Shown piece after piece: positions 1 through 64,000 of a DNA stretch of 64,000 nt (position 1 is its first letter; the number at the start of each line of letters is the position of its first letter). Both the position numbers and the translations under genes were made by a program. Below the pieces are notes generated by a model. The model searched no databases, was not told the DNA's origin, and saw only the letters and a program-made list of their open reading frames with translations. The DNA is taken from contig NC_071110.1 in NCBI RefSeq assembly GCF_024256425.1, positions 2,188,274-2,252,273 on the forward strand, written 5' to 3'. Source of the stretch: Clarias gariepinus. Lineage: Eukaryota.

Positions 1-120
1 CTGTGGCTCTATAAGAAAACCACAAATGATAAAGAATCATTTACACACTGGACACCACAGTGAGAACTGAAATCAACGCTCAGGGTGACTGAAGGAAATC
101 TATTCTTAAGCACGCAACGA

Positions 121-153
121 CTAGATTATTATTATTATTATTATTATTATTAT
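121..153. repeat. (ATT)n microsatellite
   Basis: Tandem ATT units are visible directly in the sequence. Confidence 0.9.
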
Positions 154-1227
154 GGTCCAGGCAGTGTACAGTATGATAATGCCTTCAGGTCGGATAATCT
201 GGATGAATGTTATGAAAAAGAATGATCATCAATCTGAAAGAACAATATTTTAAACATTATTGTTTAATTTCTTTGGGATTGGGAGTTGAATTAAATGAGA
301 CATACTGTATATATAGAGAGAGGATTTCTTAAATAACAATTAAGATTTTAAACAATTAAGATTTAATTAGCTTTTTGGACCATTAAAATAATATTTGAAA
401 AATAACAGCCTAAACATTTACTTAATGTAAAGGCATTAATGTTATTTACTTTATTATACATACATGTTCTCTGCAACTTAAAATAACCCGCATCATTCAC
501 TTTATTAGCGGTTTAAAGGAAATGTGTCGCTCCATCCTACAGCGTTACTAGGTAACACCAGGTAATTAATAACCTCCGACAAACAGAGCGAGACCGCAGA
601 TAACTCACCACCCGGCCGCTTGTTATTACTGTTAACATAAAACAATTTAATATAACTTTTATTACTAAATGCGCTTTATTAGTTGATAAAGGATCATAAA
701 TATTGTTAATTATAACAGATTATTTTGTTTCTCACCGCTCGCGACGTTGTATACAATCCGAAAAAAATGGCTGCTCTAATGTGTCTTCTTCTTCTTCTTC
801 TTCTTGGCATCCAATATGTCTCACTACCGCCACCTTCTGGTCGTTTTATTCCTAATCTTCCTTTCAGTTTAAACCTTTTCAAGTGCTGTCTTCCTAAAGA
901 CACCAATACTGTATGTTAAATACTGTACTTTTTTTCCTGGCCTCTGTAAGGGATTTTTTTTTTTTTAGATTTAAAAGAAGTCTACTTTCTTCCTTTTTCC
1001 GTCCTGGATGTAGGGAATATTTCATTTCTAGTGTATTTCATGATATTCTGTGTGCATGACACACTTCACTATCAATAAACACATTTCATAGTATAGTTTA
1101 TGTTAAGGGGCGTAAAACTGGTGAACGCTGTTAAATGCAGAACTACTCCCAAGTTTCTGTTCTTCTTCACCTTATCTTTTATAAACATTCCAGACCAGAT
1201 GTAAAACGCTCCCGCACCCACCTTTTT

Positions 1228-1232
1228 GGTGC

Positions 1233-1278
<46 letters not shown>

Positions 1279-1292
1279 TGTGTGTGTGTGCA
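1228..1292. repeat. (TG)n microsatellite, about 30 units
   Basis: The tgtgtg tract is visible directly. The 73-aa ORF 1072..1293 that reads as poly-HT is an artefact of this repeat. Confidence 0.9.
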
Positions 1293-1415
1293 CATATATA
1301 TATAGTATGAATATCAGTGGATCTGATATTAACGTGTTAAATCTTCCTTGCTACTACCTTTCTGTCTCCTCTTGCATCTGTTGTTAAGGTCCTAACTCTC
1401 CCACGCTTACTTTCC

Positions 1416-1416
<1 letters not shown>

Positions 1417-1460
<44 letters not shown>

Positions 1461-1468
1461 CTTCTCAA
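1417..1468. repeat. (CT)n microsatellite
   Basis: A ctctct tract. Confidence 0.9.
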
Positions 1469-1959
1469 GCTAACACCTATCTGTCCAACTTCCACTCTTT
1501 ATCTCAAGGATTTTACCAGGTTATATTACAATGGTTTATGTCCTTTGTAGTAACAGATGTCCAGTACATGACACCAGGCATTTGGTTGAGCATATAAATA
1601 CTCTGTCCTTTGCTGTTACTTATTCATTCAACTACACAACTTTAATTAACTTTAATACGAATTAACAAACCAACCCGAACCAAACAGATGCTAAGATGCC
1701 AAGCAAAGCAAGTTTACAAATTTAAAGATTATTTATTCAGTCAGCAAAAGTTGTTGTGAGTCAAGCCATGATACCTTCGGCGTGCTTTCAAAGGCTACAT
1801 GAACTTTTGCATGTTTTATTCCTATTCCTGGGGGCTATAACAGATTATTTATAATTACATTAATTCTTATGGGAAAATGCATATCACAATAAAAACTGAA
1901 ATTAATTTCATATGCAGAGGTTCGCCTGTAACATAAATACAAACATAAGGATTGCCTTT

Positions 1960-2640
1960 AATACTTGGATGAACATCCTTTGCAGTCAGTGACTGCAAAA
2001 CCATGGACATGACCAAATGCTGAGATTATTCCCTTGAGATGCTTTGCCAGGAGTTTACTGCAATGGTCTTTAGCCGCTGCTTGTTCATGGGTCTTTCTTC
2101 CTTCAGTTTTGTCTCTTTATCAAGTGCAAGTGAAAAGCATGCTCTGTTGGGTTGAGACCATTTCTGTGCCTTGAAAACTTGGCTAAATCTGAGCAGAAAG
2201 TATATCCCTATACACTTCAGAATTAATCCATCTACTTTTATTAGCAGTCATGTCATCCATAAACACAAGTGACCCGGTAACAATTGCAGCCGTACATTGT
2301 TATGCCATAACACCATGTTCAAAGAAATGATGATGAAAGGTGGTATGCTCTGGATCACAAGCTTGTTCTTTCTTTTTCAATACTTTTCTCTTCGCATCAT
2401 TCTGGTACAAGGTAATTTTGGCTTCATCAGTCCAAAGCATCTGGGAAAGATTTCTGGCAAAGTCTTATCTGACCTTTCTGTTCTTGAGCATTACCAGTGG
2501 TTTGCACCCTGCCATAAATTGTCCTTATTTCATAAAGCCATCACTTGTACTGTATGTAGACGTTAACAATGACACGCTTACCTACTCAAAAATGTTTTTG
2601 ATTTGGCTAGATATCGTGAAATGAAGATGGGATTCCTGTC
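1960..2640 (-). mobile_element. Tc1/mariner-like transposase remnant (DDE catalytic region, frameshifted)
   Basis: The minus-strand translation reads WTDEAKITLYQNDAKRKVLKKKEQACDPEHTTF...VMAWQCTAAIVTGSLVFMDDMTANKSRWINSEVYRDILSAQI...GLNPTEHAFHLHLIKRQN, which resembles Tc1 transposases (WTDE..., DD..D region, [13 protein letters not shown]), but it carries stops and frameshifts. An SB-like inverted-repeat motif tacagttgaagt lies at about 2912. Confidence 0.6.
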
Positions 2641-3866
2641 AAGTCTGGTTCCTCGCAAGGTTTCTTCCTACTGTATCTTAGGAATCCAAATGCCAAAAAA
2701 CACCCTTAACTTTGTTCCAAAATCTTTACACCTGAATGTATCTTAAATATTAAAAACAATTAAATGACAAAAACAAATCTTAAAAAATTTAAGTTTGATC
2801 ATTTCATGTTTGTTATCTTGGCAATAAATGGCCACTTGGGGTGCTATTGACCTGCATATTTAAAAACTATTAGTATGCTGTCACAACTCTTACAGAAACT
2901 ACAAAAAGATACAGTTGAAGTAGAAATTTCAGTGCGTACAGGTGGGTTTTCTTACTACTTTTAGTGATGCAGTTCTAAATAATGTATTTTTTTTAATTAA
3001 GTATTCTGCACAAAACAACTACAGATCGAACTTAAACCACAAGCAACGGTGACGATTTAAGTGATATTATTATTATAATCATCAGCATCAGTTGTAGTCC
3101 CAAACACAAACAGGGACTCTCTCCCTAGTGTAATCTCAAATGCTTTTAATATTATACATTGTGGTCAACATTGCATATTACTATGAAATAAATTTTTATT
3201 TAAGCATCACCGCAAGTTTTTAGAAGAATAAAACTTTAATGTTGTTAGAAACTTCCACAAACTATATTTTATGCACTAAACAGACTTATTTATTGATAAA
3301 TTTCTGCACAAAACAATGCATCCAGTGTATGATGATGCCAATCAGGAAAAGATGATCTACAATACTAGACTGCACAATTTGGTCAAAATTTCACATCAAG
3401 ATTATTTTCACACATATTGTGTTATAAATTGCAATATGTACATATCAAATATACTATTTGGTATTTAAATGTATCACATTTATCAAATGTAACAGCAAAT
3501 AATGGCATAAATAACCAAAAATTAACAAATAATTGACAATCTCAAAATAAATTACTGCCTGTGCGTACATGACCTGCTATAAATCGCAGGCTTTTGTGGT
3601 TGGATCATTCCACATGTCCATAGTGCGACTTCGATTTGTATGCAGCACTATACAGTATATGACTGTGACAGACTGTGTGTTTAACTTGTAAAGCCTAAAC
3701 AAAATTTCATCTTAACATGAAAGCGAGCATTTGTGTGCCAATTGGGTAGCTAAACATTTAGATGCTGTGATTTATCCTTTGTTTCTTTGCCTGTTGGAAT
3801 CGTTTCTGATCTCTCATGAAACATGTTAGATGAAACATCATAGTCACATTCTGTCTGCTCCCACAG

Positions 3867-4379
3867 TTAAACACTCTGCTTTTCTTTTAAATCCTCATCT
3901 CTCATCTTTGTATTATCTGCTAATTCTAAATCGTCCTCCTGTTTCATCCTGTCGGTGAGTGGGTCACAGTTTATGTAATGGAATCGATATTTCTGCTCCC
4001 GAAGCCTTCTTCGAACTGTAGACTGCGATATCTTCACCCCTGCCATGTGAAGATTATTGGTGATGGTGCTGACTGTTGTTTGTGGGTTTTTCTTCACAGC
4101 TCTTACAATGATCCGGTCATCAACGGCGGTCGTCTTCCTCGGCCGCCCCGATCGCTGCTTGGTTGTTAGCACACCGGTGGTTTCTTTTTTTTTCAAGATG
4201 TTCCAAACTGTAGTATTGGCTATTCCTAACTCCTGAGAAATAAGTCTGATGGATTTTCCCTCTTTTCTCAGCTTCAGAATGTCTTCCTTTTCCTCCATAG
4301 TCAGCTCCCTGGTCTTCATTTTGGTTGATCCTTTTTTATAACAATTGTACTCACAGGTGAAATCCAAGACTGAAACCAA
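3867..4379 (-). mobile_element. Tc1-like transposase N-terminal fragment (paired-like HTH DNA-binding domain), pseudogene
   Basis: The 170-aa ORF reads ...TMEEKEDILKLRKEGKSIRLISQELGIANTTVWNILKKKETTGVLTTKQRSGRPRKTTAVDDRIIVRAVKKNPQTTVSTITNNLHMAGVKISQSTVRRRLRE, which matches the Tc1 N-terminal HTH pattern (GRPRK, the LR..G motif). It is truncated and has no DDE domain attached. Confidence 0.6.
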
Positions 4380-5184
4380 GAGCAGGCGTTCAAAGAAATT
4401 AATGAATTAATATCAATCCGATCCCGAGCTCACATCTGGGCAAGAAGAAACACACGTCAGTTAAATGTTTGGGGAATTTGGTAAAATGTTAAATATTTTT
4501 GACCACTGGACAAATGGAGGGGTTCAAACCAAAGGTCATGCTCAAATGTGTAATACTGGACAGACTAAAGTGCCGCTGCATCACTTTCTTTTGGAAGAGA
4601 TAAAGTCAGGGCTAAATCCCAGTACACCACCATCTGCAGGTAATCAAACTGCATTGTGGGTAATGTTTTTTCCCCCTTCTTTTAATGCTCGATATATGAA
4701 ATACTTCCTACATATGAGCCAGGGACTCGGTCTTATGATAAGATAATCCTTCAGGATGTTGTTCAGCAAGTCTGGATAAATGTTACAAAACAAACAGAAT
4801 AAATATCAAACTAAACAACAATATCGTAAACATTATTGTGAATTTCTGTAGTATTGGGCAGGGAAATAAACAGACTATGCACACATGTAATGGATGTGAT
4901 GCAGAATTGTACCTGCAGACAGACATGAAATTAATGGTTAAATATTTAATTAGCTTTTTCTTTTAATTTATTTTTAGGCCTAAAATACTTAATAAACATT
5001 CACAGTAATTATTATACATGCATACAAGTGTATGAAAAATATACATAAAAATATATATAATAATAAACTGCATTCTTCATTATGTTAGATGTTTAAAAGA
5101 AATATTTAGCGCTAAACACTTTATGATCTTTATTGCTGATCAAATATCAAAAATCTTTAAAGGTTTTGAAATCTTTTTTCCCCT

Positions 5185-5351
5185 CACCGCTCGGGACGTT
5201 GTATCCAGGCATGCGCATTAGAACAAAAAAAAAAAAGTGTGTTTCGTCAGACGCAGGGAACCGATTTGACCAATCGCAAAACGCGCTTGACACGACGTCA
5301 TGAAACGCGGAAGTAAGATTCCGTCGGGATAGAATGAATGGATTGATTTAC
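5185..5351 (+). promoter_or_regulatory. CpG-rich promoter-like block with CCAAT box, TGACGTCA-like CRE and a GTAAGT donor (possible non-coding first exon)
   Basis: This is a local CpG cluster in AT-rich surroundings. It contains gaccaatcgc (CCAAT), acgacgtcatg (CRE half-palindrome), cggaag, and then accGTAAGTac, a consensus 5' splice site. Confidence 0.3.
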
Positions 5352-6399
5352 CGTAAGTACTGTATAAAATATATTGGTAATTTATAATGCAATTCTAATC
5401 ACCATAATCTTTAAATATACGTATATGCTATATATAACTGTATAAGATATAATATTAGCAGGGTTTTACTGCACTTAGAAAATATTTCATTAAAATTCTA
5501 TACATTTACAGATTTACAAGCTACAATAATATATACTGTATAGAAAATTACACAGAATGTGCAATGTGTAATTATGCTAGGAATTGCATTTTAAAAAACT
5601 AACCTACACAACTGATTTGTGGAAACAATGTAAATCCTTTACACGTTTATATTTATTATTTTACCTAATAGGAGGCACACTGGTCCTGCGTCATGCACAG
5701 TTTTTAAAATCAGGTGTCCCTTTTGGGGGTCTCAGATCTGATTATTTTGGTACCAGTTTAGGGTCACATGGTCACACGACCAAAAAGCTATTGAAGAAAT
5801 AGTCATTTAATTAATTCACAATATTCAATTAATATTATCTATTATTTCAACAATTAATAATAAACAAAAGCAGTATGCATGGCATTTGTATGTTTAATAA
5901 TAAATTAGAATAACTGGGCCACGTAGTCAGGTAACTAACAAGTACTTTCACTTTTCATTTGGACAGAAATTTGTTGACGGTCCGTAAAATACAGCTTCTG
6001 AATGTCTGTCGAATGTCTGAATATCAAACTAACCTTACCGCGGTCAGTTTTTCCAGGAGAGAGAACATCCATCACTGACCAGGAGAACATACATGAGTGC
6101 TGAAGTTGAATAAATTGTCCCTGAACCTTTTTTTTTTTTTTTATAGTCTGCCTCATCATTCTTGTCTTTCAATACTTTGTATTGTGCATGGATATACTGT
6201 ACTATCACTATAATCTACAACAAAGGTTTTATCTGATAATTAATTTTAATTAATTGATGCTTTGGCATATTTTGCAAAAATCATAGGATATAAAAAATAA
6301 AGGAAATTGTAAAAATTTCCTTGTGTGATATTTTAAAATCTATCTATATATCTATTCAATTGAATTTTATTTGAGTAGCGCTTGTAACAATTGTCCCAA

Positions 6400-8640
6400 A
6401 GCAACTTTACACAATCAAAAGAATTAAGTTTGTACGAAATGTGAATATGTATGAATCAAAATAATAAGATTGTTCCTGATGAGCAAGCCGAGGACAACGG
6501 CGACAGTGGCAAGGAAAAACTCCCTGAGATGGTAAACCAGACTCAACAGGGAACCCTTTCTCATTTGGGTGAAAACGGACAAAAGGGATTTTATTTAATA
6601 CTATGTGAGACTGGAAGTTAAGTATAACAGGAGATGTGTTAAATTAAAAGGAGTCCAGTTTGTTCTTGGAGGCTCAGGTAGACTGTAGGAAATTCCAGTC
6701 CTGAACTATTGAGCGACTGAAGTCACAGGTCCTCAAAAAACAGCTGTCTGCATCAGTCGAGGACAGGACCACCTTTGTGAAAAAGTGGAACCATCCCCAG
6801 TCACCACACGCATCCCAGGCAGACCACACGTGGTCTGGATCACTGGCAGCACAGGAGCGACATGTATACATGTATAGCTCGACAGAGAGATAGGTAGAGG
6901 TAAAGGAAGAGAGCAGAAGAGAAGTGAGCAAAAGAGAGAGAGATGGCAGTTAGGTATGGTTACAGTCGAACAATGTATAAGGTGAATATATATTTAGTGC
7001 AAGTAGGGACTCCGGCAAGACTAACTATGACAGCATATAACACTATTTGGAAGACTGTTCCATAATTTTGGGTCTTTGTAAGAAAAAGCTCTGCCCCCTA
7101 CTGACAAGCAGCCTGCATCCTTTGACCGAAGTAGGTGTGATAGACGTAAGACACTAGCAGGTCGCTCAGATACTGCGGCGCGAGACTATTTAATGCTTTA
7201 TATGTCAAGAGTAGTTATTTTAAAAACAGTTCGAAATTTCACGGGGTGCCAATAAAGTGAAGATAAGATAGGTGTGTTGTGCTCGTATCTTCTGGTTCGA
7301 GTAAAGACTCTCCCTGCTGTATTCTGGATTACCTGAAGCTTGTTTATGCATCTGGTTAAACAACCAGACAGTAAGGCATTACAATAGTCCAACTTAGAGG
7401 TGATAAAAGCATGAACTAGTTTTTCTGCATCGTTTAGCGACAGTATGTTTCTTATCTTGGCAATATTTCTGAGGTGAAAGAATGCTATCCTGGTAATATT
7501 ATCTACATGAGCTTCAAATGAAAGGCTGGAATGTATAATCACACGGAGGTCTTTTACTGTTGAACTTGATGGAACAGAAAGGCCATCTAAAGTTACGGTG
7601 TGATCTAAAATTTTACTCCTAGCTGTATGCGGTCCTATGACTAGAACTTCTGTCTTATCAGGATTAAGCAGAAGGAAGTTAATCAGCATCCAATCAATTG
7701 CTCAACTTTAGTAAGCTGGTTTTAATCATCTGGTTTTGCTGAGACATATAACTGTGTGTTTTCAGCATAACAATGAAAGCTAATACCATGTTTACGAAGG
7801 GGAAAAAGCAGTGGGCCTAAAACTGAATCTCGTGGAACACCAAAGTCAACTAGAGAGCATGCAGAATATTCACCATTTAAGTCTACATTTTGGCATTTGG
7901 CAGACGCTCTTATTCAGAGCGACTTACAATTTTATCTCATTACACATCTGAGCAGTTGAGGGTTAAGGGCCTTGCTCAAGGGCCCAACGGTGGCAACTTA
8001 GTGGTTGTGGGGTTTGAACCTGGGATCTTCCGAACAGTAGTCCAATGCTTTAACCACTGAGCTACCTACATACTGATAACGATTGGTCAAATAGGATCTG
8101 AGCCAGGAGAGGGCTGTACCCTTAATTTCTACTACATTTTCTAATCTGTGCAGAAGAATACCATGATCAATGGTGTCAGAAGCTGCACTAAGGTCGAGTA
8201 ATACAAGCATGGTTACACAATCTTGATCAAAGGCCAATAGGAGGTCATTTACTACTTTAACGAGTGCTGTCTCTGTGCTGTGATGAGGCCTAAATCCTGA
8301 CTGATACAGTTCATGTATGCTATTTCTATGTAGATATGAGCATAGCTGCTCCGCTACTATTTTCTCGAAAATCTTAGAGATGAAGGGGAGGTTTGATATT
8401 GGCCTGTAATTGGACAGCTGACAGGGGTCGAGGTCAGGATTTTAGTAATCAGTTTAATAACTGTAAATTTAAAAGATTTTGGAACATACCTAATGCTGAG
8501 TGAGGAATTCATTATTCTTAACAGGGGTTCTGTTATTATTGGTACTATCTGTTTAAGAAAATGTGTCGGTATAGGATCTAATATACAGGTTGATGAATTT
8601 GCAGAAAAGATGAGTGAAATGAGTTAATTCTCTTTAAGGG
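6400..8640 (-). mobile_element. L2-type LINE (RT region plus C-terminal tail), degenerate, interrupted by a SINE
   Basis: Minus-strand ORFs carry RT motifs: LLDLSAA.DT.DH..LL.RL (7998..8237) and NLRVIIHSSLSFEAHVDNITRIAFFHLRNIAKIR...SKLDYCNALLSGC (7198..7689). The tail downstream reads ...AGCLSVGGRAFSYKDPKLWNSLP, which is the C-terminus typical of fish L2. Confidence 0.7.
7885..8070 (-). mobile_element. tRNA-derived SINE with L2-LINE-like tail, inserted into the LINE RT region
   Basis: It is the reverse complement of the 12451 copy. The tRNA-like head has an A box (tagctcagtgg) and a B box (ggttcaaaccc). The 3' part contains cagacgctcttat.cagagcgacttaca, which is shared with the 3' tails of the L2 LINEs in this window. 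Confidence 0.7.
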
Positions 8641-8900
8641 GAGTAAAGTATTCTAGGTTCTGATCTGACATAGTAAGTTTACTAGGTTTCTAACTAACTG
8701 ACATCAGTCAAACACAGAGGTTTTTTGAAGAACTGGAAATGTCCTGAGTCGCTGTTTAAAGATTGTCAAAGATTTTGGTATACGGACATCTAGAAGAGGT
8801 CCGTTCCACCACCTAGGTGCCAGAACTGAAAAGAGTCTGGATGAATGTCGTCCTTGATCCCTAAGAGATGGTGGTACGAGGCGAGCCGTGCTGGAGGATC
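8640..8900 (-). mobile_element. L2-type LINE 3'-end fragment
   Basis: Its nucleotide sequence matches the 3' ends of the LINEs at 17670-17730 and 45960-46020 (gacatctagag..ccaccacctaggtgccagaac...ctggatgaatg.cg.cct.gatccc). Confidence 0.6.
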
Positions 8901-10684
8901 GAAGGGAACGTGTTGCAGTGCAATATCAGTGTATGAAAGGTAATTTGCTAAGTCTAAGTGACACTTTTTCCATCCTACCACTATATTTGGAGCTTTCTGC
9001 ACTAGTGACTCAATTTCTTCTACAATCTATTGTCCCACATGGGAAAAAAGTGCACTTCCCAACAATAATTCATATCAAAAACCTGGAAACTGGTTTAATC
9101 ATGAAGACTCTTCTTTCCAGTGAGCCATGGTCAAGAGAATCAACACAGCAGGACCATTGGACAAGGTTGAAAAGATAAATATTTACCAAATTTTAACCAA
9201 CAGAGTAATTTCCGTTGGAAAATACATTTCAGTATACCATGTCAGGTGAGGAAAGTGTCACGTGGGTGCCTGTTTTGGGTAGGCAGGCTGGAGGACCCAA
9301 AAGCAGTTACAACAGATCAGATTGAGGTTGATATTTTTAATAAAAAGTGTGCTAAAAGCAGAAAAAAAGGATAAATTTAGCAAAATACAGAATAATCAAT
9401 ACAGAATGATGCAGTTTAGGACGGACGGCAGAGCAGGTTAAAAAGCAGGCAGATTCAGAGAGCATACAACGCGCAGGGTGAGAGCAGCTGCACAAGATCA
9501 AAAGACGTAGAGCGCTTGCAGTTTCTAACACACAGAGTGAGAGCAGCCACGAAAGAAAGTCAGGGTTGTAAACAGAGGGACTGCCGATCAAACTGAATTC
9601 AAAAGCACACAGCTGTAGTCCAAATGAAAATAATCCTGGGGATACAGACAGAGCCAAAGTCGAAAGCACAAACAGAAGATCAAAGCTGGTAGATCAGTCA
9701 GCATGGCAAACAAGTTTATCCTGAGAGGCAAAAACGTAATCCTTGGAGGCAAAAAGGTCACGAAAAACTGGGCTATAAGCATGCAATAATCACCAAGGAC
9801 TGGCTTTTTGAGGGAGAGTTATATAGGGAAGAATGGTAAATGAGATGAGACGCAGGTGTGCTCGAGCATAAATGAATAAGGCGGCAAAATGGAAGCAGCA
9901 GAATGGAGTGTGGAAAGGGATTACCGGTGATCATGGCTTGTCACGAGAAGTGGGCGTTACCTGGCGATCCGCGACAGTAACACTCCCCCCCCCACCCCCC
10001 ATGGCCGACACCGGGCCTTAGCTGGTGCTTTTGGGTGTTGTTGGTGGAATTCCGAAATTAGGTGTGGGTCAACAATGAACCTGGCAGGGACCCAACTTTT
10101 CTATTCTGGGATTACCCCCTCCAATCGATGAGGTATAGTAAGCCTCGCCCTCAGCGTTGAATGTTTAGTGCATTGTGAAAACTTTGCCCCTTTGTACCGT
10201 CAATGAGTCGAGGAGGAGGAGAAGGGTGGGGAGGTAACAGGCTGTGTACTAGTCACCTGAGCTGAGAGACATGAAAGGTTGGATTGATGCGGCACATAGA
10301 AAGTGGTAGGGAAAGCCTAAGGAAGACAGGGTTGATTACCTTGGTCCGATGAATCTGGGTGACAATTTGTTGAAAGTTGTTTTAAGGGGAATGTCTCGGG
10401 GCTGGGCGCTGTTGTGCGGCTTTGGTCAGCTTGCCTTTTAAAGATGCTGACGGAGTGAAGTAGACAGGTCCTGGCCTGGGACCAAATCCTCCTGCAATGG
10501 CATATGAAAGAACTAGCTCAAGGTACCATTACTTTCTCTGCTTGGGCTGGGAACAGAAGTGGCTGATAGCCAAAGCAGCACTGGAAGAGAGAGAAACCTG
10601 TGGAGGACGTTGGCAGCGAATTGTAGTCTCCGTGTAGTCGTATCTCATGACACCATGCACCTTAGGGCTTTCTCCAACTCTTGG

Positions 10685-10993
10685 TTAAGTCTTACTCTGA
10701 TCGTTTGACTTAGGGTGATAACCAGAGGATAGACTGGGTGTCGCTCCGATCAATCTGCAGAAGGCACTCCAGAACTCACCGGAAAATTGGGGGCCATGGT
10801 CAGAAACGATGTCAGAGGGGAGCCCATGCAGACGGAACACAAGGAGGATCATCAATGCACAGGTGTCACAGGCTGCCACAAACCTCAGAACATCATCTTT
10901 CATAAAGGCCCACCAGAATCGTTGCTGGAGTAGGTATAGAGTGTGGGCTTCTCCAGGGTGGCAGCCCTGAGAGCTATGTCCCCATTCCAACAC
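10685..10993 (-). pseudogene. Gypsy integrase core fragment
   Basis: The motifs HPG...FWW, SDHGPQF and HPKSNDQ are the integrase zinc-finger/DDE hallmarks (HHCC ... D,D35E region). Confidence 0.7.
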
Positions 10994-12007
10994 TTGAAGT
11001 CGGACAGAGACCTGGACAAAGAGGTGGTCGGGGAGGTGTCGCTAGGGTTTGGTTCCTGATTGAGTGCTCTCCTAACGTGCCTTTCGACATCCAGGCGTGC
11101 GGCTGCTACAAGACAGCGAGAAGGCAGAATTAATCAGCGTCGGTTATTGAGGTGTGGAGAACTGTTGGGACAGGGCGTCAGGTTTGGCATTTCTGGAGCC
11201 AGGGTGATACGAGAGCGTGAAGTTAAAACGTGAGAAAAATAGACTCCACCTTGCCTAAGTTTTTGTTGTCATACCAGACTGAGAAATGGGAAGCAGTTCT
11301 CTCCAACCATTGTCTCCACTCCACTAGAGCAAGCTTTACCACCCGATCTCCTATGTCGTAATTTCTCTCTGCGGGGGTGAGATGACAGGAGAAGTAAGAG
11401 CACGGGTGTAGCTTATCATCCTTAGATGATCGTTAAGACAAGATAGCCCTGAGTCCAGACTAGGAGGCATCCACCTCCACTACAAACTGAAGGGAAGGGT
11501 CTGGGATGGCTACAATGGGCACCGAGGTGAATCTGTGCTTAAGGTCAGACAACGCATTTTCAGCCTGTTTGTTCCAGAGGAAGGGAACTCTTGTGGAGAT
11601 TAGCGCGGTGAGGGGAGCTGCCACTGAACTAAAATTCCTAATGAAGTGCCTGTAGAAATTGAAAAACCCCAGGAATCGTTGGAGGTCTCGTCTTGAGTTG
11701 GAAGTGGGCCAGTCTGTGACAGCCGTTAACTTGGATGGCTCCATTTGTAGGCTGCAAAGGGTGATAATGAACTCAAGAAAGGTCACAGAGCTGTGGTGAA
11801 ATTCACACTTCTCTGTTTTTACATAGAATTTATTTTCAAGGAGTCTTTACAGGAGCTGTTGGACATGCAGCTCATGCTTTTTCAAGGAACAAAAGAAGAT
11901 TAAGATGTCATCTAGTTAAGCAAAGACAGAGATATTTAAAAAGTCTCCCAGGACATTATTAACTAGGGCCTAAAAAACAGCAGGGGCATTGTTCAGACCG
12001 AAAGGAA

Positions 12008-12352
12008 CTACCAGGTACTCGTAGGCCTGCAGGAGCTCGAAGGCCATAGACATGAGAGGATAGCATTTTTTGATTTTAATGGATAGAAGTTCTTGATTTT
12101 AATGGCATTAAGCCCACAGTAGTCAATGCATGGGCGAAGACTTCTCCCTCGTGTCCTTGAAAAAAAAACCCGGCTTCTCCTGGCAAGGAGGAAGGTTGGA
12201 TAATCCCTGCTGCCAGTGATTCGGTGATGTATCTGTTCATGGCCTCCCTTCTGGGGCAGATAGGGAGTACAAGCATCCCCTAGGGGGTGTAGTACCTGGA
12301 AAGAGATCAATAGAGCAATCGTAAGGTCTGTGCAGTGGCAGAGAGAGGGCAC
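12008..12352 (-). pseudogene. Gypsy reverse transcriptase fragment
   Basis: [21 protein letters not shown] is the RT palm motif typical of Ty3/Gypsy. The overlapping ORF 12076..12276 carries [10 protein letters not shown]. Confidence 0.65.
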
Positions 12353-12450
12353 GTGCCTTACTGAAAACTTGTTGGCGGTTGCTGTATTCAGGTGGGTTGT
12401 TAAAAAGATCAGAACATCCTGAGTGACAGAGAGCGATAAGTTACCAACGG

Positions 12451-12640
12451 GCCAGGGGTAGCTCAGTGGTTAAGGCATTGGACTACGGTTCAGAAGATCC
12501 TAGGTTCAAACCCCACAACCACCAAGTTGCCACTGTTGGGCCCTTGAGCAAGGCCCTTAACCCTCAACTGCTCAGATGTGTAATGAGATAAAAAAAAAAA
12601 TTAAAAAAAAATGTAATGTAAATGTAAGTAAGTTCTAGCA
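12451..12640 (+). mobile_element. tRNA-derived SINE (A/B boxes, L2-like tail, A-rich end) inserted in the Gypsy element between PR and RT
   Basis: The head reads ggggtagctcagtggttaaggcattggactacggttcagaagatcctaggttcaaacccc, which is tRNA-like. It ends in an A-run and aatgtaaatgtaag. It is the reverse complement of the element at 7885..8070. Confidence 0.75.
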
Positions 12641-13052
12641 GAGTGAAGCCATGAGGAGAAACAGGCAGGGCTTCAATCGAGGACTTGGCCCAGTCAATGT
12701 TGGGGTTATGTCTCATCAGCCATAGAGCCAAGGACAACAGGGGCGTGAGAGTCCTCCATCATAAGGAAGGAGATTCTTAGAGTGACTAGGGACTGGTGTG
12801 CAGCGAGTTATGGATGGTAGGAAACTTCTGTTGAGGGCCTGTACAGATAAGGAGGTGTCTAGGGGTAAAAAAGGGATTTTCAATTCTCTTTCTGTTGCAG
12901 CACATATCAGGTCTTGGTCAGATCCAGAGTCAATGAGGGCTCTTAGTTGATTAATCTTGCTATTCCAAATGATCATAACCGGTAGTAAGGGCGTCAGCTT
13001 GGGAGGTTTGTTTAAGAAGGGCCCTCCAAGGCTCCCAGTTTCATTGTGGGCC

Positions 13053-13328
13053 CTATCCTTGTAATGGCCATTGAAGGCGAAAATTGCCTATTTGACCGCA
13101 GTGGAAACAGGCCTGCTTTTCTCGCCAACGTTGGCGTTCCTCAGGAGATATTCGGGCCCGGTCGACCTTCATAGGCTGGACAGGGAAATTAGCGGTTTGT
13201 GTGGGGGGGGGGGGGGGGGAGGGGTATGATTGAGAAAAAAATGAGGTAAAAAATAGAGGAAGATGAAGTCTGCTCCACTGATGATCTCCTGTCATGCAGT
13301 AAGGACCTAAATGAAGTATGTTTTCCAT
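13053..13328 (-). pseudogene. gag zinc-knuckle (CCHC) fragment
   Basis: The ORF reads EERQRWREKQACFHCGQIGNF. A 160-bp copy of this block recurs at 21128..21300. Confidence 0.6.
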
Positions 13329-14238
13329 CAGCTTTAGCTATTTTTTTACAGAAATTATAGTGAATGAAGGTGTAAAAGTGATTGATGTTTACAGAATACT
13401 TTAATCAAAGGACTGTGATGAGATTCTTAGCTGCAGTAAAACTTTTAAACAGGGCAGCCGTGAATAATGATCCCAGCCCCATCCTGATCCCATGAACATT
13501 CAAAGAGTGGAACGCCTGATGATTGAAAATCAACTAATTACTTGTCACCAACTTGCAGAAGAGACACATCTGTCTGGTGTCAGAAACTTTGCTAAAAGTT
13601 ATTGCCACATATCCTGTACAGTCCTGCCCTTGCTCCAAGCCATTTTGCAAATAATTGAGCTTTAAATAGTTCCTGGGAAATTCTTCCGAAAAAATGTGTT
13701 ATGCTTTAACAAAATAACTGTTATGTTATTTAAGCACCTGTGAAATGCTGGGACAAGTGAATTGGTGTAGCATGGGTTTCTGGAGAAATAAGTGAAGGTT
13801 CTACTTTCACAAAGTTATTTGCACAATCAAAAGTCACACTTTTTCTTGAACACCCCTCTTTTGACTAAGCCAGATCTAACCTCCTGTACATTTAAATTTC
13901 TTCCTTATTTTAAAGAAAAGACAACAAGCTAAAATTTAATGACCAATATACATTTTACATAACATTATAATAAATTAGATCATCTGGTAAGATAGAAGGC
14001 AAGCAGAAGTCTTTCTTGTGTTCGGTCATGTGGTCCACACAAAAAATAGGACACCATGAAGTATTTATAAATAATACTGAAATAGTAATATGTTTATCAA
14101 TGGCATCAAGGCTTAAGTCACTTTGAAATATTACATGTGTTAGAATTAGTCACTCAGTAGAATAAATGAGACACTAGGACATATCTGAATCTTTAAATCA
14201 TTAGGTTGCTCTGGTATCATTAAGTATCATTACTGTAA

Positions 14239-17133
14239 AGCCCAATCCCAATTCTACCCCTGCACTTAGCCCTACCCCTCCGTTTGGTTGGACGGGTAGG
14301 GGTAAGGGTAAGGGCCAGATAGCCCTCTAAACGAAGATTTTTCGGGACCTCACTTCAAACGAAGGGCCAAGCGAAATTTTCAACATGGCTGCTCACTGGA
14401 GCAAGCAGACCCATAAATGTAAGTATTTTTGCCATTAATAAGGATTTTTATGAGAAGTTTTCATTATATGTATATTACCTTTAGTCTTGTGTTAGTTTAT
14501 ATGGTGATGTTCTATGGAGCGATATCTCGGACAGTATTCAAAAGGAATTGCAAAGTGTGCCATAATTCAAATGCAATTGCAAACTTTGCATTACCGTTTG
14601 CTGTTTCGCCTTCGTGAACGCACACTGACTGCCACATTTCAAATGAAAAAGAAAAGTCCATTTGCGTTTGTATTTCCCATATTTTACAAGTCATAAACCT
14701 GCCATATTTAAATAGCAAAATCAATGACCACGTTTGCTTTTTCACTTTCTCTGCGTCACGCATCAAGCCGGCCAAAATTCAAATGCAATCGCTAATCCAT
14801 TTGCAATTGCATTTCCAACATGTTACACGGAAACCTGTCAATCAGCATCAGGGGCGGGTCTTTACTGTGGGGCGGGATTGTGTGGGGAGTGACGTCACTC
14901 GCAGTCGCCGACCAAGAGGGGGAAATTTGAGCAATGGAGGTGAACCGAGATTATCTCATTTGTTTATCAAGAAATAAACACACAAAAATGACAAATCGCA
15001 CATTTTCTTACTCTGAAGTGGCAGAGAAGCTATTACAAATAAATATATTTTTTTAGATCTTCTCCTGCTACCGCCTGCTGAAGCCAAATCTGTTAGAAAC
15101 GCTGCTTACCGGAGCTTTATAGTGATGGAGTCACTAAGTGACTCCATCGCTATAAATGGACTGTATAAAAAGTGCATAACCAAGACTCAACCGCTTGTTT
15201 ACAGAAGAATACACAAAATTACAGAAAAATACCTCACAGGACATTACACTGTTAGGCTACAGAATGGATTATTTGTTTATTAATTTGTTTGTTTAATTGA
15301 TTAATAAATATTTCAATGTACATTTTAAAATAAATGATTACACAGACAATTCTTGTGGCAATAAAACAGATAATTTGTTAAATGAGAGTTATGGTGTTTT
15401 TTATTATTAAAATAATAATCATTGTGAAGATATGTATGAAAATGAATGCACCTTGGTACAGTCTATTATGAGTTGCAAAAATGACAATTAAATCAACAAA
15501 ATTCAATAACTTTTTTGCTATGGAAATTTGGCAATTAGAAAATGTAAAACCAACTGTACTATAATGCATTCTATCCTCGCTAATAACTACAACCCTTCCC
15601 TTTTGCAATGATCAGTTTGATATTAATTCAGTTAATTTGTTTATTCATTTTTTGAAAAAAATAAAATAAAAATGAAATCAAACTGAAACTGATAGAGTGG
15701 ATTATAGTACAACTGGTTTTACGTGTGTAATCCACATAACAAAAAAGCTATTGAACTTTATTTTTGTAATGTTATGCGCTAAAATGCCTCCACGGATTTC
15801 CCCTCCCCCCACATAACCTCTATCAAATATTATATTAGACTAAAATTAATAGGTTTATGCTTTACAAATTGCACCAAACGAATTTGATTATAAAATTAGC
15901 AATATTAAAAAAGACATGTTGTATTGGGAAAAATTATATAAATTATATATTTTTTTCATATATATATATATTTTTTTAAATTGCTTATTTATAATAAAAA
16001 CCGCGTCGTGTAATTTTTCATCATAAACAATATTTATTTAGTGTAAACATTTTTGTATTACATGACAAACCCCTGCAAAATAAATGTTCCACAAAATATA
16101 CATTATATGAGAATTTGTATTACGTGTCTTTATTTTCCTGCATTAATTTGTAACTTGCCTAGGGTTAATTATATTAGTAATAATATATTTGATAATAATA
16201 ATAATTATTATTATTATTATGATGTCCTAATATATTTAAAAGAGATTTTGTGGGGGTTGCAATCCATGACAGGGGGCATTTTATCGCATAACACAACTTT
16301 ACTGCTGTTCACCTTCATTGCTCAAATTCCCCCCTCTTGGTCGGCGACTGCGAGTGACGTCACTCCCCACACAATCCCGCCCCACAGTATGGACCCGCCC
16401 CTGAGGCTGATTGACAGGTTTCCGTGTAACGTGTTGGAAATGCAATTGCAAATGGATTAGCGATTGCGTTTGAATTTTGGCCGGCTTGAAGCGTGACGCA
16501 GAGAAAGTGAAAAAGCAAACGTGTTCATTGATTTTGGTATTTAAATATGGCAGGTTCATGACTTGTAAGATATGGGAAATACAAATGCAAATGGACTTTT
16601 CTTTTTCATTTGAAATTTGGCAGTCAGTGTGCGTTCACGAAGGCGAAACAGCAAACGGTAATGCAAAGTTTGCAATTGCATTTGAATTATGGCACACTTT
16701 GTGCGTCCACATATGGGAAACGCAATTGCAAATATAATTTGCTATTCCTTTTAAATATTGTCCGGGATATCGCTCCATAATGTTCTGTAAAGAAACGCTT
16801 GCAAAAAAATCGCTAAAGTTTGCTAGCGGATAGCACCGATTGCACGATATTACAAAAATATTTTTTTATGTCATATACACTTTACTGCATGCTACAAACA
16901 AATATGAAAGTTCAGTAGCACGGCAGTTTGCCGAGCATTTGATAACACATTGTTTGTTTTGCTTACGGCCATATGTGAACATGTAAATGAACAGATACGT
17001 ATGATGACGTATAACCGTGTTGTAGTGGTGTCCCATTTCTTAGGGGAAATATTTTAACCCTTCACCTTTCCACTTCGTTTCAAGGGACAAGGTGTAGGGG
17101 AAAGGGTAGAAAATAAAATTGGGATTGGGCTTA
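14239..17133. mobile_element. Non-autonomous inverted-repeat element: about 0.75-0.85 kb inverted arms around an AT-rich 1.3-kb core with no transposase
   Basis: Arm 1 (about 14239-14960) and arm 2 (about 16300-17133) are reverse complements of each other, with a roughly 80-bp indel. ORFs 14512..14775(-) and 16477..16737(+) translate to nearly the same peptide, as do 14783..14977(+) and 16299..16559(-). The core is AT-rich with (AATAATTATT)-like runs. Confidence 0.7.
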
Positions 17134-17419
17134 AGTATCATTAAGTTTTAATTTTATAAATCACTCCAAATATAATTAAATCACCCTGGAGTAAGGATTA
17201 TTTGCTCATTAGTACCATTAAGTTCCCCCAGAGCACTTTTTACTTACAATATTCCAGAAGTATAATTTGTTTTCGGGTACCTATGCATTTAATTGCACTG
17301 TAGTTTCCCAGGAGGTTACGCTAATTAACTACAGCGTTTTTTGTAATATTTGTAATGCATTAAGGGTACCTTTCAATCACTCCATATGCATATAACTTAC
17401 TTTTGAGTAATGATATTTA

Positions 17420-19545
17420 CATTTACATTTAGGCATTTGGCAGACGCTCTTATCCAGAGCGACTTACAAAAAGTGCTTTAATGTTTACATAATTGGATAC
17501 ATATTTACACTGGGTTAACTAGGTTAATAACTAAGTGCCATTAGTCCAACACAACTAAGAAGAGGTTTTTTTTTTTGAACTAGGTTAGTCCAAGTACGGG
17601 AGAAACAGATGAGTCTTGAGTCGTCGTTTAAAGATAGTCAAAGTCTCTGATGTACAGACATCTAGAGGAAGTTCATTCCACCACCTAGGTGCCAGAACAG
17701 AGGAAAGAGCCTGGATGAATGCCGCCCTCGATCCCTGAGAGATGGTGGGATGAGGCGAGCAGTGCTGGAGGATCGGAGGGAACGTGGTGCAGTGCGTGGT
17801 GTAATTAGCGCAGAGAGGTAAGTGGGTGCTGGGCCATTTTTAGCTTTGTAGGCAAGCATCAGTGCAGGGAGCGGAGGAGTGGGGTGGTGTGGGAGAACTT
17901 GGGGAGGTTAAAAACAAGATGTGCTGCTGCATTCTGGATCAGTTGCAGAGGACGAATCGTGGACAGAGGCAGGCCTGCCAGGAGTGAGTTGCAGTAGTCC
18001 AGTCTTGAAATAACAAGGGACTGAACAAGCACCTGAGTAGCCTGTGAAGAAAGAAATGGGCGAATTCTTCTGATATTGTAAAGAAAAAATCGACAAGAGC
18101 GAGTAAGGTTAGCGATGTGTGGGGAAAATGACAAATGATTGTCCACGGTTACCCCAAGATTGCGGGCGGTGGCTGAAGGAGTGATTTGGTTGTTGTCCAT
18201 GGATATCACAAGGTCTTGACCTGGAGATGAGTCACAAGGGATAAACAACAGTTCAGTTTTACTGAGGTTGAGCTTCAGCTGATGAGCAGCCATCCAAAAT
18301 GAGATGTCTGCCAGACATGCTGAGATCCGGGTGGAAACCTGAGCGTCAGAGGGAGGAAAGGAGAGAACAAGTTGGGTGTCAAGAATTTTGGAAATAAAAG
18401 ATAGCAGTGATACCGGGCGATAGTTGTTAATTTCTGATGGGTCCAGGCAGGGTGCATTTCTTGAGGATGGGAATAGCCCTCGCCTTCTTAAAAGCGGCAG
18501 GAACATGACCAGATGATATGGATTGGTTGATGATGGCTGTGGTGAAGGGAAGGAGGTCCCGTGAGATGGCCTGGAGCATTGTGGAAGGGATTGGGTCTAA
18601 TGAACAGGTGGTGGGGTTAGATGACGAGATGATCTGTTGAATCTCATCAGATGACAGGTTGGAAAATTCTGCTAAAGGAGGGAAGGAAAGGTCCTGAGGT
18701 TCTGCCGTAGGAGCTTGGTTGAGAGCGAAGGACTGGCGGATTGCTGCAATCTTCCCATCGTAGAATGTGGCAAAATCGTCAGCAGTCAGAGAGGAAGGGG
18801 CAGGAGGAGTCGGTGGGTTGAGTAGTGAGGAGAAGATGTTGTGGAGTTTGCCAGGATCATGTGCAGAGGCTTCCAACTTTTTTCTGAAGAAGGTAGTTTT
18901 GGCAGAAGTCACAACACATGAGAATTTGGAAAGAAGAGTCTGGTAAGAGATGAGATCTGCATCAAGTTGCGATTTCTTCCATCTTCTCTCCGCATTTCTT
19001 AATTCTTTCCTGTTGTTGTGCAGTACATCAGATAGCCAAGGAGCAGGACAAGACGTCTTCCTTGGTTTAGATGACAGCGGGCAAAGGAGATCTATGGATG
19101 AGGAGAGAGAGGAGAGGAAAGTTTCAGTCGCAGTCTCTAGTGGTAAAGAGGAGAAGGAGTCTGGGTCTGGGAGGAATGATAGGGTGTATGAAGACACAGA
19201 GGAAGGCGAGACAGAGTGAAGGTTTTTGCGGGTAAAAGAGACATTTTGGTGGTTAGGTTTACATAGAATGGGAAGGGTTATTGTGAAGGATACCAGGTAA
19301 TGATCAGATTTATGAAGAGGAATAGTAGTGATATCTGTGACTGGGGAAGGGCGGCAGAAAACAAGGTCGAGAGAATTTCCTGCCTTGTGTGTAGGAGGGC
19401 AGCTGTTTAGAGTTAAAGAGAAGAAGTTAAGGAGAGGGAGAAGGAAAGAGGATTGGAGTTTATCAGATGGAAGGTTGAAATCTCCTAGAACAGTGAGAGG
19501 AGTGTTAGCTGCACCAAAATAACTTCAGTGCCTTCTGGTTAGTGT
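17420..19545 (-). mobile_element. L2-type LINE, 5'-truncated with internal deletion of the RT core
   Basis: The 3' tail at 17420-17640 carries tttacatttaggcatttggcagacgctcttatccagagcgacttaca. C-terminal RT reads ...[14 protein letters not shown]...KTHLF. RT N-terminal and ORF linker regions lie at 18427..19197. Relative to the copy at 45881..47017, the sequence jumps from SKILDTQL straight to VLSFPPSD, with no YADD motif. Confidence 0.8.
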
Positions 19546-19725
19546 GTTGGACTTAAGATCTAATTGGGCATATGTCTTTACCACTTTTGGTAAATATTTA
19601 GTTAGGGCCAGTGGTGGCTCAGTGTGGTAAAGCTTGGAAAATAGGTGCTTTCTCAGCTTTGAAAGGGTTCTTGGGCCCTTTACCAGGGGCTCTAAATAAT
19701 GGCTGACCCAAGCCTACTAACAAAA

Positions 19726-19849
19726 AGCTGGGATATCTAAAGAATTTGTAATGTACAGTACATGTGATGAGTAAAGGCTGAACTTGTTTAATTTGTTAAG
19801 ATTAGCCTTTACTTGTCACATGTACTGTACATTACAAATTCTTTAGATA
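19726..19849. repeat. Long hairpin: 48-bp imperfect inverted repeat with a 24-bp loop
   Basis: gatatctaaagaatttgtaatgtacagtacatgtgatgagtaaaggct ... agcctttacttgtcacatgtactgtacattacaaattctttagatatc, with 2 mismatches between the arms. Confidence 0.7.
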
Positions 19850-21127
19850 TCCTTTTCACGAAAGGTTGTGGTACATTTGTTTTTTGTTGAAAATAATAAA
19901 TAATCAGTCAAATAAAAATATGCTCTGAGATGCTTGAAACAAAATGTTAAAATAATTCCTAAGAAACAATGGTGAAACAGGTTTTGATCTTATGCAAATA
20001 TGACCTGGAATGATGAAATATTGAGCAAATTTCTTGATAAAAATATTTAATTTATAGTGCAACTAAATATAAGAATCATTGTTACATGCAGTATGAGTGA
20101 GTCTTTATCTGTGCATTTAAAGTCCTTGGTTCACAAGGAACAGATGGAGAGTGACCGTGAGTCCCCAGTGATGATTCCTACCCTGGGTCTCAGGCTGGCT
20201 GAGGAAATGTAGAAGCAGATGTATGAGCTGGATCAAGGGTTTGGAGAATTTGACTCGGGATTAAATGAGCATGTAGAATTAGTAAAGGAAAAGAAGATGA
20301 AGAAGAAGAAAGGAAAAGAAGATTTAAACATTTTATTCATTTCAGTTTACATCATTAAAAAATCTTTTTTTACTGATCCTTTTGAGCTCTTTGATGCTTT
20401 GCAAACTAAGCTACCGGTCAAAATTTAGACACATATTTTAATTCCATGGTCTTTCCTGATTTTTTTTTTTCTCTACATTAAAAAAAAAAACATCCAAAAA
20501 CATGCAATAATCTCCTTTGAACAGTTGAGATTTAGATGTGTCTGCTGCTTATGCTTTGTAAAGCCTTCATAACGGCTCTAATCTGAGGTACTGTTAATTG
20601 GTGACTTTTCAGACTGGTGTTCAATAAGTGAACTTCTCCTCTGCAGAGGTAAGTTTTGGTCTTGGTTTCCTGGAATGGTATTCATGACAGCCAGTTTCAT
20701 CATGGTGATTGATGGATTTTCCAAAAGCATTTGCCAATACTGCCCTGGCAAGACCTTTTTGAGAAGCTGTCCTAAAAAAACAACTGACTGGTTACTGTTA
20801 TTACTTAATAACCTAATGCCATATGTGATTTCATAGTCTTTAAATCTCAGAAATTATATAACAAAAAACTTTTAATTAAAAGGTTTGTCCAAACTTTGCC
20901 CAATTACCTTTATGTGACACTGTGTGTTATTTGCCTTACAGCCTTTACAACACATTTAAACTGTTTCTTTTACTCTTTCTGTCTGTGATTTTTACAACAG
21001 TACAAGCTGCTGAATTTGGTCTGCCGCTCTCTGGTTAATAAAACCCTCTTCTCCTCAGCTCCTGGTGAAGTGTACTGTGATAAAGAAGGGTCGCTGTGGA
21101 GTGAAATCGAATTCCTGGGGAATTTTA

Positions 21128-21300
21128 TTCTTTTAATAGCCTTTGAAGGCGAAAATTGCCTACTTAACTGCAGTAGAAACAGCCCTGCTTCTCTCGCTGA
21201 CGTTGGCGTGCCTCGGGAGATATTCGGGCCCGGTCGACCTTCATAGGCTGGACAGGGAAATCAGCGGTTTGTGTGTGTGTGTGGTTGGGGGGGGGTTTGG
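21128..21300 (-). mobile_element. Isolated fragment of the Gypsy gag CCHC region (second copy)
   Basis: About 90% identical to 13063..13215, including the downstream G-run. Confidence 0.6.
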
Positions 21301-24300
21301 TCTTGTCCACGCTATCTTAGCTTTAAAACCATCAGCGGGTTTGTGCCAAAGTCCACTGTTTAATGAATTGAGTTTATAGCTTTAGAGTTCATGCAAACAT
21401 CTTCTTAGCTTCTTATCATTAGTAGTACATGCTGGAGCTAATGATATACGCCTTCGTCAGTCAGAGGTTAAAAAGAGTAACTTTTCAGAGGCGATGTCCG
21501 ATAAAGTAGTTTGCTCTGGTCCCATGCCAATGAGACGTGACGACATACTTTAAATAGTTCCTGGGAAATTCTTCCAAAAAATGCGTACTGAGAAACTTTT
21601 TACCTGTTAATTTATTCAAGCACTTGTGTAATGCTGGGACAAGTGGCACACTAGAGCATTGTCTGTGTCACAGTCAGCACCAAGGTAGCTCTGTGAGACT
21701 TGTTCTCTGTGTAAAAATGTGTTTAAGAATTGATCCTCTACCTCTGGTGGAAATTTAGAGCATACAGTACAGTATATCCATACGTTGTGTGGACTTTCAC
21801 TTATACTGTATCCACCGATTATCATGTTGTTTCTACCCCTGGTAACAGCTGTTTGAGAAGCTCATTATCTATGTAGGTTCTCCCTCTCATCTATACTGGT
21901 GTGTCCAAAGCAGAGAAAAGCAACATATTTGGCACAAGCTTTGCAGCAGGAATTACTGGAAAGATTTCAAGCATGGCACCTAACTTGATTTTTTTATGCC
22001 TATGGGCTTTCTTTTTGGGTTGACGTTAGATTGCTTTATGTTGCTTAATGAACAATATTTGTCCAGTGATATATCCCACATCTGGGGTCTGGCTGATGAG
22101 GGCCAGGACATGTCCACACACTTAGACACTTGTCTAAGTTTCCTTGTTCTTTGGACTGGGGACATGAGGTGCCTAGTTGGTGTGTGGCACCACAAAGAGG
22201 AATAACAGCAGTCTTGACAGTGTAGAGGCTATGTATTTGGGGGTATATTGAGGCTCTTTTTTGCCCATCAAGGTCCTGGAAGCATAAAGCTATTCTTATA
22301 ATAGCTGAGGGTATTTGATTTAGTTATGCTTTGTGTCATTTCATGTGGTTTGTGGTTTCAGTATTTTAACACTTCTCTGCCTTCAAGTCTGAAAAAAGCT
22401 CTGGCTGACAAATTGAAGCAGTTCAGCAAGTATCAACTAGCCAAGTACAACACATGCAAACACCGCTGTAAACAAAGCAATAAAAAGGCAAAAGTGCATA
22501 TGCACACAAACATAGCCATAAATCTTTCTGTGATCATCATTACTTTACTGTTCCTTTCTTGGTTCCACTGAACAATGAAATAAATGGGCAAGGCTCCTTT
22601 TATCTGAAAAATGTGCTCTTTGGGGATATGCGAGTGTTTCTCACAAATTATTTTCTGATAAGTGCATGTTTATCTTTTTCTAATTGGCTGGGGTCTGAGG
22701 CTGTGTTCCAATGTTGTTTTACACTTACTTTTTTTAGGTCTCTTTGACCTAAAATTAAACAGATACTTCTGGGAAAAGAAATACTGTAAGAGACCTATAT
22801 TGTTATAACTCAGTTTTGTCTAGATTTTTTTTAAACAATCAAAAAAAAATCTAAAATACTACAGAGCAGTAATAGTCATATATGTGTGTGGATGTGTGTG
22901 GATGTGTGTGTGTTTGGCATTAGCTGCAGATAAACCAGCGACCAGTGGTTAAAAAACAAGAAGAGTTTAATATAAAGAAACTGATAAATCAACTCCACAT
23001 CAAAGAATCGGCAGAGTTGGTCATGAGCATCCTTGGAAAAAAGTATGTACAGTAGTACTGAGACGCACACAACATGTACAGAAGAGGAGTGCATATAGAA
23101 TAGTGCAAATCCCAAATTTGCAGGGTGTAAAAGTTAGGGGCAAGTGGATTTGTTTGTTAATGTCTTCAAAATCAGGTTTAGTTAGATTTAATCAATAAAG
23201 TGGCGACACCAAGAAGACAAAAAACATCCCCAGAAAGATGTGATGACTTCACTAAGACTTTGCAACAAATATACTGTAGACACACTAGGGCATAAGCAAA
23301 CAAGCTAATTAAGGGCAAACATGAAAAACAGATTAACATAATCAAAATCAAATAAATGACAATGACAAATTGAAGTTAGAAACCAGTACAAGAACTAAAA
23401 ACTGAAACTTGGACATGCAAATATTCTGTGTGTGTATAAAGGTATCCAGCGGATGTAAATACATTCTGGCGCAGAGGGCTCAGTGGGGTGTGTCAGAGTG
23501 AAAGAGCCAATTGGGGAATGAGACTGAAGCAGCCAAAAACGTGGGAGATGCTGCGGGGTCAGGAAGGAAACATCGCTCAGAACATACACATTAATTTAAG
23601 TTTGTGATTATAAATTGCAAAGCTGCTGTTACAGACCGACTCTCTGACCAGTCAGCAAGGGCATCACTAGACCACCTTTACTGTAATAGATCTGCTGGGC
23701 CCCAGAAAAATCTCATCTTCGAGTTTTAACAAGATTCATTATTTAGCAGTACTTTAGATAATAAATTGGAGGGATATTTTTTTCTCGTCCACAATGTCAA
23801 AGCAATGCAGTTTATCCCAAACAATCAGGATTTTGGTATGATAAAAAGACGGAACTGAAATAAGTTATAAATTATTATTTTTTTTTAAGTCATAAATAAA
23901 AAATACAAATTATCTAATTTGCAATAGATTGGCACCCTGTCCAGGGGTCAGCTGCCTTGGGCTCTATGTCTCTTGGGATAGGCTTCAGCCTATCCATGAC
24001 CTCATCTACAGGATAAAGTAGTATAGACAATGATGACTATGACAATGATCATATTTTGATTCAAGCATTACTGGCCCTTGAAGATATGCATCAAAAAAGT
24101 ATTTGGAGGGAGCAGAAACGGGACTGCAGTAAAGATAAATAAGAGAGAGAGGTAAGACCTGCCTGGAGTCCTGTTTAAATGACCAAATGATGTACCGTTT
24201 TGCCAAAATAAAAATTAGACCATTAGACTTAATGTTCAGAAAAAAAGTTAACTGTCTCAGTTTTAACCTGGAGTTGGACATAAGAGGCACTCTTAAAACC

Positions 24301-24590
24301 TCTGGAGAATAATATATTTACTTTTAGATTAAATACTGTATTCACTCTCCATCCACTTGTAAAGAATTAATTAATGTATACAGTAAAACTTTGGATTGTG
24401 AATAACTTTCTGTGAGTGTTTTGCGAGATGAGCAAAAATATAAAATACATTTTAACTTGATAAACAAGCGAGGTTGTGACTGTAGTCACATGATCACAAC
24501 TGAACCAATAGTTCTTCTCTCGCGATTGTGTGTAATTCCGTGCTCTGTGTCGTAAAGTCAATATCCGTACGCACATATCCTGTTTAATAT

Positions 24591-25175
24591 CAGAGGTGGG
24601 AATTAGAGTTACATTTGCTCCATTACATTTACTTGAGTAACTTTTTGAAACAAATGTACTTCTATGAGTCTTTTTACTGCACCATACTTTTTACATTTAC
24701 TTGAGTAGATTCGTGAAGAAGAAACGCTATTCTTACTCCGCTACATACGGCTACATTCAAATCCCTACTTTTCTAACCGTTTATTCTACACATGCAGCCG
24801 GTGGATCTAACGTATGACTATTTCACCAATCAGACGCAGCAACAATAATCACGACACCGTTTGACCAATCAGACGCAGTAACAATAACCACATGTAGTCA
24901 CATGACCACACTCAAACTGCTTGCATAGCGTGGAAAAGAAACTTCAAACTTATTTATAATAATTTATACAATTATTATAATTCCTAAAAAATAATAAATC
25001 AGACATTACAATTGAAAAGTTACTCAGTACTTGAGTAGTATTTTCACTGAATCCTTTTTTTTGAGTAATATTTTGGATGACTACTTTTTACTTCTACTTG
25101 AGTAATATTATTTTTTAATATTAAGTACAGTTACTCTTATTTGAGTACATTTATTGGATACTCTACCCACCTCTG
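24591..25175. mobile_element. Tol2-like hAT non-autonomous element (MITE) with 8-bp target-site duplication
   Basis: The termini are CAGAGGTGGG...CCCACCTCTG (Tol2 begins CAGAGGTG). There are multiple subterminal tacttgagta repeats in both orientations. The flanking 8-mers are tttaatat (24583-24590) and tttattat (25176-25183), matching at 7 of 8 positions. There is an internal tandem accaatcagacgcag(c/t)aacaataa. Confidence 0.75.
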
Positions 25176-25776
25176 TTTATTATAATATTGTGACGATGTG
25201 TGTTTCCAATTAAAGCGTCTTTTCTTTTGTGTAACTGCTCTTTAGTGAATGTACTGCAACACCAAACCCCCTATAAAGAAAAAGGCTAATCACGCAGGGC
25301 ATCAGCCTCAAATGACTCAGCTCAAAGGTGTGTCTCTTGCTCTCTTTCTCTTTTTCCTATGTGGGATTCGTCAAAAAAATACCAAAGAAATTTAGACATT
25401 GCCTGACAGCGGGCTGACAGAGTCTATGCGTTACGCTCCAGATTCCTTTCATCCCTGGTTTATATTATTCAAAACTTGAAGTAAACCAGAAAGCCAGGTC
25501 TGTATATAACAGTTAGTGTTCACTAATAATCTTCTGTCTTGAACGCTTTTTTTATTGCTGCTTGCTGATTTCTTATTTTTTTAAATATATTTTCTTAATA
25601 TGATTAATCTTTTATTTAATTTTCTTAATATGATTCAAAAGCTACCCTGATTTTTAAATTCAAAAGTTGTCTTACTGTATGACCGTTAAGCCTTTATACA
25701 TCACATTTTAGTCACAATGTACTTAAATAAATTTTTATACAAGTCGATGAGAAAGTCAGGTACGTTGTGTTTTTAG

Positions 25777-25917
25777 GTGTTGCTCCTGGTCATGATGATC
25801 TGCTACTGTAGTGAGCACGCACAGCTCCTCCTGGCAGACAGCAATGGTTTTCAGGAAGTGCAGATTAAGTCAGATTGGCTTTTAGAGAATGTAAGAAAAG
25901 TGTCCAAGCTGCTCAAG
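25777..25917 (+). CDS. Candidate coding exon (47 codons, phase 0-0) with a hydrophobic signal-peptide-like start
   Basis: It is preceded by the acceptor ttttag and followed by the donor gtcagt. It translates to VLLLVMMICYCSEHAQLLLADSNGFQEVQIKSDWLLENVRKVSKLLK. I have no homology assignment for it. Confidence 0.3.
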
Positions 25918-26366
25918 GTCAGTCATTAAGTTTTAAATATTTGTCTAATATCTGTGTTTTTTTCCCTATAAGACTTTAGTTTATAATTCTTTTTAATGTT
26001 GCAATTTGGAATTGTTGAAATCTGATCCAAAGAACTGCAGAACACATTTATATTTAATAAAATTATAACTGTTATTGAAACACATACACATATATGTACA
26101 TATACTGTAATTGTTATAAATAATTAAGTTAACACTAAATGAAAATCAGAAAATCCATGTTCATGATGTTGTAAAAGGTTGTAAAATGCTGGGAGGACTG
26201 GGAGGATTCATTCCAAAAAATCCCGCACGAAACCATTTTCTCCAAGCTTCTTGAGGTGAAAACAAATGTCTTCACTTAAATATGATCTGAACTTGAATAT
26301 TTAAAATAATTTTTATTTATCTTTAATGTAATATTTAAATGTGTTTGTGTCTTATTTGTTACTCAG

Positions 26367-26488
26367 GCGAACAGCATCATCATAATGGGCGATTTTGCGA
26401 CTGAATGGGTGTTGACGTGTGCGGGTAAAAGATTCAAGAGAATGTCAATCTGTGAACCTTTATTGGTGAAGATTTTATTCAACCAGTC
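26367..26488 (+). CDS. Candidate coding exon, continuing from 25777..25917 (possibly via a small exon at 26178..26255)
   Basis: It follows the acceptor ttactcag and translates to ANSIIIMGDFATEWVLTCAGKRFKRMSICEPLLVKILFNQS. It ends either at the TGA at 26490-92 or at the overlapping consensus donor tcGTGAGT. Confidence 0.25.
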
Positions 26489-27029
26489 GTGAGTTCTGTT
26501 CAGGTTATAGTTTATAGAAGAAATATAACACATTTAAACTGTATTTCAAAACATGATATTTATTGTAAACATATTGTGCATATACAGTGCAAATCCAAAA
26601 GTTTTAAGTGTTTGTGCATTTTTTGAGTTTTTGAGTTTTGAGTTGCCATTGTTAAGAGAATTGGGGAAAACCTGGCAACTTTTTCCACAAGTTTTTATGA
26701 GCACAAGCTTTAGCACAAGCCTAGTCAATGTTCTGAAAACATTGTTCTAAAACAACAAAATCATTTAAAACAAACAAAACAGCAAAAACAATACTGTACT
26801 GCATATTTTTTAAATCTTTATTTGTTTTTTTCATGCCGTATTATTGTCCTAACTGTTGGATATAAGTGAAATATATATTCAATAACACAATTCTACTTTC
26901 AACATGTCTCTTCTTAATTTTTATATTTTTAGTCGAACTTTTGTAGAAACTGAATCTGATCCTAAAACACTGACACTGCATGGCTTTAGTAAACAGATCC
27001 TTAGGTAACATCACATTTTTCTGCAAAGT

Positions 27030-27342
27030 GTAAGGGTTAACCCCTAGAGGGCGCCAAAGCGCCCAAAGTTTGGTTTTCGTTGTGTTGATTTTGTTGTAGT
27101 TTTGTTTAGTTTGGACTTCATGTCCCAGACTGCACCTTGGTCAGGTGACATAAGGATTCACCTGAACCGAGGTAAGCTAATTAGGTTTATTATAAATAGC
27201 CTGACTGGAGCACAGTCAGGCGTCTAGCTTTAGTTGTTATTTATATGATTTATGTCGGTGTTTATTTATGTGTTTATTTAAAATAAAAACCTTTATTGAA
27301 ACGCCAGCTCGCCTCCTGCAATTATGCCACCCAAACACAGTT
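27030..27342 (-). mobile_element. Solo LTR (reverse orientation) of the small LTR family seen at 36552..38563
   Basis: It is the reverse complement of LTR 36552-36878, from ggttaaccc.ttaca to gccagctcgcctcctgca.ttatgccac. It abuts a 5'-truncated LINE that begins at about 27342. Confidence 0.65.
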
Positions 27343-29450
27343 AGGGATTATAAAACACCAACATCCGGTATGACGAACGCGGACGCGACTCTGGCAGATG
27401 AGCTGAACACTTTCTATGCTCGTTTCGAGGCTGCAGCTAAAGACGCTAGCGATGCTAAGGCTAGCCGCGCTAACGGCTACAGACAGGAAGACACTGCCAG
27501 CACCGGAAACGCGTTCATTATCACTGAACATGACGTGAAGAGAGCCTTCAAGAGAGTGAACACCAGACGAGGCAGCAGGACCAGCAGGACCAGACGCAAA
27601 CCAGCTAGCACCTGTGTTCACTGAGATATTCAACATCTCTTTTATCTCAGTCGGTGATCCCCCCTTGCTTCAAAAAGTCCATCATTGTTCCTGTCCCGAA
27701 GAAACCTCAACCTGCTTCTCTCAATGACTACCGCCCTGTAGCCCTCACCTCAGTAGTGATGAAGTGCTTTGAATGCCTGGTCAGAGACTTCATCATTACT
27801 TCACTACCGGACACACTGGACCCACTACAGTTCGCTTACCGTCAAAATCGTTCACAGACGATGCCATCTCTTATCTACTCCACACATCACTTACTCACTT
27901 GGACTCTAGAAGGGGGAATTATGTTAAAATGCTCTTCATCGACTACAGCTCTGCATTCAATACAATTCCCTCCACACTCACCACCAAGCTGGAGCACCTG
28001 GGACTCAGCTCATCTATGTGTCAGTGGATCTCCAACTTCCTAACTGGCAGACCACAGGCAGTAAGGATGGGCGGACATGTCTTAGCCTCCATCACTCTCA
28101 GCAATGGAGAGGTGTGTTCTGAGCCCCCTGCTGTACTCTTTGTACACATATGACTGTGTGGCCACTACCAGCTCCACCACCATCATTAAGTTTGCTGACG
28201 ACACCGTTGTGGTGGGCTTGATCTCTGATAACAACAAGACAGCCTACCTGAAGGAGATTAGGAATCTGAAGAACTGGTGCCAGAGGAACAACCTCCTTCT
28301 AAACGTCAGTAAGACAAAGGAGTTGATAGTGGACTTTAGCACTAAGCAGGAGAGGAACTACCAGACCCCCGTCATCAACGAGAGCCCAGTGGAGAGAGTG
28401 GACAGCTTCAAATACCTTGGTGTTCACATCACGCAGGACCTGTCATGGTCCTGTCACATCAACACCGTGGTGAAAAAGGCCCGACAGCGTCTCTACCACT
28501 TCAGACGCTTGAAAGACTTCCGACTGCCCACCAAGGTGCTCAGAAACTTTTACTCCTGCACCATAGAGAGCATCCTGACAGGAAACATCTCAACCTGGTT
28601 CAGGAACAGCACCATGCAGGACAGACGAGCTCTACAAAGGGTGGTGCGATCAACTGAGCGCATCATCCGCACCGAGCTCCCTGACCTGCACTCAATCTAC
28701 AGCAGGCGGTGCTGGACCAAGGCCAGGAAGATTGTGAAGGACCTCAGCCATCCCAACAATGGACTGTTCTCTGTTGATGTCAGGAAAGCGATTCCGCTCC
28801 CTGAAGGCCAACACAGAGAGACTGAGGAGAAGCTTCTTCTCACAGGCGATACGGTCTCTTAATCACACCACCACACAGTACTGACCCACACACATGGTTT
28901 TTACACACACACTGGACATTCTGGACATTCGTTTACACTAGTGGCCACTGCACAATTACACCTGGTGGTCATCATATCACTCTGTCACAAGTCACAGTGA
29001 TTAAATAAATCACTTTTGAAGCATATTTTGCACTGCACTAGACACTTTAAATATGTGGATTGCACAAACGTTGGACATTACCATTCTTTCATTACTATTT
29101 ATTTTAACACCATTCCACACAAAAATTACATAAATATATACCTACCCGTTCAGCTGCTCTTATTGTTTTATATTTCTTCATACATTCTTCAAATATTTTC
29201 TATATTGTGTATTTTTGTCATACAGTTATTAATTTTTTTTAACTTTATTTTTTATATTTTATTTTATTCTTTCCTAGTTTTATTTTATTTTTTATATTTA
29301 TTTCCTATTACTATTCATAGTCTTCTATTTTAGGTCACAAGCAGTTGTCTAAGCATTTCACTGCATATCGTACGTTATATCGTGTATGACTGTGTATGTG
29401 ACAAATAAAATTTGAATTTAAATTGAATTTGAATTTGAAAGGTTCGAATC
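27342..29450 (+). mobile_element. CR1/L2-clade (Rex/Babar-like) LINE, 5'-truncated, with RT and 3'UTR
   Basis: The RT ORFs 27654..28862 read PVPKKPQPASLNDYRPVALTSVVMKCFE...FAYRQNRS...LFIDYSSAFNTI...KFADDTVVVGLI...C-term LPEGQHRETEEKLL. The region before it (TSGMTNADATLADELNTFYARFE) matches the LINE at 63114. The 3'UTR ends ...gtgacaaataaaatttgaatttaaattgaatttgaatttgaaa. Confidence 0.75.
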
Positions 29451-30304
29451 TTGTCTCTGGGCTGCATGCATGGCATCTAAAAGTTCTTCCAATGCTTGTT
29501 GAGTTTTCTCCAGGAAACATGCAGATTGGTGTTTCCAAACTTTATGTACAGTATTATAGACGAAGTAATCTGATTGGACGAAATTAATTGCACGAGTGGT
29601 TATAATAGACGATAACAGCACTGAGACATTTAACTCTATGTATCATTTTACGTCACATGTGTTTTATAATCATTAATTACACGTTGGTTGCAGCATTTGT
29701 AAAAGTGGGTCTGTATGGTCGACAGTACTGAGGAGAAAGCAGCTGCCTGCCAAAATCATTCACGGACACACTTTCGGACTACACTCAGGCCTGAAGAGAT
29801 CTCATAAACACACATGAGGCAATGTTCAGGAGATATTAAAAAATTCAATGCACAGACAGGTGTATATATAGAGCAGTACAAACAAGTATGTGTGTCACAC
29901 TGTTTCTGGGCAGATAATACAATCATGTATACAGGTTACCAGAAAAAAATACAGACATGATATTTGCGTATATTCGCAGAACTAATATATTATTGTCCTG
30001 TCACACCCTGTACAGAACCTTCGTTACCATATAAGGGAGAAGATCAGAGTTTGCAGAAGTATGTTCAAGGTGCATGGGTGCATTCGAAGAATTCGAAGAC
30101 ATCTTAACATGGCACAACTATAACTTCCGGCACAAGTGCATGATTACATGAGTCTCAGCATAGTTTATAACTTCAGTCATAACACTATTGCACACACATG
30201 AGCATAGACATTATGGATCATCATTGGAAATGCTACTTATATTCTCTATATTTCCAACATAATGTAATGGTATTTTAAACAACACTTTGTCTCCTTAATA
30301 ATTG

Positions 30305-32022
30305 TGTAGCGAATAACAGGGCTTTCATAGAGAGAACAGTCAATGGATCACATTCCTGAACCCCCTCTGTAAAATGACAAAACTCCACAAGGCCAGATGC
30401 TTTAAAGTAAACCCCCGAAACCGAGGGTGTAAATCGGCGATCCGGTGAACAAAGAAAACAGTTTTACAGCTTCACCCCAAGCACGGGGGGGAGAACTCAT
30501 CACACCTGGACACTCTCTCGACCTCCGGAAGACATGTCTTTCCATGAACAAAGGCATACGGCATGGACACTATTTCGAACATCTTTAAAGTGTGCCAGTA
30601 GTTCAAAACGTATTCACATATAATTACTCAGTTCCTTTTATTCCTGTGTATACTGTATGTTTGATTATTTTGCATAACTTTAAGGGTGTAATCAGCAGTT
30701 ACAAACCCTTTTATTAGATAAAGGAAGGAATGAGGGGGTAAGATATGTAATGTTTGGTGTCAATCTCAAGCTGGCTTTATTCCAAGAATGTTGGTGAACA
30801 CGAGAAATTGGTAGCATGAACCGAGCTCATACAAAATTACTTTTTATAAAGTATTAAAAACTCCAACTGGATGGGTCACACGTGACAGCCGAAACACCGA
30901 GCTAATTTATGCACAACAGGAGGAACCACGTGAGGCATGGCTAAGCCCCGCAACCACATCCGATTGGACCAATCACCCGTGGGACAGACTGATCCCGAAG
31001 GGGCAAAAACCCTAAGGAAGTCTACAGAAAACGTAAAGTGGAGTCGAGAAGTTAACATCACAATTGCAACCTACAACATCTTCCAAGCAGCTTGGGCTTC
31101 TGTCCTTGCGGCGGTATGGCGCCGCTGCTGGCGTCATCCGCTCTTCAAGAACTCTCAACGAGACTTCGTGCTAGAACTCCAAAGTACCGCACGAAGGAAA
31201 CCTCAGGAGTAGTTCCAGAGCGCAGCCATCGGTAACCAGGCAAACAACGCCTTACCGAAGGGCTTTCCCCACAGACGTCATCTTTACAACAGCGCAGCAA
31301 CCAATCAGCAACGCCGTGATTCCCTTCACTGGGGGCGAACCAACGGATGAAAATGAAACATAACGCAAGTAAACAAACAAAGCTGCATACCTTGCTGAAG
31401 TTGGTGTTCGTTTCATAACTAAACCAGAAGATTAAACCCAAGACTCTGCTCTTGTGACTTTCGTTGATCTAGTAAACAGTACTAGAATAACTTCATTTTA
31501 TTTCCAAACTGTTTGTGTGTATGTGTGTGTGTGCGTGCGTTCAAGTAGTGTAGTTTCATGTATCGTAGACTAGTCAAATAAATTCTTGTTTCGTTATAAA
31601 GTACTCTTGTCTTGGTCATGTATTTTAAAGTCTAAACATTTGCCCAGATCGTGTTACCTTGCTCATAATTGCTAAATACTAGATTTTGTGTTAAAGCCGT
31701 TGGCCATGTAACCAGAACTGGTAAGATACACTAAATTGTGCTAAACACTGGATGGGTGTCGATAAAGTGTACATTATAAATTTTGATTTAGTTAATCAAA
31801 TTAACCCGAAACGTTTAAGATTCGATACAACTCTGACCCAGAGCTAAACATTACTTATTAATAGTGAAGGATGCGTTGGCATTGTGTCCACATTAAAATG
31901 TCTACATTTATCGGTAAACACTGCAAACGTCATTCATTGTCTTTATTATGTAAGCCCCACATGTTAATGATTAAGAATGCCGGCAGCCATTCATTGTCAT
32001 TATTACGTTAAAACCCTACAAT
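30305..32022 (+). mobile_element. Solo LTR (diverged) of the large LTR family at 50287..58750, flanked by a 5-bp duplication AATTG
   Basis: It is homologous along its whole length to 50287-52256 and 56807-58750. For example, ORF 30937..31212 reads MAKPRNHIRLDQSPVGQTDPEGAKTLRKST, against MAKPCNHIRLDESPVGRTDPQGTKTLRKST in the other copies. It begins TGTAGCG and ends ...AAAACCCTAC. The sequence aattg is found at 30300-30304 and again at 32023-32027. Confidence 0.7.
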
Positions 32023-32812
32023 TGCTTCTAAGTTATTCTGAATTGCATCAGAATCATACATGTTGTTCTGTTCATTAGCTAAACAGCTAAGTAACTTAAG
32101 ACTAACATAAGACTGAATACCAAATCTCTCTAACTCCTGATAAAGCACTACTTGGTATGTAGAACAAGGGAGTGTGCATCTTACACAGTGCTTTAGCTTT
32201 TCTGTTAATGCAATTTGGGAGTCACCCCCAACCTGAAAATTAGCTGATATTTTAAAGAGGAATCCATAGAAATATTAAGTAAATTTCTTAAAGGGGGCTG
32301 AATAAAAATGCATGCTGCACTTTTCACATTTTTATTTGTAAATTTGTTTTTTAACTATTTATTTTTCCACTTCACAATTAGTTGCCATTTTTATTGCCAC
32401 ATTTATGTTGGTCTATTACATGAAATCCTAATAAAATTCATTTACAGTATGTTTTTGGTTGTAATGTGACAAAATGTAGTCACATTACACTGTATGTAGT
32501 AATCCCTGTGGGTCCCTAGCTGTTGGTCGCCATTCCTGCCAGTTGCGGTTAGTTAGTTTAGCCAGTGCAGGAGGATATGTGCTGGTGGAGCAAAATAATT
32601 GGTTAAATATACAATAAATACAAACAAAAATACAAACAAATCGGGCTTTCATTCCTACGACCGCACCACAGCCATGTTCAGTACATTAGCACAACCTCAA
32701 GTGTAATATTGCTTAATTGTGTAGTTGCATATTGTCTCAAGTTATTTTGTGACCATCTAGGTTCAGTATTGGAGCAGACTGTATGTTTACTAGTGATTTT
32801 TTGTCCCTGCAG

Positions 32813-32959
32813 TTTTAATTCAAAGTGCGGTTCCTCCAGATTTTTGGATAGTGTGGAGCAAATCGACAAACTGTACAAGATTGCTCCTCCAACAGGTTCA
32901 GCTGCAAACCCAGAGAGAAGCAGCAACATCATGCCCCTGCCTGCGGTCCCCAAACTCAG
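32813..32959 (+). CDS. NWD1/NWD2-family gene, exon containing a possible start codon (ATG at 32931: [10 protein letters not shown]...)
   Basis: It is flanked by the acceptor ccctgcag and the donor AG|gtacct. It stays in frame with the next exon across a phase-1 junction (AG|G -> R). Confidence 0.45.
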
Positions 32960-33230
32960 GTACCTCCATACACAACCTAATTATAAATATTTAAACACGT
33001 GCTCTGTTCTGTAAAGAAAACATTAAACAATTTTATATTTCTAAGAAACTGTATGAAAGCACTGGAGTGATGAATTATGTTTTTTTATCTGGTAATATTT
33101 AATTTTTTATTCAGTTTTAACCCCTTTTTTTTTTTAGATAATGAGATTAAGAGATTTTCCAAGTGGCATTTTTTATTTAAAAAAAAATTGAAACATTACC
33201 ACATTCACATCTTACCCTTCTTGTTGACAG

Positions 33231-33522
33231 GTGGTGCAGCATATGCGTCTTTGTCTCATCTACGTTCAGAGACATGCACGGTGAGAGAGACATCCTGGTC
33301 CACAGTGTTTTCCCAGAAATACGAAAACGAGTGGCTCCCTTCTGCCTCTACCTGCAGGAAGTGGACCTGCGCTGGGGCATCACCGAGAAGGAGTCAGCAC
33401 GCATCACTGAGATCTGCCTGCAGGAAGTTTGTCGCTCCCATGTGTTGCTGGGAATTCTGGGAGAGAGATATGGCTGGGTGCCGCCTCGCCCCCCGCTGCC
33501 TGACATGCCTCAGTACAGCTGG
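33231..33522 (+). CDS. NWD1/NWD2-family gene, DUF4062 exon
   Basis: The acceptor is ttgttgacag and the donor is TGG|gtaaga. It translates to [97 protein letters not shown]. This matches the conserved N-terminus of the NWD proteins; compare human NWD2 VRVFISANPEDTGAERQALRENVYPKLREFC...EFQVIDLYWGV...CFVGLLGEKYG and NWD1 FEVVDLRWGI...ALIGDQYGP. Confidence 0.8.
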
Positions 33523-34407
33523 GTAAGAACTCAAAGGGAAAGTGATAATTAATTATGTAATGATTTAATACTTTATTACTGTAGGCTTGTATGGTCACAA
33601 AGTTACATTTATTCATTTTGTATTTTTTTTATACTTTACTGCCAGAATGGAAGGTAACTGAGTAAATTTACTTACTTTCTGTACGTAAGTACTTATTTTA
33701 TGTATCTGTACTTTACTTGGCTCAGTGCGCATGTGTCGCTCTTATAGTCAACATCCATGAGCATGTGTACTGTTTACTAAAACACTGTGACCACATGTGT
33801 GCGCGTAAAGTGTCTTTTATTTTGTGTTTGTATGTGTTTGTGTAGAATGACTTTCACACACACAAACACACATAAGTTTACTGAATAGAGGCTCAACTGT
33901 GTGCTTCTGTGAGTGTAAGTCTCTATTTGGTAAAAAAAAAAAAGAAGAATTAAAGAATTCTTTGTCCCCTTTTGTCTGCAAGCTATGTGTGTCCATGTGT
34001 GCACAGGTGCTTTATCAGTAAACTGGTGTGTATGCGCAGACGTGTTTGTGTACTGTAAGTTAACCTACACAGCAGCCCCCTCCCTCCACTCCTTTCTTTA
34101 TTCTCAATCACTACAACTATGCAGTCATTTTTTAAAATAAATTACCGTTATTATGAGAAGTACATTTTTTCTGTGTCGATACCTAAAACATTATATACAG
34201 CAAAATGTATTTTTTACTCAGCACTGAATACCATCATTCAGATAAACATATTAAATACGAATACAAAAAATGAGTATAGGTTTTTATTTTGTACACTTTT
34301 GTAAGCTTTTTTGTGATCTTCATTAATGCCCAAAGCACAGCGAAAGTGATTATACAGAAATTAAGTTTTTCTAATACTGTAAATTTTTATTTTTATTACT
34401 GTATACA

Positions 34408-35357
34408 GTAGGGCTGCAACAACTAATCGATAAAGACAATAAAAATCGATGACTAAAAGCGTTGACAAAGAATTTCATAATCGATTAGTTGTGTCGCGCG
34501 ACGCGGCAAAATTTGATTATTAAAAAAAACTTTAGTCAAAGCGCGGAGCGTAATGAACACACTTTGTCTCGTGCCCTGATACTAACAGAGTTCAGCGCCT
34601 CATAGACAGAGCAGAGCAAAAATAAAAGAAAAAAGAAAACGAGGGGAGGCAGAGGAAAGATACATGGCAGAGTCTGCTGGGTCTTAGTGCTCGTCTCTTA
34701 CTCGTATAGTCAACATCCGTGCACGCGTGTACTGTTTACTATAACACTGTGACTACTTGTGTGTGCGCGAAAAACATATTTTATTTTGTGCCTGTATGCG
34801 TGTGTGTACAGTGCGCGTGTAAAGTCTCATTAGAGAAGTTTTCTCTCTGCAAGGTTTAGGCTGTTCTTTGCCTGCTGTGTGTGTGTGTGTGTGTGTGTGT
34901 GGACACCATGTCACACACAGACACATAGACCCCTCCTACTTTCACCTTCACAGACACACTCTTTCTCCCTGCTCTACACAGAAACACTGATTCTTTTCAC
35001 TGATTCGTTAGTGTGTTTTAAACAATTAAATTTGGTTTACGAGTGTTTTGGAATACGAGCTGCTTCCAGGAAGAATTATGCTCATAATCAAAGGTTCCAC
35101 TGTATATATTTGGCAGATGTAAAGCATACATGTCTATGTTTTTTTCGTTAGTCCATTTGTATTTTATTTTATTAATATTGTAACAGCTCAAGGAGCAACA
35201 TGTTTGTGCTCTTTCTAAAGATTAGTTCTGTTTTTGAATAAAGGATTGGAAATGAATGCTTATCTTGTTTCTTTTGGTTTTATCTGTTTAACCGATGAAA
35301 CGAAAAAATAATCGACAGATTAATCGATTAATAAAATAATTGTTACTTGCAGCCCTA
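34408..35357. mobile_element. hAT-type non-autonomous element (MITE-like, about 950 bp)
   Basis: The terminal inverted repeats are TAGGGCTGCAAcaactaatcgat ... atcgattaataa..TTGCAGCCCTA (hAT YARNG-type terminus). The left 8-mer gtatacag (34400-34407) is repeated at 35358-35365, though that copy overlaps the start of the adjacent Tc1. Confidence 0.6.
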
Positions 35358-35362
35358 GTATA

Positions 35363-36526
35363 CAGTGGGGTAAAAAAAGTATTTAGTAAGCCACCAATTG
35401 TGCAAGTTCTCCCACTTAAAAAGATAAAAGAGGCCTATAATTTTCATTATAGGTATACCTCAACTACAAAATAAGAAAAGAATTTCCAGAAAATCACATT
35501 GTAAGACTTTTAAAGAATTTATTCGCAAATTATGGTGGAAAATAAGTATTTGGTCAAAAACAAAATTTCATTTCAATACTTTGTTATACACCCAAACATT
35601 TTCTGTAAGTCTTCACATGGTTTTCACATACTGTTGCTGGTATTTTGGCCCATTCCTCCATGCAGATCACCTCTAGAGCAGTGATGTTTTGAGAATGTTG
35701 CTGGGAAACACGGACTTTCAACTTCCTCCAAAGATTTTCTATTGGGTTGAGATCTGGAGACTGGCTAGGCCACTCCAGGAACTTGAAATGCTTCTTATAA
35801 AGACACTTTTTATAAAGTACTCCTGGACAGGTACTGGCTTAAGCAGGGGGACAGGTCTGGCACTGCAGGATTTGAGTCACTGGCGGTGCAGTGTGTTACT
35901 GATGGGAGACTTTGTTACCTTAGTCCAGCTCACTGCAGGTCATTTACTAGGTCCCCCCGTGTGGTTCTGGGATTTTTCCTCACAGTTCTTGTGATCAGTT
36001 TAAACCCAACGGTGAGAGCTTGCGTAGAGCCCCAGATCGAGGGAGATTATCAGTGGTCTTGTATGTCTTTCATTTTCTATCAATTGCTCCTACAGTTGAT
36101 TTCTTCACACCGAGCTGCTTATCTATTGCAGATTCAGTTTTTGCACCCTGGTGCAAGTCTACAATTTTGTGTCCTTTGACAGCTCTTTGGTCTTGGCCAT
36201 AGTGGAGTTTGGAGTGTGACTGTTTGAGGTTGTGGACAGGTGTCTTTTATACTAATAGTGAGTTTAAACAGATGCCATTAATACAGGTAATGAATGGAGG
36301 ACAGAGGTGACAAAATACTTATTTTACTGAAGAATTTACCAAATAATAAATTAAAAATCCTACAATGTGATTTTCTGGATTTTATTTCCTTATTTTGTCT
36401 CTCATAGTTGAGGTATACAGGTATACATATACCTACTATATGATGAAAATTACAGGACTCTCTCATCCTTTTAAGTAGGAGAACTTGCAGAATTGATCGC
36501 TGACTAAATGCTATTTTGGCCCACTG
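35363..36526. mobile_element. Tc1-like DNA transposon with about 200-bp terminal inverted repeats, internally deleted (non-autonomous)
   Basis: It starts CAGTGGGGtaaaaaaagtatttagtaagccaccaattgtgcaagttctcccacttaaaaag, and its reverse complement is at 36320-36526. It is flanked by TA dinucleotides (35361-62, 36527-28). The internal ORFs do not encode an intact transposase. Confidence 0.75.
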
Positions 36527-36551
36527 TAATAAAAGAAAATGTTAAAGATAT

Positions 36552-38563
36552 TGTCACGATTCTTCCGTTGGTGTCTGTGTGTGCGTGGCATAATGTGCAG
36601 GAGGCGAGCTGGCGGTTTAGTATTCGGCTTTTATTAAATAAACACATAAAATAAACACCAACCTAAATCAACTCAAAGGACAACAAAAGCTAGACGCCTG
36701 ACTGTGCTCCAGTCAGGCTCTTTATAATCAACTTAATTATCTTACCTCGGTTCAGGTGAATTCCCACGTCACCTGACCGAGGTGCAGTCTGGGACACGCA
36801 GTCCAACTTAAACACAAACTATAACAAAAAACAAACAAACCCAGGCGCTTTGGCGCCCTCTAGGGGTTAACCATTACAGTACCCCCCCCCTAAAAAACGC
36901 TCCTCCGGAGCGTTACCGGAGGACCCGGACTCCCTCCCCAGCGGTCCCAGTTTGGACTCCCAACACCGAGACGGCTGAGGAGCTGGAGCGACGCTCGGCG
37001 GCGGCTGAGGAGCTGGAGCGACGCTCGGCGGCGGCTGAGGAGCTGGAGCGACGCTCGGCGGCGGCTGAGGAGCTGGAGCGACGCTCGGCGGCGGCTGAGG
37101 AGCTGGAGCGACGCTCGGCGGCGGTGGCTGAGGAGCTGGAGCGACGCTCGCTGAGCTGGGCGGCGCCGGCGGCGGAGCTGGAGCGACGCTCGCTGAGCTG
37201 GGCGGCGGCGGTGGCGGAGCTGGAGCGACGCTCGCTGAGTTGGGCGGCGGCGGCGGAGCTGGAGCGACGCTCGCTGAGCTGGGCTGCGGCGGCGGCGCTG
37301 AAGCGACGCTCGCTGAGCTGGGTGGCGGCGGCGGCGCTGGAGCGACGCTCGTTGAGCTGGGCGGCGGCGGCGGCGCGATGTCCTCAAAGCCGGGAGGCGG
37401 AGGAAGCAGCAGGCCAGCCTGGAAGCCCGGCTGAGGAGCCGGAGCGTCGTTCGCTGTGTCCCTCGGCGGCTGCTAAGCTGGCGCGATGTCCTCAAAGCCG
37501 GAAGGCGGAGGAAGCAGCAGGCCGTCCTCGAAGCCCGGCTGAGGCGCTGGCTCGATGTTCGTGCAGCTTGGAGGCGGCAGATCGGCAGTGCCGCACACGA
37601 CGCTTGGCGGCTGTGGAACGGGAGCGACGTCCCCCATGTCTGGCAGAGGCGGCGGCGGTGGAGTAAACGTGACTGGCAGCCGCGGCACGTAGACCTCCGC
37701 GTTGACTACAGGTGGGAGCGGGAGGAGGAGTGCGTCGTCCAGATTAGAGAGAGGGAGAGTATCCGGAGCTACATCGCGGTTCTCTCAAACCTGGACGAGC
37801 AGCCTTTGGAGTAGCGCCACCTGCTCCCGCAGGTCGGAAATGCGCTCTCTGTTTAGCTGTGCCAACAACGTGTAGTCCTCCTCCGTTAGATCCACGTCAC
37901 CGTCCTGCCAGGCCTCCTCGGCCCGTGCCTCTTGGATGGTGGTTTGGACCGTGTATCTCCCCGCTGCCTCACCCTTAAACGCCGTCCGCCGAATGGCGAG
38001 TCTGCAGCCTTCCCAGCTGTGCCGCGCTCTTATCTCTCGCTGCTCTTCGCTGTTTTCCAGCCAGTCCGCCGGTTCGATCAGCTTGCAGCCTTCCCAGCTC
38101 TGCAGGAGCTCTCTCTCCCCTTGCTCCTCGCTGTCCTCCAGCCATTCCGCCAGCTCGGGCGAGATGGTGATAGCGCCCCCCCAAAAAACGTCTGGGGGAG
38201 CGACCTCCGCTATGCCACTTCGACGGTCTAGCTTTCTGTCACGATTCTTCCGTTGGTGTCTGTGTGTGCGTGGCATAATGTGCAGGAGGCGAGCTGGCGG
38301 TTTAGTATTCAGCTTTTATTAAATAAACACATAAAATAAACACCAACCTAAATCAACTCAAAGGACAACAAAAGCTAGATGCCTGACTGTGCTCCAGTCA
38401 GGCTCTTTATAATCAACTTAATTATCTTACCTCGGTTCAGGTGAATTCCCACGTCACCTGACCGAGGTGCAGTCTGGGACACGCAGTCCAACTTAAACAC
38501 AAACTATAACAAAAAACAAACAAACCCAGGCGCTTTGGCGCCCTCTAGGGGTTAACCGTTACA
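36552..38563 (-). mobile_element. Compact LTR element (2.0 kb): 327-bp LTRs (TG...CA), 5-bp duplication GATAT, G-rich PPT-like run, internal minisatellite and two ORFs I do not recognise
   Basis: Direct repeats 36552-36878 and 38236-38563 are over 95% identical and run from tgtcacgattcttccg to ggttaacc.ttaca. The pentamer gatat sits at 36547-51 and again at 38564-68. On the minus strand a G9 run lies 3 nt from the LTR at 36879-36895. ORF 37785..38276(-) is 163 aa with an internal duplication (AEWLEDSEEQGERELLQSWEGCKL / ADWLENSEEQREIRARHSWEGCRL). ORF 36890..37495(-) runs over a 30/39-bp minisatellite. Confidence 0.75.
36955..37380. repeat. GC-rich minisatellite (about 30-bp unit x5, then about 39-bp unit x6) inside the compact LTR element
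   Basis: gcggctgaggagctggagcgacgctcggcg repeated five times, followed by g(t/c)ggcggagctggagcgacgctcgctgagctgggcggcg-type units. This produces long artefactual ORFs on both strands. Confidence 0.85.
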
Positions 38564-38676
38564 GATATTTATAGTTCCAGGGATTTTAATGAGTTTATTA
38601 TTTTTGAAGGTACATTACAGTTTTCTGTGACATTGTTAAATATTAATAGCTTTATAATTGTGTGTGTGTGTGTCAG

Positions 38677-38798
38677 TTGAAGTCGGCTCCTGAAGGTCTG
38701 TCGATTACAGAGATGGAGATCCGGCAGTTTCAGGCTAAGTTTTCTGATTCTGCTCAGAACCGCATGTTCTTCTACTTCAGATCTCCTCAGCTGCTCAG
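38677..38798 (+). CDS. NWD-family gene, next exon (phase 0 start, ends mid-codon)
   Basis: The acceptor (tg)n-tcag sits after the (TG)n tract and the donor is CAG|gtattt. It translates to LKSAPEGLSITEMEIRQFQAKFSDSAQNRMFFYFRSPQLL and its frame continues from the previous exon. Confidence 0.55.
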
Positions 38799-38827
38799 GT
38801 ATTTCACAACTTTAAATCTTTATATAT

Positions 38828-41722
38828 ATATACACTGCTCACAAAAATTAAAGGAACACTTTAAAGAAACACATTAGATACATCAGATCTCAATATGAAG
38901 TTGGATATCTATACAAATAACGACAGGGCAATGTCTTAGGAACAAAAGGATGCCAAGTCTTTTAATGGAAATAAAAGTTTTCAGCCTACAGAGGGCTCAA
39001 TTGTGTAGACACCCTAAAATCAGAGTGAAATGAAGATGTGGCAGGCTAGTCCATTTTTTCAAAAACTTAATTTCTGCAACTCAAAATGCTTTTCAGTATC
39101 TTGTGTGGCCCCCACGAGCTTGTATGCATGCTTGACAACATCGGGGCATGCTCCTAATGAGACAACGGATGGTGTCTTGTTGCATTTCCTCCCAGATCTG
39201 TGTGAGGGCATCCCTGAGCTGTTGTACAGTCTGAGGTGCGGTGCTTAATGGACCGAAACATAATGTCCCACAGATGTTCTATTGGGTTTAAGTCAGGGGA
39301 TCGTGAAGGCCATTCAATTGTTTCAATTCCTTCATCCTCCAGGTATTGCCTGCATACTCTTTTTTTTTTTTTTTTTTTTTCCCGGCCTGTCAGTATCACA
39401 GATAACACATAGCTGAGTGTATGTGTAGCTGTTCTATCATCATTTACAGCCATTTTTTTTTAATATTTATTTATTTATTTATTTATTTTGTTTGTTTCCC
39501 ATATTATAACAGACAAGACCGGGGACCAAAAAAAGAGAAGAGAGAGTAAAAAAAAAAAAAAATCAACCAAAAAAAAAAAAAATAATAAATAAATAATAAT
39601 AATAAAAAAAAAGAATAAAAATAAATAAACAAACAAACATTTAAGGGAAAAAAAAGGGAAAAGAGAGAGAAAAAAAGAAGAAGGGGGGAGTGGGAGGGGG
39701 GAGAGAATACAGTCAAAATTCGCTTCCGGACCTGCCGAAGAAAAAGAGAAAAAACAACAGAAGACACAACAGCAGAGAAACCGCAGCCACAACCAACACC
39801 TGCACGACTCGCGGCAAACCACAAATCCCAAAACCTGTTGAGCCGCGCACATAATAAAATATTTTGAAATAAACATTTTGTTTTGAAGCAACAGCAAAGA
39901 CAGTGTGTGTGTGAGCACCTGTTTGTACACCAGTGTGAACGTTTGTGTGCACACCTGTGTGTGTGAGCGCGCTTGTTTTCATAGGGCTCCTCCATATAAA
40001 TGTTTAATAGTGTGTGTGGGGGACCACAGTCCCGTCCCGCGAGGCATGGAGCAGATATGGCGGAGACACGGGTCCCAGACATCCAGAGGGCCCCCAGAGC
40101 ACAGAAGTCTTAGGAGAACCACCGCAGGGACAGCCCCCCCACCCCGAAAGGGGCAGCGGAGAGCCCAGAGGGGGGTCATCTAGCAGCCCCAGTGCAGACG
40201 CCACAGGGGGCCGTGGTGACAGGACCGCAGGCTCCGCCGGTGGTCGTCCACTCCGAGGCAGTCCGGTCCCTGGGTCCAGAGATCCCACGGCCCCCCCCCC
40301 ATCCACCAGCCGGTGCCCCGCCAAGCCAGGAGAGCCAGATCCCGCCCAGCGACCGCCGCGAGTGAGCCAGCGCTCACCCGAGCGCCCCGCCCCGGAGCGA
40401 GAAACCAACAACCCACCAGCGGCTGGGGGCACCCCACAGCTGTGTGTGGTGGCAGAGCAGGGGGGGCCTGGGATGTTGAGAGAGGTGGAGTCTAGGACCT
40501 GACCTGACACCTAAACGTAGACAGCCAGGCACACACATACACAAACATACATTCCCACCCTCATACACACAAACAAATATTCACGCACTCACACATGTAG
40601 ACACACAAAAATAGACAGTATACACACTCACACTCCCCATATACCCACTTCCCTCCGCCGTGGGGACAGAAAGACCACCCCGGTCCCCGCAGCAGCGGAA
40701 AGGACCACCAGCCCAGACCCTGCCTGCATACTCTTGCCACATGGACCAGGCATTGTCGTGCATTAGGAGGAAACCAGGACCTACTGCACCAGCGTAGGGT
40801 CTGACAAAGGGTTCAATGATTTCATCTGGTTACCTTATGGCAGTCAGACCACCATTTCCTAGGCAGTAGAGGTCTGTGCGTCCCTCCATGGATATGCCTC
40901 CCCAGACCATCACTGACCCACCACCAAACCTGTCATGTTGAACAACGTTGCAGGCAGCATAACGTTCTCCTTGTCTTCTCCAAACTCTTTCACGTCTATC
41001 ACAGCTGCTCAGGGTGAACCTGCTCTCGTCTGTAAAAAGTACAGGGCGCCAGTGGCGGACTTGCCAATTCTGGTGTTCTTAAGCAAATGCCAGTCGAGCT
41101 CCACGGTGCTGGGCAGTGAGCACAGGGCCCACTACAGGACATCGGGCCCTCAGGCCATCTTCATGAAGTCTGTTCCTGATTGTTTGGGTAGAGACATTCA
41201 CACCAGTGGCCCTCTGGAGGTCATTCTGTCTTGCACAAAGGAGCAGGTATCGGTCCTGCTGATGGGTTGAGGACCTTGTATGGCCCTGTCCAGCTCTCCG
41301 AGAATAACCGCCAGTCTCCTAAAAACTCCTCCATGTTCTGGAGATTGTGCTGGGAGACACATTAAACCTTCTTGCTGCAGCACGTGTGGATGTGCCATCC
41401 TGGAGAAGTTGGACAACCTGGCCAACTTCTGTAGGGTTAAGGAATCGCCTCATACTGCCAGTAGAGATAATTACTCAAGCCAAAACTAGCACGAGTGGAA
41501 AACCAGCCAAAAAAGATCAAGAGGGAGAAACTTGAAATGACCTCCACATGTAAAATCGGTCCTGTTTTGAGGGTTTTCTAATTGTTACCATTGTAGTGCA
41601 CCTGTCGTTAAGTCCATGAACACCAATACAGCTGAAAGTGATTAACAATGCCCTCAGCTGCAGATTTAATTGATTTCATGCCAGGCCCAATAAAAAAAGT
41701 GTTCCTTTAATTTTTGTGAGCA

Positions 41723-41726
<4 letters not shown>
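38828..41726 (-). mobile_element. Tc1-like DNA transposon (second family), transposase pseudogene disrupted by a retroposed insertion
   Basis: The terminal inverted repeats are tacactgctcacaaaaattaaaggaacac (38830-38858) and its reverse complement at 41696-41726. Transposase pieces lie on the minus strand; 39154..39453 reads ...[23 protein letters not shown]. Confidence 0.75.
39358..40739 (-). mobile_element. Retroposed insert (1.38 kb, poly(A) on minus strand, 14-bp target-site duplication) nested inside the Tc1 transposase
   Basis: The 14-mer tgcctgcatactct occurs at 39344-39357 and again at 40726-40739. The insert starts on the + strand with T20, which is a poly(A) tail on the minus strand, with low-complexity (AAATAAAT)n / A-rich sequence next to it. 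The remainder is GC-rich with no credible ORF. Confidence 0.65.

Positions 41727-41772
<46 letters not shown>
41727..41772. repeat. (AT)n microsatellite adjacent to the Tc1 terminus
   Basis: An atatat tract. Confidence 0.9.
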
Positions 41773-41776
<4 letters not shown>

Positions 41777-42452
41777 TACAAATAGCAAATATATTGTAAA
41801 GTAAGAGTAAAATTATATTTGGTTTTTATGAAATTTAAATTTGCTGAAATAAAACACTGAAAGTTGTGTAATAAACACATGAGAAAACAGAGGGTGCTTC
41901 AATAAGATTCAATTACTGTTACCATCCTGAGGCTGATTATTATAATATTTAATATACCAACAATAAATATATATAAAACCAATAAATATATTAAATATAT
42001 TTATTTAATATACCCACATGTCATGTAGAGTTTGCTATTTCACATTATTATTTTTAGTAGAGAAATAAAACAATATTTTGTATTTGTTTATATTACCATT
42101 GATTAACATGCAAACTCCAGGAGACAATTTATTGACTTTTGCATTTAGGACTACATTTGTCTGTTGTGTTTCATAAAGGGTTTGTATTGAATGTTTTACA
42201 TTTTAAACATTTAGTGTTTGCAGATTATTTATTTCCTTCTTATTAGTGTCAATTTTTATTTATTTATTTTACAGTTCTTTTATTTTATTTAATAAAACAT
42301 TTTTTTTTTTGGACGTTTCTTAGTCAACCTATAAATCACAATATATGCAATGTATTGTTGGAATGGCTGAAATAATCATATTATACATTTGTCATGCCTG
42401 CTGTTAACTTCTTGCTTTAATTATTTAATGACAATTATACACTTTTATTTAG

Positions 42453-42566
42453 ATCAGTGCCTGAGGCTTGGAGAGATGACATTGCAGCTGAATCCAAAAA
42501 AACTGCAGCTAAAATGGTTAAACTAAAGGAATGGATCAAGAGCAATCACTTTAGTTTAATGGAAAA
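42453..42566 (+). CDS. NWD-family gene, exon
   Basis: The acceptor is ttttatttag and the donor is AA|gtaaga. The first base completes codon AGA from the previous exon, giving (R)SVPEAWRDDIAAESKKTAAKMVKLKEWIKSNHFSLME. Confidence 0.55.
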
Positions 42567-42916
42567 GTAAGAACAGGATATAGATTATTTACTTTATTCA
42601 GCTTTTTCGAAAATTTTGTTTGTAATGTTAAACGTAATGAAAATTCTCTTCAGTTTATCCAAACTTCAAGGGACACACAAGAAAAAAAAAACAATTGTAA
42701 TAGACTGCTAGGTTTATACATTTCATTACTAATATGGAAAAAAGTCAGAAAGGAGGTACAGTATAATCGGTACTTTATTTATGTTTTATAATGATAAAAT
42801 GCCTGTTGAACAATGCTACTGAATGATTAAAAGTTATATGTTATGAATAATGTTTTAAATGAATAATCTTCATAGTAGGTGTTGCATTGTTAAACACTGT
42901 GTTCTTCTCTCTGTAG

Positions 42917-43034
42917 TTACCCGTGTGAGTGGGACGGAGTCATAGATGGAAAACCGTACGTAAAAGATCTGGATGATTTTGCCAAGGCTGTGATGAAAGA
43001 TCTGTACTTTGCAATACATAAGCTTTTTGTTAAG
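42917..43034 (+). CDS. NWD-family gene, exon
   Basis: The acceptor is tctctctgtag and the donor is AAG|gtcaga. It translates to (N)YPCEWDGVIDGKPYVKDLDDFAKAVMKDLYFAIHKLFVK. The codon phases chain correctly through all five exons. The rest of the gene (NACHT, WD40) must lie downstream and I did not resolve it. Confidence 0.55.
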
Positions 43035-45695
43035 GTCAGATAGTAAAATATAAAATAATAATTATAAATAAACGTGTGCTTTGAAATGTAATTTAATTCC
43101 TGTTTATTTATGTTGTGGTTTTAAACAGTCATTGACACATAGCAGCTTCAAAAAATAAAAAACCTAATTAAGGAAATTACAGTATTTTAAAATATATGAG
43201 GAAATAATAATCAATCAAAATTATCAGGTTGAGAAATCAGCAGAGAAAGCTGCCTCTCAGTACATGAGAAACAACTGAGAAGCAAAGGATTTATAGCTGA
43301 CAACAGGTCAAGAAAAGTTGCAGTAAAAAATGCAAAATACACATGGTCAGTTCAAACTAAGTTTAAGTTTAATGTTAAATGTAGGTGTGAAATGCATGTG
43401 TTTTTTTTAATGTGCCTTCACTAAAACATGCTGTCAGCTATCCATATGATAATGCTGGCCACATTTGGGATTATATCAGTGTCACTGTGTGTGCCTGTGA
43501 TGGGCATGCACCCAAATCTACTATTGCTCCTCGCTTACTCTGTAGGCTCCCTAGATAGGCGGCACCCCCTTCTGCAGGTATGCAAAGGGACGGAGCTGCC
43601 TATGTGGGCCAGCTGGCAATAATTAATGTTAATAGGATCTCGGGCTTGCGCCGCATTATAAAAGCAAGGCGCGGAGTTTAGTCCAAGGTCTGGGAAGTAC
43701 GTGATCCAGTGGAGCAATAAAAAAGGGGCATGCGAGTGAGGTGATGTGATCATGAGGGAGCGTGCGGTAGCACTGCCTCCGCGTGTGCCGTTTTGCCACT
43801 CCGGCCACCACCACCTATGGTTAGCTGTGTGCTAGGGTCGAATCTAAAAACAAAGTAAGAGATACATGCAATGCAATTAGAAATACAAAAAGAAACAAAC
43901 ACATCAAAAGTAAAACTAACTTTTAGAGAATTACATATCACATGCACATCTTCTCTGGTCCAGAAAAAAAGGCCAGGGGAAGATTGGTAAAGAGAATATG
44001 AGCAGAGATACATCTATTTAAATTTGGAAGTTGTAGATAATCGGCCTGTGAGACAACCAATCTGGTCTGGGTATCAACTGACAATTTAAAGTCAATTTGG
44101 GTAGCAATAACAGATGGATTTTCGATTTTTTTGAGCTGAAGTACCAGGCTTTGGCCATATATGCTTCAAAGCACAAGGAGATTGACTGTTTTCCTCTAAA
44201 CAAGAACTCACTCTTCCTGTAGTAAATGCAGCAGCCTGATTAGTTGCAGTTTGAGAAGGAGAGGAGTCCACATTGCCCATACTATTGCAAGTGGTTTGTC
44301 TTTGCTTAGCTAAAAGATTATCATAAAGTAAAATTAGAACAACAAAGGAATAAACATTAAACTGTGAAATAGTAACAAAAAGATTCTTAAGCATGATTTT
44401 GGTCTTGAAAGCTGAACATACAACCAGGAAAATAGAAAAAACTAAGCACAGCCCTGTTATTTTTAAGATTTAATGCAAAAGGTTAAAAGATAATGGGATA
44501 AATGTGTATAAAATGGAAGAAAAAGGAAAACAATGAGAAAAATTATAGACATAAAATATGGATTGTGTAAGGAGTCAAATGACTAGGAAGATGATGTAAG
44601 ATAATATGGTAGAGAAGTTAAAACATATTGGGAAAAAAATGAGAATTATTTTGGTAAAAGTATGTAAAAAAGAGAACCAAGGGAGGAGATAATGTTTGAA
44701 ACCCTCCCCGGTGAACTGTATATAATCAGTGTGCATTGTACTGCTTTTCAGTCTGCTTTTGACCTTGCTTTGGGTTTTGACCTGAACACAAGTGCAACTC
44801 ACTTGGGCCTTATTGCTGCAATAAATACTGTTTATTTTATCCAAGTCCTGAGTAATTTTTGGTACTTTTCTAATTAGAGATACAGTTATTTTTTATGTTT
44901 GAATTAATTAAATAAGCATTAACTAGTGAAAGAAGAAAAATCTCCCACATTTATTGGTGACCCGAAGTGATTCCAGCATGGAGAGACTCTTTAGGGACCT
45001 GGGACCAGTACCAGCCAACAGACCATCAACTTGTGGTCTGTCATAGCAAAGGTGAGCACAAAACCTGTTTTATCTGATTTCTTCATTGGAAGTCCATGGT
45101 CTGTTGGTGTGTGCATGGTTCCTAGCCAGAAGGAGTCTGAAAGCAATCCGAGGACATTAGGAAAAAATGCTGAGCCTAAAGACTCAGGACCAATAGTTAA
45201 GCAAGCAGCTGAAGTGACTTAGTGTGATTATGGTGTTATTTTAAAATAAAATGTGTTGAATTTTTTGTTGCTTAAAATGTGCGTCATAACTGCTGATGTG
45301 CGGCACCCGCTGGCAAGCGATTAATACAAATAGTCCGTTTTTATTCAGGTTGATGGCTGGCTGCTGTGACAACTTTCAGAAAGAGTCTTACTTTTCCTTA
45401 AGGTTTGAATTGTGGGCAGGGCTTAGCTACATATATTGAAGGTGAATCTAGCTCAAACGTTAGTGTGCTTTAGTTTTCTAAATTAGATTCTTCTCCACGG
45501 CTAAGGTAGGTTTTTAACTTTTGTACTGTTTTTAAAACACGATTGGTTCTTACTGTATACTGTACCTAGGTTTTGCTGTTTGGTAGTGTTGATTGCAATG
45601 TGATTGAAGTAGGTCTAAAGCAATTTGTTCTCAGGTAGTTAATCAAGAGTAGTTTCAGGCCTTCTTAAGGTGTGAATTGTGGGCAGGGCTTAGCT

Positions 45696-47030
45696 ACATT
45701 TACATTTACATTTAGGCATTTGGCAGACGCTCTTATCCAGAGCGACTTACAAAAAGTGCTTTAATGTTTACAACATTGGATACATACTTACACTGGGTTA
45801 ACTAGGTTAATAACTAAGTACCATTAGTCCAACACAACTGAGGTTTTTTTTTTTTTTTTTTTTTTTCGGGGGGAGGGGGGTTAGTCCAAGTACTGGAGAA
45901 ACAGATGCGTCTTGAGTCGTCGTTTAAAGATAGTCAAAGTCTCTGATGTACGGACATCTAGAGGAAGTTCATTCCACCATCTAGGTGCCAGAACAGAAAA
46001 GAGCCTGGATGAATGCCGCCCTCGATCCCTGAGAGATGGTGGGATGAGGCGAGCAGTGCTGGAGGATCGGAGGCAACGTGGTGCAGTGCGTGGTGTAATT
46101 AGCGCAGAGAGGTAAGTGGGTGCTGGGCCATTTTTGGCTTTGTAGGCAAGCATCAGTGTTTTGAATTTGATGCGGGCAGCTACAGGAAGCCAGTGCAGGG
46201 AGCGGAGGAGTGGGGTGGTGTGGGAGAACTTGGGAAGGTTAAAAACGAGTCGTGCTGCTGCATTCTGGATCAGTTGCAGAGGACGAATCGTGGACAGAGG
46301 CAGGCCTGCCAGGAGTGAGTTGCAGTAGTCCAGTCTTGAAATAACAAGGGACTGAACAAGCACCTGAGTAGCCTGTGAAGAAAGAAATGGGCGAATTCTT
46401 CTGATATTGTAAAGAAGAAATCGACAAGAGCGAGTAAGGTTAGCGATGTGTGGGGAAAATGACAGATGATTGTCCACGGTTACCCCAAGATTGCGGGCGG
46501 TGGTTGAGGGAGTGATTTGGTTGTTGTCCATGGATATCACAAGGTCTTGACCTGGAGATGAGTCACAAGGGATAAACAACAGTTCGGTTTTACTGAGATT
46601 GAGCTTCAGCTGATGAGCAGCCATCCAAAATGAGATGTCTGCCAGACATGCTGAGATCCGGGTGGAAACCTGAGTGTCAGAGGGAGGAAAGGAGAGGACA
46701 AGTTGGGTGTCGTCTGCATAACAGTGGTATGAGAATCCATGCGATGATATGACCTTACCAAGAGACCGGGTATAGAGGGAGAACAGAAGAGGACCAAGTA
46801 CTGAGCCCTGCGGGACACCAGTAGAGAGTCTACGTGGGGCAGATGTAGATCCCCTCCATGTTACCTCATATGACCTATCTTTAAGGTAAGAAGCAAACCA
46901 TTGCCACGCTGTTCCACAAATTCCAAGGCTTGTAAGGATAGATAATAGAATCTTGTGGTTCACGGTGTCAATACATATATTGACGGTGTCTCGATTAATA
47001 AGCATATCCTGAAACAAAGTTAGTCAAGAA
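45696..47030 (-). mobile_element. L2-type LINE, 5'-truncated (RT plus complete 3' tail), near-intact ORF
   Basis: The 378-aa ORF 45881..47017 carries [35 protein letters not shown] and ends ...[23 protein letters not shown]. The 3'UTR contains tttacatttaggcatttggcagacgctcttatccagagcgacttaca. Confidence 0.85.
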
Positions 47031-47039
47031 TCTAGATAG

Positions 47040-49925
47040 CAAGTGCACAGAGAATTGCCTCAAACCCCTGTTTACCAAGAAATTACAAGTTTTATAGACA
47101 ATTACCTCAGTCTAGCATGTGTCTTCAACATCTCTGTCAGTTCTCACAGACCAAGATGCTTTTACTCGCAGATCTCCCAAAAACCACATCTACCCTCCAG
47201 TACTGTCTCATTGCCCTGCACTGGTGGTAGGTGGGCTCTGGAACTGCCAATCTGCTGTAAAGAAAGCAGATATTATCTCTGCCCTAGCTACCTACTACTT
47301 TTTGACTTTCTGGCACTAACTGAGACATGGATATCCCCTCAGAACTCAGCTACACCGGCTGCCCTATCCTCTGCCTATATATTCTCTCACGCTCAACGAG
47401 AAACTGGTAGAGGTGGTGGTACGGGTTTCCTGTTGTCCAAGAGATGGTCCTTCTCGCCTATCCCCCTGTCTCATCTCAGTTTTTCATCATTTGAATTTCA
47501 TGCAGTTAAGGTAACCTCTTCAATTAACCTCCACATCCTGGTTATTTACCGTCCTCCTGGCTCTCTAGGAAACTTTCCAGATGAAATGGATATGCTTCTT
47601 AGTATTTTTCCTTCTATTAACACTCTTCTCACTGATTTCAACCTTCCATCGGACAAACTACAATCCTCTTTCCTTCTCCCTCTCCTTAACTCCTTCTCTT
47701 TAACTCTAAACAGTTGCCCTCCCACACACAAGGCAGGGAATTTTCTCGACCTCGTTTTTTGCCGCCCTTCCCCAGTCACAGATATCACTACTATTCCTCT
47801 TCATAAATCTGATCATTACCTGGTATCCTTTACCATAACCCTTTCTATTCTATGTAAACCTAAACACCACAATGTCTCTCTTACCCGCAGAAACCTTCAC
47901 TCTGTCTTCCCTTCTTCTGTGTCTCCCTGCATCCTATCATCCATCCCAGACCCAGACTCTACCACTAGAGACTGCGACTGAAACTTTCCTCTCATCTCTT
48001 TCCTTATCCATAGATCTCCTTTGCCCGCTGTCATCTAAACCAAGAAAGACGTCTTGTCCTGCTCCTTGGCTATCTGATGTACTGCGCAACAACAGGAGAG
48101 AATTAAGAACTGCAGAGAGAAGATGGAAAAAAGCGCAACTTGATGCAGATCTCATGTCTTACCAGACTCTTCTTTCCAAATTCTCATGTGACGTGACTTC
48201 TTTAGAGAAAAGCTAAAGGGCCTCTGCACATGATCCTGGCAAACTCCACAACATCTTCTCCTCACTACTCAACCCACCAATTCCTCCTGCCCCTTCCTTT
48301 CTGACTGCTGATAATTTTGGCACATTCTACAATGAGAAGATTGCAGCAATCCGCCAGTCCTTCGCTCCCAACCAAACTCCTACGGCAGAACCTCAGGACC
48401 TTCCCTTCCCTCCCTTAGCAGAATTCTCCATCCTGTCATCTGATGAGATTCAGCAGATCTTCTCGTCATCCAACCCAACCACCTGTTCATTAGACCCAAT
48501 CCCTTCCACAATGCTCTAGGCCATCTCATGAGACCTCCTTCCCTTCACCACAACCATCATCAACCATTCCATATCATTTGGTCATGTTCCTGCTGCTTTT
48601 AAGAAGGCAAGGGTTATTCCCATCCTCAAGAAACTCTGCCTGGACCCATCAGAAGTTAACAACTATCGCCCGGTATCACTTCTCTCTTTTATTTCCAAAA
48701 TTCTTGAAAGAACTGTTTATAACCAAATGTCTCTTTATTTTTCACATAACAACCTTAATGATCCCAACCAATCTGGATTCAAAGTGGCACATTCTACAGA
48801 GACTGCCCTTCTGTCAGTCACTGAGAAGCTCCATGCTGCTAGATCTGCTAAACTGTCATCTGTCCTCAACCTCCTGGATCTGTCAGCTGCATTTAACACG
48901 GTGCACAACAAGCTTCTATTATCTATTCTTACAAGCCTTGGAATTTGTGGAACAGTGTGGCAATGGTTTGCTTCTTACCTAAAAGATAGGTCATATGAGA
49001 TAACATGGAGGGGATCTACATCTGCCCCACGTGGACTCTCTACTCTCTACTGGTGTCACGCAGGGCTCAGTACTTGGTCCTCTTCTGTTTGACCTCTATA
49101 CCCGGTCTCTTAGTAAGGTCATATCATCGCATGGATTTTCATACCATTGTTATGCAGATAACACCCAACTTACTTTCTCCTTTCCTCCCTCTGACACTCA
49201 GGTTTCCACCCAGATCTCAGCATGTCTGGCAGACATCTCATCCTGGATGGCTGCTCATCAGCTAAAGCTCAATCTCAGTAAAACCGAACTGTTGTTTATC
49301 CCTTGTGACTCATCCTCATGTCAAGACCTCGTGATATCCCTGGACAACAACCAAATCACTTCTTCAGCCACCGCCCGCAACTGATCCAGAATGCAGAAGC
49401 ACATCTTGTTTTTAACCTTCCCAAGTTCTCCCACACCACACCACTTCTCTGCTCCCTGCACTGGCTTCCTGTAGCTGCCACAAATTCAAAACGCTGATGC
49501 TTGCCTTCAAAGCTAAAAATGGCCCAGCACCCACTTACCTTTAAATAACACCACGCACTGCACCACGTTCCCTACGATCCTCCAGCACTGCTCGTCTTAT
49601 CCCACCCTCTCTCAGGGATCGAGGGTGGCATTCATTCAGCCTTTTTTCTGTTCTGACACCTAGGTGGTGGAACGAACTTCCTCTAGGTGTCTATCTTTGA
49701 CAATCTTTAAACGACGACTCAAGACGCATCTGTTTCCCCAGTACTTGGACTACACCCTAAAAAAAAAAAACTCTTCCCAGTTGTGTTGGACTAATGGCAC
49801 TTACTTATTAACCTAGTTAACCCAGTGTAAGTATGTATTCAATGATGTAAACTTTAAAGCACTTTTTGTAAGTTGTCTGGATAAGAGTGTCTGCCAAATG
49901 CCGAAATGTAAATGTAAATAACCTT
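47040..49925 (+). mobile_element. L2-type LINE, near full-length (APE-like endonuclease plus RT plus 3' tail), frameshifted
   Basis: The endonuclease ORF 47043..47981 reads LALTETWISPQNSATPAALS...FLLSKRWSFSPIPL...LHILVIYRPPG. RT pieces at 48578..49384 read [36 protein letters not shown]. The tail at 49600-49925 matches the reverse complement of 17420-17700. It lies head-to-head with the minus-strand copy ending at 47030. Confidence 0.8.
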
Positions 49926-63039: not shown

Positions 63040-64000
63040 GTATCACGCATGCACTTCTTGTTTTGATGCCAAGCATCGTGTGATTACAACTAAGCCAATG
63101 GTTTTTCTCTCTCTTGCACTGCCGAATGGTGAGTAATCGTCTCCCCTGCTGGATCTTAGTGCTCGTCTCTTACTGGTATAATCAACATAACACTGTGACC
63201 ACGTGTATGTGTAAAACGGACCACTTGGTGGCCGCGTTACAGGACGCACTCGATGACAGCTCAGATGATGACGTCAGTGTGTTTACGAAACCAGTTGTGG
63301 GATTCATTGGGAAACTAGCGGAGGATACCGTGCGGAAAACGACTATCAGAACGTTTTCCAACCAGAGGCTGTGGGTGGATAAAACCATTTGCGACGCTCT
63401 GAGATCTCTCAACGCTGCCTACAATGTGGGACTTGCTTTGGGGGACATGGAACTGTACAAGGCTGCGTCATACAATGTCTGGAAGGCGGCGAAAGAGGCA
63501 AAGCAGCGCTACGGAAGGAAACTAGAGTCACAACTCCAACAGAGTGACTCTAGGAGCCTGTGGCAGGGACTGAGAACAATAACAGAATACAAAGCACCAA
63601 CATCTGGTATGACGAACGCGGAGGTGACTCTGGAAGACGAGCTGAACACTTTCTACGCTCACATCAAGGCTTCAGCTAAAGACGCTAGCAATGCTAATGC
63701 TAGCGGTGGTAATGGCTACAGACAGGAAGACACTTCCAGCACCGGAAACGTGTTCATCATCACCGAGCATGACGTGAGGAGAGCCTTCAAGAGAGTGAAC
63801 AACAGGAAAGCAGCAGGACCAGACGTCATCTTAGGCCGTATCCTCAGAGCCAGCGCAGACCAGCTAGCACCTGTGTTCACATCAGATATTTAACATCTCT
63901 CTATCTCAGTCTGTAATACCCACATGCTTCAAAGAGTCTGTCCCGAAGAAACCTCATCCTGCTTCTCTCAATGACTATTGCCCAGTAGGCCTCAACTCAG
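63040..64000 (+). mobile_element. Rex/CR1-like LINE (same family as 27342..29450): 5' region plus start of RT, continuing past the window end
   Basis: ORF 63114..63893 reads ...LWQGLRTITEYKAPTSGMTNAEVTLEDELNTFYAHIKA...FIITEHDVRRAFKRVNNRKAAGPDVILGRILRASADQLAPVFT. The matching N-terminal region in 27268..27624 reads TSGMTNADATLADELNTFYARFE; the LAPVFT segment has no intact counterpart there. The 5' leader tgctcgtctcttactggtataatcaacataacactgtgaccacgtgt also occurs as fragments at 33725-33845 and 34688-34830. Confidence 0.75.

Follow-up and report, generated by a model that had tools for sequence, protein, structure and literature searches.

The gene that carries the five DUF4062-region exons studied here is, with near certainty, TEP1, the gene of telomerase protein component 1. 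TEP1 is a protein of vault particles and is laid out in the order TROVE, DUF5920, DUF4062, NACHT and WD40. In the window (by which we mean the whole stretch of 64,000 nucleotides analysed), the locus reaches at least from 20.1 to 62.9 kb. Taking identity and functional state together, we regard it as probably a non-functional copy of TEP1, that is, an unprocessed pseudogene or a decaying paralogue.

Identity of the gene

In a preliminary description, five consecutive in-frame exons (numbered 1 to 5) had been proposed to splice at canonical AG/GT sites. This was borne out, as AG stands directly before and GT directly after each of the five intervals, and, joined from position 32814, they form a 264-codon frame with no stop. 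They correspond to TEP1 exons 18-22:

32813..32959, + strand: exon 18 (formerly 1); internal, end of DUF5920 and linker
33231..33522, + strand: exon 19 (formerly 2); core of the DUF4062/NIR TIR-like domain, a predicted NADase, with the STFRD and GERYG arginines
38677..38798, + strand: exon 20 (formerly 3); TEME, with the Glu equivalent to human catalytic E1008
42453..42566, + strand: exon 21 (formerly 4)
42917..43034, + strand: exon 22 (formerly 5); end of the predicted NADase domain, donor AAG|GTCAGA, read-through giving VR and then a stop

Taken singly, every exon matches TEP1 proteins by tblastn or HMM (E from 1e-7 to 1e-57). Their sizes (49, 97, 40, 38 and 39 codons) and residue boundaries are identical to those of exons 18-22 at the TEP1 loci of Acnodon, Electrophorus and Trichomycterus (n = 3 otophysan genomes). 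Their joint product comprises the last part of DUF5920 and all of the DUF4062 domain (known also as NIR or TIR-like). That the product carries DUF4062 had been stated before, and we find Pfam DUF4062 (PF13271) in it at E=1.3e-13 (51.4 and 50.1 bits, against a gathering cutoff of 24.7). The five-exon product is 67% identical to 2,600-aa fish TEP1 proteins, with all 264 aa covered, and aligns to their internal residues ~864-1127. The top protein matches are all TEP1, and the source records label the full-length matches as TEP1 or TEP1-like. The sole PDB match is 11gz_A ('Telomerase protein component 1', human; query residues 50-263, E=2.5e-60), the solved structure of the human TEP1 TIR-like (NIR) domain. 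In a neighbour-joining (NJ) tree, the window sequence falls inside the teleost TEP1s, sister to the otophysan ones. The host is an otomorph teleost.

Upstream of the five exons, TROVE and DUF5920 exons lie collinearly from about 20.1 kb, and the next TEP1 sequence beyond exon 22 is that of exons 54-55, at 62.5-62.9 kb:

20132..20299, + strand: exon 3 remnant (residues ~200-250 of Acnodon TEP1, weak alignment); in-frame TAG at 20210
21001..21147, + strand: exon 4, start of TROVE; AG acceptor, approximate boundaries
22362..22493, + strand: exon 6 (TROVE); intact, 71% aa identity to Acnodon TEP1
22567..22638, + strand: exon 7 remnant; TGG to TGA at 22576, AG acceptor lost
22924..23042, + strand: exon 8 (TROVE); intact
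23442..23603, + strand: exon 9 (TROVE); frame intact, donor position uncertain
25280..25336, + strand: exon 10 remnant; 7-codon deletion, CGA to TGA at 25313
25364..25498, + strand: exon 12 remnant; TGA at 25415, no AG acceptor
25777..25917, + strand: exon 14, start of DUF5920; intact, canonical AG/GT
26196..26267, + strand: exon 15; intact
26367..26488, + strand: exon 16; intact
26933..27004, + strand: exon 17; intact, donor joins 32813 in frame
62535..62618, + strand: exon 54 remnant (C-terminal beta-propeller); TGA at 62556
62822..62905, + strand: exon 55 (Beta-prop_TEP1_C); open frame, AG acceptor in phase 0

The exon products that pass Pfam cutoffs are collinear across the window. TROVE comes first (exons 6, 8 and 9, in line with TEP1 residues 361-515; 92.5 bits, cutoff 23), followed by DUF5920 (exons 14-18, 60.1 bits against 27), DUF4062 and then Beta-prop_TEP1_C (exons 54-55, 37.6 bits against 32, with the stop in exon 54; these are the sole propeller exons left). 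The families found in Acnodon TEP1 are TROVE, DUF5920 and the TEP1 beta-propeller. The window copy shares with vertebrate TEP1 the order of TROVE, DUF5920, DUF4062 and (as the remnant in exons 54-55) C-terminal propeller, the structure of exons 18-22 and the level of identity to otophysan TEP1 given above. The earlier placement of the parent family among the NACHT/WD40 STAND NTPases holds as well.

The specific assignment made in the preliminary description does not. There, the exons were taken to begin an NWD1/NWD2-family gene whose protein opens with DUF4062, the exons for NACHT and WD40 being expected beyond them. DUF4062 is indeed present in the exon product, and both NWD1 and NWD2 carry it adjoining NACHT (bioRxiv 10.64898/2026.05.01.722283), so that a DUF4062-family domain beside a STAND NTPase architecture is common to all of them. 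However, in NWD1/NWD2 this domain is N-terminal, without TROVE or DUF5920 before it, whereas the window domain is internal (residues ~912-1127 of TEP1) and is preceded by exons for both families in the TEP1 order. The first of the five exons is homologous to TEP1 residues 864-911, which lie before the supposed start. The 'MPLP' methionine taken for that start is an internal Leu/Val-to-Met position; since the frame is open and TEP1-homologous upstream of it, the exon at 32813-32959 is internal and not the first coding exon. The best protein match of the joined exons, which should have been to the NWD family, was to TEP1 instead (~390 bits, versus at most 183 bits for proteins with N-terminal DUF4062). 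The latter proteins, which formed the NWD-side comparison set and include no named vertebrate NWD1/NWD2, are 40-47% identical to the five-exon product over residues 50-258 only. Moreover, the exons at 62.5-62.9 kb fall into the C-terminal propeller family specific to TEP1, and NACHT was not found in the window by HMM or tblastn, or by a Walker A search of the + strand. Given the collinear TROVE/DUF5920 exons upstream and the conserved TEP1 exon structure, we reject the NWD1/NWD2 identity, which is extremely unlikely.

The DUF4062/NIR domain and its predicted activity

The roles of the active-site residues have been described for the human TEP1 domain (bioRxiv 10.64898/2026.05.01.722283 and 10.64898/2026.09.04.749371), and purified human TEP1 is an active NADase, while purified human NWD1 and NWD2 show no such activity (bioRxiv 10.64898/2026.05.01.722283). 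In the alignment to the 11gz chain, in which chain residue equals human residue minus 893 (giving Arg, Arg, Arg and Glu at 908, 954, 976 and 1008), the window copy keeps R908 (STFRD), R976 (GERYG) and E1008 (TEME). Thus, as in vertebrate TEP1, the catalytic Glu is kept, as are two of the active-site Arg. At the BB-loop Arg (human R954), the alignment has a 2-residue gap, common to all fish TEP1 orthologues compared. By analogy with the published work, NADase chemistry may be predicted for the domain of exons 18-22. The bacterial DUF4062/NIR effectors (Swarozyc, Avs-NIR, Vulcan, Vesta) share with it the Pfam family and the catalytic glutamate, and NAD+-depleting chemistry according to the literature. 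They differ in being only 40-47% identical and in belonging to defence systems with other sensor modules, any link of the window locus to immunity being hypothetical.

Lesions, missing exons and mobile elements

The gene is not intact: its frame is broken by four well-supported TGA stops (22576, 25313, 25415 and 62556, in exons 7, 10, 12 and 54) and a weaker stop at 20210, and several exons are missing. The four TGA stops are base substitutions of TGG or CGA to TGA, two of them CGA to TGA. AG acceptors were lost at exons 7 and 12, and exon 11 has collapsed, together with both flanking introns, to ~27 bp. Exons 5, 11, 13 and 23-53 were not found in the window, the last group being 31 exons that comprise NACHT and nearly all WD40 propellers. 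The NACHT and WD40 exons had been expected downstream of 43.0 kb. However, a TEP1 HMM (15 sequences) run over six frames of the window gave no match to model positions 1124-2533, segment-wise tblastn of the window gave none for TEP1 residues 1128-2516 (NACHT/WD40), and no Walker A motif was seen on the + strand of the window. A full-length uninterrupted TEP1 frame is absent at the locus, which cannot encode canonical TEP1. The copy differs from vertebrate TEP1 in having no NACHT and almost none of the WD40 exons (23-53), in the partial deletion of its TROVE exons and the stop codons within them, and in the substitution of ~12% of vertebrate-invariant residues.

As proposed earlier, mobile elements, some nested in others, have enlarged the introns. 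Exact target-site duplications (TSDs) flank five insertions, namely four transposons within introns and a retroposed insert nested in one of them; all were checked at base level:

34409..35357, unstranded: hAT-type MITE in intron 19; 8-bp TSD GTATACAG, inserted at the left terminus of the adjoining Tc1
35363..36526, unstranded: Tc1-like element, non-autonomous; ~190-bp inverted termini, TA/TA flanks
36552..38563, + strand: 2.0-kb LTR element without pol; TG..CA ends, 5-bp TSD GATAT
38833..41725, - strand: 2.9-kb Tc1-like element in intron 20; termini 94% identical, TA/TA flanks, DDE_3 transposase remnant
39362..40720, - strand: 1.36-kb retroposed insert inside the preceding Tc1; T23 tail (poly-A on the - strand), 15-bp TSD TGCCTGCATACTCTT

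The complete 2-kb LTR element and the 2.9-kb Tc1 with its retroposed insert were both recovered as first described. The 327-bp LTRs of the former are identical at 324/327 positions (99.1%), and its interior consists of 30/39-bp tandem repeats. Where 'two LINE 5' fragments' had been proposed, only a pair of ~110-bp direct repeats (33739-33844 and 34701-34808, 82% identical) is seen.

The interval at 43-62 kb is almost wholly made of repeats (an inverted LINE pair and 2-kb copies 98-100% identical), and such sequence is prone to collapse or mis-joining. If so, the locus could be an ordinary intact TEP1, with the NACHT/WD40 exons lost and the stops introduced by errors of assembly or sequencing, such as a mis-join through these repeats. 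We find this improbable, since the four stops are substitutions, unlike the homopolymer indels typical of sequencing error, exons 5, 11 and 13 are absent from short, non-repetitive intervals, splice acceptors are lost and amino-acid evolution is accelerated across the locus.

Possible constraint and probable decay at the locus

Among residues invariant in 15 vertebrate TEP1s, the window copy keeps 41/47 in exons 18-22 and 33/37 upstream. In relative-rate tests, changes unique to the window outnumbered those unique to the orthologue both in exons 18-22 (31 vs 18) and in the damaged exons (32 vs 11). Pairwise dN/dS of exons 18-22 against orthologues is 0.19-0.24, modestly higher than the 0.11-0.16 of functional orthologues among themselves. 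Exons 14-22 (DUF5920 and the predicted NADase domain) form an uninterrupted 400-codon frame in which all splice sites are canonical. When neutral decay was simulated, no one divergence level reproduced both the damaged codons (at least 5 stops in 175) and the intact ones (0 stops in 562), the grouping of exons into damaged and intact being post hoc. A fairer test, which asks for a single contiguous block escaping every stop, gave p of about 0.02-0.04. Thus, part of the locus may still be under selection.

These results bear on another reading, in which the locus is a truncated TEP1-derived gene, still functional, that has lost its NACHT and WD40 modules and the integrity of its TROVE region but expresses the DUF5920 and NIR/TIR-like NADase block (exons 14-22, possibly with 6, 8 and 9). 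Two 3' ends can be envisaged for its transcript: read-through beyond exon 22 (VR-stop; AATAAA follows 25 nt downstream), or an in-frame splice to exon 55, whose phase 0 acceptor suits the phase 0 end of exon 22. The open, canonically spliced block, the retained catalytic E/R/R, the dN/dS of about 0.2 and the concentration of stops and excess amino-acid change outside exons 14-22 are all in its favour, as is the finding that the isolated human TEP1 domain suffices for NADase activity (bioRxiv 10.64898/2026.05.01.722283; 10.64898/2026.09.04.749371). However, the block has changed at six of 47 residues that are invariant elsewhere, among them the Arg of WxxxRVF (to Cys), and the lineage shows an acceleration of about 1.7-fold. 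The statistical contrast depends on the post hoc exon split and on four or five stops, and, because dS is saturated (about 1 or more), dN/dS mostly reflects the time before any loss of function. Promoter, start codon and transcript are all hypothetical, and the NADase domain without regulation is toxic when overexpressed in E. coli (bioRxiv 10.64898/2026.09.04.749371). On balance, we consider a functional truncated gene rather unlikely.

We thus return to the pseudogene or decaying paralogue, and infer loss of function of this TEP1 copy. Like unprocessed (duplicated or unitary) vertebrate pseudogenes, it has kept its introns, has acquired nonsense substitutions and transposons, and has lost splice sites and exons; it differs from them in its contiguous intact block of 400 codons, which is more than uniform decay predicts in simulation. 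In the course of such decay, the TROVE region would have been fragmented by the loss of exons 5, 11 and 13 and by TGA codons in exons 7, 10 and 12. NACHT and nearly all WD40 propeller exons (23-53) would have been lost, with a TGA arising in a C-terminal propeller exon, and the introns would have grown through Tc1, hAT, LTR and LINE-type insertions. The middle block, exons 14-22, would so far have been spared.

Identity of the exons at 32813-43034

The feature at 32813-43034 is the NADase-domain part of a transposon-laden TEP1 locus, in which the integrity of the TROVE domain and the NACHT-WD40 body have been lost. The five exons proposed in the preliminary description (32813-32959, 33231-33522, 38677-38798, 42453-42566 and 42917-43034) are confirmed. 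All five have AG directly before them and GT directly after, and splicing from 32814 gives one stop-free frame of 264 codons, in whose product Pfam recognises DUF4062 with 51 bits (cutoff 24.7), while the first 30 residues give a weak match to DUF5920. The start codon that had been placed at an 'MPLP' stretch of the first exon was not upheld, as the frame stays open back to the acceptor at 32813, and this was the first sign of an internal exon rather than a gene start.

Assignment of these exons to the NWD1/NWD2 family likewise found no support, since their closest relatives at all 264 residues are TEP1 proteins. In a search of a 5.8-billion-protein collection, the best named relatives were 'telomerase protein component 1-like' fragments with DUF4062 and DUF5920, and the sole solved structure matched was 11gz_A, 'Telomerase protein component 1' (E=2.5e-60; product residues 50-263). 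Full-length proteins of 2,500-2,900 aa were retrieved by an exhaustive search with a frog TEP1 fragment as the seed; the closest, from Acnodon, Metynnis, Trichomycterus and Electrophorus, are named TEP1 or TEP1-like by their sources. The closest fish TEP1s are 67% identical to the product over all 264 residues, at internal positions ~864-1127, whereas proteins with an N-terminal DUF4062 (metagenomic or protist sequences, none named NWD1 or NWD2) reach 40-47% identity, and over residues 50-258 only. In the Acnodon protein, TROVE and DUF5920 are accompanied by the propeller families specific to TEP1. When the 264-aa region was placed in a neighbour-joining tree, the window sequence came out as sister to otophysan TEP1s (characiform, siluriform, gymnotiform and carp), with Kryptolebias, Hippocampus, paddlefish and tetrapods outside this group, so that the host is probably an otomorph teleost.

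According to two 2026 preprints (bioRxiv 10.64898/2026.05.01.722283, 10.64898/2026.09.04.749371), DUF4062 is a TIR-like NADase domain, also named NIR, whose activity in human TEP1 requires E1008 and is aided by R908 and R976, and purified NPHP3 and human NWD1 and NWD2 were inactive. Residues were mapped by HMMER alignment to the 11gz chain with an offset of 893, under which chain positions 15, 61, 83 and 115 are Arg, Arg, Arg and Glu. The window keeps the equivalents of R908 (STFRD), R976 (GERYG) and E1008 (TEME), thus the catalytic apparatus appears intact on paper. R954 falls in a two-residue gap common to all the fish orthologues compared.

TEP1 exons, intact, damaged and missing

We searched all six frames for TEP1 exons by tblastn and by an HMM made from 15 vertebrate TEP1s, and mapped the coding exons in three orthologous loci (Acnodon, Electrophorus and Trichomycterus). 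TEP1 of Acnodon has 56 coding exons, and the five exons described here are exons 18-22, with sizes and boundaries identical to those in the orthologous loci. Between ~20.1 kb and 27.0 kb, the + strand holds further TEP1 exons in collinear order, which correspond to residues ~200-863. The next TEP1 sequence after exon 22 is exon 54.

TEP1 exons 14-17, 54 and 55 in the window
25777-25917, + strand, exon 14, canonical splice sites
26196-26267, + strand, exon 15, canonical splice sites
26367-26488, + strand, exon 16, canonical splice sites
26933-27004, + strand, exon 17, canonical splice sites
62535-62618, + strand, exon 54, TGA at 62556
62822-62905, + strand, exon 55, after exon 54

Joined to exons 18-22, exons 14-17 form an open frame of 400 codons, in which Pfam recognises both domains above its cutoffs, DUF5920 with 60 bits and DUF4062 with 50 bits. 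TROVE is recognised in exons 6, 8 and 9 (92 bits), and exons 54 and 55 jointly pass the cutoff for Beta-prop_TEP1_C, a family specific to TEP1. When exon 22 is read on unspliced, the frame stops after two codons (VR, TAG at 43041); an AATAAA at 43067, 3' of this exon, could easily have arisen by chance in the AT-rich intron.

Other exons are damaged. In exon 7, TGG has become TGA at 22576 and the AG acceptor is lacking; seven codons are gone from exon 10, which also carries a CGA to TGA change at 25313; exon 11 and both its flanking introns are collapsed to ~27 bp; exon 12 is interrupted by a TGA at 25415 and is without an acceptor; and exon 3 has a possible TAG in a weak alignment. Exons 5 and 13 were sought in the window and not found, and exons 1-2 were not found in the 20 kb 5' of the TEP1 exons. 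Frameshifts were considered as the cause of the divergence of the damaged exons; however, only short stretches could be aligned at the nucleotide level to the Acnodon exons, which indicates real decay or deletion.

The expectation of NACHT and WD40 exons downstream was not borne out: TEP1 residues 1128-2516, i.e., NACHT and nearly all WD40 repeats, had no match on either strand of the window by HMM or tblastn. No Walker A motif occurs on the + strand of the window, and Walker-A-like matches on the minus strand at 43812 and 47926 were dismissed, both being within repeat sequence. The missing exons 23-53 cover ~39 kb in Acnodon, and the 19.5 kb at their position in the window is filled by LINE and other repeats. 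Weak hits at 52643-52696 and 52855-52908, considered as duplicated exon fragments, proved by translation and blastn to be chance matches in a 212-bp tandem repeat (52545-53180; three copies, 67-98% identical), which gives spurious weak protein hits to the N-terminal motif of DUF4062.

Mobile elements in and around the introns

The anatomy of introns with nested mobile elements was essentially right in the preliminary description, with the exception of 'two LINE 5' fragments', which could be tied to no LINE in the window. Three elements lie in intron 19 (5,154 bp), and a Tc1 with its own insert lies in intron 20 (3,654 bp).

Mobile elements in introns 19 and 20
Intron 19, hAT MITE, 949 bp, 8-bp TSD GTATACAG, inserted exactly at the Tc1 end
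Intron 19, Tc1-like element, 1,164 bp, TA/TA flanks
Intron 19, LTR element at 36552-38563, 2,012 bp, 5-bp TSD GATAT, LTRs identical at 324/327 positions
Intron 20, Tc1, 2,893 bp, DDE_3 remnant
Intron 20, retroposed insert within the Tc1, 1,359 bp, T23 tail and 15-bp TSD

Minus these elements, intron 19 measures ~1.0 kb versus 0.8 kb in Acnodon, and intron 20 ~0.76 kb, still longer than the ~110 bp in Acnodon. Inside the LTR element, tandem repeats of 30 bp and 39 bp form a GC-rich array (36942-37560), open in both strands as Arg/Ala/Ser-rich ORFs of 180-200 aa with no pol or gag match. A solo-LTR-like copy at 27029-27340 (-), 84% identical to the LTRs of this element, lies 25 bp 3' of TEP1 exon 17 and adjoins a LINE reverse-transcriptase remnant (27268-28862).

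Other repeats surround the exons. A ~2-kb family has three copies, at 50284-52258, 56806-58752 and 30366-32019; two are 98-100% identical and 6.5 kb apart, and the third, 89% identical, is in TEP1 intron 17. Each copy has internal 60-bp tandem repeats and a ~110-aa ORF starting 'MAKP(C/R)NHIRLD...', with no Pfam match. An inverted LINE pair (45745-46971 / 48893-49873; RVT_1 and an endonuclease-like ORF, 90-95% identity) forms a ~4-kb palindrome where exons 23-53 would be expected. The 20 kb 5' of the TEP1 exons consists mostly of transposon remnants (3867-4379, 7198-7689, 10685-13328 and 17859-19197, all on the - strand), including Tc1/Sleeping-Beauty-type HTH, LINE reverse-transcriptase fragments and Gypsy/retrovirus-like pol (RT_RNaseH_2, integrase-like).

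Constraint and fate of the locus

On our reading, the whole locus is under relaxed constraint, and canonical TEP1 cannot be made from it. Of the residues invariant in 15 vertebrate TEP1s, 6 of 47 are replaced in the window within exons 18-22, and 4 of 37 within those upstream exons that are intact. In a relative-rate test with paddlefish as the outgroup, exons 18-22 showed 31 window-unique versus 18 orthologue-unique changes (p=0.01-0.09), and the damaged exons 32 versus 11 (p ~0.002). Pairwise dN/dS of exons 18-22 was 0.19-0.24 against the three orthologues and 0.11-0.16 among these, but dS is saturated (~1 or more), so the ratio mostly mirrors older history and not present-day selection. In a simple neutral-decay simulation, no single divergence gave at least five stops in the 175 damaged codons together with none in the 562 intact ones, this grouping being post hoc; in a fairer form of the question, a contiguous block of 400 codons escapes all four or five stops with p ~0.02-0.04. 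The exon 14-22 block would either have come under decay later or still be under constraint.

Most likely, the locus is an ordinary unprocessed pseudogene. As exons 14-22 are intact, and may be under selective constraint, in an otherwise decayed locus, it could also be proposed that TEP1 of a teleost lineage was reduced to a short gene with the DUF5920 and NIR/TIR-like NADase block only, although we consider this unlikely. Such a gene would have discarded the RNA-binding TROVE ring together with the NACHT/WD40 oligomerisation and sensor modules, and would make a vault protein the source of a free-standing NADase in vertebrates. Shorter fish proteins of ~980 aa, predicted as 'TROVE domain-containing' and showing TROVE, DUF5920 and DUF4062, were checked as possible natural truncated TEP1s and may be no more than partial gene models.

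The main value of the analysis is a correction: since TEP1 has DUF4062 internally, NWD1/NWD2 cannot be diagnosed from this domain beside STAND modules. The distinction is functionally relevant, because the TEP1 copy is an active NADase and purified human NWD1 and NWD2 are not, according to the 2026 preprints. As an unprocessed, transposon-inflated gene copy in decay, which an annotation pipeline could wrongly call a short 'DUF4062 protein', the locus is a clear example. Expression of the DUF5920-NADase block, if shown, would amount to a natural experiment on the TEP1 NADase outside its NACHT/WD40 and RNA-binding context, and would bear on the question of vault function.

Follow-up and report, generated by a model that had tools for sequence, protein, structure and literature searches.

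Two groups of non-autonomous LTR elements, TRIM and LARD, are both defined by the loss of internal coding capacity, and TRIMs are bounded in size at <2 kb (PMC4350172). TR-GAG elements are also short (<4 kb) and non-autonomous; they possess a primer-binding site (PBS), a polypurine tract (PPT) and exactly one open reading frame (ORF) filling the interior, which codes for the GAG capsid precursor, and pol comes from a partner. The Tf1/Sushi group, which extends to vertebrates, is marked by self-priming of reverse transcription (PMC6317226, PMC4600332); in Tf1, 11 nt at the start of the RNA pair with the PBS (PMC7175516).

In the present work an LTR retrotransposon of 2,012 bp was analysed, which occupies positions 36552-38563 of the window (the whole 64,000-nucleotide stretch of Clarias gariepinus DNA) and has its sense strand on minus. 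With a probability of about two in three it is a recent, now inactive copy of a non-autonomous teleost LTR family that is self-primed, carries one gene and is mobilised in trans.

Architecture of the element and its surroundings

Direct LTRs of the TG..CA type (TGTCACG...GTTACA on the plus strand), a 5-bp target-site duplication, a PPT and a PBS were all found, which places the element in the order LTR of class I (Table 1). The match of 5 nt at the two ends has a chance of about 1/1024. The LTRs differ at 3 of 327 positions (99.1% identity), and all three mismatches are CpG transitions. The preliminary description of this locus, made from the letters of the DNA, had already recognised a complete element with TG..CA LTRs of more than 95% identity, the GATAT duplication and a minus-strand G9 run 3 nt from the LTR, and these observations were all borne out: the run is C9 on the plus strand (36882-36890), with TAC between it and the LTR. 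A matching G7-TAC junction, leading into TGTAAGGG, is present in another copy, L002. The minus-strand orientation follows from two signals on that strand, TATAAA (LTR position 153) and AATAAA (position 244), and from the PPT adjoining the left LTR. The interior between the LTRs measures 1,358 bp, too small for pol as had been stated, and the ORFs of the element gave no RVT, rve, RVP, gag or zf-CCHC match in Pfam; the element is therefore non-autonomous.

From the TATAAA (153), the AATAAA (244) and the proposed self-primer (184), the LTR would be divided into U3 (1-183), R (184 to about 265) and U5 (about 266-327). The leader contains a hairpin that is retained in the Clarias gariepinus copy L001, where a C-to-T change yields a G.U pair; this hairpin is a candidate signal for packaging or dimerisation.

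The element is antisense to a DUF4062/WD40 (NWD/TEP1-like) gene, in one of whose introns it is inserted. Its location in an NWD gene intron had been noticed before and is confirmed by the DUF4062 exons on its two sides; the insertion, 113 nt upstream of the splice acceptor, may bear on the splicing of this gene.

A second LTR of the same family had been reported as a solo LTR at 27030-27342. A family LTR in reverse orientation to the element does adjoin an RT-bearing LINE fragment there; it is an 84% identical, U5-truncated fragment that ends at about 27334. Since its U5 end is lost and was not found downstream of the LINE, where it was sought, the fragment is not demonstrable as a true solo LTR with a duplication.

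Table 1. Positions in the window of the features of the element, its host gene and the related LTR fragment.
Feature	Position	Strand	Details
Related-subfamily LTR fragment	27029 to ~27334	+	84% identical; without the last ~24 nt of U5
Host exon, DUF4062 start (NWD/TEP1-type gene)	33274-33522	+	GTAAGA donor at 33523
Left GATAT target-site duplication	36547-36551	.	flank ...AAAGATAT then TGTCACG
3' LTR	36552-36878	-	327 bp; 3 CpG-transition differences from the 5' LTR
Single 469-codon frame	36867-38276	-	from ATG in U5 of the 5' LTR to TAA inside the 3' LTR
Polypurine tract AGGGGGGGGG	36882-36891	-	then TAC, then 3' LTR
30-bp and 39-bp repeats ("minisatellite")	36972-37373	-	in-frame 10- and 13-codon proline-rich repeats, PSVAPAPQPP / PSSASVAPAPPPP
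108-bp (36-codon) duplication	37372-37561	-	LLLPPP(P/S)GFEDIAP motif
Leucine-zipper / coiled-coil segment	37788-37886	-	residues ~131-163
81-bp (27-codon) tandem duplication	38003-38151	-	codes for acidic WLEDSEEQ..SWEGC repeat
Leader hairpin CGCTCCCCC-AGACGTTTTTT-GGGGGGGCG	38174-38202	-	read from sequence
Primer-binding site AAAGCTAGAC	38226-38235	-	1 nt after the 5' LTR; perfect complement of GTCTAGCTTT, LTR 184-193
5' LTR	38237-38563	-	327 bp; sense reads TGTAACGG...CGTGACA
AATAAA polyadenylation signal in 5' LTR	38315-38320	-	LTR positions 244-249
Proposed self-primer / R start	38371-38380	-	LTR positions 184-193; 31 nt downstream of TATA box
TATAAA box in 5' LTR	38406-38411	-	LTR positions 153-158; kept in L001 and in the 27-kb LTR fragment
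Right GATAT target-site duplication	38564-38568	.	junction ...CCGTTACA then GATATTTAT
Next host exon, DUF4062 continued	38677-38798	+	element ends 113 nt upstream of acceptor

A primer-binding site complementary to the LTR

No TGG-type tRNA PBS adjoins the 5' LTR, where the sequence reads GAAAGCTAGACC. The 10-mer complementarity between this region and the LTR (Table 1) was reached by shuffled sequences with p=0.002, and the predicted primer-PBS helix has pair probabilities of 0.8-1.0. The primer is GTCTAGCTTT in the 3' LTR, in L001 and in the LTR fragment, and ATCTAGCTTT in the 5' LTR, the latter being a CpG mutation of the first primer base that arose after insertion. L001 and the LTR fragment agree in every base of the primer despite about 16% overall divergence, and L001 has the same PBS; the copies holding both primer and PBS are only two, identical in these parts. 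The only TGG in the vicinity lies 20 nt downstream of the LTR (TGGCATAGCGGAGGTCGC), and as a tRNA PBS it was rejected on the rules of the tRNA T-arm: pairing there would demand G instead of the conserved C61 in the tRNA. We know of no tRNA 3' end that matches it. Additionally, ARAGORN detected no tRNA, and a search of Rfam at E<=1 over 36400-38700 gave no match, a small-RNA module in the LTR being absent.

Judged from these sequence features, the element seems to prime its own reverse transcription and to use no tRNA. RNA polymerase II would start about 31 nt past the TATAAA, at LTR position 184 as suggested by the TATA spacing, and the transcript would fold back so that its initial 10 nt (GUCUAGCUUU) pair with the complementary PBS located 1 nt beyond U5. 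The folded-back 5' end could then prime minus-strand DNA synthesis in the manner of the Tf1/sushi Ty3/gypsy elements. Reverse transcriptase, RNase H, integrase and probably capsid would be supplied in trans, the putative supplier being an autonomous fish Ty3/gypsy element of Sushi- or Gmr1-like type. It is the cis features by themselves that would assign the element to the Ty3/gypsy superfamily.

No autonomous partner or pol sequence was found, either in the LTR and leader scans of metagenome and viral contigs (0 matches to the LTR 20-mer) or in a word-indexed search for a gag-pol sharing the leader, with the N-terminal peptide encoded in U5 as query (no candidates). Four metagenome matches to a leader 19-mer (L003-L006) extended over 19-20 nt only and were rejected as chance; L003, the only one of them whose composition was read, has 61% GC.

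One reading frame and its orphan product

Two ORFs had been described in the interior, and they are fragments. One of 163 aa is indeed present at 37785-38276 on the minus strand, and it is part of a longer frame, since the same frame goes on past a TGA (37785-37787) and a TAG (37473-37475) over the whole interior. Both of these stops are C-to-T nonsense mutations, and the relatives have sense codons at the aligned sites. The other long ORFs (36890-37495 on minus, 37124-37666 on plus) come from reading the repeats out of frame or in antisense. The long frame itself counts 469 codons.

Several observations point to a coding function of this frame. It has 2 stops in 466 codons, and only 2% of shuffles have so few. 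Its GC1/2/3 values are 0.72/0.46/0.72, and the strong 3-periodicity of GC is found in two diverged copies. L001 has a 5' LTR and an uninterrupted ORF of 356 codons from the same U5 ATG. The dN/dS ratio against L001 is about 0.56 (Fisher p=7e-4), moderately below 1, with p=0.09 (not significant) for the N-terminal domain alone and with an uncertain alignment of the proline-rich region between copies. All four repeat periods (30, 39, 81 and 108 bp) are divisible by 3, and conservation of the start codon, and of motifs such as LLPPPPGFED, extends over three species. These results speak against the view that 68% GC and tandem repeats gave rise to the long open frame within a non-coding TRIM/LARD-like parasite. 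We consider such an origin unlikely, even if GC-rich sequence has few stops (shuffled sequence does come down to 2 stops or fewer in 2% of cases), this copy carries two stops, L002 and L007 have frameshifts, and the ORF matches no protein family.

The product of the frame, about 469 aa, is an orphan protein. Its N-terminus is basic, its tail is rich in proline and bears [F/L]PPPP..acidic motifs, and in addition it has two acidic repeats of 27 aa and a leucine zipper. The internal duplication, previously given as 24 aa, is 81 bp (27 aa) long and present in 1.8 copies according to TRF; P0002, a protein homolog, has one unit only. The GC-rich minisatellite of the preliminary description was also recovered by TRF (30 bp x5.9 at 36972-37150, 39 bp x7.5 at 37083-37373), but as part of the coding frame: it is an in-frame expansion of proline-rich repeats and makes up the proline-rich tail. 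In the AF2 model of the 163-aa ORF (3-sequence alignment) residues 132-162 form a helix with a pLDDT of about 80, and the heptad pattern I-L-V-L-L-V is readable from the sequence; the model as a whole, with a pLDDT of 52.8, was too poor for a fold search.

The search for relatives confirmed that the element belongs to a family with other copies (L001, L002 and the LTR fragment at 27029), found in Clarias gariepinus and one other sequenced organism. L002 is a third, more diverged copy in which the proline-rich frame runs straight into the G7-TAC and then the LTR; L007 is a rearranged copy with U3/TATA joined directly to the interior. At the protein level the homologs are P0001, P0002 and P0003. 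Pfam gave nothing above noise for all long ORFs, P0001, P0003 and the proline-rich tail, a PDB profile search had no match, and HMMER against 1.84 billion representative proteins returned three element copies only, with no homolog outside the family; the earlier statement that the ORF has no recognisable similarity to gag is thus upheld. Exact look-ups of the 163-aa ORF and of the P0002 locus found neither on record.

P0001 is labelled "protein diaphanous homolog 1-like" in UniRef and the richness of the tail in proline recalls FH1, from which one might think of a host gene fragment (e.g. of a formin-like proline-rich gene) captured between the LTRs by transduction. This is highly improbable: besides the three element copies no host homolog was found among the 1.84 billion representatives, the ORF begins in U5 and ends in U3, and low-complexity similarity is most likely all that lies behind the name "diaphanous".

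The gammaretroviral MA-p12 layout has a proline-rich ("late-domain") segment after the N-terminal domain. The element protein resembles it, so the ORF could be an MA-p12-like front of gag in an internally deleted endogenous retrovirus, which template switching stripped of CA, NC, pol and env before the deletion derivative was amplified; the T6-G7 motif in the leader and at the PPT could mark the switch site, and a PPPY motif occurs in the relatives P0003 and P0108. PPPY is missing, however, from this copy and from P0001, and a tRNA-type PBS is absent. The databases named above gave no retroviral gag similarity, the 5' LTR end is unlike the gamma motif TGWAGNMRR (PMC3601003), and the same compact layout is seen in three genomes, all of which makes the retroviral origin quite improbable.

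In the preferred reading, that of a non-autonomous element mobilised in trans, the orphan protein is most likely a self-associating adaptor; its function is a guess, namely that the product of about 469 aa may self-associate and bring the element RNA into the particles of the partner. A bolder version, to which we give a low probability, supposes a single-gene vertebrate LTR parasite whose conserved product is a new, non-capsid adaptor (basic RNA-binding N-terminus, leucine zipper, repeated [F/L]PPPP-acidic motifs of the type that EVH1, WW or SH3 domains bind), which hijacks the particles of a self-priming Ty3/gypsy partner or host trafficking. If true, non-autonomous retrotransposons would have a means of competing for mobilisation that has not been described before.

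Significance and comparison with known systems

As a fish repeat the element is well formed, but of an ordinary kind. For annotation it matters that an apparent orphan ORF and a GC-rich minisatellite are one gene of a transposable element, and that RefSeq mis-annotates relatives of it, as "diaphanous homolog 1-like" and, in Clarias, as part of an MS4A-like gene. If the self-priming and the constraint on the frame hold, a compact, 2-kb, one-gene vertebrate system would be available for RNA recognition by self-primed Ty3/gypsy elements, and for the question of how protein-bearing non-autonomous LTR elements compete for the machinery of a partner.

Gag and pol (PR, RT, RNase H, IN) separate the autonomous LTR retrotransposons and endogenous retroviruses from this element, which has neither. 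Cassandra and Helenus/Ajax have a small-RNA module in the LTR, whereas none was detected here by Rfam and ARAGORN. With TRIM and LARD elements it shares the LTRs, PBS, PPT, target-site duplication, lack of pol and mobilisation in trans, and it had been suggested to represent a family of this type. This assignment could not be kept: the element belongs to neither TRIM nor LARD, because its whole interior is a single reading frame, which shows 3-periodicity and dN/dS<1 and has an open counterpart in L001. Its 2,012 bp with LTRs of 327 bp are at or just above the TRIM bound of <2 kb. Classic TRIMs are far smaller, with LTRs of 100-250 bp. LARDs, in contrast, exceed 4 kb and have a long non-coding interior, the element being 2.0 kb long and coding.

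The likeness to the Tf1/sushi group (Tf1, Tj1, sushi-ichi; PMC7175516, PMC4600332, PMC6317226) consists in the lack of a tRNA PBS and in a PBS next to U5 that is complementary to the 5' end of the own transcript, as this end is proposed here, over 10 nt as against 11 nt in Tf1; the element differs in having no gag-pol. Of the Sushi LTR ends TGTYANR / CNTNACA (PMC3601003) the 3' end of the element, CGTGACA, fits, whereas its 5' end, TGTAACG, has A for Y, and the LTR is shorter (327 bp) than the mean of the Sushi training set (572 bp). Both ends fit the fish Gmr1 motifs TGTNANR / CGTNACA (rGmr1 model, PMC3601003, Table 3), these being degenerate motifs of 7 nt only; the fish host and the T-rich U3 are further points of likeness to Gmr1-like elements.

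The architecture is closest to TR-GAG, but the protein is an orphan. The small size, the PBS and PPT, the single ORF filling the interior and the pol obtained from a partner are common to both. The differences are that the ORF of the element has no gag, capsid or zinc-knuckle similarity, that its host is a vertebrate, that its PBS is of the proposed self-priming and not of the tRNA type, and that its reading frame extends from U5 into U3.

Architecture of the element and its host intron

The region is a textbook LTR element: two direct repeats of 327 bp, reading TGTCACG...GTTACA on the plus strand, differ at three positions (99.1% identity), and the pentamer GATAT stands exactly at both flanks. 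The preliminary description was thus right about a complete element with TG..CA LTRs more than 95% identical and a duplicated GATAT, and also about a minus-strand G9 polypurine-like run 3 nt from the LTR (C9 on the plus strand, with TAC between run and LTR). Since this G-run, the polypurine tract (PPT), abuts the left LTR, and the minus-strand LTR carries TATAAA (position 153) and AATAAA (position 244), the sense strand is the minus strand and the right LTR is the 5' LTR. The interior of 1,358 bp has 68% GC, against 40.5% in the window overall. All three LTR differences are CpG transitions (K=0.009), and with generic vertebrate substitution rates the insertion is probably at most about 1-2 Myr old.

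Coordinates of the element, its parts and neighbouring features in the window
Feature	Position	Strand
3' LTR; 5' LTR	36552-36878; 38237-38563	minus
Polypurine run	36882-36890	minus
U3 palindrome CCTCGGTCAGGTGAC-N7-TCACCTGAACCGAGG	38429-38467 (5' LTR; corresponding positions in 3' LTR)	
U3 palindrome CCTGACTG-N5-CAGTCAGG	38382-38402 (5' LTR; corresponding positions in 3' LTR)	
CGTTTTTT(A)GGGGGGG, leader; PPT	38174-38202; 36882-36900	
163-aa ORF	37785-38276	minus
In-frame stops TGA; TAG	37785-37787; 37473-37475	minus
Inverted repeats	35368-35556; 36308-36522	
Tc1/mariner-like sequence	35728-35775	
DUF4062 exon, end	33522	
Flank, element to host exon	38564-38676	
Host exon downstream of element	38677-38798	
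WD40/TEP1-propeller exon	62819-63001	
LTR fragment	27029 to ~27334	plus
UnaL2 LINE 3' elements	7887-7940; 17427-17480; 45710-45763	minus
Long RT ORFs	17859-19197; 45881-47017	
Stop-to-stop segments	~50378-52300; 56900-58900	
GC-rich patch	40004-40510	

Both element LTRs were aligned with the LTR fragment near 27 kb and with the LTR of L001, the Clarias gariepinus locus of the related protein P0001. The LTR ends, the block GGTTAACCCCTAGAGGGCGCC, the TATA box, the polyA signal and the segment GGCGTCTAGCTTT are conserved, and two palindromes, the one with the 5-nt loop lying downstream of the TATA box and ahead of the proposed start site, have invariant stems and loops that vary from copy to copy. 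Such fixed stems with differing loops suggest functional dimer-binding sites or hairpins. Additionally, the motif of the PPT recurs in the leader as half of a conserved hairpin 35-63 nt past the 5' LTR, and the repetition may represent a second plus-strand priming site or template-switch homology.

The intron that holds the element, in antisense orientation, measures 5.15 kb, and the element's proposed placement inside an NWD gene fits the exons: the DUF4062 exon ends with the donor GTAAGA, its Pfam match goes on across the junction into the exon downstream of the element, and a WD40/TEP1-propeller exon is also present. Even the best matches to the host exon share just 70-79% identity. Downstream of the element, 113 nt separate it from the acceptor, which is immediately preceded by a (GT)n run. 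Of the solo LTR joined to a LINE that had been placed at 27030-27342, the related LTR and the junction stood, an RT-bearing LINE fragment beginning where the LTR stops. Its status as a solo LTR with a target-site duplication could not be demonstrated, as about 24 nt are missing at the end of U5 and were not found elsewhere in the window. With 84% identity to the element LTR this fragment belongs to another subfamily.

About 1.1 kb, including the Tc1/mariner-like sequence, is enclosed by inverted repeats of 84-91 nt with 79-82% complementarity; these stop 30 bp to the left of the element and are probably an older DNA-transposon remnant. The three UnaL2 matches exceed the Rfam gathering threshold; the elements bearing them, with long RT ORFs nearby, are L2-type LINEs, typical of teleosts. 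Stop-to-stop segments that recur at a distance of about 6.5 kb, their starts identical and their lengths matching, indicate a recent tandem or segmental duplication in the host gene intron. ORFs of 160 aa with a high content of G, P, S and R overlap on the two strands of the GC-rich patch, which contrasts with its AT-rich surroundings.

A single gene from U5 to U3

The interior of the element is one gene. The 163-aa ORF begins with an ATG inside U5 (LTR position 288), and continued beyond it the same frame runs through 466 codons with only two stops and ends three codons further on, where the invariant GGTTAACC of the 3' LTR supplies a TAA. The remaining five frames hold 7-12 stops each, and only 2% of shuffles reached two or fewer in any frame. 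The GC-rich minisatellite reported earlier exists as arrays (TRF: 5.9 copies of a 30-bp unit with 97% matches, 7.5 copies of a 39-bp unit), but it is not separate from the ORF, encoding in-frame PSVAPAPQPP and PSSASVAPAPPPP repeats; likewise the internal duplication was recovered at 81 bp, that is 27 aa instead of 24. All of the repeat periods (30, 39, 81 and 108 bp) are multiples of three.

Among 5.8 billion protein clusters, matches were obtained to two C. gariepinus RefSeq models, P0001 (named 'diaphanous homolog 1-like') and P0002 (the C-terminal part of an MS4A-like model), and exhaustive HMMER over 1.84 billion representatives added only P0003. At L001 the 5' LTR is 84% identical to that of the element, the post-LTR leader is the same, and an uninterrupted 356-codon ORF starts from the same U5 ATG, with SINE-like sequence in place of the 3' part. 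Opposite the TGA, P0002 has Arg and P0001 has His, and the TAG aligns to CAG in L001; since the relatives have sense codons there, both stops look like C-to-T changes. Decayed copies comprise the element with its two stops and, with a frameshift, L002 (the Logan contig of P0003) and the rearranged copy L007. In L002 a diverged proline-rich frame leads directly into G7-TAC followed by TGTAAGGGTTAACCCCTAGA, namely PPT and 3' LTR, and therefore the compact LTR-ORF-PPT-LTR layout is the normal form of the family, not a one-off deletion.

The RefSeq models XP_053355691.1 (L001, 10001-16044) and XP_053354836.1 (P0002) are built partly from element copies, one beginning at the LTR ATG and the other joining an MS4A/CD20-like N-terminus to the element ORF; annotation artefacts or exonisation events are the likely explanation.

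Across the three codon positions, GC content amounts to 0.72/0.46/0.72 in the element and 0.77/0.52/0.68 in L001. Nei-Gojobori comparison of these two copies gave an overall dN/dS of 0.56 (Fisher p=7e-4); the ratio was 0.39 (p=0.012) over codons 36-110 and 0.64 (p=0.09) over codons 36-163. In codons 1-35, which overlie U5, PBS and leader, dS is very low (0.11) and dN similar to it, as expected under nucleotide-level cis constraint.

Eleven of the 20 N-terminal residues are R, K or H, followed by two acidic 27-aa repeats (only one in P0002). Residues 132-162 form a helix with clean 3-4 hydrophobic spacing, leucine zipper-like, outside which the AF2 model is poor (mean pLDDT 52.8). The tail is 23% proline, with recurring [F/L]PPP..acidic and LLPPPPGFED motifs common to all three sources compared; PPPY is restricted to P0003 and P0108, a further related protein. 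Neither gag nor any other match was found in Pfam, PDB and large protein libraries, in agreement with the earlier impression of an ORF lacking recognisable gag similarity.

Proposed priming signal and comparison with known elements

After the 5' LTR the sequence reads G AAAGCTAGAC CGTCG..., and a TGG-type tRNA site is absent there. The 10-mer is exactly complementary to GTCTAGCTTT, LTR positions 184-193, 31 nt downstream of TATAAA; because transcription should begin there, R would start at position 184. A complement as long for the first 15 post-LTR bases occurred in 0.2% of trials with shuffled LTRs. L001 has identical copies of both halves, and the 27-kb fragment keeps the primer half, despite about 16% overall divergence. 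The primer in the element 5' LTR begins with A, not G, through one of the three post-insertion CpG mutations. In the MFE structure predicted for RNA that runs from position 184 to 30 nt beyond the LTR, the 5' end pairs with the PBS; primer-PBS pair probabilities are 0.8-1.0 for the element and 0.3-1.0 for L001. This signal suggests a Ty3/gypsy partner that is self-priming; none was found in LTR, leader and N-terminal peptide searches.

The element is of an already known kind. A TRIM/LARD-type family, as initially suggested, was rejected since such elements have a non-coding interior (PMC4350172) and the interior here is coding. The architecture matches that of TR-GAG elements, although their ORF is a GAG and this one shows no gag similarity. 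Worth recording are the putative self-priming signal, the orphan gene from U5 to U3 and the coding 'minisatellite'. Among published motifs of fish Ty3/gypsy elements, the LTR ends TGTAACG/CGTGACA fit the Gmr1 pattern TGTNANR/CGTNACA at both ends, and the 3' end CGTGACA fits the Sushi pattern CNTNACA, both being weak discriminators (PMC3601003, Table 3). Self-priming is characteristic of the Tf1/Sushi group, vertebrate members included (PMC6317226, PMC4600332); in Tf1 the first 11 nt of the RNA pair with the PBS and an RNase H cut frees the primer (PMC7175516), and the proposed primer-PBS arrangement of the element is the one established for Tf1.
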